Positions 1 through 64,000 of a stretch of 64,000 nt of DNA are shown here, one piece after another. Below the pieces are notes generated by a model. That model did not search any database. It had not been told where the DNA came from and saw only the letters and a list, made by a program, of their open reading frames with translations. This DNA is from Microbacterium sp. (GTDB lineage: Bacteria; Actinomycetota; Actinomycetes; Actinomycetales; Microbacteriaceae). Position 1 is the first letter of the stretch. Every line of letters starts with the position of its first letter. The stretch is taken from assembly GCF_044340635.1 (NCBI RefSeq), contig NZ_JBIITF010000004.1, positions 153,731 to 217,730 of the forward strand, read 5' to 3'. Position numbers and translations under genes: made by a program.

Positions 1-780
1 GCGCGTCGCATAACGGAAGAACCCGCCCTCGACCGGATCGCGCAGGGGCGACGCGGCCATCGTCTGCACGGTGCGTGCGGCGAGTGCTGCCGCCTCGGGC
101 GCGTGCTCCGCGAGCCCCGGCGCCTGGAGGAACCGGAGCGCCGTCGCGATCGGAAACTTCGGGGCATCCGCCGAGCCGCCGGAGATGAACCCCCCGTGCG
201 CCGGATCCTCCGCCGCGGCGACCGCGCGCGCAGCACCGGCGAGATCCTCGAGCGTCGGAAGCGACCCGTCGGCCCCCTGCGCCGCGGTGCGCAGGGCCTC
301 GGCGATCGCGTCCGCGGTCCCGTCGACCTCGTCCCGCCGCTCGGTCCACGCCTCTCGCACCGCCGTCAGCACATCGCGGAATGCCGGGACCGGCGGCCGC
401 GCCTCGGGCGGATAGTACGTGCCCGCATAGAAGGGGACGCCGGTCGGCGTCGCGAAGACGGTCAGCGGCCAGCCCAGGTGCGGCGTGAACGCCGCGGCCG
501 CGGAGAGATAGGTGGCGTCGACATCCGGATGCTCCTCCCGATCCACCTTGATGGCGACGAAACCGTCGTTCAACTGCTCCGCGATCGCCTCGTCCGAGAA
601 GGACTCGCGGGCCATGACGTGGCACCAGTGGCACGTCGAGTACCCGATGGACACGAGTACGGGCACATCCCGCCGCGCCGCCTCGGCAAAAGCCTCGGGA
701 CCCCAGGGGTACCACGCGACGGGATTACCCGCGTGCGCGCGCAGGTAGGGGCTGCGTGAGTCGTCCAGGCGAGAGGTCAT
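1..780 (-). CDS. Thioredoxin-domain protein, YyaL/SPATA20 (DUF255) family; 3' end runs off the window
   Basis: Not in the ORF track. Manual translation from ATG at 780: [31 protein letters not shown]...[18 protein letters not shown]...[11 protein letters not shown]...GWPLTVF, the family N-terminal signature. Confidence 0.9.
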
Positions 781-932
781 CGGCCGTTCCTTCCCGTGCA
801 TTGCGTTCACAATTCAGTCTCTGCGGCCTGCGGATGTGGGGCCGTGCCCGTCTTTCCAGACCGAATCCGCCGTGCCCATACTCGAAAGACTGAATTGTGA
901 ACGGCTCGCCATCACGAATGACTCGACGCTGA

Positions 933-1778
<846 letters not shown>

Positions 1779-1830
1779 CTAGGGAGCGCACGAGCGCCGG
1801 GCACGGGGTTGACGGGGAATGGCAAGAGCC

Positions 1831-1925
1831 CTACCGCGGACCGAGCGGAACGGGTCTACCGCGGACCGAGCGGAACGGGTCTACCGCGGACCGAGCGGAA
1901 CGGGTCTACCGCGGACCGAGCGGAA
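1831..1925. repeat. 25-bp tandem repeat, about 3.8 copies
   Basis: CTACCGCGGACCGAGCGGAACGGGT at 1831, 1856, 1881 and a partial copy at 1906 that contains the stop codon of the 1906-3234 gene. Confidence 0.95.
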
Positions 1926-3234
1926 GCGGTGCGCGCAGGCCGTAGATGTGCAGTGCGCCGGGCCCGCCCGCGAAGAATGTGTCGAGCGTCGGCGGGGCTG
2001 TGACCGGCACCACGGTGACCAGGTCGTCAGCGAACCGGGCGAGCTCGGCATCCGAGGCGCTCGGCGAACGTCCGTCGTCGCCGACCGCCGCGCTCACGAC
2101 GCCCGCGAGCTGGGTGTGCGCGCGGTACCGCGGGTTGGCCGGGTCGACGTAGTTGCCGTAGGCGCTCCGTACCCCGAAGACCGATCCGGAGCCCGCGGGC
2201 AGGATGCTGTCGCCGACCGCAAGCTGACCGTCGACGTTGAAGGCGTAGCCGCCCGCGGTCGACGCGATCGATCCGGGCGCGAGGGTCGCACCGCACGAGG
2301 GGACGATCTGCAGGTCGATCCCGTCATCTCCCCTCGGCCAGCGCGTGCGCGACATCGCGCCCCGCAAACGGGCATCAGCGTGATCGAGACAGATCTCGAC
2401 CGCGATGTCGGTGGCGGGTCCATCCGTCGTCCCGAGCCGCAGGATCGCGTGGGCATCGAACGGGTCGCGCTTGAGGTCGCCCGCCGACAGATCGACATAG
2501 GGGTGTGCCGACATCTGCTCGGTCACGACGTCGTCGCGACCGGTGACGTCCCAGAGCACGAGGTCCTCGGCGGAGTCGAAGACCTTGTCTGTCGTGGCGG
2601 TGTGCGCGGCGAACGTCGCCCCTGCGGAGCCGAGCGGGGTGGCGCTCACGATCAGCGCGCGGTTGCGTACCTGGACGACCGGATGCGCGTGGCCCCACTG
2701 CAGGTAGTCGTCGATCATGTCGAAGACCTTCGCCGCGTCGTCAGCCGCCGCCTGACGGTACCGGTGCGCGAGGTCGGCGACGACGCCGTTCCGCACCGTC
2801 GTCGTGGCGCGCGAGAACACCTCGCGCGGGTCATCCGCCGCCGCGGTGACCGCGGTGCCGAAGACGAAGACCCAGTTCGGGTACTCGTCCGGCGGGAACT
2901 CCGCGGCCAAACGCTCGAGGATGTGGTCGACCGGGTCGGGCGCGCCGGTCGCGTGCAGATACGGGCCCTGGGGCCCGTGCCAGAAGAACTCGGGGGCGAC
3001 GAAGACGTTCAGCACATCGGTCTCGCCCTCCGGCAGCGCATCGCGGGCCGCGTGGACGGCCGCGCGCATGACCGAGAGCCTGCCCCCGACATCCGCCGCC
3101 ACATCGCCGAGACCGAGGTACGTGCCGCCCATCGCGGACCCGCGGTCGGGGTTGCCGAGGGGCACGATCATCGCCGGGGCGGTCGGGATCGCGTAGCCGA
3201 TAAAGCGCACGTGTGCGAAACCCTCCGAGCCCAT
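1906..3234 (-). CDS. Hypothetical protein, probable divergent nitrilase/carbon-nitrogen hydrolase fold
   Basis: 442-aa ORF with a TAGGAT-N6-ATG leaderless-type start; candidate Glu-Lys-Cys triad in FVAPEFFW, TTDKVFDS and VEICLDH. Confidence 0.6.
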   Translation of the reverse strand: MGSEGFAHVRFIGYAIPTAPAMIVPLGNPDRGSAMGGTYLGLGDVAADVGGRLSVMRAAVHAARDALPEGETDVLNVFVAPEFFWHGPQGPYLHATGAPDPVDHILERLAAEFPPDEYPNWVFVFGTAVTAAADDPREVFSRATTTVRNGVVADLAHRYRQAAADDAAKVFDMIDDYLQWGHAHPVVQVRNRALIVSATPLGSAGATFAAHTATTDKVFDSAEDLVLWDVTGRDDVVTEQMSAHPYVDLSAGDLKRDPFDAHAILRLGTTDGPATDIAVEICLDHADARLRGAMSRTRWPRGDDGIDLQIVPSCGATLAPGSIASTAGGYAFNVDGQLAVGDSILPAGSGSVFGVRSAYGNYVDPANPRYRAHTQLAGVVSAAVGDDGRSPSASDAELARFADDLVTVVPVTAPPTLDTFFAGGPGALHIYGLRAPLPLGPR

Positions 3235-3328
3235 GCGGTCATCCTAGGGTCGCGGGCGTAGACAGCCCGGGATCCACGGCCCACGACCTACGGCTGACCA
3301 TGGCGCGCGCGTCATACGATAGAGGGCT

Positions 3329-6300
3329 ATGCCCGCGCCCGTCCCCGTGATCTCGTTCCCGCCGGAGCTGCCCGTCAGCGCCGCCCGGGAAGAGATCGCG
3401 CGCGCCATCGAGGGCAACCAGGTCGTGATCGTCGCCGGTGCCACCGGGTCGGGCAAGACGACGCAGTTGCCGAAGATCTGCCTCGAACTCGGCCGCACCC
3501 GCATCGCCCACACGCAGCCGCGGCGGCTCGCGGCGCGGACGATCGCCGAGCGCATCGCCGAAGAGCTCGAGGTGCCCCTCGGCACCCTCGTCGGATACAA
3601 GGTGCGGTTCACCGACAACGTGTCCGACCAGACCCTCGTCGCGCTGATGACCGACGGCATCCTGCTGAACGAGATCCACCGCGACCGGTTGCTGCGCCGC
3701 TACGACACCATCATCATCGACGAGGCTCACGAGCGCAGCCTCAACATCGACTTCCTGCTGGGGTACCTGACGCGGATCCTGCCGGAGCGCCCCGACCTCA
3801 AGATCATCGTCACGTCGGCGACCATCGACCCGCAGAGTTTCGCCGCGCACTTCGCGGATGCCGCGGGCACACCTGCCCCGATCGTCGAGGTGTCGGGGCG
3901 GACGTTCCCCGTCGACATCCGGTACCGCCCTTTGGTGGGCGAGGCGGACATCCCGAAGGATCGATCGGGCCGAGCGGGCGCGGAACGGGCCGACGAGGCG
4001 ACGTCAGCCCCATCGCACCTCCGAGATGTTCGGGGCGGGGAGGTCCCTTCGACAAGCTCAGGGACCGAACACGGCTCACCCACGGTCCCTGAGCCTGTCG
4101 AAGGAACCAGCCGCGCCCCGGTCGACGAGCGTGCGTACGACGTCGACGTCGACGAGGTCGCCGGGATCGTCGCGGCGCTGCGCGAACTCGACCGCGAGGC
4201 ACCGGGCGACGTGCTGGTGTTCCTGCCGGGCGAGGCCGAGATCCGAGATGCCGCCGATGCCGTCCGGGGCGCCTACGCGCAGGGCGCGGCCCCCACCGAG
4301 GTACTCCCGCTGTTCGGACGGCTGTCATCGGCAGACCAGCACCGCGTCTTCGAGCCCTCGCGGGTCGCGGGCGTGCGGCGCCGGGTGGTGCTGGCGACCA
4401 ACGTCGCCGAGACGAGCCTCACGGTGCCCGGCATCCGTTACGTGATCGACGTCGGCACGGCCCGAATGTCGCGCTACAGCAATCGCGCGAAGGTGCAGCG
4501 GCTGCCGATCGAGGCCGTGTCGCAGGCGTCGGCGCAGCAGCGTTCCGGCCGCGCCGGACGTACGAGCCCCGGCATCGCAATCCGCCTGTACGCCGCGGAC
4601 GACTTCGCCAAGCGCCCCGAGTTCACCGAACCCGAGATCCTCCGCACGAGCCTGGCCTCGGTCATCCTGCAGATGCTCTCGCTCGGCTTCGGCGACATCG
4701 AGGCCTTCCCGTTCCTCACCCCGCCGGACTCCCGCGGCGTCAAGGCCGCACTCGACTTGCTCGGCGAGCTCGGCGCCGTGGAACCCGGGCGAGGCGCCCC
4801 GCGCCTCACGCGCATCGGGCGCGACATCGCGCGGATGCCGATCGACCCCCGCTTCGCCCGCATGCTGATCGAGGCGCAGCGCACCGGCGCCATTCACGAG
4901 GTCCTGCCGATCGTCGCGGGCATGTCCATCCAGGATGTCCGCGAGCGCCCCGAAGAGCGCCGCGAAGAGGCAGACCGGTTGCACGCGCGCTTCGCCGATC
5001 CGACGAGCGACTTCCTCGCGCTGCTCAACCTCTGGAATCACCTGCAGGAGGCGCAGCGCGAGAACGGATCGAGCGCGTTCCGGCGCCTGTGCCGCGCCGA
5101 GCACCTCAACTATGTCCGCGTGCGGGAGTGGTTCGACGTGCACCGGCAGATCCGCAGCCTCGTCCCCGCGCAGAAGCGCCCGCGCGAGGGTGCCCGTTCC
5201 GACCGCGCCGGTTCCACCGCCGACGAGCAGGCCCTCGACCCCGCCGCGATCCACCGCGCGATCCTCGCGGGTCTGCTCTCACACATCGGCCTGATCGACG
5301 AGCGCGCCGCGCAGAAGGGCGCCGCCCCAGCCCGCCCCGCACCGGCCTCGGAGTATCTCGGAGCCCGAGGCATCCGATTCGCCATCTTCCCCGGCTCGGG
5401 GCTCCGCAAGGCCCGACCGAAGGCGGTCATGGCCGCCGAGCTGGTCGAGACCTCACGTCTCTACGCCCGCACGGTCGCCGCGATCGATCCCGCCTGGGCC
5501 GAGCCCCTCGCGGGTGATCTGGCGAAGCGCCAGGTCAGCGAGCCGCACTGGTCGAAGGATGCCGGGGCCGCCGTCGCGTTCGAGAAGGTCACGCTCTTCG
5601 GGGTCGAGATCATCCCCCGCCGTCGGGTGCAGTTCGCTCGCATCGACCGCGCTGGCGCACGGGAGCTCTTCGTCCGCCACGCCCTGGTCGAGGGCGAATG
5701 GGATCCGTCGACGATCGACAAGCGCCTGACGAGTTTCGCGCGCGCGAACGACGAGCTGCGCCGCCGCCTCGAGCGGGTCGAAGAGCGCGAGCGTCGGCGC
5801 GACATCCTCGCCGGCGACGAGGCCGTTTTCGCGTTCTACGACGCGCGCATTCCGCGGGAGGTCTTCGACGTCCGGTCCTTCGAGAACTGGTGGCGTGAGG
5901 CATCCGCTCACACGCCCAAACTTCTCACGATGCGCGAGCAGGATCTGCTCGAGGGCGAGGCGCGATCGGATGCGGCGGACTTCCCGACCCGTTGGACCCA
6001 GGGCGATCAGACCCTCACCCTCGCCTACCGGTTCGAGCCGGGTGCACCCGATGACGGGGTCGCGGTGATCGTGCCCCTGGCGCTCCTCGCGAGCGTCCGC
6101 CCGGATGGCTTCGACTGGCAGGTTCCCGGGCTGCGACCGGATCTCGTGACGGCGCTGCTGCGAGCGCTGCCGAAGTCCATCCGGCGACACGTCGTGCCCG
6201 CGGCGGACTGGGCCGCAAGATTCGCCGAAGACCTGGCCGGCGCCGGCCCCGAGAACCACGCGGGTCTTCCCCCGACGTCTCTCGCCACGGCGCTGGCGAA

Positions 6301-7450
6301 GCTCGTGCAGCGGGTCGCCAACCAGCCCGTGACGGTCGATGACTTCGAAATGGACCGGGTTCCCGCGCACCTGCGTCCGACTTTCCGTGTCGTGGACGAG
6401 CGTGGACGCACGGTCGGGTCGGGGCGCGACCTGCGCGAGTTGCAGGAGACCCTGTCGGGCCGTGCGCGCGAGAGCGTCGCGACCCGTCTCGCGGCCCCGC
6501 CATCGACGGGGAAGCCTCGGCGTGGCGCGGGTCCGGCCGCGCTGGTCGATCCGTCGCCGAGCACCGGCGCCTCCGTCCGCGAGCGCGAGGGAATCACCAC
6601 CTGGGACCTCGGTGACCTACCGTCCGTCGTCGATACGCGTGTCGCGGGAGGTGTCGTCCGCGGCTATCCGACACTCGTCGATGACGGCGCGAGTGTTTCG
6701 CTCCGCATCGAGACGACCCCGGATGCCGCCGAGCGAACCTTGCGGGTCGGCATCCGCCGACTCGTGCTGCTCGCCGTGCCCTCGCCCGTTTCGTACGTGC
6801 AGGAGCACTTGACCGCGAACGAGAAGCTCGCCCTCGCCGCCTCGCCGTACGCCTCGGCGAAGGCGCTGATCGAGGATTGCCGTGCGGCGGCTGCGGACAC
6901 GCTGATCGGCACGGTGGCGCCGACCGGCGTGGTCCGCAGCGCTGAGGACTTCGCGCGCGTGCGCGATGCGGTCTCGGCCGGGATCGTCGACGCGATGTTC
7001 GCCGCCGTATCGCTGACCGCCCGCATCCTGTTGGCCGCGCGCAACGTCGACAAGGCCCTTCGCGGGCAGAACGCCATGACCCTGCTGGGTGCTCTCGGCG
7101 ATGTGCGCGCGCAGGTCGCGGGCCTGATCTATCCGGGATTCGTGCTGCAGACCGGCACCGCCCGTCTGCCCCATCTGCTCCGGTATCTCGAGGGCGCGCG
7201 CCTGCGACTCGAGGAGCTCGCCGACACCCCGGGTCGCGATCGCCAGCGAATGACCGAGTTCGAACGGGCTGCCGCCCTGTACGCCGAAGCGGGTGGGACG
7301 ATCCCGGTGAGCCCGGATGCCTCGCCGGCCCTCGTCCACACCCGCTGGTTGCTCGAGGAGTACCGCGTCAGCCTGTTCGCGCAGCGCCTGGGCACTGCGG
7401 AGCCCGTCTCGCTCCCCCGCATCACGAAGGCCCTGCGAGAGGGCTCCTGA
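3329..7450 (+). CDS. hrpA: ATP-dependent RNA helicase HrpA
   Basis: GATGSGKT, DEAH, SAT, ATNVAETS, QRSGRAGR motifs; C-terminal RWLLEEYRVSLFAQRLGT (DUF3418-type). Confidence 0.96.
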   Translation: MPAPVPVISFPPELPVSAAREEIARAIEGNQVVIVAGATGSGKTTQLPKICLELGRTRIAHTQPRRLAARTIAERIAEELEVPLGTLVGYKVRFTDNVSDQTLVALMTDGILLNEIHRDRLLRRYDTIIIDEAHERSLNIDFLLGYLTRILPERPDLKIIVTSATIDPQSFAAHFADAAGTPAPIVEVSGRTFPVDIRYRPLVGEADIPKDRSGRAGAERADEATSAPSHLRDVRGGEVPSTSSGTEHGSPTVPEPVEGTSRAPVDERAYDVDVDEVAGIVAALRELDREAPGDVLVFLPGEAEIRDAADAVRGAYAQGAAPTEVLPLFGRLSSADQHRVFEPSRVAGVRRRVVLATNVAETSLTVPGIRYVIDVGTARMSRYSNRAKVQRLPIEAVSQASAQQRSGRAGRTSPGIAIRLYAADDFAKRPEFTEPEILRTSLASVILQMLSLGFGDIEAFPFLTPPDSRGVKAALDLLGELGAVEPGRGAPRLTRIGRDIARMPIDPRFARMLIEAQRTGAIHEVLPIVAGMSIQDVRERPEERREEADRLHARFADPTSDFLALLNLWNHLQEAQRENGSSAFRRLCRAEHLNYVRVREWFDVHRQIRSLVPAQKRPREGARSDRAGSTADEQALDPAAIHRAILAGLLSHIGLIDERAAQKGAAPARPAPASEYLGARGIRFAIFPGSGLRKARPKAVMAAELVETSRLYARTVAAIDPAWAEPLAGDLAKRQVSEPHWSKDAGAAVAFEKVTLFGVEIIPRRRVQFARIDRAGARELFVRHALVEGEWDPSTIDKRLTSFARANDELRRRLERVEERERRRDILAGDEAVFAFYDARIPREVFDVRSFENWWREASAHTPKLLTMREQDLLEGEARSDAADFPTRWTQGDQTLTLAYRFEPGAPDDGVAVIVPLALLASVRPDGFDWQVPGLRPDLVTALLRALPKSIRRHVVPAADWAARFAEDLAGAGPENHAGLPPTSLATALAKLVQRVANQPVTVDDFEMDRVPAHLRPTFRVVDERGRTVGSGRDLRELQETLSGRARESVATRLAAPPSTGKPRRGAGPAALVDPSPSTGASVREREGITTWDLGDLPSVVDTRVAGGVVRGYPTLVDDGASVSLRIETTPDAAERTLRVGIRRLVLLAVPSPVSYVQEHLTANEKLALAASPYASAKALIEDCRAAAADTLIGTVAPTGVVRSAEDFARVRDAVSAGIVDAMFAAVSLTARILLAARNVDKALRGQNAMTLLGALGDVRAQVAGLIYPGFVLQTGTARLPHLLRYLEGARLRLEELADTPGRDRQRMTEFERAAALYAEAGGTIPVSPDASPALVHTRWLLEEYRVSLFAQRLGTAEPVSLPRITKALREGS
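3944..4033. repeat. 90-bp imperfect hairpin (family A) inside hrpA
   Basis: Left arm GCGGACATCCCGAAGGATCG, right arm GCACCTCCGAGATGTTCGG; same arm spacing (71 nt) and length as the hairpin at 38223-38312. Confidence 0.85.
4046..4104. repeat. REP-like inverted repeat (family B) inside hrpA
   Basis: 22-bp arms CCTTCGACAAGCTCAGGGACCG / CGGTCCCTGAGCCTGTCGAAGG, one mismatch, 15-nt loop. Confidence 0.9.
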
Positions 7451-7497
7451 CCGTCAGGCCCGCCTGAACCCCGCCGCGGCAAGAAGTGGGGCATGTC

Positions 7498-7564
7498 GAG
7501 TGCTGTGGGGCACGACAGAACCTGCCCCACAGCATTCAACCCGCCCCGGTTCGAAACGGGCGGG
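7498..7564. repeat. Two adjacent hairpins after hrpA (REP-like and/or terminator)
   Basis: GAGTGCTGTGGGGCA (7498-7512) pairs with TGCCCCACAGCATTC (7523-7537); CCCGCCC (7540-7546) pairs with GGGCGGG (7558-7564). Confidence 0.7.
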
Positions 7565-7630
7565 CCCCGCGCGACGCGAGGTCTACGCTCGAGACAGATC
7601 GCCATCCCCGACGAGGAAGAACGCATCACC

Positions 7631-8572
7631 ATGACCCGCGCTATCGTCTACACCGAGTTCGGCGGCCCCGAGGTTCTCGCGGTCACCGAGGCCCCGACCC
7701 CCGAACTGCGTCCCGCCCACCTGATCGTCCGGGTCGAGGCCGCGGGCGTCAACCCGATCGACGCCAAGTTGCGCGCGGGCAGGCGCGGCGCCGCGCCTCT
7801 CGAATCTCCGAGGCACATCGGCCGCGACGGCGCCGGCGTGGTCGTCGCCGTCGGCGATGATGTGCAGGGCTTCCGGGTCGGCGACCCTGTGGCCTTCCGC
7901 GAGACGTCCGGCACCTACGCGAGCGAGGTGCGGGTCGCCGCGCACAACGCGATTCCCCGCCCGCCCTCGGTCTCGGCCGCCGCGGGTGCCGGCATCGGCA
8001 TCCCGGTGGGAACGGCGTACCAGGTGCTCCGCTCGCTCGATGTGGGCGCGGGCGACACCCTTCTGCTGCACGCGGGATCCGGATCCGTCGGCCAGGCCGC
8101 CATCCAGTACGCCCGGCTCTGGGGAGCCACCGTCATCGCGACCGCGAGCGAGCGCCGTTTCGACCGCGTGCGCGAACTCGGTGCCACCCCGGTGGCCTAC
8201 GGGTCGGGCCTGCTCGAGCGCGTTCGCGAGGCGGCACCTCAGGGCATCACGGTCGCGTTCGATGCCGCAGGAACGGATGAGGCCCTCGAGACATCCCTCG
8301 AACTCGTTGCCGACCGCAACCGCATCGGCACGATCGTGCGAGGACGGGATGCCGCGGACTACGGCCTGCGTGCCTTCTCGGGCGGAAGCTCGGTTCCGCT
8401 GACCGACACCGAACTCGGGTGGCGCGCCGAAGCATTCCCCACCACGATGGCGCTGCTCGCCGCGGGCGTGTTCTCGATCGAGGCGGGCCCCTCGTTCTCG
8501 CTCGAGAACGCGGCCGAGGCACACCGCGCGATCGAAAGCGGTGTCGACGGCAAGATCGTCATCGTCCCGTAG
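7631..8572 (+). CDS. NADPH:quinone oxidoreductase / MDR (zinc-binding dehydrogenase superfamily)
   Basis: MTRAIVYTEFGGPEVL, AAGVNPID, AGSGSVGQAAIQ, GKIVIVP. Confidence 0.9.
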   Translation: MTRAIVYTEFGGPEVLAVTEAPTPELRPAHLIVRVEAAGVNPIDAKLRAGRRGAAPLESPRHIGRDGAGVVVAVGDDVQGFRVGDPVAFRETSGTYASEVRVAAHNAIPRPPSVSAAAGAGIGIPVGTAYQVLRSLDVGAGDTLLLHAGSGSVGQAAIQYARLWGATVIATASERRFDRVRELGATPVAYGSGLLERVREAAPQGITVAFDAAGTDEALETSLELVADRNRIGTIVRGRDAADYGLRAFSGGSSVPLTDTELGWRAEAFPTTMALLAAGVFSIEAGPSFSLENAAEAHRAIESGVDGKIVIVP

Positions 8573-8574
8573 TG

Positions 8575-9417
8575 CTAACCCGGATTCGGCCTCGTGACGA
8601 CGGGACGCTCCGGGTGATTCGACCACTGACTCCACGATCCCGGGTACAGGGTGGGCGCGAGACCCGCGATCCGCAGGGCGACGAACGCGTGCGATGCCGT
8701 CACTCCCGATCCGCAGGACACGGCGACGGGCGACGCGTCGTCGACGCCGGCCTCCGCGAAGCGGGCGCGCAAGGCCTCGGGCCCCAGGAATCGTCCGTCC
8801 GCGTCGACATTGCCCGTCGTCGGCACGTTGATCGAGCCCGGGATGTGGCCAGCCCGGGGGTCGATCGGCTCGACATCGCCGCGATAGCGTTCGGGCGCAC
8901 GGACGTCGAGCAGGGCACCGGATGCCGCGAGCTCCGCGGCCTCGTCGATCGAGACCTGAGCGAGCTGCCCCGCCACAAGGCTCACGGACCCGGGCTTAGG
9001 CACGGCGTCTCCTTCGTCGAGCGGCAGCCCGGCGTCGGTCCAGGCCCGCAGCGATCCGTCGAGGATCCGCACGTCCTCGACACCCGCATCGGTGAGCACC
9101 CACCACGCCCGCGCCGCAGAGAGCGACTTCAGGTCGTCGTAGACGACCACGGTGTCACCGTCGTTGATCCCCCATCGACGCGCCGCGGCCTGCAATGCCG
9201 AGACGTCCGGAAGCGGGTGACGCCCGTCCGTCGGTTCACCGTGCGCCGCCAGGTCGTCGTCGAGACTGACGTACACGGCCCCCGGAATGTGCCCCGCGAG
9301 GTATTCGGGGCGCCCGTCCGGTCGATCCAGGCGCCACCGCACGTCGAGCACGCGCACGGGCGCACCCGCGGCGATCAGGGCGGCGAGGGCGTCGGGGGTG
9401 ATGAGGATGTCGGACAT
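8575..9417 (-). CDS. Two-domain rhodanese / 3-mercaptopyruvate sulfurtransferase
   Basis: LDVRW, GHIPGA, active-site loop SCGSGVTA, LYPGSWSQWS. Confidence 0.92.
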   Translation of the reverse strand: MSDILITPDALAALIAAGAPVRVLDVRWRLDRPDGRPEYLAGHIPGAVYVSLDDDLAAHGEPTDGRHPLPDVSALQAAARRWGINDGDTVVVYDDLKSLSAARAWWVLTDAGVEDVRILDGSLRAWTDAGLPLDEGDAVPKPGSVSLVAGQLAQVSIDEAAELAASGALLDVRAPERYRGDVEPIDPRAGHIPGSINVPTTGNVDADGRFLGPEALRARFAEAGVDDASPVAVSCGSGVTASHAFVALRIAGLAPTLYPGSWSQWSNHPERPVVTRPNPG

Positions 9418-9544
9418 GGTTCTCCCGTCTACAGCTCCAGGGTAGGTCGCGGCGCCCGGGCCCCGCTCGTGCCATCCGCGCGAAGACTCGAGCACCGCGC
9501 GATACCCCCCGCGGCACGTCCCACCCCGCGGGTAGGCTCGGGGC

Positions 9545-10528
9545 ATGAGTGGACTGCGCTGGGGAATCCTCGCGACGGGCGGCATCGCCCGCACCTTCAC
9601 CCACGACCTGCACGTCGCGGGCCGAGAGATCGTCGCGGTCGGGTCGCGATCGGATGTCTCGGCGCGGGCGTTCGCCGAAGAGTTCGGCATCCCCCACGCG
9701 CACGGTTCGTACGAGGCCCTCCTCGCCGACCCGGACGTGGACATCGTCTACGTCGCGACGCCGCATCCGTCGCACGCAGAGAACGCGCTCGCGGTCATCG
9801 CCGCAGGCAAGCACGTGCTGGTCGAGAAGCCGTTCACCCTGAACGCCGCCGAGGCCGCCGCCGTCCGCGACGCCGCGGCCGCGCGCGGCGTGCTCGTGCT
9901 CGAGGCGATGTGGACGCGCTATCTGCCCCACATGGTGCGGATCCGCGAACTGATGGCCGAGGGCGCGATCGGTGAGGTGCGGGCCGTCTTCGCCGACCAC
10001 ACCCAGCAGATCTCCGATGACCCGGGTCACCGCCTGAACGCGCTCGAGCTCGGCGGCGGCGCGCTGCTCGACCTCGGGATCTATCCCGTTTCGTTCGCCT
10101 GGGACATCCTGGGGCACCCCGAAACGATCGTCGCGTCGGCTCGCAAGAGCGAGACCGGCGCCGACACCGAGATCGCGACGATCTTCACCCACGCATCCGG
10201 AGCGATCTCGACCACGATCACGTCGTCGCGCGCGGCCGGGCCCAACACGGCGCACATCGTGGGCACCGAGGGTCGAATCGACGTCGATCGCACCTGGTAC
10301 AACGCGACGTCGTTCCGGCTGACCGGACCCGACGGCACGCTGCGCGAACACTACGTCTCGCACGTGCAGGGTCGCGGCATGCAGTATCAGGCCCTCGCGG
10401 CCGAGCGACTCGTCGCCGAAGGCAATCTTGTCGGCGACCTCCTGACGATCGATGAGACGGTGGACATCATGGCGACACTCGACGAGATCCGGGGCCAGAT
10501 CGGCCTCGTCTACCCGGGCGAGGCCTGA
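9545..10528 (+). CDS. Gfo/Idh/MocA family oxidoreductase
   Basis: LRWGILATGGIA, GKHVLVEKP, EAMWTRY, GGGALLDLGIY. Confidence 0.92.
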   Translation: MSGLRWGILATGGIARTFTHDLHVAGREIVAVGSRSDVSARAFAEEFGIPHAHGSYEALLADPDVDIVYVATPHPSHAENALAVIAAGKHVLVEKPFTLNAAEAAAVRDAAAARGVLVLEAMWTRYLPHMVRIRELMAEGAIGEVRAVFADHTQQISDDPGHRLNALELGGGALLDLGIYPVSFAWDILGHPETIVASARKSETGADTEIATIFTHASGAISTTITSSRAAGPNTAHIVGTEGRIDVDRTWYNATSFRLTGPDGTLREHYVSHVQGRGMQYQALAAERLVAEGNLVGDLLTIDETVDIMATLDEIRGQIGLVYPGEA

Positions 10529-10529
10529 C

Positions 10530-11405
10530 GTGGCCGAGGACGGCCGCGTCGCGGTCTATCTCGACTTCGACAACATCGTCATTTCCTGGTACGACCGCGT
10601 GCACGGACGCAATGCCTACGGGCGCGACCGCCAGCGGATCGCCGAGAACCCGGCCGAGCCCGAGATCGCGGAACGCCTCAGCCAGGCCGTCATCGACGTG
10701 GGCGCGATCATCGACTACGCGGCATCGTTCGGCACGCTCGTGTTGACCCGCGCCTACGCCGACTGGTCCTCACCGGTCAATGCCGTCTACCGCAGCCAGC
10801 TCGTGGCACGCGCCGTCGACCTCGTCCAGCTCTTCCCCGCCGCGGCATATGCCAAGAACGGCGCCGACATCCGCCTCGCGGTCGATGCGGTGGAGGACAT
10901 GTTCCGACTCCCCGACCTCACGCACGTCGTGATCGTCGCGGGCGACTCCGACTACGTACCTCTGGCCCAGCGCTGCAAGCGGCTCGGCCGCTTCGTCGTC
11001 GGGGTCGGCGTCGCGGGGTCCACGGCCAAGTCGCTCGCGGCGGCGTGCGACCAGTTCGACGCCTACGACGCCCTGCCGGGCGTCTCCGCCCCGAGCGGCA
11101 AGGCGCAGCAGAAACAGGATGCCCCGGCATCCGATGCTCCCGTGCGTCAGCGCCGCCGCACCGCGAAAGACCCTTCGGCCGACCTGCTCGAGCGCGCCCT
11201 GCGCCTCGAGCACGAACGCACGGACGCCGACTGGATGCACAGCTCGGTGATCAAGAACCTGATCAAGCGGATGGATCCCTCGTTCAGCGAGAAGGGGCTC
11301 GGTTTCAAGTCTTTCTCGGACTTCATCAAGGCGCACCCCACGATCGTCGAGATGAACGAGACCGACAACATCCGCCTCGTGCGCCTGGTTCCCGACAAGC
11401 GCTGA
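10530..11405 (+). CDS. NYN (LabA/DUF88) domain protein with C-terminal OST-HTH/LOTUS-like domain
   Basis: VYLDFDNI, KNGADIRLAVDA, GDSDY; tail IKRMDPSFSEKGLGFKSFSDFI. GTG start 1 nt after the previous stop. Confidence 0.85.
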   Translation: MAEDGRVAVYLDFDNIVISWYDRVHGRNAYGRDRQRIAENPAEPEIAERLSQAVIDVGAIIDYAASFGTLVLTRAYADWSSPVNAVYRSQLVARAVDLVQLFPAAAYAKNGADIRLAVDAVEDMFRLPDLTHVVIVAGDSDYVPLAQRCKRLGRFVVGVGVAGSTAKSLAAACDQFDAYDALPGVSAPSGKAQQKQDAPASDAPVRQRRRTAKDPSADLLERALRLEHERTDADWMHSSVIKNLIKRMDPSFSEKGLGFKSFSDFIKAHPTIVEMNETDNIRLVRLVPDKR

Positions 11406-11411
11406 CCGCCG

Positions 11412-11434
11412 CGGTCACTGAGCCTGTCGAAGTG
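11412..11434. repeat. Single arm of REP family B
   Basis: CGGTCACTGAGCCTGTCGAAGTG, sharing CTGAGCCTGTCGAAG with 4089-4103 and 37121-37135; lies between convergent stop codons. Confidence 0.7.
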
Positions 11435-11436
11435 AC

Positions 11437-11850
11437 CTACCGCGCCCGGGTCGACCAGAACGCCCACGCCACGAGGGCGGGCTGGAAGAACAGCCGCACG
11501 AGCCGCTTGCGGTCGGTGTCGAGACCGAACCCGTCGCGCTTCTTGGCGTACTGCTCGACGTTGCCCGGGAGCACCGCGACGAAGAACGCCGCGAGCAGCA
11601 GGCCGATGCGCGACCTCTCTTTCGGCAGGGCGATCAGGGCCGCCCCGAGCATGATTTCGACGGCTCCGGATGCCACGACCACGGCATCCTTGTCGAGAGG
11701 AGTGCGCTCGGTCGTCCAGTCCGGAACCTGCGCCTGGAACTCCGTGCGCGCCCAGAACAGGTGCGAGATTCCGGCGAAGGCGAGCGCGCCGCCCAGTGCC
11801 CAGCGAGCGATCGTGCGCGGGGGCGAGGATGCGATGTGGGTTGCGACCAT
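11437..11850 (-). CDS. DoxX-like membrane protein (paralogue 1)
   Basis: AGISHL, SGAVEIMLGAAL, FFVAVLPGN, RLVRLFFQP. Confidence 0.8.
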   Translation of the reverse strand: MVATHIASSPPRTIARWALGGALAFAGISHLFWARTEFQAQVPDWTTERTPLDKDAVVVASGAVEIMLGAALIALPKERSRIGLLLAAFFVAVLPGNVEQYAKKRDGFGLDTDRKRLVRLFFQPALVAWAFWSTRAR

Positions 11851-11874
11851 CCCCTCAGTCAACACCCGGCACGC

Positions 11875-11916
11875 GGTCAGTGGTACCGGTCAGTGGCGCC
11901 GGGTCAGTGGTACCGG
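11875..11916. repeat. 13/14-bp triplication of the acdS 3' end
   Basis: GGTCAGTGGTACC / GGTCAGTGGCGCCG / GGTCAGTGGTACC; the third copy carries the acdS stop codon. Confidence 0.85.
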
Positions 11917-12926
11917 CCGCTGTACGCGTTCAGCGCGGGCTGGCCGCCGAGGTGCGCATACAGAACGTTCGCGTCGCGCGGGATCTCGCCCGAGGACACG
12001 AGGTCGATGAGTCCCGCCATCGACTTGCCCTCGTACACCGGGTCGATGATGACGCCCTCGAGGCTGCCCGTCAGGCGCATGGCCTCGTCCGTCGACGCGA
12101 CCGGGATGCCGTAGTAGTCCCCCGCCCACCCCTCGAGGACGGTGATCTCGTCGTCGCGCAGGTCCCGGCCGACGCCGATCATGTCGGCCGTGCGCCGCGC
12201 GATCCGGGCGACCTGATCGCGCGTCTCGTCGATCTTGGCGGACGCGTCGATGCCGATCACCCGACGCTCGCGGCCGCCGAAGTTCTCGACCAGGTCGGCG
12301 AAGCCCGCGATCATGCCGGCGTGGGTCGAGCCCGTGACGCTGCAGACGACGATCGTGTCGAAGAAGACGCCGAGTTCGGCCTCTTGAGCGGCGACCTCGT
12401 GCGCCCAGTTGGCGAAGCCGAGTCCGCCGAGCGGGTGATCCGACGCCCCCGCCGGGATCGCATAGGGCGTGCCGCCGGATGCCTCGACGTCCGCGATCGC
12501 CTGCTTCCACGAGTCCTTGAACCCGATGCCGAAGCCCGAGGCATCCAGTCGCACGTCCGCACCCATCAGGCGCGAGAGCATGATGTTGCCGACCCGGTCG
12601 TTCACGGAATCGGGCCAGTCCACCCAGTTCTCCTGCACGAGGACGGCCTTCATGCCCAGGTGCGCGGCGACCGCGGCGACCTGCCGGGTGTGGTTGGACT
12701 GCACGCCCCCGATCGACACGAGCGTGTCGGCGCCCTGCGCGATCGCGTCGGGAATGAGGTATTCGAGCTTGCGCACCTTGTTGCCGCCATACGCGAGGCC
12801 GCTCGAGACGTCCTCGCGCTTCGCCCACACCCGCGCGCCGCCGAGGTGATCGCTCAAGCGGTTGAGCGGATGCACGGGGCTCGGCCCGAAGGTGAGCGGA
12901 TGACGCGGGAAGTCGCTGAGCGGCAT
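11904..12926 (-). CDS. acdS: 1-aminocyclopropane-1-carboxylate deaminase
   Basis: PLP lysine motif [20 protein letters not shown]; discriminating Glu in DPVYEGKS and Leu in HLGGQPAL are present. Confidence 0.93.
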
Positions 12927-12945
12927 GGTTCTCCAGAAGGTCGGG

Positions 12946-12965
12946 AATGCAACATATTACACATT
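12946..12965. promoter_or_regulatory. AT-rich imperfect palindrome upstream of acdS (promoter/operator candidate)
   Basis: AATGCAACATATTACACATT, 12/20 self-complementary, an AT-rich island 20 nt upstream of the ATG. Confidence 0.4.
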
Positions 12966-13005
12966 GGATGAGGAGCCCCTCGCCCGGACGTGGGGCCGCG
13001 GCGGG

Positions 13006-14052
13006 TCAGACCGGGTCGGTCGGGTTCACCTTTTCGACCAGCAGCGGATCGACCGGGGTGAACGGGAATGCGGGCAGCTGATCGACCGCGACACCGAAGG
13101 CGGCGGCCAGCACGGGGCGGGAGAACGCCGACACGGACTCGCGATAGCCGATGTCGCCGGGCGTCGGCTGATCGAAGAAGATCAGGAAGTGGATCTCGTC
13201 GTCCCCGATCACCTCGATCTGATGCGGGTACGCGGGCGGGACGAAGTAGCAATCGCCCGGCTCGAGCAGGTACGTGTCGACGGTGCCGTCGGGGTCGAGG
13301 ATCGACATCCGCGCGCGTCCCTGGTGCACGTAGCCCATCTCGGCGGTGCCGGGGTGCCAGTGCGGTTCGCGCATCCCGTCGTCGCGGATGGTCAGCGAGT
13401 ACATCGACATGCTCGCCAGAGCGGGCCAGTACTGGCTGCGCGCGAGCTTGACTGCGGCGAACGGATGCCGCAGCGGTGCCTCTTGCGACGCGATGTCGAA
13501 CTTGTGCGGGTTGCCGTAGCCTGCCGTGTCCGGGACCACCGGCGGGCCCTCCCGACGGACGATGTCGCGAGAGGTCGTGTCGCGGGGCAGGGCTGCGAAG
13601 TCCGACGCCGGGAGCCCGTAGGTGTTGCCCAGCACAGCATTCGACATCTCGCCGAACGCCGCGCGCAGCGAGAAGTCCTCGGGCGCCTCGTTCGAGAAGG
13701 CCACCACGATCTCGGCCTCGGCGTCGCCGATGTTCTCGATGTGATGCAGGGCCCCGGAGGGGATCGTGAACATCTGCCCCGCCGTGATCGTGAACGCCGA
13801 GAAGACGCTGCCGTTCTCGACGATCGACACCAGGACGGACCCCGCGAGGCAGTAGCCGAGCTCGTCGGCGTTGGCGTGCCAGTGCGGCTCACGGACGCTG
13901 CCGGGCGCCAGCACGAGCCGCTTGATGGAGAGCCGTCTCAGGATCGGGAAGTCATCGACGGTCAGGCGACGGATACTGCCGAGGTCGCTGTCGTGCTGGG
14001 CCTCGGCGGTGCGGAGGGAGCGGACGTGTCGGGAGGATGCGGTGGTGCTCAT
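13006..14052 (-). CDS. Bicupin, oxalate decarboxylase (OxdC)-like
   Basis: Two cupin metal sites: VREPHWH..ADELGY..LHHIEN and MREPHWH..AEMGY..YPHQIE. ATG overlaps the upstream stop (ATGA). Confidence 0.82.
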   Translation of the reverse strand: MSTTASSRHVRSLRTAEAQHDSDLGSIRRLTVDDFPILRRLSIKRLVLAPGSVREPHWHANADELGYCLAGSVLVSIVENGSVFSAFTITAGQMFTIPSGALHHIENIGDAEAEIVVAFSNEAPEDFSLRAAFGEMSNAVLGNTYGLPASDFAALPRDTTSRDIVRREGPPVVPDTAGYGNPHKFDIASQEAPLRHPFAAVKLARSQYWPALASMSMYSLTIRDDGMREPHWHPGTAEMGYVHQGRARMSILDPDGTVDTYLLEPGDCYFVPPAYPHQIEVIGDDEIHFLIFFDQPTPGDIGYRESVSAFSRPVLAAAFGVAVDQLPAFPFTPVDPLLVEKVNPTDPV

Positions 14053-14516
14053 CTGCGGCCTTTCTGCGAGCGCGGGGACGGTCGGGACGGCGATGGGGAG
14101 GAGGGTGAGGGTGTGCTCCAGAGCGCCCAGGCGACGAGCGCGGGCTGCAGCAGCAGCCGGATGAATCGGGCACGATCTGTGCGCATGAGGGGTGCCGGGC
14201 GGCGGGTCCGCCACTGGTGGACGTTGCCCGGGAACACAGCGACGAAGAAGGCCGCGACGACCGCACCGATGCGGCGGCGCTCGCGCGGCAGGACGACGAG
14301 TGCGGCACCGAGCATCACCTCGACGACCCCGGAGCCGATCACGATCGCGTCTTTGTCGAGCCGCAGCATCCGGGTGGCCCACTCCGGCACGACGATGCGG
14401 TACCCGCGACGCCCCCAGGTGAGGTGCGACACCCCCGCGCCGATCAACAGGGCCGCGAGCGCCCCGCGCCCGACCGTACGTGCGATCCCCGCGGGGTCTG
14501 TCGATGCGCGTTCCAC
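14049..14516 (-). CDS. DoxX-like membrane protein (paralogue 2)
   Basis: AGVSHL, LDKDAIVIGSGVVEVMLGAAL, FFVAVFPGN, RFIRLLLQP; start uncertain (GTG 14516 or 14519). Confidence 0.78.
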   Translation of the reverse strand: MERASTDPAGIARTVGRGALAALLIGAGVSHLTWGRRGYRIVVPEWATRMLRLDKDAIVIGSGVVEVMLGAALVVLPRERRRIGAVVAAFFVAVFPGNVHQWRTRRPAPLMRTDRARFIRLLLQPALVAWALWSTPSPSSPSPSRPSPRSQKGRR

Positions 14517-14631
14517 CACGTGCTCAGTGTTCCACGACGGCGGCCGTCGAGGCACCGCGCGAACGGTCGCGACACGCCGCTCGCGCCGATCGCACACGGC
14601 GAGTCGCGACCGTTCGATCGAGGCGTCTAGC

Positions 14632-15249
14632 TCAGCCGACCCGCTCGACGGGCTGCCGCAGGATCGTCCGGAGCTTCTCGGGCGCCGTGCGGCGGGGATC
14701 GCCGAGGTAGATCTCGTGGTGGCTCCCGGTCATCCGCAGGCCGTGGCCGGGGATGAAGTCGTCATGCATCGCCTCCAGCACGGGCCCCTCCGCGTCGTAG
14801 GGCCCGACGTGCAACGTCTGGACGCAGAGCCCCTCGTCGAGGGCCTCCACCCGGAGCGCGTCGATCACGGGCGCCGCGCCCTTCGCCCGCACCCGCTGCA
14901 CGGCGACCTCGACATGGGCGTCGTCGATCCAGTCGGGCACGAGGATCATCGCGGTCCAGCGCCAGCGGGTCTTGTCCCGCGCGAGGGTGAAGGCGGCCAT
15001 GTCGTCCGACCACCAGAGAGCCTCGAGCGGCATGACGACGTAGTCGCGGTCGAGCTCGCGCTTGCTCAGGAACTTGAGGGCATACGCGACCGGATACAGG
15101 GTGGTCAACGCATCCGCGTACGCCTGCGCCGTGTTCGGGTCGCCCGCGCCGTCGACCGCGAGGTAGCGCAGGGGCGGAACCGTCACGATCTCGAAGCTGC
15201 CGCGCGTCGCGCCGTACGCCGCCAGCTGCTTCTTCAGGTCGACCTTCAT
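14632..15249 (-). CDS. GyrI-like small-molecule-binding domain protein
   Basis: YLAVDGAGDPN, DYVVMPLEALWW, QTLHVGPYD, HHEIYLGDPRRTAPEKLRTILRQPV. Confidence 0.85.
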   Translation of the reverse strand: MKVDLKKQLAAYGATRGSFEIVTVPPLRYLAVDGAGDPNTAQAYADALTTLYPVAYALKFLSKRELDRDYVVMPLEALWWSDDMAAFTLARDKTRWRWTAMILVPDWIDDAHVEVAVQRVRAKGAAPVIDALRVEALDEGLCVQTLHVGPYDAEGPVLEAMHDDFIPGHGLRMTGSHHEIYLGDPRRTAPEKLRTILRQPVERVG

Positions 15250-15305
15250 GTCGCGAGAAGCCCTTCATCTCACGAGAAGCGTAGCCAGACCGACGCCGGA
15301 TACGC

Positions 15306-15342
15306 CACGTGCCGGCACGGATGTTTTCCGTGCCGGCACGTG
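15306..15342. terminator. Perfect 16-bp hairpin downstream of clpC
   Basis: CACGTGCCGGCACGGA-TGTTT-TCCGTGCCGGCACGTG. Confidence 0.6.
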
Positions 15343-15355
15343 CGTTCGGTTGGCG

Positions 15356-17920
<2,565 letters not shown>

Positions 17921-17936
17921 GAGGCCTCCTGATCAA

Positions 17937-17985
17937 CATGAGTCTTGAGCACTCAACTTTAGGAGTTGAGTGCGTTCGTATCAAG
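17937..17985. promoter_or_regulatory. Two HAIR-like boxes (HspR operators)
   Basis: CATGAGT-N7-ACTCAAC (17937-17957) and GTTGAGT-N7-TATCAAG (17965-17985) versus consensus CTTGAGT-N7-ACTCAAG. Confidence 0.8.
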
Positions 17986-19855
17986 TTGAACGCGGAGGCG
18001 CCGCAGGTATTCCCGGAGTCGTGGGGTCATCCATCGCGGTGAGCGAACGGATCAGACTTTCGGAATCGTAGGGACCGATGTGCCGCTTCTCACCCACGAA
18101 GAACGACGGCGTCGAATGCAGGTCCATCATCTCGGCGTCCAGCCGATCATCGTCCACGCGGCGCACCACCTCGGCCGACCGGAAGTCGTCGACGAACCGA
18201 TCCATGTCGAGTCCGAGCGAGGTCGCATAGCCACGGATGTCTTCCTTGGTCAGCGCCTTCTGGTTCGCGAAGAGGGTCCGTGCCATCTCGAAGAACTGGC
18301 CCTGCAGCCCCGCCGCCTCCGCGGCCTTCGCCGCGTCCTCGGCGTGCGGGTGCACCGCGACGAGGGGGAGGTGGCGGAACACCCAACGCACTTCGCCCGG
18401 CAGACGGTCGAAGACCGCGTCGATCGATCCGGTCGCACGGCTGCAGAACGGGCATTCGAAGTCCCCGTACTCGACGATCGTGTAGCGGGCATCGACCGGC
18501 CCGAGGATGTGGTCCCGCTCGGGGTCGACCGGGCGGACGAGATGCGCACCGACGGCGCGGGGCGGTTGCAGCCGATCCGCGATCGTGAAGATGGCCCAGC
18601 CGACGAGGAATGCGAGCACGGATGCCGCGAGCACACCGACGCGCGCCAGATCCTGAGCCTCCGCATCATCGATCGCGATCGTGACGATGAACAAGGAGAT
18701 GGTGAACCCGATGCCGGAGAGCGCCGCTCCCCCGGCGATCCGAGGCATCCCGAGTCCCGGCGCGAGCTTGCCACCGCCGAAGGCCCGCACGAGGGCCGTG
18801 CCACCCAGAATGCCGACGAACTTGCCGACGACGAGCGCAACGATGATGCCCCAGGTCAGGGGTGAGGTGAACGCCACCCCGAGCACCTGGCCGTCCAGGT
18901 GCACACCGGCGTTCGCGAGCGCGAAGATCGGCAGCACGAGGAACGAGATGTACGGCGCCCACGCGGTCTGCAGACGCTCGTTGATCGAGAGGGACTCTCG
19001 CAGGCTCCGCGTCACGGCGGCGGCGTACAACGTATTGGGCGACTCGCGAAACGCCTGGGTGAGCTCGGCCGTGCGTTCGACGTCGCCGCGCCGGGGGGCG
19101 AACACCGGAATGAGCAGGGCCACGGCGACCCCCGCGAGCGTGGGGTGGATCCCGGCGTAGGCGAGGGCGATCCAGAGCCCGACACCCAGCACTGCGTAAC
19201 TCAGGCCCCGCGCCGCGCGCAGCAAGCGCACGCACGCGAGTGCCCCGATCAGCATGATTGCGACGAGCAGCGGGAGCCAGCGGATGCCCTCGTTGTAGAA
19301 CAGGCCGATGACCAGCAGCGCCCCGACGTCATCGACGACGGCGAGGGTGAGCAGGAAGGTGCGCAGGCGCGCGGGGAACTTCGGACCGATGATGGCGAGC
19401 GCACCCAGCAGGAAGGCCGTGTCGGTCGAGATCACCACGCCCCACGCATGGGCATAGTCAGTCGACGCGGCGAACGCGAGGAAGATCAGCGCGGGCAGGA
19501 TGAGTCCGGCTACGGCCGCCGCGATCGGTACTCGTGCCCGCGCCGGGTCGGTCAACTCACCGATCGCGAACTCGCGTTTGACCTCGAGCCCGACGAGGAA
19601 GAAGAAGAACGCCATCAGGGCGTCGTTGACGACACCGTGGAGCGTCGCGGAAACGGACATGTCACCGAGCGAGACATCCAGATGCATGTCCCAGAACTGC
19701 TCGTACGTATACCCCCACGGGGAGTTCGCCCACAGGATCGCGAGCGCCGTGAAGATGAGCAGGAGGGCCGCGGCCTTGCGATCCGTGGATTCGTGCTTGC
19801 GCTTCAGCCGCAGCGGTACCGGGGGCTCGACGGTGGCTGACCGGGGGTCGCTCAT
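17981..19855 (-). CDS. nhaA: Na+/H+ antiporter NhaA fused to a DsbA/thioredoxin domain
   Basis: NDALMAFFFFLVGLEVKRE, STDTAF, LAVVDD, GIGFTISLF; C-terminal YGDFECPFC...RHLPL..VHP. Confidence 0.9.
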   Translation of the reverse strand: MSDPRSATVEPPVPLRLKRKHESTDRKAAALLLIFTALAILWANSPWGYTYEQFWDMHLDVSLGDMSVSATLHGVVNDALMAFFFFLVGLEVKREFAIGELTDPARARVPIAAAVAGLILPALIFLAFAASTDYAHAWGVVISTDTAFLLGALAIIGPKFPARLRTFLLTLAVVDDVGALLVIGLFYNEGIRWLPLLVAIMLIGALACVRLLRAARGLSYAVLGVGLWIALAYAGIHPTLAGVAVALLIPVFAPRRGDVERTAELTQAFRESPNTLYAAAVTRSLRESLSINERLQTAWAPYISFLVLPIFALANAGVHLDGQVLGVAFTSPLTWGIIVALVVGKFVGILGGTALVRAFGGGKLAPGLGMPRIAGGAALSGIGFTISLFIVTIAIDDAEAQDLARVGVLAASVLAFLVGWAIFTIADRLQPPRAVGAHLVRPVDPERDHILGPVDARYTIVEYGDFECPFCSRATGSIDAVFDRLPGEVRWVFRHLPLVAVHPHAEDAAKAAEAAGLQGQFFEMARTLFANQKALTKEDIRGYATSLGLDMDRFVDDFRSAEVVRRVDDDRLDAEMMDLHSTPSFFVGEKRHIGPYDSESLIRSLTAMDDPTTPGIPAAPPRST

Positions 19856-19933
19856 GCCGCCCAGCCTAGGGCCGCACGGGCCCGCCGCGTCATGGCCCGA
19901 AGAACCCGTGCCGGGAGCGCCTAGCCTGGTCAG

Positions 19934-20713
19934 ATGCGAGAGTTCCTGACGGGTGTGCGGATGCTCGGGCGCGGCCTCGCACACTGGCGACGCATTCCGG
20001 GCACCATGGCGCTCGGGCTGGTCCCCGCGGCGATCGTCGGCATCGTCCTGTTCGCGGGCCTCGTCGCTCTGTCTTTCCAGCTTCCCTCGCTCGCCGAATT
20101 CGTCACCCCGTTCGCGGACGGATGGCCGGGGCTCTGGGCGGGCGTTCTGCGTGTCGCCGTCGGCACGGCCATGCTGGGGGCCGCGCTCGTGCTGATCGCC
20201 ATCTCGTTCACCGCCCTGACGCTGCTGATCGGCGAACCGTTCTACGATCGCATCTGGCGCGCGGCCGAGCGCGAACTCGGCGACGCTCCCCCGGACACCC
20301 CCTATGGATTCTGGCGTTCGGTCGGCGACGGCTTCTCCTTCGTCGTGCGCGGCGTCCTGATCGCCATCGCGGCGGGCCTGCTGGGGCTCATTCCCGTGGT
20401 CGGCGGGTTCGCGGGTGCCGTCGGCGGCATCCTGCTGACCGGGTGGCTGCTCGCCGATGAGCTCTCATCACGGGCGTTGTCGGCCCGCGGTATCGACCGC
20501 GCAACGCGCCGCGCGTTGCTCGGCGGCAACCGCGCGCGGACTCTCGGCTTCGGCGTCGCGACGCAGCTGTGCTTTTTCATTCCGCTCGGCGCGGTGCTCA
20601 TCATGCCCGCGGCGGTCGCGGGTTCCACCGTGCTGGCGCGGTCGTTGGTCGCTCCGGATCAGCGTGCCGCGGCCGAGGGGGGTTCCGAGCACGGGCGCGA
20701 ACAGGGCTCCTAG
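19934..20713 (+). CDS. EI24/CysZ-like membrane protein
   Basis: LIGEPFYDRI, LLGLIPVVG, FFIPLGAVLIMPAAVAGST. Confidence 0.75.
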   Translation: MREFLTGVRMLGRGLAHWRRIPGTMALGLVPAAIVGIVLFAGLVALSFQLPSLAEFVTPFADGWPGLWAGVLRVAVGTAMLGAALVLIAISFTALTLLIGEPFYDRIWRAAERELGDAPPDTPYGFWRSVGDGFSFVVRGVLIAIAAGLLGLIPVVGGFAGAVGGILLTGWLLADELSSRALSARGIDRATRRALLGGNRARTLGFGVATQLCFFIPLGAVLIMPAAVAGSTVLARSLVAPDQRAAAEGGSEHGREQGS

Positions 20714-21174
20714 TCGCGGCCACCCGGCGGGCCGACGATCAGCAGCACCACGAAGATCACGATCACGAGCGCCGCGACCAGCACGGCGAGGATCCACGGG
20801 CGACGCAGCAACGCACGCATCAGGCGATCGTGCCAGGCGCCATCGCGCGGGTCGGCGCCCGCTTCGAGGCGCCAGGCACCCTGCAGACGACCGCTGCGGT
20901 GCAACCAGATCTCGGTCGGGATCGTGGCGTAGGGCACGATCGCACTCGCGATGGCGACGATCGTGGGGACGACATGCCACCGCTGGTTCTTGGCAACCAG
21001 TACGGCGGTCGCGCCGTACGACAAGAACACGAACCCGTGGATGCCTCCGCCGATCGAGACGGCGATGTCGAGCTCGATCGTGGCCCGCAGGATCAGGCCC
21101 GTGATCAGCAGTGTCCACGAGATGGCCTCGGCTATGGCGAGGGTACGGAACAGAGCGAGCGGGGTGCGGAACAC
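20710..21174 (-). CDS. DUF3817-type membrane protein
   Basis: FRTLAIAEAISWTLLI, GGIHGFVFLSY, ASAIVPYAT. Confidence 0.78.
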   Translation of the reverse strand: MFRTPLALFRTLAIAEAISWTLLITGLILRATIELDIAVSIGGGIHGFVFLSYGATAVLVAKNQRWHVVPTIVAIASAIVPYATIPTEIWLHRSGRLQGAWRLEAGADPRDGAWHDRLMRALLRRPWILAVLVAALVIVIFVVLLIVGPPGGRD

Positions 21175-21315
21175 GGTGGAACTCCTCGGGGTCGAACCTC
21201 CATCTCATCATGGCGAGGGCGAGGCATCCGTTCGCTATGCGGACACTCGATGTCCGTGATTCTTCATAGCGTGGGCGTGAGGCATCCGGAGGGGTGCGCA
21301 GAGAGGACTTGGGCC

Positions 21316-21687
21316 ATGGACGGGAAGATCGAGCTGATCTTCATGCCGGTGACGGATGTCGACCGTGCCAAGGAGTTCTACGAGCGGATCGGATTCAACG
21401 CCGATCACGACCAAGTGCCGTTCGAGGGCTTGCGCTTCGTGCAGATGACGCCGCCGGGTTCGGCCTGTTCGATCGCGTTCGGGGACGGCCTCGAAATCGA
21501 CCTCGAGCCGGGCCGGCAGAACACGATTCAGGTCGTCGTGCCCGACGCCGACGAAGCTCTGGCGCATCTGCGGTCGGTCGGGGTCGAGGCATCCGGCGTC
21601 GATGACCAGGCCTGGGGGCGCTTCGTCACGTTCGACGATCCCGACGGCAACTCGTGGACGCTGCAGCAACTGCCCGTCGCACTCTGA
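21316..21687 (+). CDS. VOC/glyoxalase family protein
   Basis: PVTDVDRAKEFY, RFVQMTPPGSACSI, FDDPDGNSWTLQQ. Confidence 0.88.
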   Translation: MDGKIELIFMPVTDVDRAKEFYERIGFNADHDQVPFEGLRFVQMTPPGSACSIAFGDGLEIDLEPGRQNTIQVVVPDADEALAHLRSVGVEASGVDDQAWGRFVTFDDPDGNSWTLQQLPVAL

Positions 21688-21711
21688 ACGGGCCCGACAC
21701 AGCTGTCACTG

Positions 21712-22005
21712 CTAACAGTCGGCGGGTTTGCTGTCCTTGCCGCCGAGCCAGAGCCGATCGCTCTCATCCGAGTGTGTGCCGCCCGACCCCACGTGCTTCG
21801 ACGCGATCCGATCCCCCTTCGTGATGACGTGGACCATCGCCATCGCGTGACCGCGGCCGAGCCCGTAGTCGGCCTTCAGCCATTCGACGATCGGTGCCGC
21901 CTTGGTGTCGGGGCCGAAGCCCTTCTCGGTGGCGATCGCGACGAGTTGCGCGGGCGTGAGCCCGGTCTTGGTCTCGACGGCGTCGAGATAGGCCTGGAAC
22001 GACAT
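21712..22005 (-). CDS. DUF4287-type small protein
   Basis: MSFQAYLDAVETKTG, WLKADYGLGRGHAMA. Confidence 0.8.
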   Translation of the reverse strand: MSFQAYLDAVETKTGLTPAQLVAIATEKGFGPDTKAAPIVEWLKADYGLGRGHAMAMVHVITKGDRIASKHVGSGGTHSDESDRLWLGGKDSKPADC

Positions 22006-22027
22006 GCGTCTCCTCCTGTACGCGTAT

Positions 22028-23551
22028 TCAGCCGCGCAGCATCGCGCGCACCGTTTGGATCGTATCGGCGTCGCGGGGTTCTTTGTCGGGCCGGTACCCC
22101 TTGACCCGGGCGAAGCGCAGGGCGACTCCGCCCGGGTAGCGGGACGAACGCTGGACGCCGTCGATCGCGATCTCGACGACGGTCACGGGTTCAACCCAGA
22201 GTACGTACGGATCGCGGCGCACCTCGATCGTCGGGAAGTGCGCGGTCTGCCACGCGAGCGTCTCATCGGTCATGCCCTTGAACGTCTTGCCCACCATGAC
22301 GAATCCGCCCGGCGGCCCGAATTCTCCTGTTGCGTCGAGCGCACCCAGATGGATGTTCGACAGCATGCCTGACCGGCGCCCCGAACCGGGCTCGACAGCC
22401 AGCACGACGAGGTCGAGCGTGTGCACCGGCTTGACCTTGACCCAGCTCGCACCTCGCCGCCCGGCGGCGTAGAGCGAATCAATGCCCTTGACCATGACGC
22501 CCTCGTGTCCTGCGGCGAGCGCCTCGCGGCCGATTCGCTCGGCCATTTCGGCATCGGCCGTGATCTCGCCGGGAATGCGGTGGTCCGGCGCGATCACGGC
22601 CAGAACGTCCAGCCGCGCGTTGAGGGGCTCGTCGATCAGGTCGTGCCCGTCGAGGTGCAGCACGTCGAAGAACCAGGGCCGGAGAGCGACCTCGCGCGCC
22701 GTTTCTGCGCCGAAACGTGCCATCGTGTCCTGGAACGCGCGCGGTGCATCGTTCTCGTCCAGCGCGAGGGTCTCGCCGTCCAGCACGACCTCACGCACCG
22801 GCATCCTCCGCACCACCTCGACGATCTCGGGCAGACGGTGCGTGATGTCCGCGAGGTTCCGTGTGAAGATCCGGACGTCCTCACCGCTCCGATGCACCTG
22901 GATGCGCGCGCCGTCGAGCTTGTACTCCACGGATGCCTCACCCACCGTCGCGATGGCCTCGGCGATCGAGGGGGCCGTACTCGCGAGCATCGGCTGGACG
23001 GCACGCCCGACCACGAGCCCCGTGTTCGCGAGGTCCTCCGGCGTGCCGGTCAGGGCGACTCGCGCTGTGCTCGCGAGATCCCCGGACAGCATTGCCGCAC
23101 GGCGCACGTCCGCGACGGGCCGGTCGGCGGCGCGGGCGATCGCATCAGTCAGCACACCCTCGAGCGCGCCGGTTCGCACCTCGCCGAGTAGCGCGCCCCG
23201 CAGCGCATCGCGTTCCCGCTCGGTGGAGGCGTCCATCAACTCGCGCAGGATCATCGCGCGTCGGTCCGCGGACCCCGAACCGGATGCCCCCGCGAGCCGC
23301 GTGAACCCGGCGTCCACATCCGTGATCGTGAGCGTCGGTGCGGCGGCGGCCGTCTCGAGCGTCGCCGCCAGGCTCCGCCACCCCACGCCGACCTTGCCCT
23401 GCCGGGGTCGACCGAGCAGCAGACCGACGGCAGCGACGATCTCGTCGGGCTCGAGCGCGCGAAGGAAGGTGGCGAGCACGTCGACCTTCGCGAGCCGAGA
23501 GCGCGTGGCACCCGCCGCGGCGGCCGTCGCCGCGAGTTCGTCGAACAGCAT
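22028..23551 (-). CDS. ligB: ATP-dependent DNA ligase (LigB type)
   Basis: EYKLDGARIQVH adenylation motif, EGVMVK, WVKVKP, ALRFARV. Confidence 0.93.
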   Translation of the reverse strand: MLFDELAATAAAAGATRSRLAKVDVLATFLRALEPDEIVAAVGLLLGRPRQGKVGVGWRSLAATLETAAAAPTLTITDVDAGFTRLAGASGSGSADRRAMILRELMDASTERERDALRGALLGEVRTGALEGVLTDAIARAADRPVADVRRAAMLSGDLASTARVALTGTPEDLANTGLVVGRAVQPMLASTAPSIAEAIATVGEASVEYKLDGARIQVHRSGEDVRIFTRNLADITHRLPEIVEVVRRMPVREVVLDGETLALDENDAPRAFQDTMARFGAETAREVALRPWFFDVLHLDGHDLIDEPLNARLDVLAVIAPDHRIPGEITADAEMAERIGREALAAGHEGVMVKGIDSLYAAGRRGASWVKVKPVHTLDLVVLAVEPGSGRRSGMLSNIHLGALDATGEFGPPGGFVMVGKTFKGMTDETLAWQTAHFPTIEVRRDPYVLWVEPVTVVEIAIDGVQRSSRYPGGVALRFARVKGYRPDKEPRDADTIQTVRAMLRG

Positions 23552-23640
23552 GGCGTCAGTCTGCCACCGGCCCCCGACACCGGGGCGATGGTCGCCGGGA
23601 CTGGTCTGCGCGCTGTCCTCCCCGGGATAGCGTGGGTGCG

Positions 23641-24765
23641 GTGACCCTCGACCTCGACACGCTGCGCCCGTTCCCCGATTCCGACGACCCCGACCTGCGC
23701 GCGCATGACGCCGCGGATCGCCTCCTGCTCGACGAGTCCGCCACCGCGCGACAGGGCCTCGAGCGGCAGGACATCGTCGTCATCGGCGACACGTACGGCG
23801 CGCTCGCACTCACGGTCGCGAGCGAGACGGATGGCTCCCCCGGCGTGGTCCGCGTGCACCAGGACCCCCTGTCGTCCGAGCGCGGGCTCGATGCCAATGC
23901 GCGGTCGATCGGCCTCGAAGCGTCCGTCGTCGCACTGCCGCTCGACGCCGAACTCGTGCGCGGCGCCCGCGTGGTGCTGCTGCGGCTGCCGCGCTCGCTC
24001 GAGGCGCTGCACGACATCGCGGGCCTCATCGCCGCTCACGCTGCGCCCGACGTCGTCGTGTTCGCGGGCGGGCGGCTCAAGCACATGAGCCTCGGCATGA
24101 ACGACGTACTGCGCGAGTATTTTGCGACGCTCGACGTCTCGCACGCGCGGCAGAAGTCCCGGGTGCTCATCGCGCGTGCCCCGCAGAACGGACACGACCC
24201 GGTCCCCACGCGCGCGCATCACGACGGCGTGATCGTCTGCGCGTTCGGGGGCGTGTTCGCGGGTGCGAGCCTCGACATCGGCACGCGGCTCCTGATCGAC
24301 AACCTGCCCGACACGATTCCCGGCGAGGACGACGACGCGGCCATCGATCTGGCGTGCGGCAACGGGATCGTCGGCGCAACGCTGGCGCTCCGGTATCCGA
24401 GCCTGCGCGTCTACGCGTCGGACGAGTCATCCGCCGCCGTCGCCTCCGCTCGCGCGACCGCCGTCGCCAACGGGATCGAAGACCGGATGTCCGTGGCCCG
24501 TGACGACGCTCTGTCGGCGTTGCCCGACGCGAGCGCGTCGTTCATTGCTCTGAACCCGCCGTTCCACCGCGGCGCGGCGATCGACGAGACGATCGCGCGC
24601 CACCTGTTCGCGGACGCCGCTCGCGTGCTGCGCCCGGGCGGCGAGCTCTGGACGGTGTGGAACTCGGCGCTGCAGTACCGCCAGCCGCTGGAGCGCCTCG
24701 TCGGCCCGACGCGTCAGGTCGCCCGCACGTCGAAGTTCACCGTGACGTTCTCAACCCGCCGCTGA
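23641..24765 (+). CDS. Class I SAM methyltransferase, RlmG/RsmC (MTS) family
   Basis: AHDAADRLLL, HARQKSR, LDIGTRLL, DLACGNG, NPPFH. Confidence 0.85.
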   Translation: MTLDLDTLRPFPDSDDPDLRAHDAADRLLLDESATARQGLERQDIVVIGDTYGALALTVASETDGSPGVVRVHQDPLSSERGLDANARSIGLEASVVALPLDAELVRGARVVLLRLPRSLEALHDIAGLIAAHAAPDVVVFAGGRLKHMSLGMNDVLREYFATLDVSHARQKSRVLIARAPQNGHDPVPTRAHHDGVIVCAFGGVFAGASLDIGTRLLIDNLPDTIPGEDDDAAIDLACGNGIVGATLALRYPSLRVYASDESSAAVASARATAVANGIEDRMSVARDDALSALPDASASFIALNPPFHRGAAIDETIARHLFADAARVLRPGGELWTVWNSALQYRQPLERLVGPTRQVARTSKFTVTFSTRR

Positions 24766-24781
24766 CCTCCATCCGCAACAC

Positions 24782-24867
24782 CGAAACACCCCTGCTGCTA
24801 CGAAACACCCCTGCTGCGCTGAGACACCCTGTGTCGCGGGGTGTTTCGACGCGTTCGGGGTGTTTCG
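24782..24867. repeat. Nested hairpin (family C) with an extra 19-bp duplication
   Basis: CGAAACACCCCTGCTGC x2 (24782, 24801), GAGACACCC (24821), inverted GGGGTGTTTCG at 24838 and 24857. Confidence 0.85.
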
Positions 24868-24891
24868 CCAGGCCGCCCAGCGTATGCGCCG

Positions 24892-25077
24892 TTACGCGCG
24901 GGTGCGGCGCCTGTTCGACAGACCCGATACGAGGCCGTAGACGATCAGGCCGGCACCCATGGCCGTACCGAAGTGCCACCAGTCGCCGCCGCCGTTCACG
25001 TCGGCCAGCACGGACACGACGATGAGCACGGCGCCGAGCACGGCGGTGATGATGGACCACATCGATACGCTGTTCAC
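24892..25077 (-). CDS. Small two-TM membrane protein
   Basis: 61 aa with two hydrophobic segments; TAGGCT-N6-GTG leaderless-type start. Confidence 0.6.
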   Translation of the reverse strand: MNSVSMWSIITAVLGAVLIVVSVLADVNGGGDWWHFGTAMGAGLIVYGLVSGLSNRRRTRA

Positions 25078-25142
25078 CCGGTCAGCCTAGGTTCCGCCAC
25101 CAACCGACCGGCGGCACCCGATTCGTCGGCGTGTCGGCTCGT

Positions 25143-25412
25143 TCAGAAGACCTGAACGCCGGCGTAGGGAAGGAAGAACAGCAGCGCGAGGATGCCTCCC
25201 ACGACCTGCAGCGCGAGGAACACGAATCCCAGGATGATGGCCACGCGAGCGGGCGTGTTGGGCACGCCCGCCGCCTTGCTCTGAGACTGCGCGACGAACC
25301 CGAGGATGAGCCCGAGCAGCGCGATGAAGAAGACCGCGACGAGGGCGACGATCCCCAGCGTCTTGCCTGCTTCCACGGGGCGAACGGGCTGTGCGGATTC
25401 GGTGTAGGTCAT
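25143..25412 (-). CDS. Small membrane protein, DUF4190-like
   Basis: KTLGIVALVAVFFIALLGLILGFVAQSQSK...ARVAIILG. Confidence 0.65.
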   Translation of the reverse strand: MTYTESAQPVRPVEAGKTLGIVALVAVFFIALLGLILGFVAQSQSKAAGVPNTPARVAIILGFVFLALQVVGGILALLFFLPYAGVQVF

Positions 25413-25573
25413 GCGGGGCCTTTCAGGATGTGAGCGGAGCGTGCCGGAGTGGATCATCGGCGCGCGCAGGCTTGTCTACCCGCCCCTGCACATTCCCCCG
25501 TACACAGCTTGGCGAAACCGTAGCAGCAACGCCCGGCCTGCAGCGATTCACACGGACGGCGCCCGCCGCCGCG

Positions 25574-25640
25574 CGAAACACCCCTTCCGTGACGAGACAC
25601 CCCGCGTAGGCGGGTGTCTCGGCGCAAAAGGGGTGTTTCG
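25574..25640. repeat. Nested 67-bp hairpin (family C)
   Basis: CGAAACACCCCT..CGAGACACCCC-loop-GGGTGTCTCG..AGGGGTGTTTCG. Confidence 0.85.
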
Positions 25641-25669
25641 GCGCGAAGAGCGGAGAGCGGATGTCGGGG

Positions 25670-28813
<3,144 letters not shown>

Positions 28814-28832
<19 letters not shown>

Positions 28833-29245
28833 CGTTCCAATCCGTCGCTCACGCGATCGATGTCTTCCGGCGTGCCGAACAGTTCGAGCCGATACAAGTG
28901 CGGCACGTTGCACTTGCGGCTGATGATGTCGCCGGCGAGTCCGAATGACTCACCGAAGTTGGTGTTGCCTGCGGAGATGACTCCCCGGATCAGCTGGCGG
29001 TTGCGCTCCTCGTTGAGGAAGCGGATCACCTGCTTGGGAACGGCGCCCTTTTCTTCGCCCCGGCCCTTGCCCCCGCCGTACGTCGGGGTGACGAGCACGA
29101 ACGGCTCGTCGATCACGGGCGTGGACTCCCCCTGCAGAGGGATTCTGACCGCCGGCATCCCGAGCTTCTCGATGAACCGGGCGGTGTTGCCCGACACGCT
29201 CGAGAAGTAGACGAGCAGGGGCGTTTTCGTCGCCAGCTTGCTCAC
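28814..29245 (-). CDS. nrdI: Flavodoxin-like NrdI
   Basis: [28 protein letters not shown]; overlaps the nrdE start by 19 nt. Confidence 0.95.
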
Positions 29246-29269
29246 GTCGCACCTCCCGTGCGCCGGGCC

Positions 29270-29503
29270 TCAGGCCAGGCGCGTTGCGAGTTCGTCGATC
29301 TTGTCGGGACGGAAGCCCGACCAGTGGTCGCCGTCGGTGATGACGACGGGCGCCTGGAGGTAACCCAGTGCCTTGACCTGCTCGAGTGCGGACGGATCCT
29401 GCGACAGGTCGAGTACCTCGTATTCGAGGCCCTTCGAGTCGAGGGCGCGGTAGGTTGCGGTGCACTGGACGCAGGACGGCTTCGTGTAAACGGTGATTGC
29501 CAT
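29270..29503 (-). CDS. nrdH: Glutaredoxin-like NrdH
   Basis: ITVYTKPSCVQC, QAPVV, WSGFRPDKI. Confidence 0.96.
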   Translation of the reverse strand: MAITVYTKPSCVQCTATYRALDSKGLEYEVLDLSQDPSALEQVKALGYLQAPVVITDGDHWSGFRPDKIDELATRLA

Positions 29504-29573
29504 TTCGGCCTTCATCCCCTTATTCATCGGTCTTCTTGGTTGCTTGAGCCGGCGTCCCCCCACCGGGAGTCCA

Positions 29574-29621
29574 ATACTACATATGGGTACCGACACCGGA
29601 AGGCACCACAAGGGGTAGTAG
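29574..29621. promoter_or_regulatory. Tandem NrdR boxes
   Basis: ATACTACATATGGGTA (29574) and CCACAAGGGGTAGTAG (29606) fit acaCwAtATaTwGtgt; starts 32 bp apart, upstream of nrdH. Confidence 0.75.
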
Positions 29622-29667
29622 TTACATTCGTGTAGTTCTCCACCGCCTCTCCCCTTAACAACACAGG

Positions 29668-29811
29668 TTGTCCACCGATTCATCCACAGGCAGCCGATTG
29701 ATTTCGAACCTGAAGAATCGCTGAATAACGCCACATTCGGATGCCCCGGCCCGAGCTATCCACAGGGGTGACGATATGGGGGACCTCCGACATCCGGATT
29801 CCTGTGGACAA
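29668..29811. promoter_or_regulatory. Cluster of four DnaA-box-like 9-mers
   Basis: TTGTCCACC 29668, TCATCCACA 29680, CTATCCACA 29756, TGTGGACAA (= TTGTCCACA on the minus strand) 29803. Confidence 0.6.
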
Positions 29812-29819
29812 CGTCGACA

Positions 29820-29870
29820 CGGCGTGTCGCGTCCCTCCTCGGCGTGTCGCATGCAGTGTCGGCGTGTCGC
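29820..29870. repeat. CGGCGTGTCGC x3 at a 20-bp period
   Basis: Identical 11-mers at 29820, 29840 and 29860 with different 9-nt spacers. Confidence 0.85.
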
Positions 29871-29895
29871 ACACCGGGACTACGATTGACCTCTC

Positions 29896-31101
29896 GTGGG
29901 CGCATATCGGGAACTGCTGAAGACGCCCGGCGTCGGCCGGATCATCGCCGCGCAGCTGACGGCGCGATTCCCGAACGGGATGATCTCGCTCGCTCTTCTT
30001 CTGCACATCGAGCACCTCACCGGTTCGTACGGCGCTGCGGGCCTCGTGCTGGCGGCGACATCGGTGGGTCAGGCCGTGGCCGGACCCGTCACGAGTCGCT
30101 GGATGGGCGTCTGGGGAATGCGCCGTGTCCTCACCTTGACGACCCTCGTCTGCGCCACCGCCATCCTGGTGCTCGGACTCGTTCCGATGGTGCTGCCGCT
30201 CACCATGGCATTCGGTCTCGTCGCGGGACTCGCCACCCCGCCGGTGCAGTCCGCGGTGCGGACGGTCTACCCCAAAATGGTCAACTCGCGGCAGCTCACG
30301 CCGCTCTTCTCCCTGGATGCCTCTCTGCAGGAGCTGATCTGGGTCTTCGCGCCCGTCGTCATCACGTTCGTCGCACTCCAAGCGGGCACGACCACCGCGA
30401 TGCTCCTGATCGTCGTGATCCTGCTGGGCGGATGCGCGTGGTTCATCATGTCGCCCGAGATCGGACGCGTTCGCATCCCGCGCAGCCGTCGCAAGATCGG
30501 AAAGGTGCTGGCCAAGCCGCCCGTGCTGCTGGCGACCGTCGTCGGGTTCCTCCTGATCGGTGCGTGCGCGGCGGTCGAGGCCGGCGTCGTCGCGACGTTC
30601 GGTCACGGCGGGTTCGAGGCCGGCATCGTGCTCGCGCTGTTCGCCATCGGGAGCCTCACGGGTGGTCTCAGCTTCGGCCACATCCCGATCGGGTCGTGGG
30701 CGATGGCGCGCCGCCTCACCGTCGTCGCGGTGGGCCTCATCCTGACAACGATCTCGCTCAACGTGTTCTGGATCGGCGGCACGCTCCTGCTCGCCGGCAT
30801 CGGGATCGCCCCGGCCCTCGCCGTCGTGTTCGCGATCACGAGCGCGAGCGTGAAGTTCAGCGACACGGCCGAGGCCTACGGATGGATCGGCACGGGGCAG
30901 CTCATCGGTGCCGCCGCGGGCTCGGCGATCGCGGGCTTCGTGATCGATGGCGCGGGCCCGACCGCCGCCTACTGGGCCGCGGCGATCTTCGCGGTGTTCG
31001 GCGTGATCGTCTCGGTCGTCTGGGTGCGCTCGTTCCCCGACCTGCGCGGCCGCGACGCGAGCCCCCAGCCCGACACGGAGCCCGTGCACACCATCACGTG
31101 A
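29896..31101 (+). CDS. MFS transporter
   Basis: About 12 hydrophobic segments; motif-A-like SRWMGVWGMRRVL. Confidence 0.88.
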   Translation: MGAYRELLKTPGVGRIIAAQLTARFPNGMISLALLLHIEHLTGSYGAAGLVLAATSVGQAVAGPVTSRWMGVWGMRRVLTLTTLVCATAILVLGLVPMVLPLTMAFGLVAGLATPPVQSAVRTVYPKMVNSRQLTPLFSLDASLQELIWVFAPVVITFVALQAGTTTAMLLIVVILLGGCAWFIMSPEIGRVRIPRSRRKIGKVLAKPPVLLATVVGFLLIGACAAVEAGVVATFGHGGFEAGIVLALFAIGSLTGGLSFGHIPIGSWAMARRLTVVAVGLILTTISLNVFWIGGTLLLAGIGIAPALAVVFAITSASVKFSDTAEAYGWIGTGQLIGAAAGSAIAGFVIDGAGPTAAYWAAAIFAVFGVIVSVVWVRSFPDLRGRDASPQPDTEPVHTIT

Positions 31102-31115
31102 CGCTCGAGAGTCGC

Positions 31116-31520
31116 TCAGACGATGCGAAGCAGCACGTGCAGCAGCGCGAGTGCGTAAGCATCCGCCGGTTCCGGATGCGTGAACACGACCGACTCACCC
31201 GCTATCTCGATCTCTATCTCGTGCGTGTCGGCCAGCCGCCGCAGCACGCGGAAGGTGCCACGCAGCAATTCGCGTAGCTGATCTTCGCGCGGCAGCCAGA
31301 GCGCATCCTCGAGCGCGACGGAATCCAGGGCCCACTCGGTCGTGCCGTTGAAGGCCAGGATGACTCCGGTCGGGTACTCCCGCGGCTCGATCGTCATCTC
31401 GCTGACGGTGAAGATATCGGCCTCGAACTCGGGTTCGTCGAGCTGGAACCGGTCCCCCGAGGCCGGATGCCAGACGAGTCCCGTCTCGCGCAGCGCGATC
31501 GCCAACTCGGTCGAGATCAT
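31116..31520 (-). CDS. Conserved actinobacterial hypothetical protein
   Basis: GLVWHPASGDRF, FNGTTEWALDS, LWLPREDQLRELL; CAAGAT-N6-ATG start. Confidence 0.7.
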   Translation of the reverse strand: MISTELAIALRETGLVWHPASGDRFQLDEPEFEADIFTVSEMTIEPREYPTGVILAFNGTTEWALDSVALEDALWLPREDQLRELLRGTFRVLRRLADTHEIEIEIAGESVVFTHPEPADAYALALLHVLLRIV

Positions 31521-31657
31521 GCATCCATCTTGCCGTCGCGGATGGGCGGAAGGGCCGAACCGACAGCGCCCCGCGCACTTCCGCCAGGTACGCGCCGTTT
31601 TCTGCCGAACTCGGCCGACAGCGCGTGCCCCCGGCTGCGCGTTCGTAGGCTGGATGC

Positions 31658-32419
31658 ATGACCGCACCCCTCGCGCTGCCCGCCCTCTCCTGGGGCACCA
31701 TCGACGCGCCCCGCCGTGCCCTCCTGATCCACGGACTCGGGTCGAGCGGCGCCCTCATGTGGCGGCTCGGCACGGCGCTCGGCGAGGCGGGCTGGACGGC
31801 GAGCGCCGTCGATCTGCGCGGGCACGGCTCGGCGCCCCGCGCGCTGGACTACACGATCGACGCGTTCGCAGCGGATGTCGCGGCCGCCACTCCCCCGCAC
31901 GGCGGCGCCTGGGACCTCGTGATCGGGCACTCGCTCGGCGGTGCCGCGGCCGTCGTCGCCTCGGCGGGGCGACCGGGCTGGGCGCGGCGGCTCGTGCTGA
32001 TCGACCCGGGCATCGTGGTACTGGGCGCCGATGCCGAGGCCGTGCGCGCGAGCCAGGAGCAGGCCTTCGCCGACAACCGCGAAGAACTCGTGCGCGCCGA
32101 GCACCCGGAGTGGCATCCGCAGGACATCGAGCTGAAGGTCGACGCGGTCGCGCGGGCGAGCCGCTGGGCGGTCGATCAGGTCGCCGTGCAGAATCCCGAC
32201 TGGGACGTCCGCGACGCGAGCGCGCGCGTGTCCGTGCCGACGCACGTGATCGGCGCCGACCCCGAGGTCTACAGCCTCTTCACGGGCGACGTGGCCGCGG
32301 GCGTGCTCGCGGCGAATCCGCGGTTCACGATGTCGATCGTGGCGGGTGCCGGGCACTCGCCGCATCGCGACAAGCCCGACGAGACGATGCGGCAACTGCT
32401 CGGGGTGCTCGAGAGCTGA
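31658..32419 (+). CDS. Alpha/beta hydrolase
   Basis: HGLGSS, DLRGHG, GHSLGG, AGHSPH. Confidence 0.88.
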   Translation: MTAPLALPALSWGTIDAPRRALLIHGLGSSGALMWRLGTALGEAGWTASAVDLRGHGSAPRALDYTIDAFAADVAAATPPHGGAWDLVIGHSLGGAAAVVASAGRPGWARRLVLIDPGIVVLGADAEAVRASQEQAFADNREELVRAEHPEWHPQDIELKVDAVARASRWAVDQVAVQNPDWDVRDASARVSVPTHVIGADPEVYSLFTGDVAAGVLAANPRFTMSIVAGAGHSPHRDKPDETMRQLLGVLES

Positions 32420-32486
32420 TTCTGCTCGGTCCGGTCGTCGCGAACACACGGCCCGCGATCGCCCCGAGCGGCGGGACAATAGAGGC

Positions 32487-33659
32487 GTGCCCGACTTCGA
32501 CCCCACCGCCTACCTGTCCGACGACCTGATCGAGCGCATCCGGTCGCGGGCGGGAGCACACGACCGCGAGAACACCTTCCCCGAGGACGACCTCGCCGAT
32601 CTGCGCGCGGCGGGCTACCTCGCGATCCTCGTGCCCGAAGACCGCGGCGGCGCCGGACTCGGCCTCGGCGAGGCATCCGTTCTGCAGCAGCGTCTCGCGG
32701 GCGCGGCACCCGCGACCGCCCTCGCGATCAACATGCACCTGGTGTGGACAGGGGTCGCGAAGGTGCTGCAGGACCGCGGCATCGACGACCTCGCGTTCGT
32801 GCAGACGGGCGCCGCCGCGGGTGAGGTCTTCGCCTTCGGCATCAGCGAGGCCGGCAACGACCTCGTGTTGTTCGGCAGCGACACGGATGCCTCGCCGCTC
32901 CCCGACGGCGGCTACACCTTCACGGGCACGAAGATCTTCACCTCGCTCGCACCCGTCTGGTCGCACCTGGGCCTGCACGGCCTCGACACCACATCCGCCG
33001 ACGGCCCGAAGATGGTCTACGCCTTCGTCTCGCGCGACGAAGAGACCGCGGGCCGCATCACGACGCGGGACGACTGGGACACCCTCGGCATGCGCGGCAC
33101 GCAGAGCCGCACGACCGAGCTGCACGCGGCCGTTGCGCCCGCGGACCGCGTTGTGCGCCGCATCGACCCGGGTCCCCAGCCCGACCCGTTGGTGTTCGGC
33201 ATCTTCAGCGTCTTCGAGATCCTGCTCGCCTCGGTCTATACCGGCATCGCGCGCCGGGCACTCGACGTCGCCGTCGCGACAGCCCAGACCCGCACGTCGA
33301 AGAAGACCGGCACGACGTACAGCCAGGATCCCGACATCCGCTGGCGCATCGCCGACATGGCGCTCGCGTACGACGCCCTGCCGCCGCAGATCGCCGCGTT
33401 GGCCGCCGACATCGACGGGCTCGCCGACCACGGAGCGAAGTGGTTCTCGTTGCTCGCCGGGCTCAAGCACCGCGCGGTCGTGACCGCCAAGGCAGTCGTC
33501 GACGACGCAATCCTCGTCGCGGGCGGGTCGTCGTACTTCGCGGGGTCCGAGCTCGCGCGGCTCTATCGCGACGTGCTCGCAGGCCAGTTCCACCCCTCCG
33601 ACCCCGAATCGGCGCACTCGACCGCCGCGACCGCCTGGCTCGGCCCGATCGCGCGCTGA
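32487..33659 (+). CDS. Acyl-CoA dehydrogenase-fold flavoprotein
   Basis: VPEDRGGAG, INMH, FTGTKIFTS, WDTLGMRGTQS, LARLYRDV. Confidence 0.88.
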   Translation: MPDFDPTAYLSDDLIERIRSRAGAHDRENTFPEDDLADLRAAGYLAILVPEDRGGAGLGLGEASVLQQRLAGAAPATALAINMHLVWTGVAKVLQDRGIDDLAFVQTGAAAGEVFAFGISEAGNDLVLFGSDTDASPLPDGGYTFTGTKIFTSLAPVWSHLGLHGLDTTSADGPKMVYAFVSRDEETAGRITTRDDWDTLGMRGTQSRTTELHAAVAPADRVVRRIDPGPQPDPLVFGIFSVFEILLASVYTGIARRALDVAVATAQTRTSKKTGTTYSQDPDIRWRIADMALAYDALPPQIAALAADIDGLADHGAKWFSLLAGLKHRAVVTAKAVVDDAILVAGGSSYFAGSELARLYRDVLAGQFHPSDPESAHSTAATAWLGPIAR

Positions 33660-33688
33660 CCCGTGATCCGCCTGGCAGGATCGGAGGC

Positions 33689-34711
33689 ATGCCTGCGGAC
33701 TCCCTGCCCCCTGTCGCCCTGCCCTCGGTGGAACTCGGCGACGGACTGACTGTCACCGCCCTGGGATACGGGGCGATGAGCCTGACGGATGTCTACGGCC
33801 CGGTCGACGACGACACCGCGCTCGCGACGCTCACGCACGCGATCGATTGCGGCATCCGCTTCATCGACACCGCAAACGTGTACGGCGACGGCCGCAGCGA
33901 ACGGATCATCTCGCGGCTGCTGCAGACCCGCCGCGACGAGGTCGTGCTCGCCACCAAGTTCGGCATCCACGGCGGCACCGCGGGCAAGCGCGGGGTGCGC
34001 GGGACGCCCGAGTACGTGCACGAGCAGATCGACCTCAGCCTGCAGCGCCTCGGCACCGACCACGTCGACCTCTACTATCAGCACCGCGTCGACCCCGACA
34101 CCCCCATCGAAGAGACCGTCGGAGCGATGGCCGAACTCGTCGCCTCCGGCAAGGTGCGCCACCTCGGGCTCTCCGAGGCGACGGCCGACGAGCTGCGCCG
34201 CGCCAACGCCGTGCACCCGATCGCCGCGCTCCAGACCGAGTGGAGCGTGCTGAGCCGCGATGTCGAGCGCGCGGTGATCCCCGCCGCGATCGAGACCGGC
34301 ACCGCGTTCGTGCCCTATTCGCCGTTGAGCCGGGGATGGCTCGGCGACGACTTCGACGCGACGCGCATCGGCCCGGGCGATATGCGTTCGAACTTTCCGC
34401 GATTCGCGCCCGAGAACCTGGCGGCGAACGCAGCGCTTCGCGACGAGTATCTGCGGGTCGCGCACGAGGCGGGCCTCACCGGCACCGAGCTGGCCTTCGC
34501 CTGGCTCTTCAGCCGCGCCGCCAGCCTCGGCATCCCGATCGCCCCGATCCCCGGCTCGCGCTTCGCCGCGCACGTGGACGGATGGATGGGTGGGGTCGGT
34601 GTGACCCTCGACGTCGAGACGATGGCACGCCTGGACGGCTTCGCCGACCGGGTGCAGGGCGCGCGCAGCTTCGACCGCAACTGGACGAGCCTGCGCGGTG
34701 AGCCCGTGTAG
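33689..34711 (+). CDS. Aldo/keto reductase
   Basis: LGYGAMSL, FIDTANVYG, LATKFG, DLYYQHRVD, GLSEA, PYSPLSRG. Confidence 0.9.
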   Translation: MPADSLPPVALPSVELGDGLTVTALGYGAMSLTDVYGPVDDDTALATLTHAIDCGIRFIDTANVYGDGRSERIISRLLQTRRDEVVLATKFGIHGGTAGKRGVRGTPEYVHEQIDLSLQRLGTDHVDLYYQHRVDPDTPIEETVGAMAELVASGKVRHLGLSEATADELRRANAVHPIAALQTEWSVLSRDVERAVIPAAIETGTAFVPYSPLSRGWLGDDFDATRIGPGDMRSNFPRFAPENLAANAALRDEYLRVAHEAGLTGTELAFAWLFSRAASLGIPIAPIPGSRFAAHVDGWMGGVGVTLDVETMARLDGFADRVQGARSFDRNWTSLRGEPV

Positions 34712-34720
34712 GAGCGCGGC

Positions 34721-34993
34721 TCAGCGCTTGTCGAAGTCGAACGCGCGCAGCAACTCCGCGACGGCCTGCTCGCGCTCCGTGCCGCCCTGCTCGAACATGG
34801 TCGTCACGTGGGTGCGCAGGTGGTTCTCGAGAAGCAGACGGTTGAGAGATTCGAGCGCCTTCTCGATGGCGCGGGACTGCGCGATGATGTCCATGCAGTA
34901 GTCCTCGTTCTCGATCATCTTGGTCAGCCCGCGCAGCTGCCCCTCGAGGATGCTCGTGCGGTGCAGGGCGCGCTTCTTGATGTCATCGATCAC
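34721..34993 (-). CDS. CsoR/RcnR-family transcriptional regulator
   Basis: LEGQLRGLTKMIENEDYC, LLENHLRTH. Confidence 0.87.
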   Translation of the reverse strand: MIDDIKKRALHRTSILEGQLRGLTKMIENEDYCMDIIAQSRAIEKALESLNRLLLENHLRTHVTTMFEQGGTEREQAVAELLRAFDFDKR

Positions 34994-35076
34994 GCCGCAA
35001 GATTACCGCTGTGGGCGTGCGGGCCGGGCGGCGCAACCCCCGCCGTGGCCACGGTTCGCCGTGCGAGGATGACCGG

Positions 35077-36351
35077 ATGGCACGCACCCCGATGGCCCTC
35101 CTGAGCCCCGCCGACCAGGCTCGCCGCCGCTCATTGACGCGCATGAAAGCCGTTGCGCTCGGCGCTCTGCTGTTCATGGCCGTCGTTTTCGTGTTCGCAT
35201 TCGCGTTCCAGCAGGAGGTGCCCTGGTTGGCATACGTCCGCGCGGCGGCCGAGGGCGGCATGGTGGGTGCGCTCGCGGATTGGTTCGCGGTGACGGCGCT
35301 GTTCCGCCATCCACTCGGCATCCCGATCCCGCACACGGCGATCATCCCCCATCGCAAGGACGAGATCGGCAGCACCCTCGGCGAATTCGTCGAGACGAAC
35401 TTCCTGTCGGCCGAAGTCGTGCGCGAGAAGCTCGAGAGCATCGGTGTCGCCTCGCGGCTCGGCACCTGGCTCGCACAGGATCAGCACGCCGAACGCGTGG
35501 CCTCGGAGGGTGCTGCGCTCGCGTCGGCCGTGCTCCGCGCCGTCAGCGACGACGATGTGCGGGACCTCATCGCCGACCTCGCACGCTCGCACGTGATCGA
35601 GCCCGAGTGGGGCCCCGCGGCCGGTGCCTGGCTCGGCCGCATCGTCGAGACCGGGGCGCATCACAACGCCGTCGACCTCGCCGCCGACTCGATCTCGACC
35701 TGGCTCGAGGGCAACCAGCATGCCTTCGCCGGTCTCGTCTCGCGGCGACTGCCCGGTTGGGTGCCCTCCATCGCGCACCGACTGGTGGACGACACCGTCT
35801 ACAAAGAGGCCGTGAACTTCGTGGCGGCGATGCGGGCCGACCCCGAGCATCCGGCGCGGATCGCGATCGATGGATATCTCGCGCGTCTCGCCGACAACCT
35901 GCAACACGATCCCGACACCATCGCCCGGCTCGAGAACGCCAAGGCGACGGTCTTCGACAGCCCGCGCGTGCGTGAACTCGCCGCGCAGCTCTGGGACACC
36001 GCGAAGAACGGCCTGCTGTCCTCGCTCGCAGACCCGGAGAGCGGGCTCCGGCTGCGCGCACGAGCGGCGTTGGCGGAGATCGGGGGACGCCTCGCTTCGG
36101 AGCCCGCACTGCAGCGCCGAGTCGACACCTGGGTGACGGATGCCGCGACGTTCGCCGTCGACCGCTACCGTCACGACATCGCCTCCGTCATCACCGACAC
36201 GATCGAACGGTGGGATCCCGAAGAGACCACGGAGAAGATCGAACTGATGGTCGGTCGCGACCTGCAGTACATCCGTCTCAACGGCACCATCGTCGGCGCG
36301 CTGGCCGGGCTGACGATCTTCACGGTGGCGCACGCGGTCTTCGGTGCATGA
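35077..36351 (+). CDS. DUF445 family membrane protein
   Basis: EGGMVGALADWFAVTALFRHP, HTAIIP, GRDLQYIRLNGTIVG. Confidence 0.9.
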   Translation: MARTPMALLSPADQARRRSLTRMKAVALGALLFMAVVFVFAFAFQQEVPWLAYVRAAAEGGMVGALADWFAVTALFRHPLGIPIPHTAIIPHRKDEIGSTLGEFVETNFLSAEVVREKLESIGVASRLGTWLAQDQHAERVASEGAALASAVLRAVSDDDVRDLIADLARSHVIEPEWGPAAGAWLGRIVETGAHHNAVDLAADSISTWLEGNQHAFAGLVSRRLPGWVPSIAHRLVDDTVYKEAVNFVAAMRADPEHPARIAIDGYLARLADNLQHDPDTIARLENAKATVFDSPRVRELAAQLWDTAKNGLLSSLADPESGLRLRARAALAEIGGRLASEPALQRRVDTWVTDAATFAVDRYRHDIASVITDTIERWDPEETTEKIELMVGRDLQYIRLNGTIVGALAGLTIFTVAHAVFGA

Positions 36352-36426
36352 CGCATGGACCGAAAAGCCTGGCCGCGGCCAACGACGATCGCTAGCCTGA
36401 TGCCGTGACCCGAGGCATCCGCTGAC

Positions 36427-36801
36427 ATGGCCCGCTCCGACCTGACCCGTCCCGACACCGCCGCGCCCGCTGTGGCCCTCTTCAGCTACGGCACGCTCCG
36501 CCTCCCGGGCGTGCAACTCGACACGTTCGGTCGGCTGCTCTCCGGTGAACCCGATGTCCTGCCGGGCTTCACGACGGACTATCTCGAAATCGGGGACGCG
36601 CGTGTCGCGGGGGTCAGCGGCCGCGACGTCCATCCGATCGTCCGCCGCACGGGAAACCACCTCGACAAGGTGGTCGGCGTCCTGCTCTGGGTCACGGAGG
36701 CCGAGCTCGAAGCCGCCGACGAGTACGAGGTCGAACAGTACAACCGGGTGTCGGTCACCCTCGGGAGCGGGCGCGACGCTTGGGTGTACGTCGCGCGCTG
36801 A
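36427..36801 (+). CDS. Gamma-glutamylcyclotransferase-like (AIG2) protein
   Basis: LFSYGTL, ELEAADEYE, YNRVSVTL, AWVYV. Confidence 0.82.
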   Translation: MARSDLTRPDTAAPAVALFSYGTLRLPGVQLDTFGRLLSGEPDVLPGFTTDYLEIGDARVAGVSGRDVHPIVRRTGNHLDKVVGVLLWVTEAELEAADEYEVEQYNRVSVTLGSGRDAWVYVAR

Positions 36802-36858
36802 CTCTCCAGGATGCGGGTCGCGCCGAGCATTCCGCCACGTCCGCTCAGTGCGGGGCCG

Positions 36859-36903
36859 AGGGGTGCAACCTGGGGGTGGGGGGTGCCTCGAGGTTGCACC
36901 CCT
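36859..36903. repeat. Perfect 13-bp inverted repeat
   Basis: AGGGGTGCAACCT-N19-AGGTTGCACCCCT. Confidence 0.8.
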
Positions 36904-37118
36904 GCCCCCCACTGGTATTGCGGGGACCTGCCGTCCGGCATCCGTCGGTTCGGGTCCGACGGGAGGCGCGGCAGGCGATCGAGGGGAGATGCGACACGGC
37001 GTCGTGGCTCCGCAGATGGTGCTCTCCATAGGTATCGCACCGACACGGGGCCCGTCCAGCACCATGGCGATATATCTGGGCGCGTCGTGTCGGGCCGGGT
37101 CCCCGAGCCCGGGCCGCT

Positions 37119-37137
37119 CGCTGAGCCTGTCGAAGCG
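37119..37137. repeat. Single arm of REP family B
   Basis: CGCTGAGCCTGTCGAAGCG. Confidence 0.65.
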
Positions 37138-37164
37138 ACCCGCTGGACCTCGTAAGGTGGCCGC

Positions 37165-37662
37165 ATGAAGACGCTTGCTCTGGTCCGCCATGCGAAATCG
37201 AGCTGGGACCACCCCGGCGTCGACGACCACGACCGACCCCTAAACGCACGGGGCATCCGTGACGCGCCCCGGATGGCCGCGGTTCTGGCGGCTCAGCATC
37301 CGAACCTGAGCGGTGCCGCTCTGCTCTCGAGCACCGCGCTCCGCGCCGTCACCACCGCGGATGCCTTCGCCTCCGCGGTCGACACGACCGTCCGCCTCGA
37401 CGAGCGCCTCTACGGCGCCACCCCGCGCCGCATCGTCGAGCTGGTCTCGGCGCGCTCCGAGGCCTCCGTGATCGTTGTGGCGCACGATCCGGGCTTGTCG
37501 GATCTCGCTCGGCATTGGTCGAGATTTCCGGACGATGGCGGTATCCCGCACATGCCGACCTGCGCGGTGGCGGTGTTCGACTTCGGCATCGACGACTGGC
37601 GGGACCTCGAAGCATCCGTCCCCGAGCGATGGACATACGACGTTCCGCGCGACTCCGACTAA
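37165..37662 (+). CDS. Histidine phosphatase, SixA-like
   Basis: LVRHAKSSW, DHDRPLNARG, SSTALRA, VAHDPG. Confidence 0.88.
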   Translation: MKTLALVRHAKSSWDHPGVDDHDRPLNARGIRDAPRMAAVLAAQHPNLSGAALLSSTALRAVTTADAFASAVDTTVRLDERLYGATPRRIVELVSARSEASVIVVAHDPGLSDLARHWSRFPDDGGIPHMPTCAVAVFDFGIDDWRDLEASVPERWTYDVPRDSD

Positions 37663-37690
37663 TCGGTCTTCGGCACCGACGGCCTGCGTC

Positions 37691-38167
37691 CTAGTCGACC
37701 TTCGTCACGGCGCCGCCCGTGATGCGCACGAGCTCGTCGAACGACAGCGGGAAGACCGTGTGCGGTGTGCCGGCTGCGGCCCACAGCTCCGGGTACGCGG
37801 CGAGGTGCTCGTCGACGATCGTCGTGAGCTGCGCGGGGTGTCCGGTCGGGGCGACTCCCCCGATGGCCTGACCGGTGGCCTCGCGTACCTGATCGGGTGT
37901 TGCTCGCACGATCGACTGCCGGCCGATCCGTGCCGCCAGGGCATCGGTGTCGACCCGGTGCGAGCCGCTCGTCATGACCAGCAGCGGCTCGCCGTCGCTC
38001 CAGAACACCAGGCTGTTGGCGATCGCCCCGACATCGACGCCCAGCGCCGCTGCGGCGAGCGCGGCGGTCGATGCGGCATCGGGCAGCACGACGATCTGAC
38101 CCGGGACGCCGGCCTCGGCGAGGCGGTCGGCGACGATTCTGCTGCGGGGCGAGAGGTCTGCGTTCAC
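37691..38167 (-). CDS. YbaK/EbsC aminoacyl-tRNA editing family protein
   Basis: IANSLVF, SGSHRVD, TGQAIGGVAP, WAAAGTPH. Confidence 0.9.
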   Translation of the reverse strand: MNADLSPRSRIVADRLAEAGVPGQIVVLPDAASTAALAAAALGVDVGAIANSLVFWSDGEPLLVMTSGSHRVDTDALAARIGRQSIVRATPDQVREATGQAIGGVAPTGHPAQLTTIVDEHLAAYPELWAAAGTPHTVFPLSFDELVRITGGAVTKVD

Positions 38168-38222
38168 GGATCCACCCTAGAGGGGGGTTCGCGGGGTCGT
38201 GCAGCGACGGCGCCACCTCGTC

Positions 38223-38312
38223 GCGAACATCTCGAAGGGACGATCCGCGATTTTCGCCCGGATTCGTGCTGATTCGGGCCTCAAACGCGTGTGGCACCTC
38301 CGAGATGTCCGC
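38223..38312. repeat. 90-bp hairpin (family A) overlapping the DUF559 gene 3' end
   Basis: GCGAACATCTCGAAGGGA ... GCACCTCCGAGATGTCCGC, plus an inner stem GCCCGGAT/ATTCGGGC. Confidence 0.85.
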
Positions 38313-39159
38313 TTCGGCCCGCGCGCAGCATCCCGGCGATGGCCTCGATGACAACCTCCGGGCGGTACAGAATGTCCTCCGCGGCAGGACGAATCCTGAC
38401 GTACCCGCGCGCGGCGAGCGCGAGATCCCGACGCCTGTCGTCGAGTTGCTTCTGCCATTCCGAGTGGTACGCGCGACTGTCGCACTCGATCACGAGCCAC
38501 CCATCGACGACCATGTCGACCCGCCCGACACCCCGGATTCTCACCTGCAGATCGACACTCCCGCCGAGCGCCCGCACCATGAGACGAACCAGCGTCTCGG
38601 TTCCGGCTTCCGCACGGCCATCGATGTGTTGCCGGATCTCACGACGCCTGGCGGGGATCACGGCGAACATCTCGTCGAGTTCATCGGCCCGCACGATTCC
38701 ACAGTTCAGAGCCGAGTCGATCGAGGCGATGGCCGCGTGCGGTGACTGGCAGATCACGGCTTGCCGGAGCGCGTCGAGCGGCTCGACCACGAGCGCGCGG
38801 GGATGCACGACGCGTAACAACCGCCCCCAATGCCGAACGGTGGCGTCGCCCGGACCGCGGATCGCCCCGTTCGTCCGCATGTGCGCATGCACCCCGTGTC
38901 GCTCCTGAACGAAGACATCCCAGAGCTCCAACGCCGACACGCAGCCGACAAGCCCGCCCGCGCGCGCCGCTGTTTTGATCGCCTCGGGTTCGCTCGCTGC
39001 GACGTACACATCGTTCCGCGCACGAACCAACGACCCACTTCTCAGCTCGTGAGAAATCTGGCGACGGCTATGACCCGCCGCCCTCAGGTCGGCGTAAGAG
39101 CGGGAGCGATGGGCGACCCGGACACTGTTCATGGCGACAGGCTGGCGACCCCCGAACAT
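38281..39159 (-). CDS. DUF559/Vsr-like PD-(D/E)XK endonuclease with AbiEi-like N-terminal HTH
   Basis: RAEAGTETLVRL, GRVDMVVDGWLVIECDSRAYH..DRRRDLAL; start uncertain (39159 or 39132). Confidence 0.8.
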   Translation of the reverse strand: MFGGRQPVAMNSVRVAHRSRSYADLRAAGHSRRQISHELRSGSLVRARNDVYVAASEPEAIKTAARAGGLVGCVSALELWDVFVQERHGVHAHMRTNGAIRGPGDATVRHWGRLLRVVHPRALVVEPLDALRQAVICQSPHAAIASIDSALNCGIVRADELDEMFAVIPARRREIRQHIDGRAEAGTETLVRLMVRALGGSVDLQVRIRGVGRVDMVVDGWLVIECDSRAYHSEWQKQLDDRRRDLALAARGYVRIRPAAEDILYRPEVVIEAIAGMLRAGRSGHLGGATRV

Positions 39160-39269
39160 CGACACACGTCGAACCGGTGCAATGGTGGACAGGCCTTCTC
39201 CAGCCCCGGTTGTGGAGGGACAACCGCGAGACACAGCGAGCGCACGCACAGCCGGCGGGGTGACGCGAC

Positions 39270-39359
39270 GCGAGCATCCGAGAGGTGCCGTGGTGCGCAC
39301 GACGTCTGGTGTGCAACAAAAGCCACAAGAACAACGCTTGGTACCTCTCGGGTGTTCGC
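39270..39359. repeat. 90-bp hairpin (family A) upstream of the DUF559 gene
   Basis: GCGAGCATCCGAGAGGTGCC pairs with GGTACCTCTCGGGTGTTCGC, 17/20; all three mismatches are G.T-compatible. Confidence 0.85.
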
Positions 39360-39422
39360 CGCGGCGCCGAACCGGCGCGCGGGGCCGGGAATGTACATGC
39401 GCGCACATGCGTTTAACCCCCC

Positions 39423-40475
39423 ATGCACCGCAAACGCATCGGGTTCCTCAGCTTCGGCCACTGGCACCCCCACCACTCGAGCCAGACGAACACGGGCGGC
39501 GACGCGCTGCTTCAATCGATCGAGCTGGCCGTCGCGGCGGAGGAACTCGGCATCGACGGCGCCTACTACCGCGTGCACCACTTCGCACGCCAGCTCGCGA
39601 GCCCCTTCCCGCTTCTCGCCGCCGCGGGCGCCCGCACGAGCCGCATCGAACTCGGCACGGGCGTCATCGACATGCGGTACGAGAATCCCCTGTATATGGC
39701 CGAAGAGGCCGCGGTAGCCGACCTGATCAGCGGCGGCCGACTGCAGCTCGGCCTGAGCCGGGGGTCACCCGAGCCGGCACTCAACGGATCACACGCATTC
39801 GGCTACGTCCCCGCTGAGGGCGACACCGAGGCAGACCTCGCGCGCCGCAAGACCGAACTGTTCCGCACCGCGATCAGCGGCGAGCGGATCGTGCGAGCCG
39901 ACCCGCGCATGAGCGGCGACGGGGCCCTCGTGATCCAGCCCCAGTCCCCTGGCCTTTCGGACCGCATCTGGTGGGGCTCCGGCACCCGCGAGACCGCCGT
40001 CCGCACGGCGGAACTCGGCATGAACCTCATGTCATCCACCCTCCTGGTCGAAGACACGGGCGTGCCCTTCGACGAGCTGCAGCTGGAGCAGATCGAGATG
40101 TTCCGCGCGGCCTGGGCCGAGGCCGGCTGGGACCGCGAACCGCGCGTCAGCGTGAGCCGCAGCGTGATTCCGATCACGAGCGACCTCGACCGCCAGCTCT
40201 TCAGCTCCCGCGAGGACAGCCAGGATCAGGTCGGAATCCTCGAGGGCGTGCGAGCGCGGTTCGGCAAGAGCTACACCGGCGAACCCGACGCGATCGCGGC
40301 CGAGTTGGCGCAGGATGCCGCGGTCCAGGCGGCCGACACCGTTCTGCTGACCGTGCCCAACCAACTCGGGGTCGAGTACAACGCACGCATGCTCGAGACG
40401 ATAGCCCGCGAGATCGCCCCGGCGTTCGGGTGGTCGAGAGAGGAAGCTGCGGAGCCCGTAGGCCGCGGGCGGTAG
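39423..40475 (+). CDS. Luciferase-like (LLM) flavin-dependent oxidoreductase
   Basis: GFLSFGHW, RVHHFA, IELGTGVIDMRYENP, RIWWGSG. Confidence 0.9.
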   Translation: MHRKRIGFLSFGHWHPHHSSQTNTGGDALLQSIELAVAAEELGIDGAYYRVHHFARQLASPFPLLAAAGARTSRIELGTGVIDMRYENPLYMAEEAAVADLISGGRLQLGLSRGSPEPALNGSHAFGYVPAEGDTEADLARRKTELFRTAISGERIVRADPRMSGDGALVIQPQSPGLSDRIWWGSGTRETAVRTAELGMNLMSSTLLVEDTGVPFDELQLEQIEMFRAAWAEAGWDREPRVSVSRSVIPITSDLDRQLFSSREDSQDQVGILEGVRARFGKSYTGEPDAIAAELAQDAAVQAADTVLLTVPNQLGVEYNARMLETIAREIAPAFGWSREEAAEPVGRGR

Positions 40476-40496
40476 GGCCGCCCCGCTGGCTCCACC

Positions 40497-41354
40497 TCAC
40501 ACGAAGCGCCTCACGAAGGCGAGTGCGGTATCGGCGACCTCTCGCCACCCGTGATCGATGGTGAGCGAGTGTCCGCGCCCCGGTATCTCGACGATCTCGG
40601 TGACGCCCGGGTTCTTGCTCTGCTGTTTGTGAGTCGCGTGCGTGATGGCGAGCGGTACCGTGTTGTCGCTGTCTCCCGCGATGATCAGCATCGGACCGCG
40701 GAGCGGGTTCTTGGTGTCGACCTTCGTCTCCGAGAACGGATTGAGGTTCGCCGTCGCCGCCTGGAAGAGCGGCACCCCGCTGGCCGGCACGTGGTAGTGC
40801 TCGTAGAGGGCGCGTCCTTCGTCTTCATCGAGGTTGTTGACCCAGCCGAAGGCGAACTGTTCGTACGTCAGCGACACCGCTCGTCCGGCATTGGCGGGAT
40901 TGGCAAGCACCGGCGAGGCGGACTTTAGTGCCGAGATCGGGAGGGGCAGCACTCCGCGGAACGGTGCGTTGTCGATTGCCACGGTCGCCGCGGATGCGCC
41001 TTCGCCCGCGATCTTCTGAGCGATGAGACCCCCGAAGGAGTGCCCGATGACAGCCGGCTTGATCCCGAGGTGCGAAATCGCCTCGAGGTAGTGGTCGGTG
41101 ACCTGCTGCACCATCTTGTGCGCGAAGACTTCGGGGTCGGTCCGCGCCTGCTCGACGCCCGCGGGGTCGTCGGGCCAACCCGGCGCGATCGTCGAGTAGC
41201 CGTTCTGTTCGAAGAGATCGCGCCAGGCATCCCAACTGCTCGAGAGCAGCCAGAGTCCGTGCACGAAAACGACCGGCACACGTCCGGTCTCGTTGGCGCG
41301 GCTGATCTCATCGAGCTCACGTTGGGTGAGCGTGGAACCTTCGGATGCGGACAT
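40497..41354 (-). CDS. Alpha/beta hydrolase (non-heme haloperoxidase-like)
   Basis: VVFVHGLW, GHSFGG, AGDSDNTV, GRGHSL. Confidence 0.87.
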   Translation of the reverse strand: MSASEGSTLTQRELDEISRANETGRVPVVFVHGLWLLSSSWDAWRDLFEQNGYSTIAPGWPDDPAGVEQARTDPEVFAHKMVQQVTDHYLEAISHLGIKPAVIGHSFGGLIAQKIAGEGASAATVAIDNAPFRGVLPLPISALKSASPVLANPANAGRAVSLTYEQFAFGWVNNLDEDEGRALYEHYHVPASGVPLFQAATANLNPFSETKVDTKNPLRGPMLIIAGDSDNTVPLAITHATHKQQSKNPGVTEIVEIPGRGHSLTIDHGWREVADTALAFVRRFV

Positions 41355-41521
41355 GAGCGGGCCTTTCGTCGTCGGCGAGGGTGTCTGTCGACCCTGTCGC
41401 GCGAGAGACCCCACGTCTTGAACTCCGACGCACTCGCCTGTTCCCGTTCTGTACCGGCCGGGTTGGGATCGCTACCATCGTCGCAGCGGCACACCAATCG
41501 GCGTGCGCGATCGGAGGGGCC

Positions 41522-42487
41522 GTGGCAGCGGTCATCGAACTCGAGGGCCTCCCGGCTACCGACCGGGTGGACATCCTTCGCGAGCACATGCTCACGGCAC
41601 GCATCCCCCTCGAGTTGCGCCCCTACCCCGGCCTCGACATTCGTGTGCGCTCTTTCGTCGCAGACTTCGGTGATATCCAGCTGCTGTCCGTCCGGGCCGC
41701 GGGCGGTCAGATCGAGCGCACGGCTCGACTGGCTCAGGATGCCTCGATCCCGAGTCTGCTCATCAGTGTCGTCGAGAGCGGCACGACCCTCCTCGCCCAG
41801 GCGGGACGGGTTGCCCGTCTCCGGGCCGGCGATATGGTGCTGTACACCTCGTCCGAGCCGTATGTGATCCGATTCGCCCCGGGTACCGTGCGGCTGACCT
41901 ACCAGGTTCCGATCGACAGGCTGGGGCTCCCCCGTCGGCTCATCCGTTCTCGGGTTGCGCGCGCTCTCGATCCGCGTGAGACCCTGGTCTCGGTGACCTC
42001 GGCTTTTCTCGCTCGCGCGGCGTCCGTCGCCCGCGGCGCGTCTGCAGAGGAACGGGGCGCCCTGCAACAGCCGATCATCGAGCTCGTGCGCGCGTTGCTG
42101 ACCGTGAACGTCGCCGACGAGCGACCCGGGCGCGACGCTCTTGGCACATCCCTGGGCGTGCGTATGGCCGAGTACCTCGAAACGCGGATCTCGGATTCCG
42201 ACCTGTCGGCGGCGTCCATCGCGGCGGAATTCGGAATCTCGGAGCGCTACGTCTACCTGGTGCTGAGCCGGATGGGCATCTCGCTCGGGGATTGGGTGCG
42301 CACTCGGCGGCTCGAGTTGGCAGCCGCGGCCCTCGCGAAGGACACGAGCGGGCTGTTGTCCATCTCGTCCGTCGCCTACCGCTGGGGTTTCGCCGACCAC
42401 GCCCACTTCAGTCGCGCGTTTCGTGCGCACCTCGGGATGACGCCGACCGAGTGGCGCCGACAGTCGGCGACTCAGGGCACGCGGTGA
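41522..42487 (+). CDS. AraC-family transcriptional regulator (FeaR/NitR-type)
   Basis: C-terminal double HTH: SAASIAAEFGISERYV, ISSVAYRWGFADHAHFSRAFRAHLGMTP; divergent from the hydrolase gene. Confidence 0.88.
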   Translation: MAAVIELEGLPATDRVDILREHMLTARIPLELRPYPGLDIRVRSFVADFGDIQLLSVRAAGGQIERTARLAQDASIPSLLISVVESGTTLLAQAGRVARLRAGDMVLYTSSEPYVIRFAPGTVRLTYQVPIDRLGLPRRLIRSRVARALDPRETLVSVTSAFLARAASVARGASAEERGALQQPIIELVRALLTVNVADERPGRDALGTSLGVRMAEYLETRISDSDLSAASIAAEFGISERYVYLVLSRMGISLGDWVRTRRLELAAAALAKDTSGLLSISSVAYRWGFADHAHFSRAFRAHLGMTPTEWRRQSATQGTR

Positions 42488-43401
42488 CCTGCGGCGCGCG
42501 CGAGTTCGTACCACTCGGCGCGTGTCAGCGGGATGTCCGAGCCGAGGGCAGCCCCGGCGACGCGCTCCGGTGAGGTCGTGCCGAGCACGACCTGCATGTT
42601 CGCCGGGTGGCGGGTGATCCAGGCCGTCGCGATAGCGATTGCGGGAACCCCGTACGACGCAGCGAGCCGGTCGATCACGGCATTCAGCTCGGGATAGTCG
42701 GGCGAACCGAGGAATACCCCGGAGAAGAATCCGGACTGGAACGGCGACCAAGTCTGCACGGTGATGTCGTGCAGACGGCAGTAGTCGACGATGCCGCCGC
42801 CATCGAGCACGACCGACTGGTCGACGCCCTGCATGTTGCTGGCGAGACCCTGGACGACGATCGGCGAGTGCGTGATCGACAGCTGCAGCTGGTTCGCGAC
42901 GAGCGGCTGCGTGACGGCCGACTTCAGCAGATCGATCTGGCGGGGCGTGTGATTCGAGACACCGAATGCGCGGACCTTGCCGGAAGCCTCGAGCTCATCG
43001 AATGCGCGCGCGACCTCGTCCGGCTCGACCAGCGCGTCGGGCCGGTGCAGCAGCAGGATGTCGATGCGATCGGTGTCGAGCGCGCGGAGCGATCCCTCGA
43101 CGGACGAGATGATGTGCTCGTACGAGAAGTCGAAGTAGGGCCCCTCGCGAACGATGCCGCACTTGGTCTGCAGCGTGATCTCGTCGCGCTGGGCGGGCGT
43201 GAACCGCATCGCCTCGGCGAAGCGCCGCTCGCACCCGTGCAGGTCCGAACCGTACACATCGGCGTGGTCGAAGAAGTCGATCCCGGCGTCTCGTGCCGCA
43301 GCGATCAGCTCACGCACTTCATCGTCGGTCTTGTCCTGGATGCGCATCAGGCCCAGTACGACGTTCGGTGCTGACGTGCCTGCGAGGGTGATGTTCTTCA
43401 T
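42472..43401 (-). CDS. Aldo/keto reductase (YdhF-like)
   Basis: FFDHADVYG, LQTKCGI, ILLLHRPD, FGVSN. Confidence 0.9.
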   Translation of the reverse strand: MKNITLAGTSAPNVVLGLMRIQDKTDDEVRELIAAARDAGIDFFDHADVYGSDLHGCERRFAEAMRFTPAQRDEITLQTKCGIVREGPYFDFSYEHIISSVEGSLRALDTDRIDILLLHRPDALVEPDEVARAFDELEASGKVRAFGVSNHTPRQIDLLKSAVTQPLVANQLQLSITHSPIVVQGLASNMQGVDQSVVLDGGGIVDYCRLHDITVQTWSPFQSGFFSGVFLGSPDYPELNAVIDRLAASYGVPAIAIATAWITRHPANMQVVLGTTSPERVAGAALGSDIPLTRAEWYELARAAGHRVP

Positions 43402-43422
43402 GATCGTCTCCGAAAGCCGTAT

Positions 43423-44280
43423 TCAGCCGGAAAGTGAGGCGAGCTCGTCGTCGCTCAGTTCGATGCCGGCCGCAAGCACCGAATCCTGGATGCTCTTGGC
43501 TCGCGAGGCCCCGGGGATGGGGATGACGATCGGGGCGAGCGCGAGTTCCCACGCCAGCGCGATCTGCTGAGGGCTCACGCCCCGAGCATCCGCCACCGTC
43601 TGGAATGCGTCATGTTGAGCGCCCACGTCGGCCGCCCGGGTGATACCACCGAGCGGCGACCAGGGCAGGAACGCGATACCCAGGCGGGCGCAGTGCTCGA
43701 GTTCTTCGAGGCTCGAGCGGAATGCCGGCGAGAACTGATTCTGCACCGAGACGAGCCGGCCGTCGAGGATGCGGTTCGCCTCGTCGATCTGAGCGGTCGA
43801 GGCGTTGGAGATTCCCGCCATCTCGATGACGCCCTCGTCGAGCAGTTCGCGCAGCGCCCCCACCGACTCGGCGTAGGGCACAGAAGGGTCGGGCCGGTGG
43901 AACTGGTACAGGCCGATCGCCTCGACCCCGAGACGACGAGCGGATGCCTGGGCCGCTTCCTTGATGTACTCGGGCCGCCCGTTGAGGGTCCAACTACCAT
44001 CGCCCGGCCGCAGGTGTCCGCCCTTGGTCGCGACCAGGACGCCAGACGTGTCCCCGCCGTACGAGCCGAGTGCCTCGGCGATCAGCGTCTCGTTGTGGCC
44101 GACCTCGTCCGCGTGCTCGTGGTACGCGTCCGCTGTGTCGATGAGCGTGACGCCCGCATCGAGCGCGGCGTGGATGGTCGCGATCGACCGGACCCGATCG
44201 GGCCTTCCCTCGATCGACATCGGCATGCCGCCGAGTCCGATCGCGCTGACGGTACGGGATCCGATGGGTCGCTGCTGCAA
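43423..44280 (-). CDS. Aldo/keto reductase
   Basis: TTG start with an AAGGA RBS; IGLGGMPMS, LIDTADAY, ATKGGH, LYQFHRPD. Confidence 0.88.
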   Translation of the reverse strand: MQQRPIGSRTVSAIGLGGMPMSIEGRPDRVRSIATIHAALDAGVTLIDTADAYHEHADEVGHNETLIAEALGSYGGDTSGVLVATKGGHLRPGDGSWTLNGRPEYIKEAAQASARRLGVEAIGLYQFHRPDPSVPYAESVGALRELLDEGVIEMAGISNASTAQIDEANRILDGRLVSVQNQFSPAFRSSLEELEHCARLGIAFLPWSPLGGITRAADVGAQHDAFQTVADARGVSPQQIALAWELALAPIVIPIPGASRAKSIQDSVLAAGIELSDDELASLSG

Positions 44281-44394
44281 GGTATTCCTTCTTCCGGTTC
44301 TGGAGTCGGCGACAACTCTAGGCCGAACCACCGACACCCGAATGGGGGTTGCGGCGTGGGCCCACCCAGGGTTCTCATCACCGCAACACGACGA

Positions 44395-44429
44395 AACGAC
44401 AAACGCCCCACGAGGGGGCGTCTGTCGTT
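44395..44429 (-). terminator. Hairpin directly after tRNA-Ala
   Basis: AACGACAAACGCCCC-ACGA-GGGGCGTCTGTCGTT imperfect stem. Confidence 0.6.
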
Positions 44430-44505
44430 TGGTGGACCTGAGGGGATTCGAACCCCTGACCTCTTCATTGCGAACGAAGCGCGCTACCAACTGCGCCACA
44501 GGCCC
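44430..44505 (-). tRNA. tRNA-Ala (anticodon CGC)
   Basis: GGGCCTGTGGCGCAGTTGGTAGCGCGCTTCGTTCGCAATGAAGAGGTCAGGGGTTCGAATCCCCTCAGGTCCACCA, 76 nt with encoded CCA. Confidence 0.97.
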
Positions 44506-44722
44506 GAGAACCTCAGAAAGATTATCACGGTCCTTCAGCCACGCCCGCCGCCGGTGTGTCCGCGGCAAGTGAGGCTCACGGCGACTCGGAGTGACTGTCC
44601 GTGGCGCCGAAAGAGCACAGGATCCTCGGGACCTATCACGAGCCCACCCGCGACCACAACCCGGTTTCGTCCCCGGAGCACGTCCCGCATGCTGGGGTGA
44701 CATTGATCGAAAGGAGCTCATC

Positions 44723-44893
44723 ATGAGCATGGGAGACAAGATCAAGCACGGCGCCGAAGACCTCTCCGGTAAGGCGAAGGAAGGCGTCGGCAAGGCGACC
44801 GACAACGACAAGCTCGAGGCGGAGGGCAAGGCCGACCAGGCCAAGGCCGACGTGAAGAAGGCTGGCGACAACGTCAAGGACGCCGTCAACTAA
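44723..44893 (+). CDS. CsbD-family stress protein
   Basis: GKAKEGVGKATDNDKLEAEGKADQAKA; AAGGAG RBS. Confidence 0.9.
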   Translation: MSMGDKIKHGAEDLSGKAKEGVGKATDNDKLEAEGKADQAKADVKKAGDNVKDAVN

Positions 44894-44945
44894 GCAGACC
44901 TGCAGGACGAAGCGGCTCGCACCCACGGGGGCGGGCCGCTTTTGC

Positions 44946-45011
44946 GTGCGCGGCTTTTAGGTGCGCGGCTTTTAGGTGCGCCGCTCTTAGGTGCGCCGCT
45001 CTTAGGTGCGC
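44946..45011. repeat. 15-bp tandem repeat, 4 copies plus a partial
   Basis: GTGCGCGGCTTTTAG x2, GTGCGCCGCTCTTAG x2, then GTGCGC. Confidence 0.9.
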
Positions 45012-45038
45012 AGCCGCGCCCGTCGCGAACGAGTTCCG

Positions 45039-45941
45039 TCAGCCCGCGCGCTGGCGCAGCAGGGCGCGAACGTGGGCTTCGATCTCGGCGTCGTCGACGA
45101 CTCCCATGCCCGCGTACGGCGAGCGTGCCGGAGCAACGGATGCAGCGGGCGCTTCGCCGCGTGCGACCGGGCGCTCGGTCCTCTGCGGGCGCGCCTGTTC
45201 TGCCTGCTGGCGCTCGATCTGGGCGCGCAGGGCCTCCTCGCGAGCTGCGTGGCGCAGAGCCTCGCGGGCGTCGGCCGCGTCGAGCTGAGCGGCCGCGCGC
45301 GAGCCGTTCGACGACACCAGGGGCTGCGGAAGCGTCCTCGGCGTCCACTCGCGCTGCGGCATTTCGGGCGCGAGATCTTGGACGGATGCTTCCCGCCGCA
45401 CGACGACGGGCTGCACCGCTGCGCTGTCGGCAGCGGCAGCACGAGCGGCGACATGCGCCATCCGCTGCAGCACGATCAACGAGAGCCCGATCGAGGCCGC
45501 GCCAGCCCACAGGAACGTCTGCGCACCGCCCTGAACGACCTGCCAGATACCGAATCCGGTACCGCTCAGCCCGAGGAGAAGGAGTGACGTGGCGACGAGC
45601 CGTGCGCGGCGACGTGCGCGGGAACGACGAGCAAGCGGTGCGGATCGCGCCTGGGCGACCTGCTCCCGCAACTCCTCGAGCTCGGCGGATTGGTGCTCTG
45701 CCTGGAGGCGTCGCGCCAGGCGCTGCTGCTGAAGTGCCGTGCGAGCGTTGAGTTCGAGGCGGACTTCACCCGGCGTTTCGCTCGTCTCGGCGAGGACGCG
45801 GATGGCCTGGTTGAGGCGAACGGCGTTGCGTTCGGCGGCGTAGAACTGGTGCCGACTGTGCCACGTGGGCACGAGATAGACGAGCCAGAGCGCGACGGCG
45901 ACCAGAAGGATCACTCCGCCGCCCAATACCTGCCCGCCCAT
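45039..45941 (-). CDS. Membrane protein, SepX/GlpR (Rv0996-like) family candidate
   Basis: N-terminal TM ending WLVYLVP, coiled coil, two further TMs; position between rimJ-like and tRNA-Ala matches actinobacterial synteny as I recall it. Confidence 0.55.
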   Translation of the reverse strand: MGGQVLGGGVILLVAVALWLVYLVPTWHSRHQFYAAERNAVRLNQAIRVLAETSETPGEVRLELNARTALQQQRLARRLQAEHQSAELEELREQVAQARSAPLARRSRARRRARLVATSLLLLGLSGTGFGIWQVVQGGAQTFLWAGAASIGLSLIVLQRMAHVAARAAAADSAAVQPVVVRREASVQDLAPEMPQREWTPRTLPQPLVSSNGSRAAAQLDAADAREALRHAAREEALRAQIERQQAEQARPQRTERPVARGEAPAASVAPARSPYAGMGVVDDAEIEAHVRALLRQRAG

Positions 45942-46030
45942 GCCGACCACGGTATGCGAGGCCGCCGTGAACACCGGGATGTACCGGGCGTGTCGCGCCG
46001 CTCAGGAGCAACCCGTGACGCCCAGACCGT

Positions 46031-46672
46031 TCAGGAGTCCGACGCTGCCGCGTTCCGGTCCGCGTCGGGGATGTGCGCGGCGTCGCGAGGGGTCTGTCCG
46101 CTGACCCAGCGTTCGAGCACCCCGTAGGGGACGTCCTCACGGGTGAGGGCGAACGCGTAATGGTCGCGCCAGTCGCCGTCGATGTGGATGTAGCGACGAC
46201 GCAGGCCCTCGTATCGGAAGCCGAGCTTCTCGACCACACGGAGGCTCGCGGCGTTCTCCGGGCGGATGCAGATCTCCATCCGGTGCAGCCGCAATTCGGT
46301 GAAGCACAGGTCGGTCGCCAAGGCGACCGCGGTCGGGGTGATCCCGAGCCCGGCGAAGCTCTCGCTCACCCAGTAGCCGATCGTCGCCGAGGCGAGCGAC
46401 CCGCGCGCGATGCCCCACACGTTCAACTGGCCCGCGACCGCGCCGTTGTGCTCCATGACCAGGGGCACGCCGAGTCCGTCGCGATACTGCTGCAGCAGCC
46501 GGCGAATCCCGAGCCTCATGTCGAGCGACACGACGCCGTCAGGACTCGTCGCCTCCCACTGCTCCAACCAGCCCCGGTTATCGAGAAGGGCCTGCTGCAG
46601 GACGCGGGAGTCGCGGGATTTGATCAACCGGATCGAGATCGGTCCGTGCTCGCGCGGAAGGGACAACTCCAT
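46031..46672 (-). CDS. rimJ: RimJ/RimL-type GNAT N-acetyltransferase
   Basis: GSLASATIGYWV, LHRMEICIRPENAASLRVVEKLGFRYEG, WRDH. Confidence 0.85.
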   Translation of the reverse strand: MELSLPREHGPISIRLIKSRDSRVLQQALLDNRGWLEQWEATSPDGVVSLDMRLGIRRLLQQYRDGLGVPLVMEHNGAVAGQLNVWGIARGSLASATIGYWVSESFAGLGITPTAVALATDLCFTELRLHRMEICIRPENAASLRVVEKLGFRYEGLRRRYIHIDGDWRDHYAFALTREDVPYGVLERWVSGQTPRDAAHIPDADRNAAASDS

Positions 46673-46716
46673 GCCCACTCCTCTTGCGGGGCAGCGAATC
46701 CGGTAAGACCTGAGCC

Positions 46717-47604
46717 TTACAGACCCGCCGCGAACTCCTTGAACCAGGGACGCAACTCGGGACCGAGATCGTCACGATCCGCGGCGAGCTGCACGATGGC
46801 CTTGATGTAGTCCACCCTATCGCCGGTGTCGTACCGACGACCGCGGAACACGACGCCGTACACGCCGGGACCGGTCGGGTCTGCAGCGACCTCCTGCAGC
46901 GCATCCGTCAGCTGGATTTCGCCGCCCTTGCCGGGCTGGGTGCGCTCCAGCACCTCGAAGATCGCCGGGCTCAGCACGTAGCGTCCGATGATGGCGAGGT
47001 TCGACGGGGCATCCTCACGCTGCGGCTTCTCGACCAGGCCCTTGACCTTGACGACGTCGGGGTTGTCGGTCGCCTCGACGTCCGCGGCGCCGTACAGGTG
47101 GATCTGGTCGGGGTCGACCTCCATCAGGGCGACGATCGCCGCGCCCGTGCGCTCGTGCTCGGCGAGCATCGTCGTCAGCAGCACGTCACGCTCGTCGATC
47201 AGGTCATCGCCGAGCAGCACGGCGAACGACTGCGTGCCGACGTGCGCCTTGGCACGCAGCACCGCGTGACCGAGACCCTTCGGCTCGCCCTGGCGGACGA
47301 AGTGGATGTCGGCGAGATCGCTCGACGCCATGACCTTCTGCAGCTTGGACGTGTCACCCTTCGCACGTAGCTTGTCTTCGAGCTCGGGCACCGAGTCGAA
47401 GTGGTTGGAGAGGTTGTTCTTGTTACGACCGATGATGATCAGCACATCTTCGATGCCGGCCTGAACGGCCTCTTCCACGACGTACTGGATCGCGGGCTTG
47501 TCGACGACGGGCAGCATCTCCTTCGGCATCGCCTTCGTGGCGGGAAGGAAGCGCGTGCCGAGACCGGCAGCAGGAATGACGGCTTTGAACTTCATAGGAG
47601 GCAT
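46717..47604 (-). CDS. galU: UTP-glucose-1-phosphate uridylyltransferase
   Basis: KAVIPAAGLGTRFLPATKAMPKEMLPVVDKP, VEKP, GEIQLTDA. Confidence 0.96.
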   Translation of the reverse strand: MPPMKFKAVIPAAGLGTRFLPATKAMPKEMLPVVDKPAIQYVVEEAVQAGIEDVLIIIGRNKNNLSNHFDSVPELEDKLRAKGDTSKLQKVMASSDLADIHFVRQGEPKGLGHAVLRAKAHVGTQSFAVLLGDDLIDERDVLLTTMLAEHERTGAAIVALMEVDPDQIHLYGAADVEATDNPDVVKVKGLVEKPQREDAPSNLAIIGRYVLSPAIFEVLERTQPGKGGEIQLTDALQEVAADPTGPGVYGVVFRGRRYDTGDRVDYIKAIVQLAADRDDLGPELRPWFKEFAAGL

Positions 47605-47708
47605 GTCGGCCATCGTAACGGGAAGGTGAGGCGGAGAACCGCGCGTATTACCGGGGTTGACATTCGGGCCGGCCTTCCGCTGATGCGGCCCCGCCTAAGA
47701 TGGTGCCC

Positions 47709-48305
47709 GTGTCTACAGACGTCGATCACGTCAAGCGGGCGCTGCGCGCGGACCTGCGCGAGCGCCGTCAGCTGCTCTCCGACGCGCAACGGGCCGACGC
47801 GGAGCACGCGCTCGCCGACCGTCTCGACCATTTGGTGGAGCAGCACGGCGCACGCTCGATCTCATGCTTCCTGTCCATGTCGACCGAGCCGGGGACCCAC
47901 GAGTTCGTCGATCGTGCGGTGGCTCGCGGCATCCGCGTCCTTCTTCCGATCAGCCGCTCCGACGGACTGCTCGACTGGTCCGTCGCCGTCCCCGGGGGCG
48001 ACGTCGCCGAGGGCATGTTCGGGCTTCCCGAGCCGGTCGGAGAGCTACTCGGTCCCATCGCCGTCAACGATGTCGACCTGATGATCATCCCCGCGGCCGC
48101 CGTCGACGCATCCGGCATGCGCATGGGTTGGGGACGCGGATACTTCGACAAGACCATCGGCTCGATGGAGCGCTGCCCGCCCGTGTACGCCGTCATCTTC
48201 GACTCGGAACTCGTTGACGAGGTGCCTCACGAGGTCCACGATCAGCCCGTCTCGGGTGTGGTCACCCCGTCGCGAACCGTCACCTTTGCGCCCTCCGCGC
48301 GCTGA
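47709..48305 (+). CDS. 5-formyltetrahydrofolate cyclo-ligase
   Basis: IIPAAAVD..GMRMGWGRGYFD, EVHDQPV. Confidence 0.92.
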   Translation: MSTDVDHVKRALRADLRERRQLLSDAQRADAEHALADRLDHLVEQHGARSISCFLSMSTEPGTHEFVDRAVARGIRVLLPISRSDGLLDWSVAVPGGDVAEGMFGLPEPVGELLGPIAVNDVDLMIIPAAAVDASGMRMGWGRGYFDKTIGSMERCPPVYAVIFDSELVDEVPHEVHDQPVSGVVTPSRTVTFAPSAR

Positions 48306-48339
48306 AACACGCCTGAACCACGCCTGAACCAGGAGCACG

Positions 48340-48732
<393 letters not shown>

Positions 48733-48766
48733 AGCGGGCCCCCGGGCACGCAGGGAGGAGCAACGC

Positions 48767-49192
48767 ATGATCAAGGGTTTCAAGGAGTTCATCCTCCGCG
48801 GCAATGTCATCGACCTCGCGGTCGCCGTCGTCATCGGAGGTGCCTTCACCGCGATCGTCAACTCGATCGTGTCGAGCATCATCAATCCGATCGTCGCGCT
48901 CTTCTACGAACCGAGCGAAGACGGTCAGTTCGGTCCGACGATCCAGGGCATCTATGGCCAGGACGTGACCTTCCCGCTCGGTGAACTGATCAGCGCCGTC
49001 ATCAGCTTCTTCGCCGTCGCGATCGTGGTGTATTTCGTGTTCGTGTACCCGATGAACCACATGAAGGCTCGCGCCGCCGCGAAGGCGGGCCTCAGCAAGG
49101 TCGAGGACGAGCCGAAGCTCCCCACCGAGCAGGAGATCCTCGTGCAGATCCGCGACCTGCTCGAAAAGCAGCAGTCCACGCCGCGCGCCTGA
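48767..49192 (+). CDS. mscL: Large-conductance mechanosensitive channel
   Basis: [35 protein letters not shown]. Confidence 0.96.
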
Positions 49193-49211
49193 CCCGCGCT
49201 CCCGTGCTCCC

Positions 49212-49282
49212 AAAACAGGAGATCCGCCGAAAACAGGACGTTTCGGGCGCAATCGTCCTGTTGCGGGCGACTCTCCTGTTTT
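49212..49282. repeat. Nested hairpin (family D)
   Basis: AAAACAGGAG..AAAACAGGACG-loop-CGTCCTGTT..CTCCTGTTTT between convergent genes. Confidence 0.82.
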
Positions 49283-49308
49283 CGGGCGACTCGGCAACGT
49301 GAGCGAGG

Positions 49309-49533
49309 TCAGTAGTGCGGGGGCACGTCCTGGCGTAGGCGGTCGTCGTTCGGTCCGGCGGTGCTCGCGTCAGGCGCGGGAGCGGGATCGGATGCCTCGT
49401 CCCGGGGGGCCGGCTCCGGTGTCGCTCCCGGTGCGGGCGTCAGCTTGGCTCGGCGCGCGCCGGGAACTCTCACCACGTGTTGGCGCGAGCCCGCCGGCGG
49501 GTCCGGCTCGCCGGAACCGTCAGCCGAGGCCAT
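49309..49533 (-). CDS. Small hypothetical protein
   Basis: 74 aa, VVRVPGARRAKLTPAPG...GPNDDRLRQDVPPHY; start overlaps the upstream helicase-like stop. Confidence 0.55.
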   Translation of the reverse strand: MASADGSGEPDPPAGSRQHVVRVPGARRAKLTPAPGATPEPAPRDEASDPAPAPDASTAGPNDDRLRQDVPPHY

Positions 49534-52500
49534 CGATCGGCTGGGTCGACGCCTCGACGGCGGGTGCGTCGGGCTCGACCCCCAGGATCGATGCGATGCG
49601 CGCGGCGACGGCCGGGGCATCCGTGTACAGGTCGAACGAATGCACACGCACGTAGTGCCATCCGAGCCGCCGGAGCAGCTGGGGACGCAGGCGCAGTGAT
49701 TCGCGTAGGGACTCGTCGTGCGTCTCGGGGTCGCTCTCGACGACGACGGCCTTGCCCGCGTGCTGCGCGACGAGGGGCAGAAGGCCGCGATAGTGCACGT
49801 CGACCGAGACGCCCAGGCGGCGAAGCTCGGACGCCAGGCGGCGCGTGAGCGGGTCGGCCAGGTCTTCGAGTCGGGCGTCGCGCTGGCGCGCTGCCATGCC
49901 GCCGAGGATCGTCATGAGGGTGGCGGCGCCGTACTCCAGGCGTCCGTCATCGAACGCGGAGGGACGGATGGATGACACGATCACCATCGAGCGGCGCGCC
50001 CGGGTCATGCCGACCGTCAGCAGGCGCTCACCGTCGGGGGTCGACAGGTCGCCGAAGTCGCTCAGCACACGGCCGTGCTTGGTCAGCCCGTAGCCGAGCG
50101 AGAAGATCACGCGGTCACGGCTCTCGGCGACCGACTGCTCGAGCGTGAGCACCGCGAACGGCTCGGCGGTGTCGCGCAGGGCGAACTCCGAAACATCCGA
50201 TCGGCTTGCGAAAGCCGCGTTGACGGCCGCACGCACGCGCTCCGCGTGCCGTGCGCTGGCGGTCACGACCATGAGCGACTCGTCCGGCCGGTTGAGCGCG
50301 TGCTCGAGCACGAGCGTCACGACCCGCGTCACCTCGGTGTCGGGGCTCTCGACGGCGCCGCTGATCGGGTCGGGCGCGCCGAAGCCGCCCTCGACGTAGT
50401 CCACGGTCAGGCTGCCGCGGCCGAGGTACGAACCGGCCCACGGCCACGACACGATCTCGCCACCGTAGAAGGCGTCGTTGACGAGCTCGGCGAGGTCTTC
50501 GCCACCGGCGCGGTAGCTGCGCGTGAGCGTATAGACGGGCAGCAGGTCCCCGAGCTTCTCGAACACCGAGACGTCGTCGAATGTGACGTCGGCTTCGGGC
50601 TGCGGAGCCGAGCCGGCCGCGAGCGTGAACGGCGAGGGACGCTGCGTCACGGGGTCGCCGAGCACGACGACCTGACGGGCACGGCGGATCGCGGGTGCGG
50701 CCTCGGCGAGGCAGATGGCCCCGGCGTCCGCGATGATCACGGTGTCGAACATGACCGAATCGGGGATCTTCGGCACCTCGTAGGGCGACGCCAGCCACAC
50801 AGGCGCGAGCGCGCGACCGAGCGTCGGGGCGCCGAGAGAGAGCGTTGCGGGCGTCGCGGTTCCGCGGGTCAGAAGCGCCTTGAGGTTCTCGGCCTCGCCC
50901 GGCTCATCGACGATGCCGATCTTCCATTCGCGGGCGAGCTGCCACGACAGGATCGATCCGGATGCCGCGGCGTGCGCCTCGTCGACCAGTCGGAAATCAC
51001 GTTCCAGGCGGTCGACGACGCTCGTGTTCGCGCCGAGCAGAGACTTGTCGGAGCGGAGCATGTGCTCGAGCGCGGACTGCCACCACGCGTATTCGAGCTC
51101 GGCCGCGACACGGTCGGCGGGAACGTGTCGCACCGACAGCTCGGCGAGCAGGCCGCCGAGTCCGAGACGGGCGAGCTCGGCGCGGAGGGCCGTTCGCTCG
51201 ATCAGGTTGTCGAGGACATCGGATTCTGCGGCCAGGCCGGCGAGCGTGCGCACCAGGGTGTTGATCGACAGCGAGGCGAGGCGCTTGTCGCGGTCGCGCC
51301 CGAGCGGGGCGTCGAGCTCCGCCAGCTCGGCCGTGACCCGCTGCCAAGCGACGTGCACATCGGCCAGGCCGAGGGGAACCTCGGGGGCCACACCGATGTC
51401 GACGAACTGCTGCCACTGCGTGCGCTGACGCTGGATGCGCACGAGAGCCTCGTGCATATCGGCGACGTGGACGCCCGGGCGCACGTACTCGCGCGCCAGG
51501 CGACGCAGGCGGCGCCGCTCCCCCGCCTTCATGCCCGCGGAGTCCCGACGCGAACCGAGTGCACGGATGAGGTCGGCGAGCGGACGTTCGAAGACGGTGG
51601 GGCTGAAGCGATCGAGCGAATCGCGGATGTCGATCAGCAGGCGCAGGTATTCGCCGAGTTCGTCGATCGAGGCGAAAGGACGCATGCGCGTCTGCGCGAT
51701 CAGCTCGAAGCCGCGCTCGAGCAGCCGGGGAACCTCGGTCGTGTGCAGCCTCTGCGCGAGGGCGTGCGCCGACTGCGCGGCATCCGTGCTCGCGAAGTTG
51801 ACGCCGTACCAGGGGGAATCGCCGGGACCGAAGCGGAATTCACCGAGCGTGGCGGCGAGCACGAGCATCCGCGCCGCTTCCGTGCGGTCGTTCGCCAGCT
51901 TCGTCAGCGTCGCGAAGTCGAACCGCGTGTCGACGGGGGCGATGCCGTCGGCTGCGGGCAGCGCGGCGAGAGCATGGAGCGTCTGCAAGGGACTGACGCC
52001 GAGACCCGGGACGGGCGTCGTCAGCGCCTTGCGGTACGACGTCAGCAGGGCGCGCAAACGCACCAGCGCGTCGTCGACGTCGCCGAGCTGGGGCGCGCTG
52101 GCCTTCTCGTTGCGGGCGATCGCGCGCACCAGGTCGCGGGCGGTGTTGGTCGGCGAGCAGGCGAGACCGGGCAGACCGACCTGGCCGAGTCGATGCCGCA
52201 CGCCCTCGATCGTCGAGCGGCGCGCGCTGACGACCAGCACGCGACGGTGCTCGTGGACGAGGGCGCCGATGGCGTTGATGACGGTCTGCGTTCCGCCCGT
52301 CCCGGGCAGCGTCGCTACGGCGATCGAGCGTCCCGCGGTGATCTGGGCGAGCACGCGCTCCTGCTCGGAGTCGGCGTCGAGCAGGAGCGTGTCGGCGGCG
52401 GGCGGACGGTCATCCGGCCCGACGGTCTGCACTTCGCCCGGCTGCGCGGCGAGCGTCTGCCGATCTGCCTGGTGCCCCGCGAGGGCGTTCAGCACGAGCC

Positions 52501-53260
52501 CGCCGGCTCGGGAGGAGTCGCGGGCCATGCCGCGCGCGACATCGGCGAACGTCGAGACGATCAGACGCGGATGCACAGTGAACGTGTCGATGTGGGAGGT
52601 GACGGACCGGAGCCTGTCGATGACGCGCTGGGGCTTGAAGACGCCGCCCTCGTGGGCGAGCGCGGCGAGCGCCGGACCGTCGAGGGCGATCCCGAAGTGC
52701 TCGCGTGAGACCGAGTCGAGCTCCGGATTGATGTGGAAGCCGCCGTGCAGCTTCAGTTCGAAATCGGCACCGTGACGACGGATGGCGAGGGGGCGGAGCA
52801 GAACGGGCGCACTGTAAGAAACGCCGCCGATGCGCCAACCGGCGAGCCCGACGGCGAGGTGGACGGCCTCGATCGAGCGGACCGTGCGCAACTCGACGTT
52901 CTTCGCCGTGATGGCCTCGGCGGCGAGGCGAGCCGTGCGCAGGGCGACCTCATCGCGGAAGAGCCCGGACAACAACGTCGACTGCCCCGTGATGAACTGC
53001 GGCAGGCTGCCGGGGTGCGCGTTGGTGATGTCGATTCCCGCGTCCGCGACATCGACGAATTGCAGCAACGGAGAGCGTCCACCGAGCTCGGATGCCTCGG
53101 CGCGCAACCGTGATCGGAGCACGTCCGCGACATGCGCGACCTGCACGTCGGGCTCGGCAACACTCAGACCATCGGGCGCGACGCTGCGGTTATCGGGCGC
53201 GCCAAGCGACGGGGACCCGTCTTCGCCCAGGTCCACGGCGTTGCCGTCTGCTCGCCACAC
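49520..53260 (-). CDS. DUF4011-type SF1 (DNA2/NAM7) helicase-like protein with C-terminal Vsr-like domain, catalytically degenerate
   Basis: DADSEQ Q-motif; TLPGTGGT (Walker A), IIADAGA (Walker B), LTRSYRA, TRARR; C-terminal RLRPQLLRRLGWHYVRV. Confidence 0.78.
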   Translation of the reverse strand: MWRADGNAVDLGEDGSPSLGAPDNRSVAPDGLSVAEPDVQVAHVADVLRSRLRAEASELGGRSPLLQFVDVADAGIDITNAHPGSLPQFITGQSTLLSGLFRDEVALRTARLAAEAITAKNVELRTVRSIEAVHLAVGLAGWRIGGVSYSAPVLLRPLAIRRHGADFELKLHGGFHINPELDSVSREHFGIALDGPALAALAHEGGVFKPQRVIDRLRSVTSHIDTFTVHPRLIVSTFADVARGMARDSSRAGGLVLNALAGHQADRQTLAAQPGEVQTVGPDDRPPAADTLLLDADSEQERVLAQITAGRSIAVATLPGTGGTQTVINAIGALVHEHRRVLVVSARRSTIEGVRHRLGQVGLPGLACSPTNTARDLVRAIARNEKASAPQLGDVDDALVRLRALLTSYRKALTTPVPGLGVSPLQTLHALAALPAADGIAPVDTRFDFATLTKLANDRTEAARMLVLAATLGEFRFGPGDSPWYGVNFASTDAAQSAHALAQRLHTTEVPRLLERGFELIAQTRMRPFASIDELGEYLRLLIDIRDSLDRFSPTVFERPLADLIRALGSRRDSAGMKAGERRRLRRLAREYVRPGVHVADMHEALVRIQRQRTQWQQFVDIGVAPEVPLGLADVHVAWQRVTAELAELDAPLGRDRDKRLASLSINTLVRTLAGLAAESDVLDNLIERTALRAELARLGLGGLLAELSVRHVPADRVAAELEYAWWQSALEHMLRSDKSLLGANTSVVDRLERDFRLVDEAHAAASGSILSWQLAREWKIGIVDEPGEAENLKALLTRGTATPATLSLGAPTLGRALAPVWLASPYEVPKIPDSVMFDTVIIADAGAICLAEAAPAIRRARQVVVLGDPVTQRPSPFTLAAGSAPQPEADVTFDDVSVFEKLGDLLPVYTLTRSYRAGGEDLAELVNDAFYGGEIVSWPWAGSYLGRGSLTVDYVEGGFGAPDPISGAVESPDTEVTRVVTLVLEHALNRPDESLMVVTASARHAERVRAAVNAAFASRSDVSEFALRDTAEPFAVLTLEQSVAESRDRVIFSLGYGLTKHGRVLSDFGDLSTPDGERLLTVGMTRARRSMVIVSSIRPSAFDDGRLEYGAATLMTILGGMAARQRDARLEDLADPLTRRLASELRRLGVSVDVHYRGLLPLVAQHAGKAVVVESDPETHDESLRESLRLRPQLLRRLGWHYVRVHSFDLYTDAPAVAARIASILGVEPDAPAVEASTQPIDGLG

Positions 53261-53430
53261 ACGGTCACCCTACGTGCGGACGGCGCGTCGACCGGTCAAG
53301 CGCGGCGGGTTTCGCGGGATTGCCGGGTTGGACAGGCCATCTCTCCTCCCCCGCCGGGGTCTTCAGGCATCCGTCCCCCGAACGCCCCACGTTCCCTCAG
53401 ATGTCGCGAGTCAGCGGCAGGATGGGCGTC

Positions 53431-53946
53431 ATGCCGCTCCGCTACACGACAACACCCACGCCGATCGGGATCGCGCTCGCCGTCGAGTCCGATGACGGGC
53501 TGGTTGCGCTCCGTTTCGCCGAGGCGTCTGCCGAGAGCCTGCTGGATCAGATCATGGCGGCGCGGCGGGAGCCCGCTGTGCGCGACGACGAGGCGCTCGA
53601 TCCCGTGGCGACGCAACTGGAGCAGTACTTCACGGGCGAGCGCCGGTCGTTCGACATCCCGCTGGATCTCGCGGGCCTGACCCCCTTCACCCGCGCCGCG
53701 CTCGGGGCGATCCGTGAGATCCCGTACGGCGAGACCGCGGGCTACGGGGAGGTCGCGATCACCGCCGGCATCCCGCGCGCAGCACGTGCGGTCGGCTCCG
53801 TGTGCGCCAACACGCCCATCTCGGTCGTGATCCCGGTGCACCGCGTCGTCCGGTCGGACGGATCGCTCGGCGAGTACGGCGGACGACCCGAGGTGAAGCG
53901 CGCGCTGCTCGCCCTCGAGTCGGGCATCGAGGGGGTCCTGCCGTGA
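53431..53946 (+). CDS. O6-alkylguanine alkyltransferase homologue lacking the acceptor Cys (ATL-like)
   Basis: QLEQYFTGERRSFDIPLD, IPYGET..YG, AARAVG, IPVHRV (canonical PCHRV). Confidence 0.85.
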   Translation: MPLRYTTTPTPIGIALAVESDDGLVALRFAEASAESLLDQIMAARREPAVRDDEALDPVATQLEQYFTGERRSFDIPLDLAGLTPFTRAALGAIREIPYGETAGYGEVAITAGIPRAARAVGSVCANTPISVVIPVHRVVRSDGSLGEYGGRPEVKRALLALESGIEGVLP

Positions 53947-54566
53947 CCGACGCAACCGCGACGCCCGCGTCCGATCTCGTGGTCGGCGAAGACGGCCTGG
54001 CTCGCCCTCGTTGGGCGGCGACCGATCCCCTGCTGCGGAGCTACTACGACGACGAGTGGGGTATGCCCGTCCGCGACGAACGCGGGCTGTTCGAGCGTCT
54101 GAGCCTCGAAGGGTTCCAGTCGGGATTGTCGTGGGCGATCATCCTGCGGAAGCGCCCGGGGTTTCGAGCGGCCTTCGCCGATTTCGACCCCGACACGGTG
54201 GCCGGATACGGCGACGAGGACGTGGAACGCCTGCTGCAGGATGCCGCGATCGTGCGCAATCGCGCCAAGATCCTCGCGACGATCACCAACGCCCGCGCCA
54301 CGGTCGCCCTCCGCTCGGACGGCGGTCTGGCCGACCTGGTGTGGTCGTACCGGCCCGAGACCACGCCCTCACCGCTGAGCTTCGCCGACATCCCCTCCAC
54401 CTCTGATGAATCGCGTGCACTCGCGAAGGCGCTGAAGGCACGCGGGTTCCGCTTCGTCGGGCCGACGACCGCGTTCGCCCTGATGGAAGCCGTGGGGATC
54501 GTTGACACGCACCTCATCGGCAGCCACCGGCGCGGGTCGAGCGGCGTCTGGCCCGCCTCGGCATAG
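53943..54566 (+). CDS. tag: DNA-3-methyladenine glycosylase I
   Basis: DEWGMP, LSLEGFQSGLSW, KRPGFR, IVRNRAKI, FRFVGPT; GTGA overlap with the preceding gene. Confidence 0.92.
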   Translation: MTDATATPASDLVVGEDGLARPRWAATDPLLRSYYDDEWGMPVRDERGLFERLSLEGFQSGLSWAIILRKRPGFRAAFADFDPDTVAGYGDEDVERLLQDAAIVRNRAKILATITNARATVALRSDGGLADLVWSYRPETTPSPLSFADIPSTSDESRALAKALKARGFRFVGPTTAFALMEAVGIVDTHLIGSHRRGSSGVWPASA

Positions 54567-54577
54567 CCGACGCACAC

Positions 54578-54611
54578 AGGGATGCCCCGACCCAGCGGCC
54601 GGGGCATCCCT
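54578..54611. terminator. Hairpin between convergent tag and actP
   Basis: AGGGATGCCCCG-N10-CGGGGCATCCCT perfect 12-bp stem. Confidence 0.75.
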
Positions 54612-54627
54612 CGCTGTCTTCGCGCCG

Positions 54628-56247
54628 CTAGTGGCTCGTCGCCTTCTCGGCGCCGTAGCCGGTGAGCGAGCGCACATCCATCTCCGCGGCGAGGCGCCGG
54701 TCCTCGGCCTTGCGTGACGTGACCGAACCGAGCCACCCGAGGAAGAACCCGAGCGGGATCGACACGATGCCGGGGTTGTTCAGCGGCCACAGCGCCGTTC
54801 CGACCGGGAACACGCTGGTCTCTGTGCCCCAGAAGACCGGCGAGGCGACGATCAGGATGACGGCCGCACCGAGCCCGCCGTACATGCTCCACACCGCGCC
54901 GCGCGTCGTGAACCCGCGCCAGAACAGCGAGTACAGGATCGTCGGCAGGTTCGCCGACGCCGCGACCGCGAAGGCCAGCGCGACGAGGAATGCCACATTC
55001 TGACCCTGCACCCCGATACCGCCGATGATCGCGAGCACACCGATCACGATCACCGTGCGACGGGCGACCTTCACCTCACCGTCCGGGGGCACATTGCCCT
55101 TCTTCACGACGTTCGCGTAGATGTCATGGGCGAACGACGCGGCCGCCGTGATCGTCAGACCCGCGACCACCGCGAGGATCGTCGCGAACGCGACCGCCGA
55201 GATGAACCCGAGCAGGATCGGACCACCGAGCGCCAGCGCCAGCAGCGGTGCCGCCGAGTTGACCCCACCCGGGGCCTCGCGGATCACGTCCGGACCCACC
55301 AGCGCCGCGGCGCCGTACCCCAGCACGAGCGTCAGCAGATAGAACAGGCCGATCAGCCAGATCGCCCACACCACCGAACGCCGCGCCTCTTTCGCCGTCG
55401 GCACCGTGTAGAAGCGCATCAGCACGTGCGGCAGACCAGCCGTGCCGAGCACGAGGGCGAGCGCCAGGCTGATGAAGTCCCACGGGTTCGCGCCGTACTG
55501 CAGGCCCGGTGCGAGGATCGCGTCCGGCGGCGTCGTGGTCGAGGCATCCACCGCTGCACCGAGCAGGGTGTTGATGTTGAACCCATTGATCGCCAGAACC
55601 CAGATCGTCATGACGATGGCGCCACCGATCAGCAGGAAGGCCTTGACGATCTGGACCCAGGTGGTGCCCTTCATGCCACCGATGAGCACGTAGACGATCA
55701 TCAGCACACCGACGACGGCGACGACGATCGACTGCCCGATCTGGTCGTTAATGCCGAGCAACAGCGAGACGAGCCCGCCCGCGCCCGCCATCTGCGCCAA
55801 CAGATAGAAGAAGCAGACCGCGAGGGTCGTGATGGCCGCCGCCATCCGCACCGGGCGCTGCGCGAGACGGAACGACAGCACGTCTGCCATCGTGAACTTG
55901 CCCGTGTTCCGCATCAGTTCGGCCACGAGCAGCAGCGCGACCAGCCAGGCGACGAGGAACCCGATCGAATACAGGAATCCGTCGTAGCCGTTCAACGCGA
56001 TGGCACCGCAGATGCCGAGGAAGGATGCCGCGGACAGGTAGTCCCCCGCGATCGCGAAGCCGTTCTGCGGACCCGTGAACGATCGTCCCGCGGCGTAGTA
56101 GTCGGCCGCGGTCTTGTTGTTGCGGCTCGCCCGGATGACGATGAACAACGTGATGGCGACGAACGCGCCGAAGATCGAGATGTTCAGGACGGGGTTGTTC
56201 TCGACCGTCGTGGAAGCGGCCTCGAGCGCCGCGAAGATGTCGTTCAC
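54628..56247 (-). CDS. actP: Cation/acetate symporter (SSS family)
   Basis: QNGFAIAGDYLSAASFLG, GGMKGTTWVQIVKA, GTAGLPHVLMRFYTVP, AFAVAASAN. Confidence 0.92.
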   Translation of the reverse strand: MNDIFAALEAASTTVENNPVLNISIFGAFVAITLFIVIRASRNNKTAADYYAAGRSFTGPQNGFAIAGDYLSAASFLGICGAIALNGYDGFLYSIGFLVAWLVALLLVAELMRNTGKFTMADVLSFRLAQRPVRMAAAITTLAVCFFYLLAQMAGAGGLVSLLLGINDQIGQSIVVAVVGVLMIVYVLIGGMKGTTWVQIVKAFLLIGGAIVMTIWVLAINGFNINTLLGAAVDASTTTPPDAILAPGLQYGANPWDFISLALALVLGTAGLPHVLMRFYTVPTAKEARRSVVWAIWLIGLFYLLTLVLGYGAAALVGPDVIREAPGGVNSAAPLLALALGGPILLGFISAVAFATILAVVAGLTITAAASFAHDIYANVVKKGNVPPDGEVKVARRTVIVIGVLAIIGGIGVQGQNVAFLVALAFAVAASANLPTILYSLFWRGFTTRGAVWSMYGGLGAAVILIVASPVFWGTETSVFPVGTALWPLNNPGIVSIPLGFFLGWLGSVTSRKAEDRRLAAEMDVRSLTGYGAEKATSH

Positions 56248-56594
56248 GAAGTGGGCTCCTGCTTCTCGAGGGCGTCACGAATGGCCTCGGCCTTCGGGTC
56301 GAGCTTGCGGTTCGCGAAGGCGACGTACGACATCGTGATCGCGAACGTGGTGACGAACTGCCCGAGACCGAAGATCAGCCCGACCGTCACATCACCCCAG
56401 ACGCGTGTGCCCATGAAGTCCGTGGCGAACGACGACAGCAGAACGTAAACGAAGTACCAGAGCAGGAATGCGACCGCGAGCGGGAACACGAAGCTGCGTT
56501 GCGTGCGCTTGAGTTCCTGAAACGGGGCGGACTCCTCGACCGCTATATAGTCGATGCCGCCGGGTGGGGCGGTCTCTTTTCTCGGATCACTCAT
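56244..56594 (-). CDS. DUF485 (YjcH-like) membrane protein
   Basis: FQELKRTQRSFVFP, GLGQFVTTF; overlaps the actP start. Confidence 0.88.
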   Translation of the reverse strand: MSDPRKETAPPGGIDYIAVEESAPFQELKRTQRSFVFPLAVAFLLWYFVYVLLSSFATDFMGTRVWGDVTVGLIFGLGQFVTTFAITMSYVAFANRKLDPKAEAIRDALEKQEPTS

Positions 56595-56769
56595 GTGGCC
56601 TCCTTGCCATCAGTGCACGGTCTGCGCGAAGCCCGAAAGACGGCCAAAAGTCCGCCACGAGGACATGACGGATAGGCCCGATCCCGAGCGCTTTTCTTTC
56701 GCTTCGGCAGGTGTAGGGTCGACGCTACGAAGGCGGCGAGGATGCCGTCACCCCCGAAAGTAGGTAGTG

Positions 56770-57696
56770 ATGCTTACCCAGGATCGGACTGACTCAGAAG
56801 CTTCGGCGCTGACGGGCGCCGTGCGCGAATTGGCGCGCCGGACGCACTTTCCGGTGTCGTTCGGCGGACTCGTCAACGACGGCAGCGCGCGCATCGGCGC
56901 CATCTACGGCAGCCGCACACGCAGCCTCGACGGCCTCAGCGTTCAGGTCATGCGCGGACTCGGCGGTCGCGCCATGGCCGAGCTGCGTCCGCGCGCGACG
57001 CCCGACTACGGATCGGCGCGGCACATCACGCACGACTACGACCGGCACATCCTGGGCGAGGGCATCTCGACGTTGTTGGCGGTTCCCGTGATCGTCGGCG
57101 GGCGCGTGCGCGGGCTCCTGTACGGGGGTGCGTGGGCATCCGCGAACGTCGGCGAAGTGGTCATGAAGCCTGCGTTCCAGGTGGCGGATGCCTTGGCCAC
57201 CGAGCTGCGTGTGCGCGATGAGGTCGAGCGGCGTCTGAGCGCCCTCGATGGCGCCACGGGTCCCGGCGCCGGGACAACCGGCGGCATCGGCGCCGGTGTG
57301 GCGGGCGTCACGGCGACGTCACCGACGCAGCATCCGTCATTGCCCGCGGCCCATCGCGAGGAGTTGCGCGAGAGCTACGCCGAGCTGCGCACCATCGCCT
57401 CGGCCATCACCGACCCGGCCGTCCGGGCCCGTTTGGAGCAGGTCGAGCACCGCTTGGCGGCACTCTCGGGGGATGACGACCCGCATCATCAAGCCGCCGC
57501 TGTGTCCCTCTCCCCCCGCGAAACGGATGTGCTCGCGTGCGCGGCGATCGGCGCCACGAACGCGCAGATAGCGACGCAACTCTCGCTGCGGGAGGGAACG
57601 GTCAAGGCGTACCTGTCGAGCGCGATGTCCAAGCTGGATGCGTCCACCCGTCACGCGGCCGTGACGAAGGCGCGACGAAGTGGACTGCTTCCCTGA
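56770..57696 (+). CDS. ramA: GAF + LuxR-HTH activator, RamA-like
   Basis: GLGGRAMAELRP..DY..ARHITHDYD..I..EG..TLLAVPVIV..RVRGLLY; LSPRETDVLAC..LG..N..TVKAYL, collinear with Corynebacterium RamA as I recall it. Confidence 0.78.
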   Translation: MLTQDRTDSEASALTGAVRELARRTHFPVSFGGLVNDGSARIGAIYGSRTRSLDGLSVQVMRGLGGRAMAELRPRATPDYGSARHITHDYDRHILGEGISTLLAVPVIVGGRVRGLLYGGAWASANVGEVVMKPAFQVADALATELRVRDEVERRLSALDGATGPGAGTTGGIGAGVAGVTATSPTQHPSLPAAHREELRESYAELRTIASAITDPAVRARLEQVEHRLAALSGDDDPHHQAAAVSLSPRETDVLACAAIGATNAQIATQLSLREGTVKAYLSSAMSKLDASTRHAAVTKARRSGLLP

Positions 57697-57772
57697 CGCC
57701 GCGCATTCCGACCGCACGAACAACCCACACACGATCCCGTTGAACACGGGCCACACGCGCTAAAGTGGCCTG

Positions 57773-58129
57773 ATGGCCCGCAGAATCGTGCATCAGCTCG
57801 TCGACGACCTCGACGGCACCGTCCTCGACGCTGGAGAGGGTGAGACTGTCCTGTTCTCGCTCGACGGCATCGCGTACGAAATCGACCTCACCGAAGCCAA
57901 CGCCTCGGCGCTGCGCGACACCCTGCAGCCTTACGTCGCAGCCGCGCGTTCCATCTCTTCCCGCACGTCCGGCTCGCAGACCGCGGGCTCACGTCCCCGC
58001 CGCCGGTCGGGTCAGCAGGACTTCGGCGCCATCCGTCAGTGGGCGCGCGAAAACGGCCACCAGGTCTCCGACCGGGGCCGCGTTCCCGCGAACGTCATCG
58101 AGGCTTTCGAAGCCGCACAGGAGTCCTGA
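57773..58129 (+). CDS. lsr2: Lsr2 nucleoid-associated protein
   Basis: [37 protein letters not shown]. Confidence 0.93.
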
Positions 58130-58237
58130 GCGGCGCACGAGCGCAACATGGGAATTCCCTCCGTATGAGCGCGTGAGCTTGCATGCCGCTCGAATTCTCG
58201 GAATCGTTGCCACCTCGACGAACGGAAGGAGAGCAGC

Positions 58238-58522
58238 ATGCTGACACTCACCGAGAACGCGAGCATGGCCGTCAAGTCCATCGTGGAGCAGGTACCCGAC
58301 GCCCCGGCGGGGGGTCTCCGCATCCGCGACACGGGATTGGCCGAAACCGGATTCGAGCTCGGCGTTTCGCCGCAGCCCGAGACCACTGACGCGGTGGTGG
58401 AAGTCGAGGGCGCACGCGTCTTCCTCGACGCCGGCGCCGCACTGGCACTCGAGGACAAGATCCTCGATGCGCAGATGGAGCAGGACGGCTCCGTCCGTTT
58501 CGCTCTCGCCGTACAGGGCTAG
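58238..58522 (+). CDS. HesB/IscA-fold protein without cysteines
   Basis: MLTLTENA, GGLRI, VEVEGARVFLD, LEDKILDA; AAGGAG RBS. Confidence 0.78.
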   Translation: MLTLTENASMAVKSIVEQVPDAPAGGLRIRDTGLAETGFELGVSPQPETTDAVVEVEGARVFLDAGAALALEDKILDAQMEQDGSVRFALAVQG

Positions 58523-58537
58523 ACCCCCGTACGACAT

Positions 58538-58575
58538 GACGCGGGCCCCGGTGCGAAAGCGCCGGGGCCCGCGTC
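58538..58575 (+). terminator. Intrinsic terminator
   Basis: 17-bp stem GACGCGGGCCCCGGTGC-GAAA-GCGCCGGGGCCCGCGTC followed by GTTTGT. Confidence 0.8.
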
Positions 58576-58699
58576 GTTTGTCCCCCGCACCCCTGCGCTT
58601 ATACACGGCTGCGAGCCGACCGGCAAGGGTGCTTACGACAGCGCCGCCCCGGGATCGAATGGTCCTCGGTCATTTTGCCGAGAGCTGTCAGGGGAATGT

Positions 58700-59866
58700 G
58701 TGTCGCAGTCGTCAGTCCTCACCGAGGGGCGCCCTGTCGCGCCCGGAACGAAACCCGCCGCGGGCATCAAGGACTCCGCCGAGCCGCGAACGATACGGGT
58801 CGCGTCGATCCCTCGGGGTCATGTGTACGTCCGGCATATCGACGCGGACGACGCCATGCCGGGTTATCCGCGTATCGAACGTCTCGCCGATCCCGATCCC
58901 GCGCAGCCGGGCCGGGCGGCCCAGTCTCAGTGGTGGCCGCCGGCGATGCTCGAGGCGGCGTGGGTCCGTTCGCACAGCGAGTTCGATCTCGTGCATCTGC
59001 AGTTCGGGTTCGACGCTCGGAGCCCCGAGCAGCTGCGCGAGTGGATCGAGGCGCTCGACGAGACGGGACGTCCGCTCGTCTACACCGTTCATGACCTGCG
59101 AAATCCCCACCACGACGACTCCGCAGAGCACGACGCTCAGCTCGATGTCCTCGTCCCGACGGCTGCCGCGCTGATCACCCTCACTCCGGGTGCCGCAGCT
59201 GAGATCCGTGAGCGTTGGGGTCGCGAAGCTCACGTGCTGCCGCATCCGCACGTCGTCGACGTCGACACGATGGCACGGATGGCACGGGGCGCATCACGAA
59301 GCGCGGGCGAGTTCCGCGTGGGCGTGCACGTGAAAAGCCTCCGCGCGAATATGGACCCACTGCCGGTCCTCCGCACACTGCGCAGCGCCGTCGCGGATCT
59401 ACCGGGCGCGGTACTTCAGGTGAATGGGCACCGCGACGTTCTTCTGGAGGACGGGGCGCGATACGAACCGACACTCGCCGCCTTCCTGCGCCGGGCGGCG
59501 TCCGACGGCGAGATCGACCTGCGCATCCACGACTTCTTCGACGACGCGCAGCTGTGGGAGTACCTGGGATCGCTCGACGTCTCGGTGCTGCCCTACCGAT
59601 TCGGTACGCATTCCGGCTGGCTCGAGGCATGTCGGGACCTCGGCACGGCGGTCGCGGCACCCACCTGCGGTTACTACGCGGAGCAGGGCGACGTGTTCTC
59701 GTATGAGCACGACGTGCGGGGCCTCGACGAGACTTCGCTCGTCCGCGCCATCCGAGAGGCCTATGACCAGGGGCGCGCAGAACCCCTGTCGATCAGCGCT
59801 CGGCGAGCGCAACGGATGCGCATTGCGCAGGCTCACGCGCGCATCTACGAGGGGTTGCTAGCATGA
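58700..59866 (+). CDS. GT-B glycosyltransferase (GT4-like)
   Basis: DLVHLQFGF, YTVHDLRNPH, VLPYRFGTHSGWLEA; start uncertain. Confidence 0.78.
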   Translation: MSQSSVLTEGRPVAPGTKPAAGIKDSAEPRTIRVASIPRGHVYVRHIDADDAMPGYPRIERLADPDPAQPGRAAQSQWWPPAMLEAAWVRSHSEFDLVHLQFGFDARSPEQLREWIEALDETGRPLVYTVHDLRNPHHDDSAEHDAQLDVLVPTAAALITLTPGAAAEIRERWGREAHVLPHPHVVDVDTMARMARGASRSAGEFRVGVHVKSLRANMDPLPVLRTLRSAVADLPGAVLQVNGHRDVLLEDGARYEPTLAAFLRRAASDGEIDLRIHDFFDDAQLWEYLGSLDVSVLPYRFGTHSGWLEACRDLGTAVAAPTCGYYAEQGDVFSYEHDVRGLDETSLVRAIREAYDQGRAEPLSISARRAQRMRIAQAHARIYEGLLA

Positions 59867-60939
59867 GGCGGCTGCGCGTCTGCCTGATCGCATCGAGCCG
59901 CTTCCCCGTGCGCGAGCCTTTCGCGGGCGGACTCGAGGCGCACATCCATGCGCTCGCCCGGAGTCTGCGCGACCGCGGGCACGAGGTGAGTGTCTTCGCG
60001 GCGCCGGGATCGGATCCCGCCCTCGAAATCCATCCCCTCGATGTCGAGGAGTTCGATGCCTCGAGCGCGGCGCGAGCGGATGTATCCGCTCCCCCGGATG
60101 CCTGGATGCGCGAGCATCATGCCTATCTTTCGCTCATGATCTCGCTCGCTCGCTCGGGCCACGAGCGATTCGACGTCGTGCACAACAACAGCCTTCATCA
60201 CCTGCCCGTCGCCATGGCCTCGACCCTCTCGATCCCCATGGTCACGACACTGCACACGCCTCCGACGCCGTGGCTGGAGTCCGCGCTGAAGTTCGCGCCG
60301 ACCCATTCAGCGTTCGCCGCGGTGAGCGAATTCACGGCAGAGCAATGGAGGCATGTCGTCGACGCGGTCGTCGTCCGCAACGGCATCGACCTGACGCGCT
60401 GGCCGGAGGGGCCCGGCGGCACGGATGCGGTGTGGTTCGGTCGCATCGTGCCGGAGAAGGCACCGCATCTCGCGATCGATGCCGCACGGCGCGCGGGTAT
60501 CGCCATCAACCTGGCGGGTCCCGTGTTCGACAACGACTACTTCGCGCGTGAGATCGAACCTCGCCTCGGGTCGGGCGTGCGGCTTCTGGGACATCTGCAC
60601 AGCTCACAACTTTCTGAGGTGGTTCGCCGCGCACGGGTCACGGTGCTCACGCCGCGGTGGGAGGAGCCGTACGGGCTCGTCGCGGCCGAGTCGATGGCAA
60701 GCGGCACGCCGGTGGCCGCCTTCGCCCGGGGCGGTCTGACTGAGGTGGTGGGCGATGGCGGTGGGTTCCTGGCGGGGCCCGACGACGTCGATGAGCTTCC
60801 GCGTACGATCGTGCGGGCAGCCGAATTGCCGCGCGCCGCGGTGCGGGCACACGCCATGCGGTACCACTCGCTCGACACCATGGTCGCGCAGTACGAATCG
60901 ATCTACACACATCTCGCGTCCGATAGCCGCGCCGCGTGA
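59863..60939 (+). CDS. GT4 glycosyltransferase
   Basis: AGGLE, DVVHNNS, TTLHTPP, GRIVPEKAPH, EEPYGLVAAESMASGTP (EX7E). Confidence 0.9.
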   Translation: MRRLRVCLIASSRFPVREPFAGGLEAHIHALARSLRDRGHEVSVFAAPGSDPALEIHPLDVEEFDASSAARADVSAPPDAWMREHHAYLSLMISLARSGHERFDVVHNNSLHHLPVAMASTLSIPMVTTLHTPPTPWLESALKFAPTHSAFAAVSEFTAEQWRHVVDAVVVRNGIDLTRWPEGPGGTDAVWFGRIVPEKAPHLAIDAARRAGIAINLAGPVFDNDYFAREIEPRLGSGVRLLGHLHSSQLSEVVRRARVTVLTPRWEEPYGLVAAESMASGTPVAAFARGGLTEVVGDGGGFLAGPDDVDELPRTIVRAAELPRAAVRAHAMRYHSLDTMVAQYESIYTHLASDSRAA

Positions 60940-61937
60940 TCGGTTACTACATTCACCACCACGGCCGCGGTCATCTCTCGCGGGCCACCGCCATCGCGCG
61001 CGAGCTGGGAGAGAAGGTGACGGGGCTGTCGTCGTTACCGCGGCCCGATGATTGGCCCGGCGATTGGGTGCACCTGCCCCTCGACGACGCGACGCCGCCA
61101 CGGGATCCGGAGCCCTCGGGGCGCCTGCACTGGGTACCTCTCGGATCCGTTGGACTGCGGCAACGGATGTCCGCCATCTCGGGGTGGCTCGGCGCGCATC
61201 GCCCGCGCGTCGTGGTCGTCGACGTTTCGGTCGAGGTGTGTCTGCTCGTCCGCCTTCACGGCGTGCCCGTCGTGACGTTTGCCCTGCCGGGGCACCGTGC
61301 CGATCCGGCGCACGAGCTCGGCTTCGACGTGGCGACGACGATCCTCGGCGCGTGGCCCCGCGAGGCGGCCGCTGACATCGTCACCGGCCTGTCCGCTCGC
61401 GTGATGAAGCGCATCATCCCGGTCGGGGGCATCTCCCGGTTCGCTCCGTCAGACGACGACGCTCGAACGGACCGAATCCCCCGGGTCTTGGTGCTCTCGG
61501 GGGCGGGCGGGGGTGACTTCTCGGCGCTGTCGATCCAGGAGGCAAGCCGTTCCACCCCGGACTGGGAGTGGGCCCATCTCGGTGGCTCGTCCTCGACCTG
61601 GGTCGCGGATCCCTGGCAGCACCTGCTAGCGGCCGACGTCATCGTGACGCACGCGGGGCAGAACGCCGTTGCCGAGGTCGCCGCCGCGCGCAGGCCCGCC
61701 GTGATCATCCCCCAGGACAGACCGCATGCCGAGCAGCGGACGACGGCACGCGTGCTCGATCAGGGCCCGTGGCCCGCGGTGGTACTGGACGCGGTTCCCG
61801 ACTCGGGCTGGTCCGACATCCTCGAGCGCACGCGGCGGCTCGACGGCAGCGCCTGGCGGGCGTGGAACGACGGAGAGAGCGCCGCACGGGCAGCCCACCA
61901 CATCCGCCGCACCGCCGAGATCGCGGAGAACGATTGA
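60936..61937 (+). CDS. GT-B glycosyltransferase (GT28/GT1-like C-terminal domain)
   Basis: YYIHHHGRGH, LSGAGG, DVIVTHAGQNAVAEV, PQDRPHAEQ. Confidence 0.8.
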   Translation: MIGYYIHHHGRGHLSRATAIARELGEKVTGLSSLPRPDDWPGDWVHLPLDDATPPRDPEPSGRLHWVPLGSVGLRQRMSAISGWLGAHRPRVVVVDVSVEVCLLVRLHGVPVVTFALPGHRADPAHELGFDVATTILGAWPREAAADIVTGLSARVMKRIIPVGGISRFAPSDDDARTDRIPRVLVLSGAGGGDFSALSIQEASRSTPDWEWAHLGGSSSTWVADPWQHLLAADVIVTHAGQNAVAEVAAARRPAVIIPQDRPHAEQRTTARVLDQGPWPAVVLDAVPDSGWSDILERTRRLDGSAWRAWNDGESAARAAHHIRRTAEIAEND

Positions 61938-62773
61938 TGCGCACGGCGATCGTCACGATCGCGCACGGCCGCCACGATCACTGGCTGATGCAGCGCGCGG
62001 CCCTCGCCCGGACGGACGTCGCGTTCGACGAGCAGGTCGTGGTCGCGATCGCCGATCCCGCTTTCGAGACCGTAGCCCGACGGGTGCGAGATACGCCGAC
62101 GCGAGTCATCCACCTCGATGCGCACGCGGAGGGCCTGCCGCTCGCGGCCGCGCGCAACGCCGGCGCTCGAGCGGCGCTCGGCGCGGGAGCCGACCTGCTC
62201 ATCTTTCTGGACGTGGACTGCCTGCCCGGCCCAGAACTGGTCGGCGGATACGTTGACGCGGCCACCGCTGACGCGACGCGCGGGGCCCTGCTCTGCGGTC
62301 CCGTCACGTACCTCGACCCTCCCGGCCCGACCGGGTACGAACTCGAGCTCCTGGATGACTACGACTCGCCGCATCCGGCGCGGCCCGCCCCGCGGCGCGG
62401 CGAAACCCTGCTCGGTGGCCCTCACGAGCTGTTCTGGTCGCTGTCGTTCGCGCTGGACGCCTCGAACTGGGCGCGGATCGGCGGCTTCTGCGAGGACTAC
62501 GTCGGCTACGGCGGCGAAGACACGGATTTCGGCCAGCGCGCCCGCTCATCCGGCGTTCCGCTGGCGTGGGTAGGGGATGCGCGCGCGTACCACCAACACC
62601 ACCCCACGACCGATCCTCCGGTGCAGCATCTGGACGCGATCCTGCGCAACGCGGCCGTCTTCGAATCCCTCTGGGGGTGGTGGCCGATGCAGGGATGGCT
62701 CGACGGATTCGAACGGGCGGGCCTCATCGAACGTGAAGCCGCGGGCACCTACCGCCGCACCAGCACGGGGTAG
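61937..62773 (+). CDS. GT-A (GT2-like) glycosyltransferase
   Basis: LAAARNAGA, DxD in FLDVDC, FWSLSFA, GYGGEDTDF; TGATG overlap. Confidence 0.85.
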   Translation: MRTAIVTIAHGRHDHWLMQRAALARTDVAFDEQVVVAIADPAFETVARRVRDTPTRVIHLDAHAEGLPLAAARNAGARAALGAGADLLIFLDVDCLPGPELVGGYVDAATADATRGALLCGPVTYLDPPGPTGYELELLDDYDSPHPARPAPRRGETLLGGPHELFWSLSFALDASNWARIGGFCEDYVGYGGEDTDFGQRARSSGVPLAWVGDARAYHQHHPTTDPPVQHLDAILRNAAVFESLWGWWPMQGWLDGFERAGLIEREAAGTYRRTSTG

Positions 62774-62779
62774 GACCGG

Positions 62780-63031
62780 TTAGGCGGGGGCTGGATCGCC
62801 TCGGTCGGCATCCACCGGGTCCGTGCGGAAGCCGCTGAGTTTGTGCGTGCCGTCGCACCACGGCTTGATGAGCGAGGCTCCGCACCGGCACAGGGCAACG
62901 GTGCGCCGCTGAGGCTCCAAGACGAGACCGTCGGAGTCGACGATCTCGACGTGCCCGCGAACGATGAGCGGACCGTCCGGATAGGCCTCGATGGACGGAG
63001 TTCGCGCCGCCGAGTCGTTGCTGCTCGTCAT
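62780..63031 (-). CDS. CDGSH iron-sulfur domain protein
   Basis: ALCRCGAS..KPWCDGTH. Confidence 0.9.
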   Translation of the reverse strand: MTSSNDSAARTPSIEAYPDGPLIVRGHVEIVDSDGLVLEPQRRTVALCRCGASLIKPWCDGTHKLSGFRTDPVDADRGDPAPA

Positions 63032-63041
63032 CCGCCCGCCC

Positions 63042-64000
63042 TCACACATCGCGGAGCGAACTGCGGCCGCTCTCGAAAGCCGCGAGCATCTCGTCCCCGA
63101 CCCAGCCGTCGACGGTCAGGCAAGCGGCAGCGCCGAACATGATGTCTCCGAGAAGATCCGGTCGATCCTCGGCGAGTCCACCCGCAAGGTCTCGCCCCGC
63201 GATCTGTTCGTGCACCGCGTCGGCTTCGACATGCTCGTCGAAGTAGTGAGTGGCTTCGGGTCCGAAGCCGAGGCGCCGGAATCCGTCGCCGTACATGCGG
63301 TTCGGCAGCGACGAGGTCATCTCGAACGCCGCGAGATGACCCACGATGGCGCCGACCAGGCGTCGATTCAGACCGAACATCGACATCATGTTCAGCGAGG
63401 CCAGGGTGACGGCCGGCACGGCGTCCAGATACGCACCGTAGGTGTCATCGAGCCCTGCCGCGCGCACGGTTCGCGCGAAGATCCGCGAGTGCATCCGCGA
63501 GAGGTCGCCGCTGCCGTACTCGTCCGACTGGATCTCGACGAGGGCCGCCTTCGACGCGCCCGTCAGGCGAGGGATCGCCCAGGAGTGCGGGTCCGCCTCG
63601 CGAAGCGTGTAGACACTGCGCTGAATCAGGAACTCGCGCAGCTGTTCGCCCGTCGCCTTCTTCGCGACGAATCGCGACAGGCTCGGACCCGGTGTCGGCG
63701 CGGTCAGCGCGAACAGGGCGCGCGCGACCCCGTCGCGGGTCGGTACTGGTGGCGCGGGCGTCTCGACACGCTCGCGCAGCATTTCTTCGAAGGCGCGCTC
63801 CAGCATGCCGCGCGTGGCGATGAGCATGGGATGCCACTCCCAGCCCGCGTCGATGACGTCGAGGGATCCGTAGTGGCTGGCGTAGAGCAAGAACAGGGCG
63901 AGTTGGACGTCGTCGTCGCGGGCCAGGTCGGATGCCTCGGCGAGCGCCCGGGCGGCGAACCCGACCACATCGCCGATCTCGGCCGTAGCGGGGTTCTGTG
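63042..64000 (-). CDS. Iron-containing redox enzyme / heme-oxygenase-like diiron oxidase; 5' end outside the window
   Basis: EIQSDEYGSG...RMHS, HLAAFEMTS, FDEHVEADAVHEQ; frame stays open to the window edge. Confidence 0.85.
   Translation of the reverse strand, partial: QNPATAEIGDVVGFAARALAEASDLARDDDVQLALFLLYASHYGSLDVIDAGWEWHPMLIATRGMLERAFEEMLRERVETPAPPVPTRDGVARALFALTAPTPGPSLSRFVAKKATGEQLREFLIQRSVYTLREADPHSWAIPRLTGASKAALVEIQSDEYGSGDLSRMHSRIFARTVRAAGLDDTYGAYLDAVPAVTLASLNMMSMFGLNRRLVGAIVGHLAAFEMTSSLPNRMYGDGFRRLGFGPEATHYFDEHVEADAVHEQIAGRDLAGGLAEDRPDLLGDIMFGAAACLTVDGWVGDEMLAAFESGRSSLRDV

What the first reader, a model, noticed from the sequence alone, without database searches (positions are those of the whole stretch)
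58700..62773. Tightly coupled operon of four different glycosyltransferases with no sugar-synthesis, polymerase or export genes
Seen: GT4-like, GT4, GT28/GT1-like and GT2-like genes joined by ATGA, GTGA and TGATG overlaps. I see no flippase, Wzy, ABC transporter or NDP-sugar enzyme nearby, and no obvious TM segments. The first GT has the atypical PYRFGTHSGWLE in place of EX7E. Inference: assembly of a defined small oligosaccharide or glycoconjugate (solute, glycolipid or glycosylated metabolite), not a capsule. I do not know a product for this arrangement.
Basis: partly seen in the sequence, partly recalled or inferred. Interest (0 to 1): 0.66.

Follow-up and report, generated by a model that had tools for sequence, protein, structure and literature searches.

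The report
Conserved four-glycosyltransferase cassette, product unknown
Four overlapping genes for four different soluble sugar-transferring enzymes form a unit that is kept intact, and sometimes fused into two proteins, in scattered Actinobacteria and on their large plasmids, usually among stress-response genes; it probably builds a defined small sugar chain inside the cell, but no product is known.

Summary
Window 58700-62773 (+) holds four translationally coupled genes (ATGA, GTGA and TGATG overlaps). GT_A is a divergent GT-B enzyme with invariant YRFGTHSGWLE in place of EX7E. GT_B is a canonical GT4. GT_C is a GT28/GT1-like inverting GT-B. GT_D is a GT2 with a beta4GalT-type DVD and GYGGEDTD. 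None has a TM segment, and no export or NDP-sugar gene lies within about 9 kb.

The A-B-C-D unit is kept in 81 of 99 loci from several orders and classes of Actinomycetota. It is also on Rhodococcus and Streptomyces megaplasmids. It is patchy: 11 of 401 genomes of the phylum, and none of three congeners. GT_A occurs fused to GT_B, GT_C or GT_D, and one isolate encodes B::A plus C::D.

In other lineages the cassette lies in SigB-type stress islands, and a GNNT-N14-16-GGGTAY promoter precedes it in 18 of 98 loci. This genome lacks such a sigma factor. At genome level the cassette is not linked to HDO/CDGSH within Microbacteriaceae.

No characterised pathway matched. GT_B's nearest solved relatives glycosylate soluble small molecules. 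Best reading: a self-contained cytoplasmic enzyme set, probably a complex, that makes a defined oligosaccharide or glycoside, probably stress-related. A lipid-linked product is not excluded.

The parts
58533..58582 (+). Strong hairpin (intrinsic-terminator-like, weak T tail) that ends the upstream Lsr2/HesB-like unit and separates it from the GT operon
   Evidence: RNA fold -47.8 kcal/mol, z = -6.7 against shuffles; sequence
58583..58699 (+). Upstream region of the operon. The promoter is not identified. GGGGAA at 58691-58696 is the likely ribosome-binding site of GT_A. ATTTTG-N14-GGGAAT resembles a SigB-type promoter, but its distance to the start codon does not fit one
   Evidence: Sequence read; no sigma-70-type match; no Rfam match; no GGGTAY here, unlike many orthologous loci
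58700..59866 (+). GT_A: divergent GT-B glycosyltransferase of the retaining GT4/GT5-like fold. It has invariant YRFGTHSGWLE instead of EX7E and founds a small, sharply bounded family
   Evidence: Pfam only PF13439, below cut-off. No PDB sequence hit even with a profile. AF2 pLDDT 86.7. Foldseek best matches are glycogen synthase, BshA, SPS, MMP ManT and GlgM at E about 1e-10. 798 representatives at E<=1e-3 out of 1.84 billion. The GTG start at 58700 keeps strand beta1 (RVASIP), which the 347-aa database call P0007 cuts off
59863..60939 (+). GT_B: canonical compact soluble GT4, presumably a retaining enzyme
   Evidence: PF13439 77.9 bits and PF00534 66.8 bits. G193-R194, K199 and E268-x7-E276 are at least 95% conserved in 90 orthologues. 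Best PDB hits: 7FG9 glucosylsucrose synthase 1.3e-34 and 5ZER BH4 glucosyltransferase 5.7e-29
60936..61937 (+). GT_C: GT28/GT1-like inverting GT-B glycosyltransferase, rich in Trp, with N-terminal YYxHHxGxGH and C-terminal HAGQN...P..RP..EQ motifs
   Evidence: PF04101 27.8 bits. Profile hit to MurG at 5.4e-6. AF2 pLDDT 90.7. Foldseek best matches are MurG 1NLM/1F0K and GT1 natural-product GTs at E about 1e-11 to 1e-12. Invariant columns
61937..62773 (+). GT_D: GT-A fold GT2 with a beta4GalT-type C-terminal region. It carries the DXD motif LDVDC and GYGGEDTD, so it is presumably an inverting, metal-dependent enzyme
   Evidence: PF02709 35.2, PF10111 29.7 and PF00535 23.5 bits. PDB K4CP chondroitin synthase 1.5e-9, beta4GalT1 weak. 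D92, D94, E194 and D195 are at least 95% conserved in 85 orthologues

Best explanation
The four genes form one operon and one functional module. It comprises two retaining-type GT-B enzymes (GT_A, GT_B), one inverting GT-B (GT_C) and one inverting GT-A (GT_D). All are soluble and made in fixed proportion through overlapping stop and start codons. They probably work as a multi-enzyme complex in the cytoplasm.

Using ordinary nucleotide sugars, they add sugars one after another to a common cellular acceptor. The result would be one defined hetero-oligosaccharide or glycoside, with up to four different linkages (two alpha, two beta). The product stays in the cell or is handled by unlinked genes.

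The module is an accessory trait. It is patchy in distribution, plasmid-borne in some genera, and in most lineages wired into the SigB-type general stress response. Its product is therefore most likely a stress-related (osmotic, desiccation or stationary-phase) intracellular glycan or solute.

Shown: gene structure, enzyme classes, conservation as a unit, domain fusions, stress-island context and SigB-type promoters in other lineages.

Inferred: complex formation, order of action, cytoplasmic soluble product, protective role.

My odds: functional unit 0.9; soluble or intracellular small glycan 0.45; stress role 0.55.
For: - The unit is conserved. A-B-C-D in this order is found in 81 of 99 loci from Microbacteriaceae, Micrococcaceae, Nocardioidaceae, Intrasporangiaceae, Brevibacteriaceae, Nocardiaceae, Streptomycetaceae and other classes of the phylum.
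- Identities of the four proteins to ours co-vary across loci (r = 0.56-0.82).
- Start/stop overlaps recur elsewhere.
- Fusions exist: D::A, B::A, A::B and C::A proteins. They were confirmed as open frames on contigs, including an isolate genome that encodes B::A (751 aa) next to C::D (647 aa).
- All four proteins are acidic and lack TM segments.
- No exporter, polymerase, priming transferase or NDP-sugar gene recurs among the neighbours.
- GT_B's nearest solved relatives act on soluble small molecules. These are TeGSS, which acts on sucrose (PMC9909042), and BGluT.
- GT_A's nearest folds are cytoplasmic retaining enzymes: glycogen synthase, BshA, SPS, MMP ManT, GlgM and TreT.
- Stress context. 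SigB/F-type sigma genes lie within about 10 kb in 21 of 99 loci from at least four lineages. The neighbours also include catalase, Dps, RsbU/RsbW/STAS, GAF-ANTAR, SRPBCC and CDGSH genes.
- GGGTAY is nine-fold enriched upstream of GT_A. GNNT-N14-16-GGGTAY-N5-12-RTG occurs in 18 of 98 loci against 0.7% of control windows. This matches the published SigB-homologue consensus (PMC8346170). One locus has GTTTTG-N13-GGGTAC directly after two such sigma genes.
- Accessory and mobile: 11 of 401 genomes of the phylum, 32 of 201 of the family, 0 of 3 congeners; 8 megaplasmids.
Against:
- This genome has no close SigB/F-type sigma factor (best match 27-29% identity) and no GGGTAY upstream. The stress wiring is therefore transferred from other lineages. 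Here the neighbours are a LuxR-GAF regulator and an Lsr2 paralogue, behind a terminator.
- GT4, GT28 and GT2 are exactly the families that make glycoglycerolipids and polyprenol-linked glycans with peripheral, TM-less enzymes. GT_C's best sequence and fold relative is MurG, a lipid II enzyme.
- A more distant form of the cassette (39-46% identity) sits beside WcbI and extra GT genes, which hints at a longer, acylated glycan.
- TeGSS catalytic Tyr18 is not conserved in GT_B (A21).
- A few genomes carry GT_A alone.
Confidence: 0.5

Rival explanations
1. The cassette builds a lipid-anchored glycan on the inner face of the membrane. This could be a tri- or tetra-glycosyl diacylglycerol, or an oligosaccharide on polyprenyl phosphate that unlinked genes later flip and attach to the wall or to a lipoglycan.
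For: - GT4 (PimA, MgtA type), GT28 (MurG, MGDG and UgtP type) and GT2 enzymes that use lipid acceptors are typically TM-less peripheral proteins (established knowledge).
- GT_C's best relative by profile and by fold is MurG. PimA is among the hits of GT_A and GT_B.
- The distant cassette type has WcbI, a capsule-cluster enzyme family, and extra GT genes.
- Actinobacteria make trehalose-based tri- to pentasaccharide lipids whose genes are poorly known (PMC4365757).
Against: - No priming phosphoglycosyl transferase, flippase, ABC exporter, polymerase, ligase or acyltransferase recurs near about 100 loci.
- All four proteins are acidic (pI 5.1-6.2), not basic as is common for membrane-surface GTs. 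This is weak evidence.
- The very high sequence conservation and fixed gene content are unlike surface-polysaccharide loci.
- The cassette is embedded in cytoplasmic stress-protein islands.
Confidence: 0.3
2. The four enzymes decorate a non-carbohydrate target. This could be a specific cytoplasmic protein, or a small aglycone or cofactor (for example a pterin-like compound or a product of neighbouring oxidoreductases such as HDO/CDGSH) that receives a short sugar chain.
For: - GT_B resembles tetrahydrobiopterin glucosyltransferases (104 bits).
- GT_C resembles GT1 natural-product glycosyltransferases.
- GT_D weakly resembles MftF, which glycosylates mycofactocin (25 bits against a 280 cut-off).
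- HDO-CDGSH, amine-oxidase-like, Zn-ADH and SDR genes lie within 8 kb in many Nocardioidaceae loci, and HDO-CDGSH does here.
Against: - There is no genome-level association with HDO in Microbacteriaceae: 5 genomes have both, 6.4 expected.
- The oxidoreductase neighbours vary in position and are absent from most families.
- No candidate substrate protein is conserved beside the cassette.
- The similarities to BGluT and MftF are far below family cut-offs.
Confidence: 0.12
3. The four genes are neighbours by descent only. They have separate functions and make no joint product.
For: GT_A occurs alone in a few genomes (L031, L071, L085, L096, L098).
Against: The same order is kept across classes and on plasmids, the start/stop overlaps are conserved, identities co-vary, and domain fusions join all four.
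Confidence: 0.03

Closest known systems
Glucosylsucrose synthase TeGSS (PDB 7FG9) and the UDP-glucose:tetrahydrobiopterin glucosyltransferases (PDB 5ZER): compact soluble GT4 enzymes of cyanobacteria
   Same: GT_B aligns over its full length (123 and 104 bits). It has about the same size (about 350 aa), the GGxE loop, GR...K and EX7E, and is soluble. TeGSS extends a non-reducing disaccharide into stress-associated oligosaccharides.
   Different: Identity is only about 30%. TeGSS catalytic Tyr18 corresponds to Ala21 in GT_B. Those enzymes act alone, whereas GT_B is locked into a four-GT cassette and is sometimes fused to GT_A. No sucrose or pterin context is present.
Intracellular polymethylated polysaccharide pathways of mycobacteria (MMP four-gene cluster ManT/MeT1/MeT3/MmpH; MGLP)
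   Same: Both are small actinobacterial gene clusters of soluble enzymes with no export genes. Their products are cytoplasmic glycans linked to temperature and stress adaptation, and their distribution is patchy (PMC9883506). ManT (7QSG) is among the nearest folds of GT_A and among the sequence hits of GT_B. One cassette variant carries a GT2::FkbM-type methyltransferase fusion.
   Different: MMP uses one GT plus methyltransferases and a hydrolase to make a homopolymer. Here there are four different GT classes, and in this genome no methyltransferase or hydrolase. This implies a hetero-oligosaccharide. No orthology was found.
MurG (GT28) and GT1 natural-product glycosyltransferases
   Same: GT_C has the same GT-B fold and the same C-terminal nucleotide-sugar motif region (profile E = 5e-6 to MurG; Foldseek E about 1e-12).
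   Different: The TIGR01133 murG score is 24 bits against a cut-off of 250. The N-terminal acceptor domain is unrelated in sequence and rich in Trp. There is no cell-wall gene context.
Wzx/Wzy- or ABC-transporter-dependent surface polysaccharide loci
   Same: Several different GT genes lie in one operon. The distant cassette type has a WcbI-family gene.
   Different: There is no priming transferase, flippase, polymerase, chain-length regulator, exporter or sugar-nucleotide gene here, and none recurs in about 100 related loci. Gene content is fixed and not variable.

Membership tests
CAZy GT4 (retaining GT-B): GT_B | N- and C-terminal GT4 domains above the Pfam cut-offs, and the EX7E motif with GR...K donor-binding residues | tested here: met
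   PF13439 77.9 bits and PF00534 66.8 bits. G193-R194, K199 and E268-x7-E276 are at least 95% conserved
CAZy GT4 (retaining GT-B): GT_A | Recognisable GT4 sequence domains and the EX7E motif | tested here: not met
   PF13439 scores 20.7 against 28.5 and there is no C-terminal domain hit. The first Glu is replaced (Y299-R300) and the loop is longer by one or two residues, depending on the alignment; only E309 is kept. No PDB sequence hit was found with the profile
GT-B fold nucleotide-sugar glycosyltransferase: GT_A | Two Rossmann-like domains that superpose on solved GT-B enzymes | tested here: met
   AF2 pLDDT 86.7, pTM 0.85. Foldseek probability 1.00 to GS, BshA, SPS, ManT and GlgM, E about 1e-10, TM 0.5-0.6
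GT28 / MurG: GT_C | PF04101 C-terminal domain; for MurG proper, the TIGR01133 equivalog score | tested here: inconclusive
   PF04101 scores 27.8 against 22, so the domain is met. TIGR01133 scores 24.3 against 250, so GT_C is not MurG. The fold is equally close to GT1 enzymes
GT2 / beta4GalT-like GT-A: GT_D | GT2 domain, DXD motif and the Glyco_transf_7C region with an acidic catalytic motif | tested here: met
   PF02709 35.2, PF10111 29.7 and PF00535 23.5 bits, all above cut-off. LDVDC and GYGGEDTD are at least 95% conserved
Glucosylsucrose synthase (TeGSS-type alpha-1,2-glucosyltransferase) | Catalytic Tyr18 and Arg179 (PMC9909042) | tested here: not met
   The Arg is kept (R194), but Tyr18 aligns with Ala21. 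Identity is about 30%
Surface-polysaccharide (capsule, O-antigen or wall polymer) locus | A priming transferase plus a flippase/polymerase or an ABC exporter in the locus | tested here: not met
   None was found in window 49.5-71.7 kb. None is among the recurrent neighbour families of 80 loci or in the annotated plasmid contexts
SigB-type general stress regulon | A GNNT/GTTT-N12-16-GGGTAY promoter and dependence on a SigB/F-type sigma factor | tested here: inconclusive
   The motif is enriched upstream of orthologous cassettes: 18 of 98 loci against 0.7% of controls. It is not found in this window, and this genome lacks a close SigB/F-type sigma factor. Expression was not testable
Anti-phage defence glycosyltransferases (GT4-conflict, PADLOC) | A match to the defence-system models | tested here: not met
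   PF20706 scores 22 bits against 26. There are no PADLOC hits

The most novel reading that the evidence does not exclude
The cassette encodes a dedicated four-enzyme cytoplasmic glycosyltransferase complex. It would make a so far undescribed stress-induced hetero-oligosaccharide of Actinomycetota, for example a chain built on trehalose, the phylum's universal non-reducing disaccharide. This would parallel cyanobacterial glucosylsucroses and the fungal trehalose-based oligosaccharides that protect ascospores. GT_A would found a new glycosyltransferase family with an R/Y-x8-E variant of the EX7E site. The trait would spread on megaplasmids as a portable desiccation or osmotic protection module.
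Probability: 0.2. Interest if true: 0.7.

Novelty: new variant of a known kind. Interest (0 to 1): 0.45.

Why it matters
Glycan operons are normally read through their export and sugar-supply genes. This one is a fixed, self-sufficient set of four different transferases with neither. It has been kept for a long time, moved on plasmids, and repeatedly fused into bifunctional proteins.

If its product is an intracellular oligosaccharide, that would add a new class of actinobacterial stress metabolite. It would also give genes to a chemistry (trehalose-type oligosaccharides and their lipids) whose biosynthesis is largely unassigned.

GT_A is a compact and easily recognised family: 798 representatives among 1.84 billion proteins. 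It has no solved or characterised member. The natural fusions make the system attractive for structural work on how glycosyltransferases hand over intermediates.

If the product proves to be an ordinary glycolipid, the finding becomes a routine annotation improvement.

Tried and rejected
- HDO/CDGSH as an obligate partner: rejected at genome level. The congeners' HDO loci share no further synteny with this window, so the borders of a possible island could not be mapped.
- Characterised equivalogs: no NCBIfam model reaches its cut-off (MSMEG_0565, MshA, BshA, MurG and MftF are all far below).
- Sequence search of PDB with GT_A, alone and as a profile: nothing meaningful. The phytase hit at E = 0.16 is noise.
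- Anti-phage defence role: no PADLOC hits.
- RNA element in the 5' region: no Rfam hit. No sigma-70-type promoter was found.
- A SigB-type promoter in this window: ATTTTG-N14-GGGAAT ends 2 nt before the GTG start. That does not fit the N5-12 geometry seen elsewhere, and the genome lacks the sigma factor. It is left unresolved.
- Literature searches found no study of this cassette. The terms covered SigF/SigB regulons, Rhodococcus desiccation, glucosylsucrose, pteridine glycosyltransferases and trehalose oligosaccharides.
- Earlier notes of this scan hold nothing on this family.

Full report
**What is there.** The window comes from a 3.27-Mb, roughly 70% G+C Microbacteriaceae genome (contig C7). 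On the + strand lie four ORFs: GT_A 58700-59866 (388 aa), GT_B 59863-60939 (358 aa), GT_C 60936-61937 (333 aa) and GT_D 61937-62773 (278 aa). A long ORF from 61568 is an upstream extension in GT_D's own frame, and orthologues start at the ATG at 61937.

The GTG at 58700 is the only start that keeps the conserved first beta-strand (RVASIP). It is preceded by GGGGAA. A database gene call of 347 aa for this genome (P0007) begins at codon 42 and is probably too short.

A very stable hairpin at 58533-58582 (-47.8 kcal/mol, z = -6.7) separates the operon from the upstream genes. These are a LuxR-GAF regulator (56767-57696), an Lsr2 paralogue (57773-58129) and a Cys-less 94-aa protein that looks HesB-like by eye but has no family match (58238-58522). 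Downstream, a CDGSH protein (62780-63049, -) and a haem-oxygenase-like diiron protein (63042-64187, -) converge on GT_D. Only 6 nt lie between the two stop codons.

**Enzyme classes.**
- *GT_B* is a textbook GT4. PF13439 and PF00534 are well above cut-off. GR...K and E268-x7-E276 are at least 95% conserved in 90 orthologues.
- *GT_D* is a GT2 with the Glyco_transf_7C region. It has an LDVDC DXD motif and GYGGEDTD, which resembles the acidic catalytic motif of beta-1,4-galactosyltransferases as I recall it. That comparison was not checked here.
- *GT_C* passes the Glyco_tran_28_C cut-off. Its model (pLDDT 90.7) superposes best on MurG and on GT1 natural-product transferases. It is far below the murG equivalog score.
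- *GT_A* is the unusual one. It has only a sub-threshold N-terminal Pfam hit and no PDB sequence relative, even with a 47-sequence profile. Yet its model is confident (pLDDT 86.7) and has the GT-B fold. The nearest structures are cytoplasmic retaining enzymes: glycogen synthase, BshA, sucrose-phosphate synthase, the MMP mannosyltransferase, GlgM and TreT.

The second Glu of EX7E (E309) is kept, and the first is replaced by Tyr/Arg with a longer loop. H210, K212 and R215 are invariant where GT4 enzymes bind the diphosphate. I therefore read GT_A as an active enzyme of a new subfamily, not a dead scaffold, but this is inference.

All four proteins are acidic (pI 5.1-6.2) and lack hydrophobic segments.

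**The unit is conserved.** A scan of species-representative genomes found at least 567 relatives of GT_A. Of the 80 best loci, about 72 carry GT_B, GT_C and GT_D directly behind it in the same order. The same holds for a more distant form (39-46% identity) in other Microbacteriaceae. It also holds in other classes of the phylum, where a second GT_A paralogue can be inserted. Counting everything fetched, 81 of 99 loci have all four at 70% coverage or more. The exceptions are contig ends, frameshifted MAG genes and about five genomes with GT_A alone. Identities of the four proteins to ours co-vary (r = 0.56-0.82).

**Domain fusions.** The strongest evidence that the four act together comes from fusions. 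An exhaustive search found GT_A fused to GT_D (three cases), to GT_B (both orders) and to GT_C. Three were checked on their contigs. One contig has C followed by D::A. Another has B followed by C::A, then WcbI and a GT4::GT2 fusion. An NCBI isolate genome encodes B::A (751 aa) followed by C::D (647 aa).

**Distribution.** The cassette is an accessory trait. It is in 11 of 401 evenly sampled Actinomycetota genomes and 32 of 201 Microbacteriaceae, of which only six are the close type. It is in none of three genomes of the same genus. It sits on seven Rhodococcus megaplasmids and one Streptomyces plasmid.

The GT_A tree mostly follows families, with some cross-family placements. For example, Rothia halotolerans groups with this sequence and another Microbacterium (support 96).

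The GT_A family is small and sharply bounded: 798 representatives at E<=1e-3 out of 1.84 billion. Ordinary GT4 proteins are not reached at all.

**Context.** Nothing beside the cassette recurs everywhere, and no exporter, polymerase, priming transferase or sugar-nucleotide enzyme recurs. What does recur, in several independent lineages, is general-stress equipment:
- SigB/SigF-type sigma factors, in 21 of 99 loci. These include Nocardioidaceae, a Rhodococcus plasmid, a probable Rhodococcus chromosome (family code f6, inferred from its grouping with the plasmid copy) where two such genes directly precede GT_A, and another class.
- RsbU/RsbW/STAS partner-switching proteins.
- GAF-ANTAR regulators, large catalases, Dps, SRPBCC and CDGSH proteins.

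Upstream of GT_A, GGGTAY is nine times more frequent than in the loci at large. The composite GNNT-N14-16-GGGTAY-N5-12-RTG occurs in 18 of 98 loci against 0.7% of random windows. This is the published consensus of SigB homologues of Streptomyces coelicolor (PMC8346170). The short distance to the start codon suggests leaderless or nearly leaderless transcripts.

The caveat for this window is that the genome has no close SigB/F-type sigma factor and no GGGTAY upstream. Regulation here is unknown.

**The HDO/CDGSH idea.** Within Microbacteriaceae the HDO gene is in 40 of 201 genomes and the cassette in 32. Five have both (6.4 expected), and in the four other than this one the two lie far apart. 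The three congeners have HDO-CDGSH without the cassette. The adjacency here is therefore not evidence of a shared pathway. In Nocardioidaceae, on a Streptomyces plasmid and here, CDGSH and SRPBCC genes are among the stress-island neighbours.

**What it most likely does.** Two retaining-type and two inverting enzymes are made in fixed proportion and are sometimes covalently joined. This should build one defined glycan with up to four linkages.

Several points favour a cytoplasmic oligosaccharide or glycoside made from common precursors:
- The gene content is fixed.
- Sequence conservation is very high.
- Dedicated supply and export genes are absent.
- The proteins are soluble.
- GT_B resembles enzymes that glycosylate soluble small molecules. 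These are glucosylsucrose synthase, which extends sucrose (PMC9909042), and tetrahydrobiopterin glucosyltransferase.

Actinobacteria already provide a precedent for export-less clusters that make intracellular glycans tied to temperature stress: the polymethylated polysaccharides (PMC9883506). Fungi provide one for trehalose-based oligosaccharides as protectants (PMC4371660). Trehalose synthesis is present in this genome (OtsA). Trehalose as the acceptor is nevertheless pure conjecture.

**The main rival** is a lipid-anchored product. GT4, GT28 and GT2 enzymes that work on diacylglycerol or polyprenol carriers are also TM-less, and GT_C's nearest relative is MurG. The distant cassette type has WcbI and extra GTs, and actinobacterial oligosaccharide lipids exist (PMC4365757). 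I put the soluble or intracellular reading at about 0.45, the lipid-linked reading at about 0.3, decoration of a protein or aglycone at about 0.12, and 'not a functional unit' at about 0.03.

**Novelty and verdict.** The enzyme folds are known and the logic of sequential glycosyl transfer is ordinary. What appears undescribed:
- the conserved, mobile, export-less four-GT cassette;
- its fusions;
- its SigB-type wiring;
- the GT_A family itself.

No characterised pathway matched in NCBIfam, PDB or the searchable literature. I rate it a new variant of a known kind, of moderate interest, with a clear experimental path.

Noticed in passing
window 57773-58522: An Lsr2 paralogue (dimerisation plus DNA-binding domains) is followed by an acidic, Cys-less 94-aa protein that looks HesB/IscA-like and has no Pfam or PADLOC hit. 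After it comes a -47.8 kcal/mol hairpin. A LuxR-GAF regulator lies just upstream (56767-57696). None of these accompanies the cassette in the closest relatives.
   Followed up: partly
L014, L025, L027, L034, L045, L050, L054, L069, L070 and others, 10-90 nt upstream of GT_A: In Nocardioides the cassette is preceded by GCATG-N14-15-GGGTAC, and the GTG/ATG start follows only 5-12 nt later. This implies SigB-type promoters that drive leaderless or near-leaderless mRNAs.
   Followed up: partly
L111 (NCBI GCA_000298175.1, BAGZ01000008.1) 6001-13496: Here the cassette is encoded as two bifunctional proteins, B::A (751 aa) and C::D (647 aa). They are followed by an unknown 365-aa protein and a GT2-7C::Methyltransf_21 fusion (739 aa). 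This hints at a longer, possibly O-methylated glycan in that lineage.
   Followed up: partly
L082, L083, L084, L086, L092, L110: A second, more distant form of the cassette (39-46% identity) is flanked by a WcbI-family gene plus an extra GT4-like gene and an extra GT2-7C gene. In L110 the two extra GTs are fused (775 aa).
   Followed up: partly
L108 (Streptomyces sp. NBC_01426 plasmid) 14638-14913: A stand-alone 91-aa 'isoamylase early set' (CBM48-like, glucan-binding) protein lies directly after the cassette, next to SRPBCC and catalase genes. It may be a binder of the product.
   Followed up: no
L067 (contig labelled MAG: Sphingomonas paucimobilis): This 7.6-kb contig carries the actinobacterial-type cassette (48-60% identity) and nests among Propionibacteriales in the GT_A tree. 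It is probably a mis-binned contig and not a proteobacterial occurrence.
   Followed up: no
window 54628-56594 (-): An SSF-family sodium:solute symporter with its small DUF485 partner, an ActP/YjcH-like pair. It is the only transporter near the operon and is unrelated to glycan export.
   Followed up: no
beyond the window, window-equivalent 70485-71723 (-), L001 8216-9454: A 412-aa GT2 (Glyco_trans_2_3 / GT21-like) lies 8 kb downstream, after SRPBCC, ABC1-kinase, flavodoxin-like, TetR, SnoaL and RibD_C genes. A relation to the cassette is unknown.
   Followed up: no
L107 (R. qingshengii pdjl-6-4) and L108 (Streptomyces plasmid): A HemK2/MTQ2-family protein methyltransferase gene lies within a few kb of the cassette on both plasmids, in different orders. 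The Rhodococcus plasmid also has two CinA genes and nadE nearby.
   Followed up: no

What the first reader, a model, noticed from the sequence alone, without database searches (positions are those of the whole stretch)
62780..64000. Heme-oxygenase-like diiron oxidase paired with a CDGSH [2Fe-2S] protein, converging on the GT operon
Seen: HDO ligand pattern (E..EYG..H, E, EH..D..H) followed by a CDGSH protein (CRC..CDGTH); the CDGSH stop lies 6 nt from the last GT stop. Established: HDO enzymes (UndA, SznF, BesC, CADD) carry out N-oxygenation, desaturation or C-C cleavage and need a reductant. Inference: the CDGSH protein is the dedicated electron or iron donor, and the pair may make the aglycone for the four GTs, forming an uncharacterised biosynthetic system.
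Basis: partly seen in the sequence, partly recalled or inferred. Interest (0 to 1): 0.68.

Follow-up and report, generated by a model that had tools for sequence, protein, structure and literature searches.

The report
Diiron oxygenase with CDGSH iron-sulfur partner
A Microbacterium gene for an oxygen-activating diiron enzyme sits with a small iron-sulfur protein gene as a conserved, unstudied pair found in about 40% of sampled actinomycete genomes, whereas the four sugar-transferase genes next to it are an unrelated, movable insert.

Summary
On the minus strand a 352-aa PF14518 heme-oxygenase-like diiron protein (window 63042 to 64100, so it runs 100 nt past the window end) is followed by an 89-aa type-4 CDGSH [2Fe-2S] protein (62780-63049). 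The CDGSH stop lies 6 nt from the stop of the last glycosyltransferase (GT).

The HDO-CDGSH partnership is strongly supported:
- CDGSH lies beside the HDO in 79 of 80 related loci.
- Of 401 Actinomycetes genomes, 187 carry the orthologue and 164 of those also carry a CDGSH gene (odds ratio 16).
- The pair stays adjacent in all four gene orientations.
- Six protein clusters are natural HDO-CDGSH fusions.
- This genome has exactly one gene of each.

The link to the four-GT operon is not supported. The cassette is an indel. It is absent in the closest relative (M. lacus SDZm4) and in a second relative, and reduced to one shortened GT in a third. Its distribution across genomes is independent of the HDO.

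A different protein is the real recurrent third partner. It is a membrane GT2/GT21-like protein found only in HDO-positive genomes and sometimes fused to the HDO. Here it lies 6.4 kb away, outside the window.

Substrate and chemistry remain unknown. The fold and the 3-His/4-carboxylate ligand set resemble the N-oxygenases HrmI and SznF. A stress-protective role like that of DtpC is a live rival.

The parts
63042..64000 (-). Heme-oxygenase-like diiron oxidase/oxygenase (HDO) gene. It encodes 352 aa, and the first 100 nt of the gene (the ATG is at window coordinate 64100) lie beyond the window end. The ligand set is 3-His/4-carboxylate: E168, E194, H204, E260, H290, D294, H297.
   Evidence: PF14518 E 8.6e-63. 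Full ORF read from the genome. PDB sequence matches to SznF, HrmI and RohS. AF2 model pLDDT 95 with TM 0.80-0.83 to HrmI. dN/dS 0.13-0.18.
62780..63049 (-). Type-4 CDGSH [2Fe-2S] protein gene of 89 aa (83 aa from the second ATG at 63031). Cluster ligands are C54, C56, C65 and H68. A P-motif (GPLIV) lies upstream and a Lys follows the His ligand. The first ATG overlaps the HDO stop by 8 nt.
   Evidence: PF09360 E 1.6e-18. Best PDB match is 3tbm, the Ralstonia type-4 CISD, at 5.8e-9 (PMC3174974). Found in 79 of 80 HDO loci. dN/dS 0.17-0.38. It is the only CDGSH gene in the genome.
62774..62779 (.). 6-nt spacer between the convergent stop codons of the last GT gene and the CDGSH gene. There is no room for a terminator here. 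This is the right-hand boundary of the GT cassette indel.
   Evidence: Sequence. Junction alignment with M. lacus SDZm4, where the CDGSH stop is followed by a terminator hairpin and then the 94-aa gene. The CDGSH C-terminal tail here is 7 aa longer than in relatives.
58700..62773 (+). Four-glycosyltransferase cassette (a GT4-like gene, a GT4, a GT28/GT1-like gene and a GT2-like gene). It is adjacent to the HDO-CDGSH unit but not part of it, and it is a lineage-variable indel.
   Evidence: Pfam. Absent in L015 and L132, and reduced to a 225-aa remnant of the last GT in L131. Its genome distribution is independent of the HDO.
58541..58572 (.). GC-rich hairpin (GCGGGCCCCGG, a 10-nt loop, CCGGGGCCCGC) just after the 94-aa gene. 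In relatives that lack the cassette, the equivalent hairpin sits between that gene and the CDGSH gene. This marks the left-hand side of the indel.
   Evidence: Sequence. Alignment with the M. lacus SDZm4 junction.

Best explanation
Window 62780-64000, continuing to 64100, holds a self-contained two-gene operon that is conserved across Actinomycetes.

The first gene encodes an O2-activating diiron enzyme of the heme-oxygenase-like (HDO) superfamily. Its fold and 3-His/4-carboxylate ligand set are those of the N-oxygenating members HrmI and SznF. The second gene is probably translationally coupled to it and encodes a homodimeric type-4 CDGSH [2Fe-2S] protein.

Proposed mechanism:
- The CDGSH protein docks on the HDO and passes single electrons to it. 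These re-reduce the diferric site to diferrous after each turnover.
- The diferrous site binds O2, forms a peroxo-diiron intermediate, and oxidises a substrate. The substrate is unidentified; an amine-bearing small molecule or a membrane-associated one is most likely.

Shown here: gene identity, fold, ligand conservation, the partnership of the two genes, and their independence from the GT cassette.
Inferred: electron transfer as the role of CDGSH, N-oxygenation as the chemistry, and the nature of the substrate.

The four glycosyltransferase genes that converge on the pair are an unrelated cassette that has come and gone at this spot. The genuine recurrent accessory genes of the module are a membrane GT2/GT21-like protein and, in other lineages, SAM methyltransferases. 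In this genome the GT2/GT21-like protein lies 6.4 kb upstream of the HDO at G000:C7:224230-225186, outside the window.
For: Identity and fold:
- PF14518 and PF09360 matches.
- All seven ligands align with those of SznF and are kept in 88-98% of 52 relatives.
- The AF2 model has pLDDT 95 and pTM 0.92. The best PDB match is HrmI at TM 0.80-0.83, followed by SznF, FlcD, RohS and CADD.
- McBride 2021 tentatively assigns HDOs that carry the extra Glu as N-oxygenases (PMC7848743).

Partnership:
- CDGSH is present in 79 of 80 genome loci. It is directly downstream in 56, separated by one intervening gene in 17, and on the other strand in 6.
- At class level the 2x2 table is 164 / 23 / 66 / 148, giving odds ratio 16 and p = 1e-32.
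- Coordinates show adjacency as HDO>CDGSH, CDGSH>HDO, convergent (for example Mycolicibacterium) and divergent.
- Six distinct 90%-identity clusters are single-chain HDO-CDGSH fusions of 427-517 aa, from several sources.
- This genome has one HDO gene and one CDGSH gene.
- Both genes are under purifying selection.

Independence from the GT cassette.

True accessory genes:
- The GT2/GT21-like protein lies beside the HDO in 26 of 80 loci.
- It occurs in 30 of 401 genomes, all of them HDO-positive (p = 3e-11).
- It is fused to the HDO in a 785-aa ORF (L130).
- A homologue exists in this genome.
- Methyltransferases directly precede the HDO in two other families.
Against:
- Electron donation is inferred from the general chemistry of CDGSH and diiron proteins. 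An upstream reductase for the CDGSH protein was not found; a FAD-Rieske neighbour is rare.
- CDGSH is not exclusive to the HDO. Sixty-six genomes have CDGSH without this HDO, and 23 have the HDO without CDGSH.
- HrmI, the closest fold match, is listed as 3H/3C in the 2026 review (PMC13108848). The extra Glu is therefore an imperfect marker of N-oxygenation.
- The gene does not sit in a recognisable biosynthetic cluster.
- Stress genes recur nearby: Mn catalase within 6 kb in 13 of 80 loci across 6 genera, plus DUF3618/YtxH, DUF4383, Hsp20 and CsbD. This fits a protective role as well as a biosynthetic one.
Confidence: 0.62

Rival explanations
1. Stress-protection system rather than biosynthesis. 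The HDO-CDGSH pair would consume O2 or H2O2, or sequester iron, using electrons delivered by the CDGSH protein. This is analogous to rubredoxin with rubrerythrin, and to the HDO-domain protein DtpC of Acinetobacter baumannii, which is co-transcribed with katE and limits H2O2 during desiccation.
For: - DtpC precedent (PMC13232832).
- Mn catalase lies within 6 kb in 13 of 80 loci across 6 genera. Chance is roughly 0.3% per locus (my estimate).
- KatE is in the Glycomyces locus.
- CsbD and trehalose synthase flank a 45%-identical relative.
- DUF3618/YtxH, DUF4383, Holin-X and Hsp20 are recurrent neighbours.
- A DUF3618-like gene lies divergently upstream in this genome.
- The gene is single-copy and present in 47% of Actinomycetes genomes, outside biosynthetic clusters.
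Against: - Only 18 of 80 loci have any stress-type neighbour.
- This genome has no Mn catalase.
- Recurrent, exclusive and sometimes fused GT2-like and methyltransferase partners point to a small-molecule or lipid substrate.
- The SigB/SigF-type promoter motif was found upstream in only 3 of 80 loci.
Confidence: 0.25
2. The CDGSH protein is not an electron donor. Instead it would be an iron or cluster donor, or a redox or iron sensor, that loads or gates the labile diiron site of the HDO.
For: - NEET-type CDGSH clusters are labile and can be transferred (established knowledge; PMC6006223 abstract).
- HDO cofactors are notably labile (PMC13108848).
- The comparative evidence for partnership does not discriminate between donating electrons and donating metal.
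Against: - A [2Fe-2S] cluster is not the cofactor the HDO needs.
- A stoichiometric fusion to the enzyme suits a repeated catalytic role better than one-off loading.
- 23 HDO-positive genomes manage without any CDGSH protein.
Confidence: 0.15
3. One reading: the HDO and CDGSH protein make an aglycone that the four convergent glycosyltransferases decorate, so that all six genes form one biosynthetic system.
For: - Physical adjacency, with the stop codons 6 nt apart.
- One relative (L131) still has the last GT next to the CDGSH gene.
Against: - The cassette is absent from none-to-two-partial-match 80 HDO loci: no locus carries the operon.
- It is missing from the two collinear relatives L015 and L132 and mostly deleted in L131, while the HDO-CDGSH pair stays under purifying selection.
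- Its distribution across genomes is independent of the HDO (Fisher p = 1.0), and in G011 the two are 420 kb apart.
- The two units are transcribed convergently with no shared promoter.
Confidence: 0.04

Closest known systems
HrmI (L-lysine N6-oxygenase, hormaomycin pathway; PDB 9N1A/9N1X/9NH9)
   Same: Best structural match, with TM 0.80-0.83 over about 346 columns. Similar size (about 340-360 aa), including the N-terminal helices that precede the PF14518 core. Same His/carboxylate diiron ligands.
   Different: Only about 20% identical. HrmI sits in a natural-product gene cluster, has a known amino-acid substrate and has no CDGSH partner described. It is listed as 3H/3C in the 2026 review, whereas this protein also has the SznF-type extra Glu.
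SznF central HDO domain (streptozotocin pathway; PDB 6VZY) with the methyltransferase SznE
   Same: Best sequence match in the PDB (E 1.4e-7). All seven ligands align, including Glu189 and the aux-alpha2 turn motif (here LREADPH). In some other lineages a methyltransferase directly precedes the orthologue, which resembles SznE/SznF.
   Different: SznF is a three-domain protein with a cupin domain, whereas this protein is a stand-alone HDO. There is no methyltransferase next to it in this genome. No guanidine or nitrosourea context.
Type-4 CDGSH iron-sulfur domain proteins (RsCISD of Ralstonia solanacearum, PDB 3TBM; Lin et al. 2011)
   Same: Same length class, with the CxC...CDG(S/T)H motif, the upstream GP-hydrophobic P-motif and a Lys after the His ligand. 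Lin et al. list a Clavibacter (Microbacteriaceae) member.
   Different: That paper gives no function or gene context for type-4 CISDs (no hits for operon, neighbour or oxygenase). The systematic pairing with an HDO shown here is additional.
DtpC of Acinetobacter baumannii (HDO-domain desiccation-tolerance protein co-transcribed with katE; PLoS One 2026, PMC13232832)
   Same: An HDO-fold protein outside any biosynthetic cluster, linked to a catalase gene and to oxidative or desiccation stress. Ligand residues are needed for its function. Relatives of the protein studied here often lie near Mn catalase and stress genes.
   Different: No CDGSH partner is mentioned for DtpC (0 occurrences). Sequence relationship to this protein was not tested. 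No catalase lies next to this gene in this genome.
Rubrerythrin or flavodiiron proteins with rubredoxin; multicomponent diiron oxygenases with ferredoxins
   Same: Same logic: a diiron oxygen- or peroxide-reactive protein encoded next to, or fused to, a small dedicated one-electron iron-sulfur carrier.
   Different: Different folds for both components (ferritin-like or flavodiiron versus HO-like; rubredoxin or ferredoxin versus CDGSH). This is a working analogy recalled from general knowledge and was not tested here.

Membership tests
Heme-oxygenase-like diiron oxidase/oxygenase (HDO) superfamily, Pfam PF14518 | Sequence match to the family model above the curated threshold | tested here: met
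   211.8 bits against a cut-off of 28.9, E 8.6e-63.
Heme-oxygenase-like diiron oxidase/oxygenase (HDO) superfamily, Pfam PF14518 | All-helical heme-oxygenase-like fold | tested here: met
   AF2 model with pLDDT 95, all-helical. Foldseek TM 0.80-0.83 to HrmI, and also matches SznF, RohS, CADD, BesC and UndA. This is a predicted structure, not a solved one.
Heme-oxygenase-like diiron oxidase/oxygenase (HDO) superfamily, Pfam PF14518 | 3 His + 3 carboxylate ligands on the three core helices | tested here: met
   E194, H204, E260, H290, D294 and H297 align with SznF Glu215, His225, Glu281, His311, Asp315 and His318. Each is kept in 46-51 of 52 relatives.
Heme-oxygenase-like diiron oxidase/oxygenase (HDO) superfamily, Pfam PF14518 | Binds two Fe (or Fe/Mn) ions and activates O2 | not testable with these tools
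   Needs purified protein, metal analysis, Moessbauer or stopped-flow measurements.
N-oxygenating HDO subgroup (SznF, RohS, HrmI/BelK) | Extra carboxylate ligand from auxiliary helix 2 (3H/4C), used by McBride et al. 2021 as a tentative marker | tested here: met
   E168 aligns with SznF Glu189 and is Glu in 47 of 52 relatives. The marker is tentative (PMC7848743), and HrmI is listed as 3H/3C.
N-oxygenating HDO subgroup (SznF, RohS, HrmI/BelK) | Demonstrated N-oxygenation of an amine or guanidine substrate | not testable with these tools
   No substrate is known.
N-oxygenating HDO subgroup (SznF, RohS, HrmI/BelK) | Location in a natural-product gene cluster that supplies the amine substrate | tested here: not met
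   Neighbours in this genome are a DUF3618-like stress protein, an SRPBCC protein, an ABC1 kinase, a flavodoxin-like protein and a TetR regulator. No NRPS, PKS or amino-acid-tailoring genes were seen. The gene is single-copy in 47% of Actinomycetes genomes.
Type-4 CDGSH iron-sulfur domain proteins (Pfam PF09360; Lin et al. 2011) | C-x-C-x(n)-C-D-G-[ST]-H cluster-binding motif (3 Cys + 1 His) | tested here: met
   CRCGASLIKPWCDGTH. PF09360 at 67.1 bits against a cut-off of 29.5. The strict motif is present in 78 of 80 related loci.
Type-4 CDGSH iron-sulfur domain proteins (Pfam PF09360; Lin et al. 2011) | Single motif preceded by N-terminal beta-strands and a P-motif (GP-hydrophobic-x-hydrophobic); Lys or Arg after the His ligand | tested here: met
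   DGPLIV lies upstream of the motif and K69 follows H68. The best PDB match is the type-4 RsCISD 3tbm over residues 20-74.
Type-4 CDGSH iron-sulfur domain proteins (Pfam PF09360; Lin et al. 2011) | Homodimer binding one [2Fe-2S] cluster per subunit | not testable with these tools
   Needs purified protein, UV-vis or EPR spectroscopy, or a structure.
DtpC-type protective HDO (A. baumannii) | Co-transcription with a catalase gene | tested here: not met
   No catalase lies within the 20 kb read around the gene, and this genome has no Mn catalase. In relatives, Mn catalase lies within 6 kb in 13 of 80 loci.
DtpC-type protective HDO (A. baumannii) | Sequence orthology to DtpC | not tested
   The DtpC sequence (UniProt D0C8B3, cited in PMC13232832) was not available to the tools.
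   None of the 80 loci carries the four-GT operon; only two isolated partial matches were found. The cassette is absent or decayed in the three closest relatives. Fisher p = 1.0 in 41 genomes.

The most novel reading that the evidence does not exclude
Type-4 CDGSH proteins would be the native, dedicated electron-transfer partners of a large and unstudied clade of heme-oxygenase-like diiron oxygenases. This would be the first physiological reductase partner assigned to an HDO and the first function assigned to a prokaryotic CDGSH protein. The module is present in roughly 40% of sampled Actinomycetes, including Mycolicibacterium. With its optional membrane GT2-like and methyltransferase partners, it would make or modify an as yet unknown N-oxygenated, possibly glycosylated, metabolite or envelope component under stress.
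Probability: 0.33. Interest if true: 0.75.

Novelty: new variant of a known kind. Interest (0 to 1): 0.55.

Why it matters
HDO enzymes (UndA, SznF, BesC, HrmI, AetD) have become a major source of unusual oxidative chemistry. They are usually assayed with chemical reductants, and the 2026 mini-review searched here never uses the words reductant, ferredoxin or electron donor.

Prokaryotic CDGSH proteins have solved structures, but the structural paper read here (PMC3174974) assigns the type-4 class no function or gene context. Full-text searches combining CDGSH with HDO terms, with Streptomyces or with Mycobacterium found no paper that links the two families.

A gene pair that is conserved, rearrangement-proof and sometimes fused gives both questions a concrete, testable system in easily handled laboratory actinomycetes. 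It also flags a very common actinobacterial gene of unknown function.

For genome annotation, this case shows that tight convergent spacing (6 nt here) can be an accident of cassette insertion and need not signal a functional link.

Tried and rejected
- SigB/SigF-type stress promoter (G[GT]TT-N14-18-GGGTA) upstream of the HDO. Found in only 3 of 80 loci and not in this genome. Not supported for Micrococcales, although notes from other genomes in this scan report it.
- A FAD-Rieske oxidoreductase as the upstream reductase, seen next to the pair in Glycomyces. Found in only 2 of the held loci, and in this genome it lies on another contig. Not a general partner.
- Base composition as a sign of horizontal origin for the GT cassette. 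GC is 0.67-0.72 throughout, with no anomaly.
- Intrinsic terminator between the CDGSH gene and the last GT. None was found, and there is no room in 6 nt.
- NCBIfam gives no named family for the HDO or the CDGSH protein.
- Literature searches returned nothing relevant: CDGSH with 'heme-oxygenase-like', with 'iron-containing redox enzyme', with Streptomyces, or with Mycobacterium. One search was badly framed and wasted. A CDGSH gene drawn near AlkB in Rhodococcus (PMC11854999) was uninformative.
- The search for related loci with the 52-sequence alignment failed for lack of a conserved stretch. It was rerun with 15 closer sequences, so the 80-locus survey is biased towards Micrococcales. The class-level search compensates for this.
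- Apparent fusions of the HDO with GCS2 or trypsin domains (P0234, P0236) were not followed up and may be assembly or gene-calling artefacts.
Full report
**What is in the sequence**

The window lies in a 3.27-Mb Microbacterium genome at G000:C7:153731-217730. The closest named relative is M. lacus SDZm4.

On the minus strand an ORF runs from 63042 past the window end. Reading the contig beyond the window (L001) gives a 352-aa protein, P0001. It starts at an ATG 100 nt outside the window. That ATG and a GGGGGA ribosome-binding site are conserved in three close relatives.

P0001 matches Pfam PF14518 (Haem_oxygenas_2, 'iron-containing redox enzyme') at E 8.6e-63. Directly downstream, ORF 62780-63049 encodes an 89-aa protein that matches PF09360 (zf-CDGSH) at E 1.6e-18.
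- The first ATG of this ORF overlaps the HDO stop by 8 nt (ATGTGTGA). A second ATG lies 18 nt further on and aligns better with relatives.
- The CDGSH stop (62780-62782) lies 6 nt from the stop (62771-62773) of the last of four plus-strand glycosyltransferase genes at 58700-62773.

**The two proteins**

The best sequence matches of the HDO among solved structures are SznF (E 1.4e-7), HrmI (4.7e-7) and RohS (1.4e-5). All three are N-oxygenases. BesC follows weakly.
- In the SznF alignment, E168, E194, H204, E260, H290, D294 and H297 fall on SznF Glu189, Glu215, His225, Glu281, His311, Asp315 and His318.
- This is the 3-His/4-carboxylate set. McBride et al. 2021 found the extra Glu189 in about 25% of HDOs and used it to assign them tentatively as N-oxygenases (PMC7848743). 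A 2026 review repeats this but lists HrmI as 3H/3C (PMC13108848).
- Across 52 family members that are 35-67% identical to P0001, each ligand is kept in 46-51 sequences.
- An AlphaFold2 model built on that alignment is confident (pLDDT 95, pTM 0.92). Its best Foldseek match in the PDB is HrmI (TM 0.80-0.83, about 20% identity), followed by SznF, FlcD, RohS and CADD.

The CDGSH protein has the features that define type-4 CISDs in Lin et al. 2011 (PMC3174974).
- It carries the 3-Cys/1-His motif CRC...CDGTH, an upstream GPLIV 'P-motif' and a Lys after the His ligand.
- Its best PDB match is the type-4 Ralstonia protein 3TBM.
- Lin et al. give no function or gene context for this type.

NCBIfam has no named model for either protein. 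Both genes are under purifying selection against three relatives: dN/dS is 0.13-0.18 for the HDO and 0.17-0.38 for CDGSH. This genome has exactly one PF14518 gene and one CDGSH gene.

**Is the HDO-CDGSH pairing real?**

Yes, on four independent lines of evidence.

(i) Local gene order. In 80 loci from different species (54-88% HDO identity, mostly Micrococcales plus Glycomyces and others), a CDGSH gene lies in the locus in 79.
- It is immediately downstream on the same strand in 56, downstream with one gene between in 17, and on the other strand in 6.
- The single exception ends about 1 kb after the HDO, inside that intervening gene.

(ii) Phylogenetic profile. In 401 evenly drawn Actinomycetes genomes, a strong orthologue (E 1e-73 or better) is present in 187 and a CDGSH gene in 230.
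- The 2x2 table is 164 / 23 / 66 / 148, giving odds ratio 16 and Fisher p = 1e-32.

(iii) Robustness to rearrangement. The coordinates printed show the two genes adjacent in all four arrangements.
- HDO then CDGSH, for example in Microbacterium and genus g88.
- CDGSH then HDO, in many g48, g65 and g83 genomes.
- Convergent, for example in g62, which one search identifies as Mycolicibacterium, and in g38, g41 and g128.
- Divergent, in G332, G397 and G025.

(iv) Gene fusion. Six distinct 90%-identity protein clusters carry both domains in one chain.
- They are P0144 and P0391-P0395, are 427-517 aa long and 53-79% identical to one another, and come from several sources including an NCBI Dermatophilaceae MAG.

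The pairing is not absolute.
- Sixty-six genomes have CDGSH without this HDO. Many of them are small genomes of one family.
- Twenty-three have the HDO without CDGSH. In the four genomes of family f55 that were inspected, a SAM methyltransferase is operonic with the HDO instead.

**Is the four-GT operon part of the system?**

No.
- tblastn with the four GTs against the 80 loci found only two isolated partial matches and no operon.
- M. lacus SDZm4 (HDO 88% identical) is collinear with this genome on both sides but lacks window 58521-62800 completely. There the CDGSH stop is followed by a terminator hairpin and then by the convergent 94-aa gene. A 77%-identical relative (L132) has the same empty arrangement.
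- An 83%-identical relative (L131) retains only a shortened last GT (225 aa). The segment equivalent to window ~58621-61989, holding the first three GTs, is missing.
- In this genome the hairpin lies at 58541-58572, on the far side of the cassette.
- The CDGSH C-terminus here is 7 aa longer than in relatives, and its stop falls in what aligns with the former hairpin arm.
- The 6-nt spacing is therefore the scar of a cassette boundary and not a co-evolved arrangement.
- Among 41 related genomes, the cassette (first and third GT searched; always about 2 kb apart) occurs in 8 and the HDO in 12. They overlap in 2, against 2.3 expected (Fisher p = 1.0). In the other shared genome (G011) they lie 420 kb apart.

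**The real accessory partners**

Clustering the neighbours in the 80 loci revealed a protein of about 320-350 aa lying either between the HDO and the CDGSH gene or just after the CDGSH gene.
- It gives weak matches to GT2 and GT21 models and to HpnI, and it has hydrophobic C-terminal segments.
- It lies beside the HDO in 26 of 80 loci.
- At class level it occurs in 30 of 401 genomes. All 30 are HDO-positive (hypergeometric p = 3e-11), and it usually lies directly 3' of the HDO.
- In one genome (L130) it is fused to the HDO in a single 785-aa ORF.
- This Microbacterium has a homologue (49% identity) at C7:224230-225186 on the minus strand, 6.4 kb upstream of the HDO and outside the window.
- Among 41 relatives it occurs only in HDO-positive genomes: 4 of 12 against 0 of 29 (p = 0.005).
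- In two other actinomycete families, different SAM methyltransferases directly precede the HDO.

The partners are other genes, though, and they are optional: about 16% of HDO-positive genomes have the GT2-like protein.

**What does it do?**

The substrate is unknown.

Three points favour a small-molecule or envelope-modifying oxygenase:
- the N-oxygenase-like fold and ligand set;
- accessory GT2-like and methyltransferase partners that are exclusive to the HDO and sometimes fused to it;
- a dedicated one-electron carrier, as expected for an enzyme whose diferric site must be re-reduced at each turnover.

Other points favour a protective role:
- The gene is single-copy, present in 47% of Actinomycetes genomes, and not in a biosynthetic cluster.
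- Mn catalase lies within 6 kb in 13 of 80 loci from six genera. KatE is in the Glycomyces locus.
- CsbD and trehalose synthase flank a 45% relative.
- DUF3618/YtxH, DUF4383, Holin-X and Hsp20 genes recur nearby. A DUF3618-like gene is the divergent neighbour in this genome.
- A 2026 paper shows that DtpC, an HDO-domain protein of A. baumannii co-transcribed with katE, limits H2O2 during desiccation. It calls this the first HDO linked to stress (PMC13232832).

Only 18 of 80 loci have such neighbours, however, and the SigB/SigF-type promoter was not found in Micrococcales.

I therefore commit to the oxygenase-plus-electron-donor model at moderate confidence. I keep the DtpC-like model, and an iron-donor or sensor role for CDGSH, as live rivals.

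**Known or new?**

Full-text searches found no paper that combines CDGSH with HDO terms, or with 'iron-containing redox enzyme'. CDGSH combined with Streptomyces or with Mycobacterium gave nothing relevant. All homologues are annotated only as 'iron-containing redox enzyme family protein' or as hypothetical.

Earlier notes of this scan, from other genomes, had already flagged the same module in its HDO + CDGSH + GT2 and methyltransferase + CDGSH + HDO forms. I reached the same picture independently before reading them. They are not independent evidence.

The finding is thus a new variant of a known kind: an HDO clade with a previously undescribed CDGSH partner. This particular locus adds the lesson that the neighbouring GT operon is a red herring.

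**Limits**
- There is no biochemistry.
- The 80-locus survey is biased towards Micrococcales.
- The class-level genomes are anonymous apart from the one genus identified.
- Adjacency counts at class level were read from the printed coordinates only.

Noticed in passing
Just outside the window: G000:C7:217858 (+), 217952 (-, TTGCCA variant), 218520 (-), 225691 (+), equal to window coordinates 64128, 64222, 64790 and 71961: An extended -35-like element GGGGnTTGACA occurs 8 times in the genome (6.6 expected), but 3 exact copies and one near copy cluster within 8 kb around the HDO (Poisson p about 1e-6). Two of them form a conserved inverted pair between the HDO and the divergent DUF3618-like gene in four related genomes. 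They could be divergent promoters or operator sites for a local regulator.
   Followed up: partly
G000:C7:224230-225186 (-), L001 13231-14187, window coordinates about 70500-71456 (outside the window): Homologue of the membrane GT2/GT21-like protein that elsewhere sits inside the HDO-CDGSH operon or is fused to the HDO. In this genome it is detached, 6.4 kb upstream.
   Followed up: yes
L131 9063-9740 (metagenome contig of an 83%-identical relative), versus window 58621-62773: The four-GT cassette is caught in decay. Only a 225-aa version of the last GT remains next to the CDGSH gene, and the first three GTs are deleted.
   Followed up: yes
L130 (G042:C59:23000-36000), ORF 5065-7422, with genes upstream: A 785-aa ORF fuses the HDO to the GT21-like domain. 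It is preceded by a SAM methyltransferase and by what look like gas-vesicle protein genes (GvpA/J-like and GvpF/L-like sequences), and a convergent CDGSH gene follows.
   Followed up: partly
L134-L137 (family f55 genomes G140, G232, G244, G403): In this family the HDO orthologue has a longer N-terminus (about 395-418 aa). In L134 and L137 it is directly preceded on the same strand by a SAM methyltransferase of about 300-330 aa, in L136 the methyltransferase is adjacent and divergent, and L135 has only a partial match. The genomes lack any CDGSH gene, so an unidentified reductant must serve there.
   Followed up: partly
window 62780-62803 (3' end of the CDGSH gene): The CDGSH protein here ends ...DPVDADRGDPAPA, 7 residues longer than in its closest relatives (...DPVDHD). 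The extra codons align with the former terminator-hairpin arm, so the cassette boundary appears to have remodelled the gene's 3' end.
   Followed up: yes
window 57773-58129 (+) and 58238-58522 (+): An Lsr2-type nucleoid protein gene and a conserved 94-aa gene with no Pfam match flank the cassette on the left. Both are syntenic in relatives whether or not the cassette is present.
   Followed up: no
L095 (metagenome contig), 4447-7240: A 38%-identical HDO relative (P0184) has no CDGSH neighbour. It is followed by a carbamoyltransferase and a NACHT/FGE-sulfatase protein, so this is a different sub-family with a more biosynthetic-looking context.
   Followed up: no
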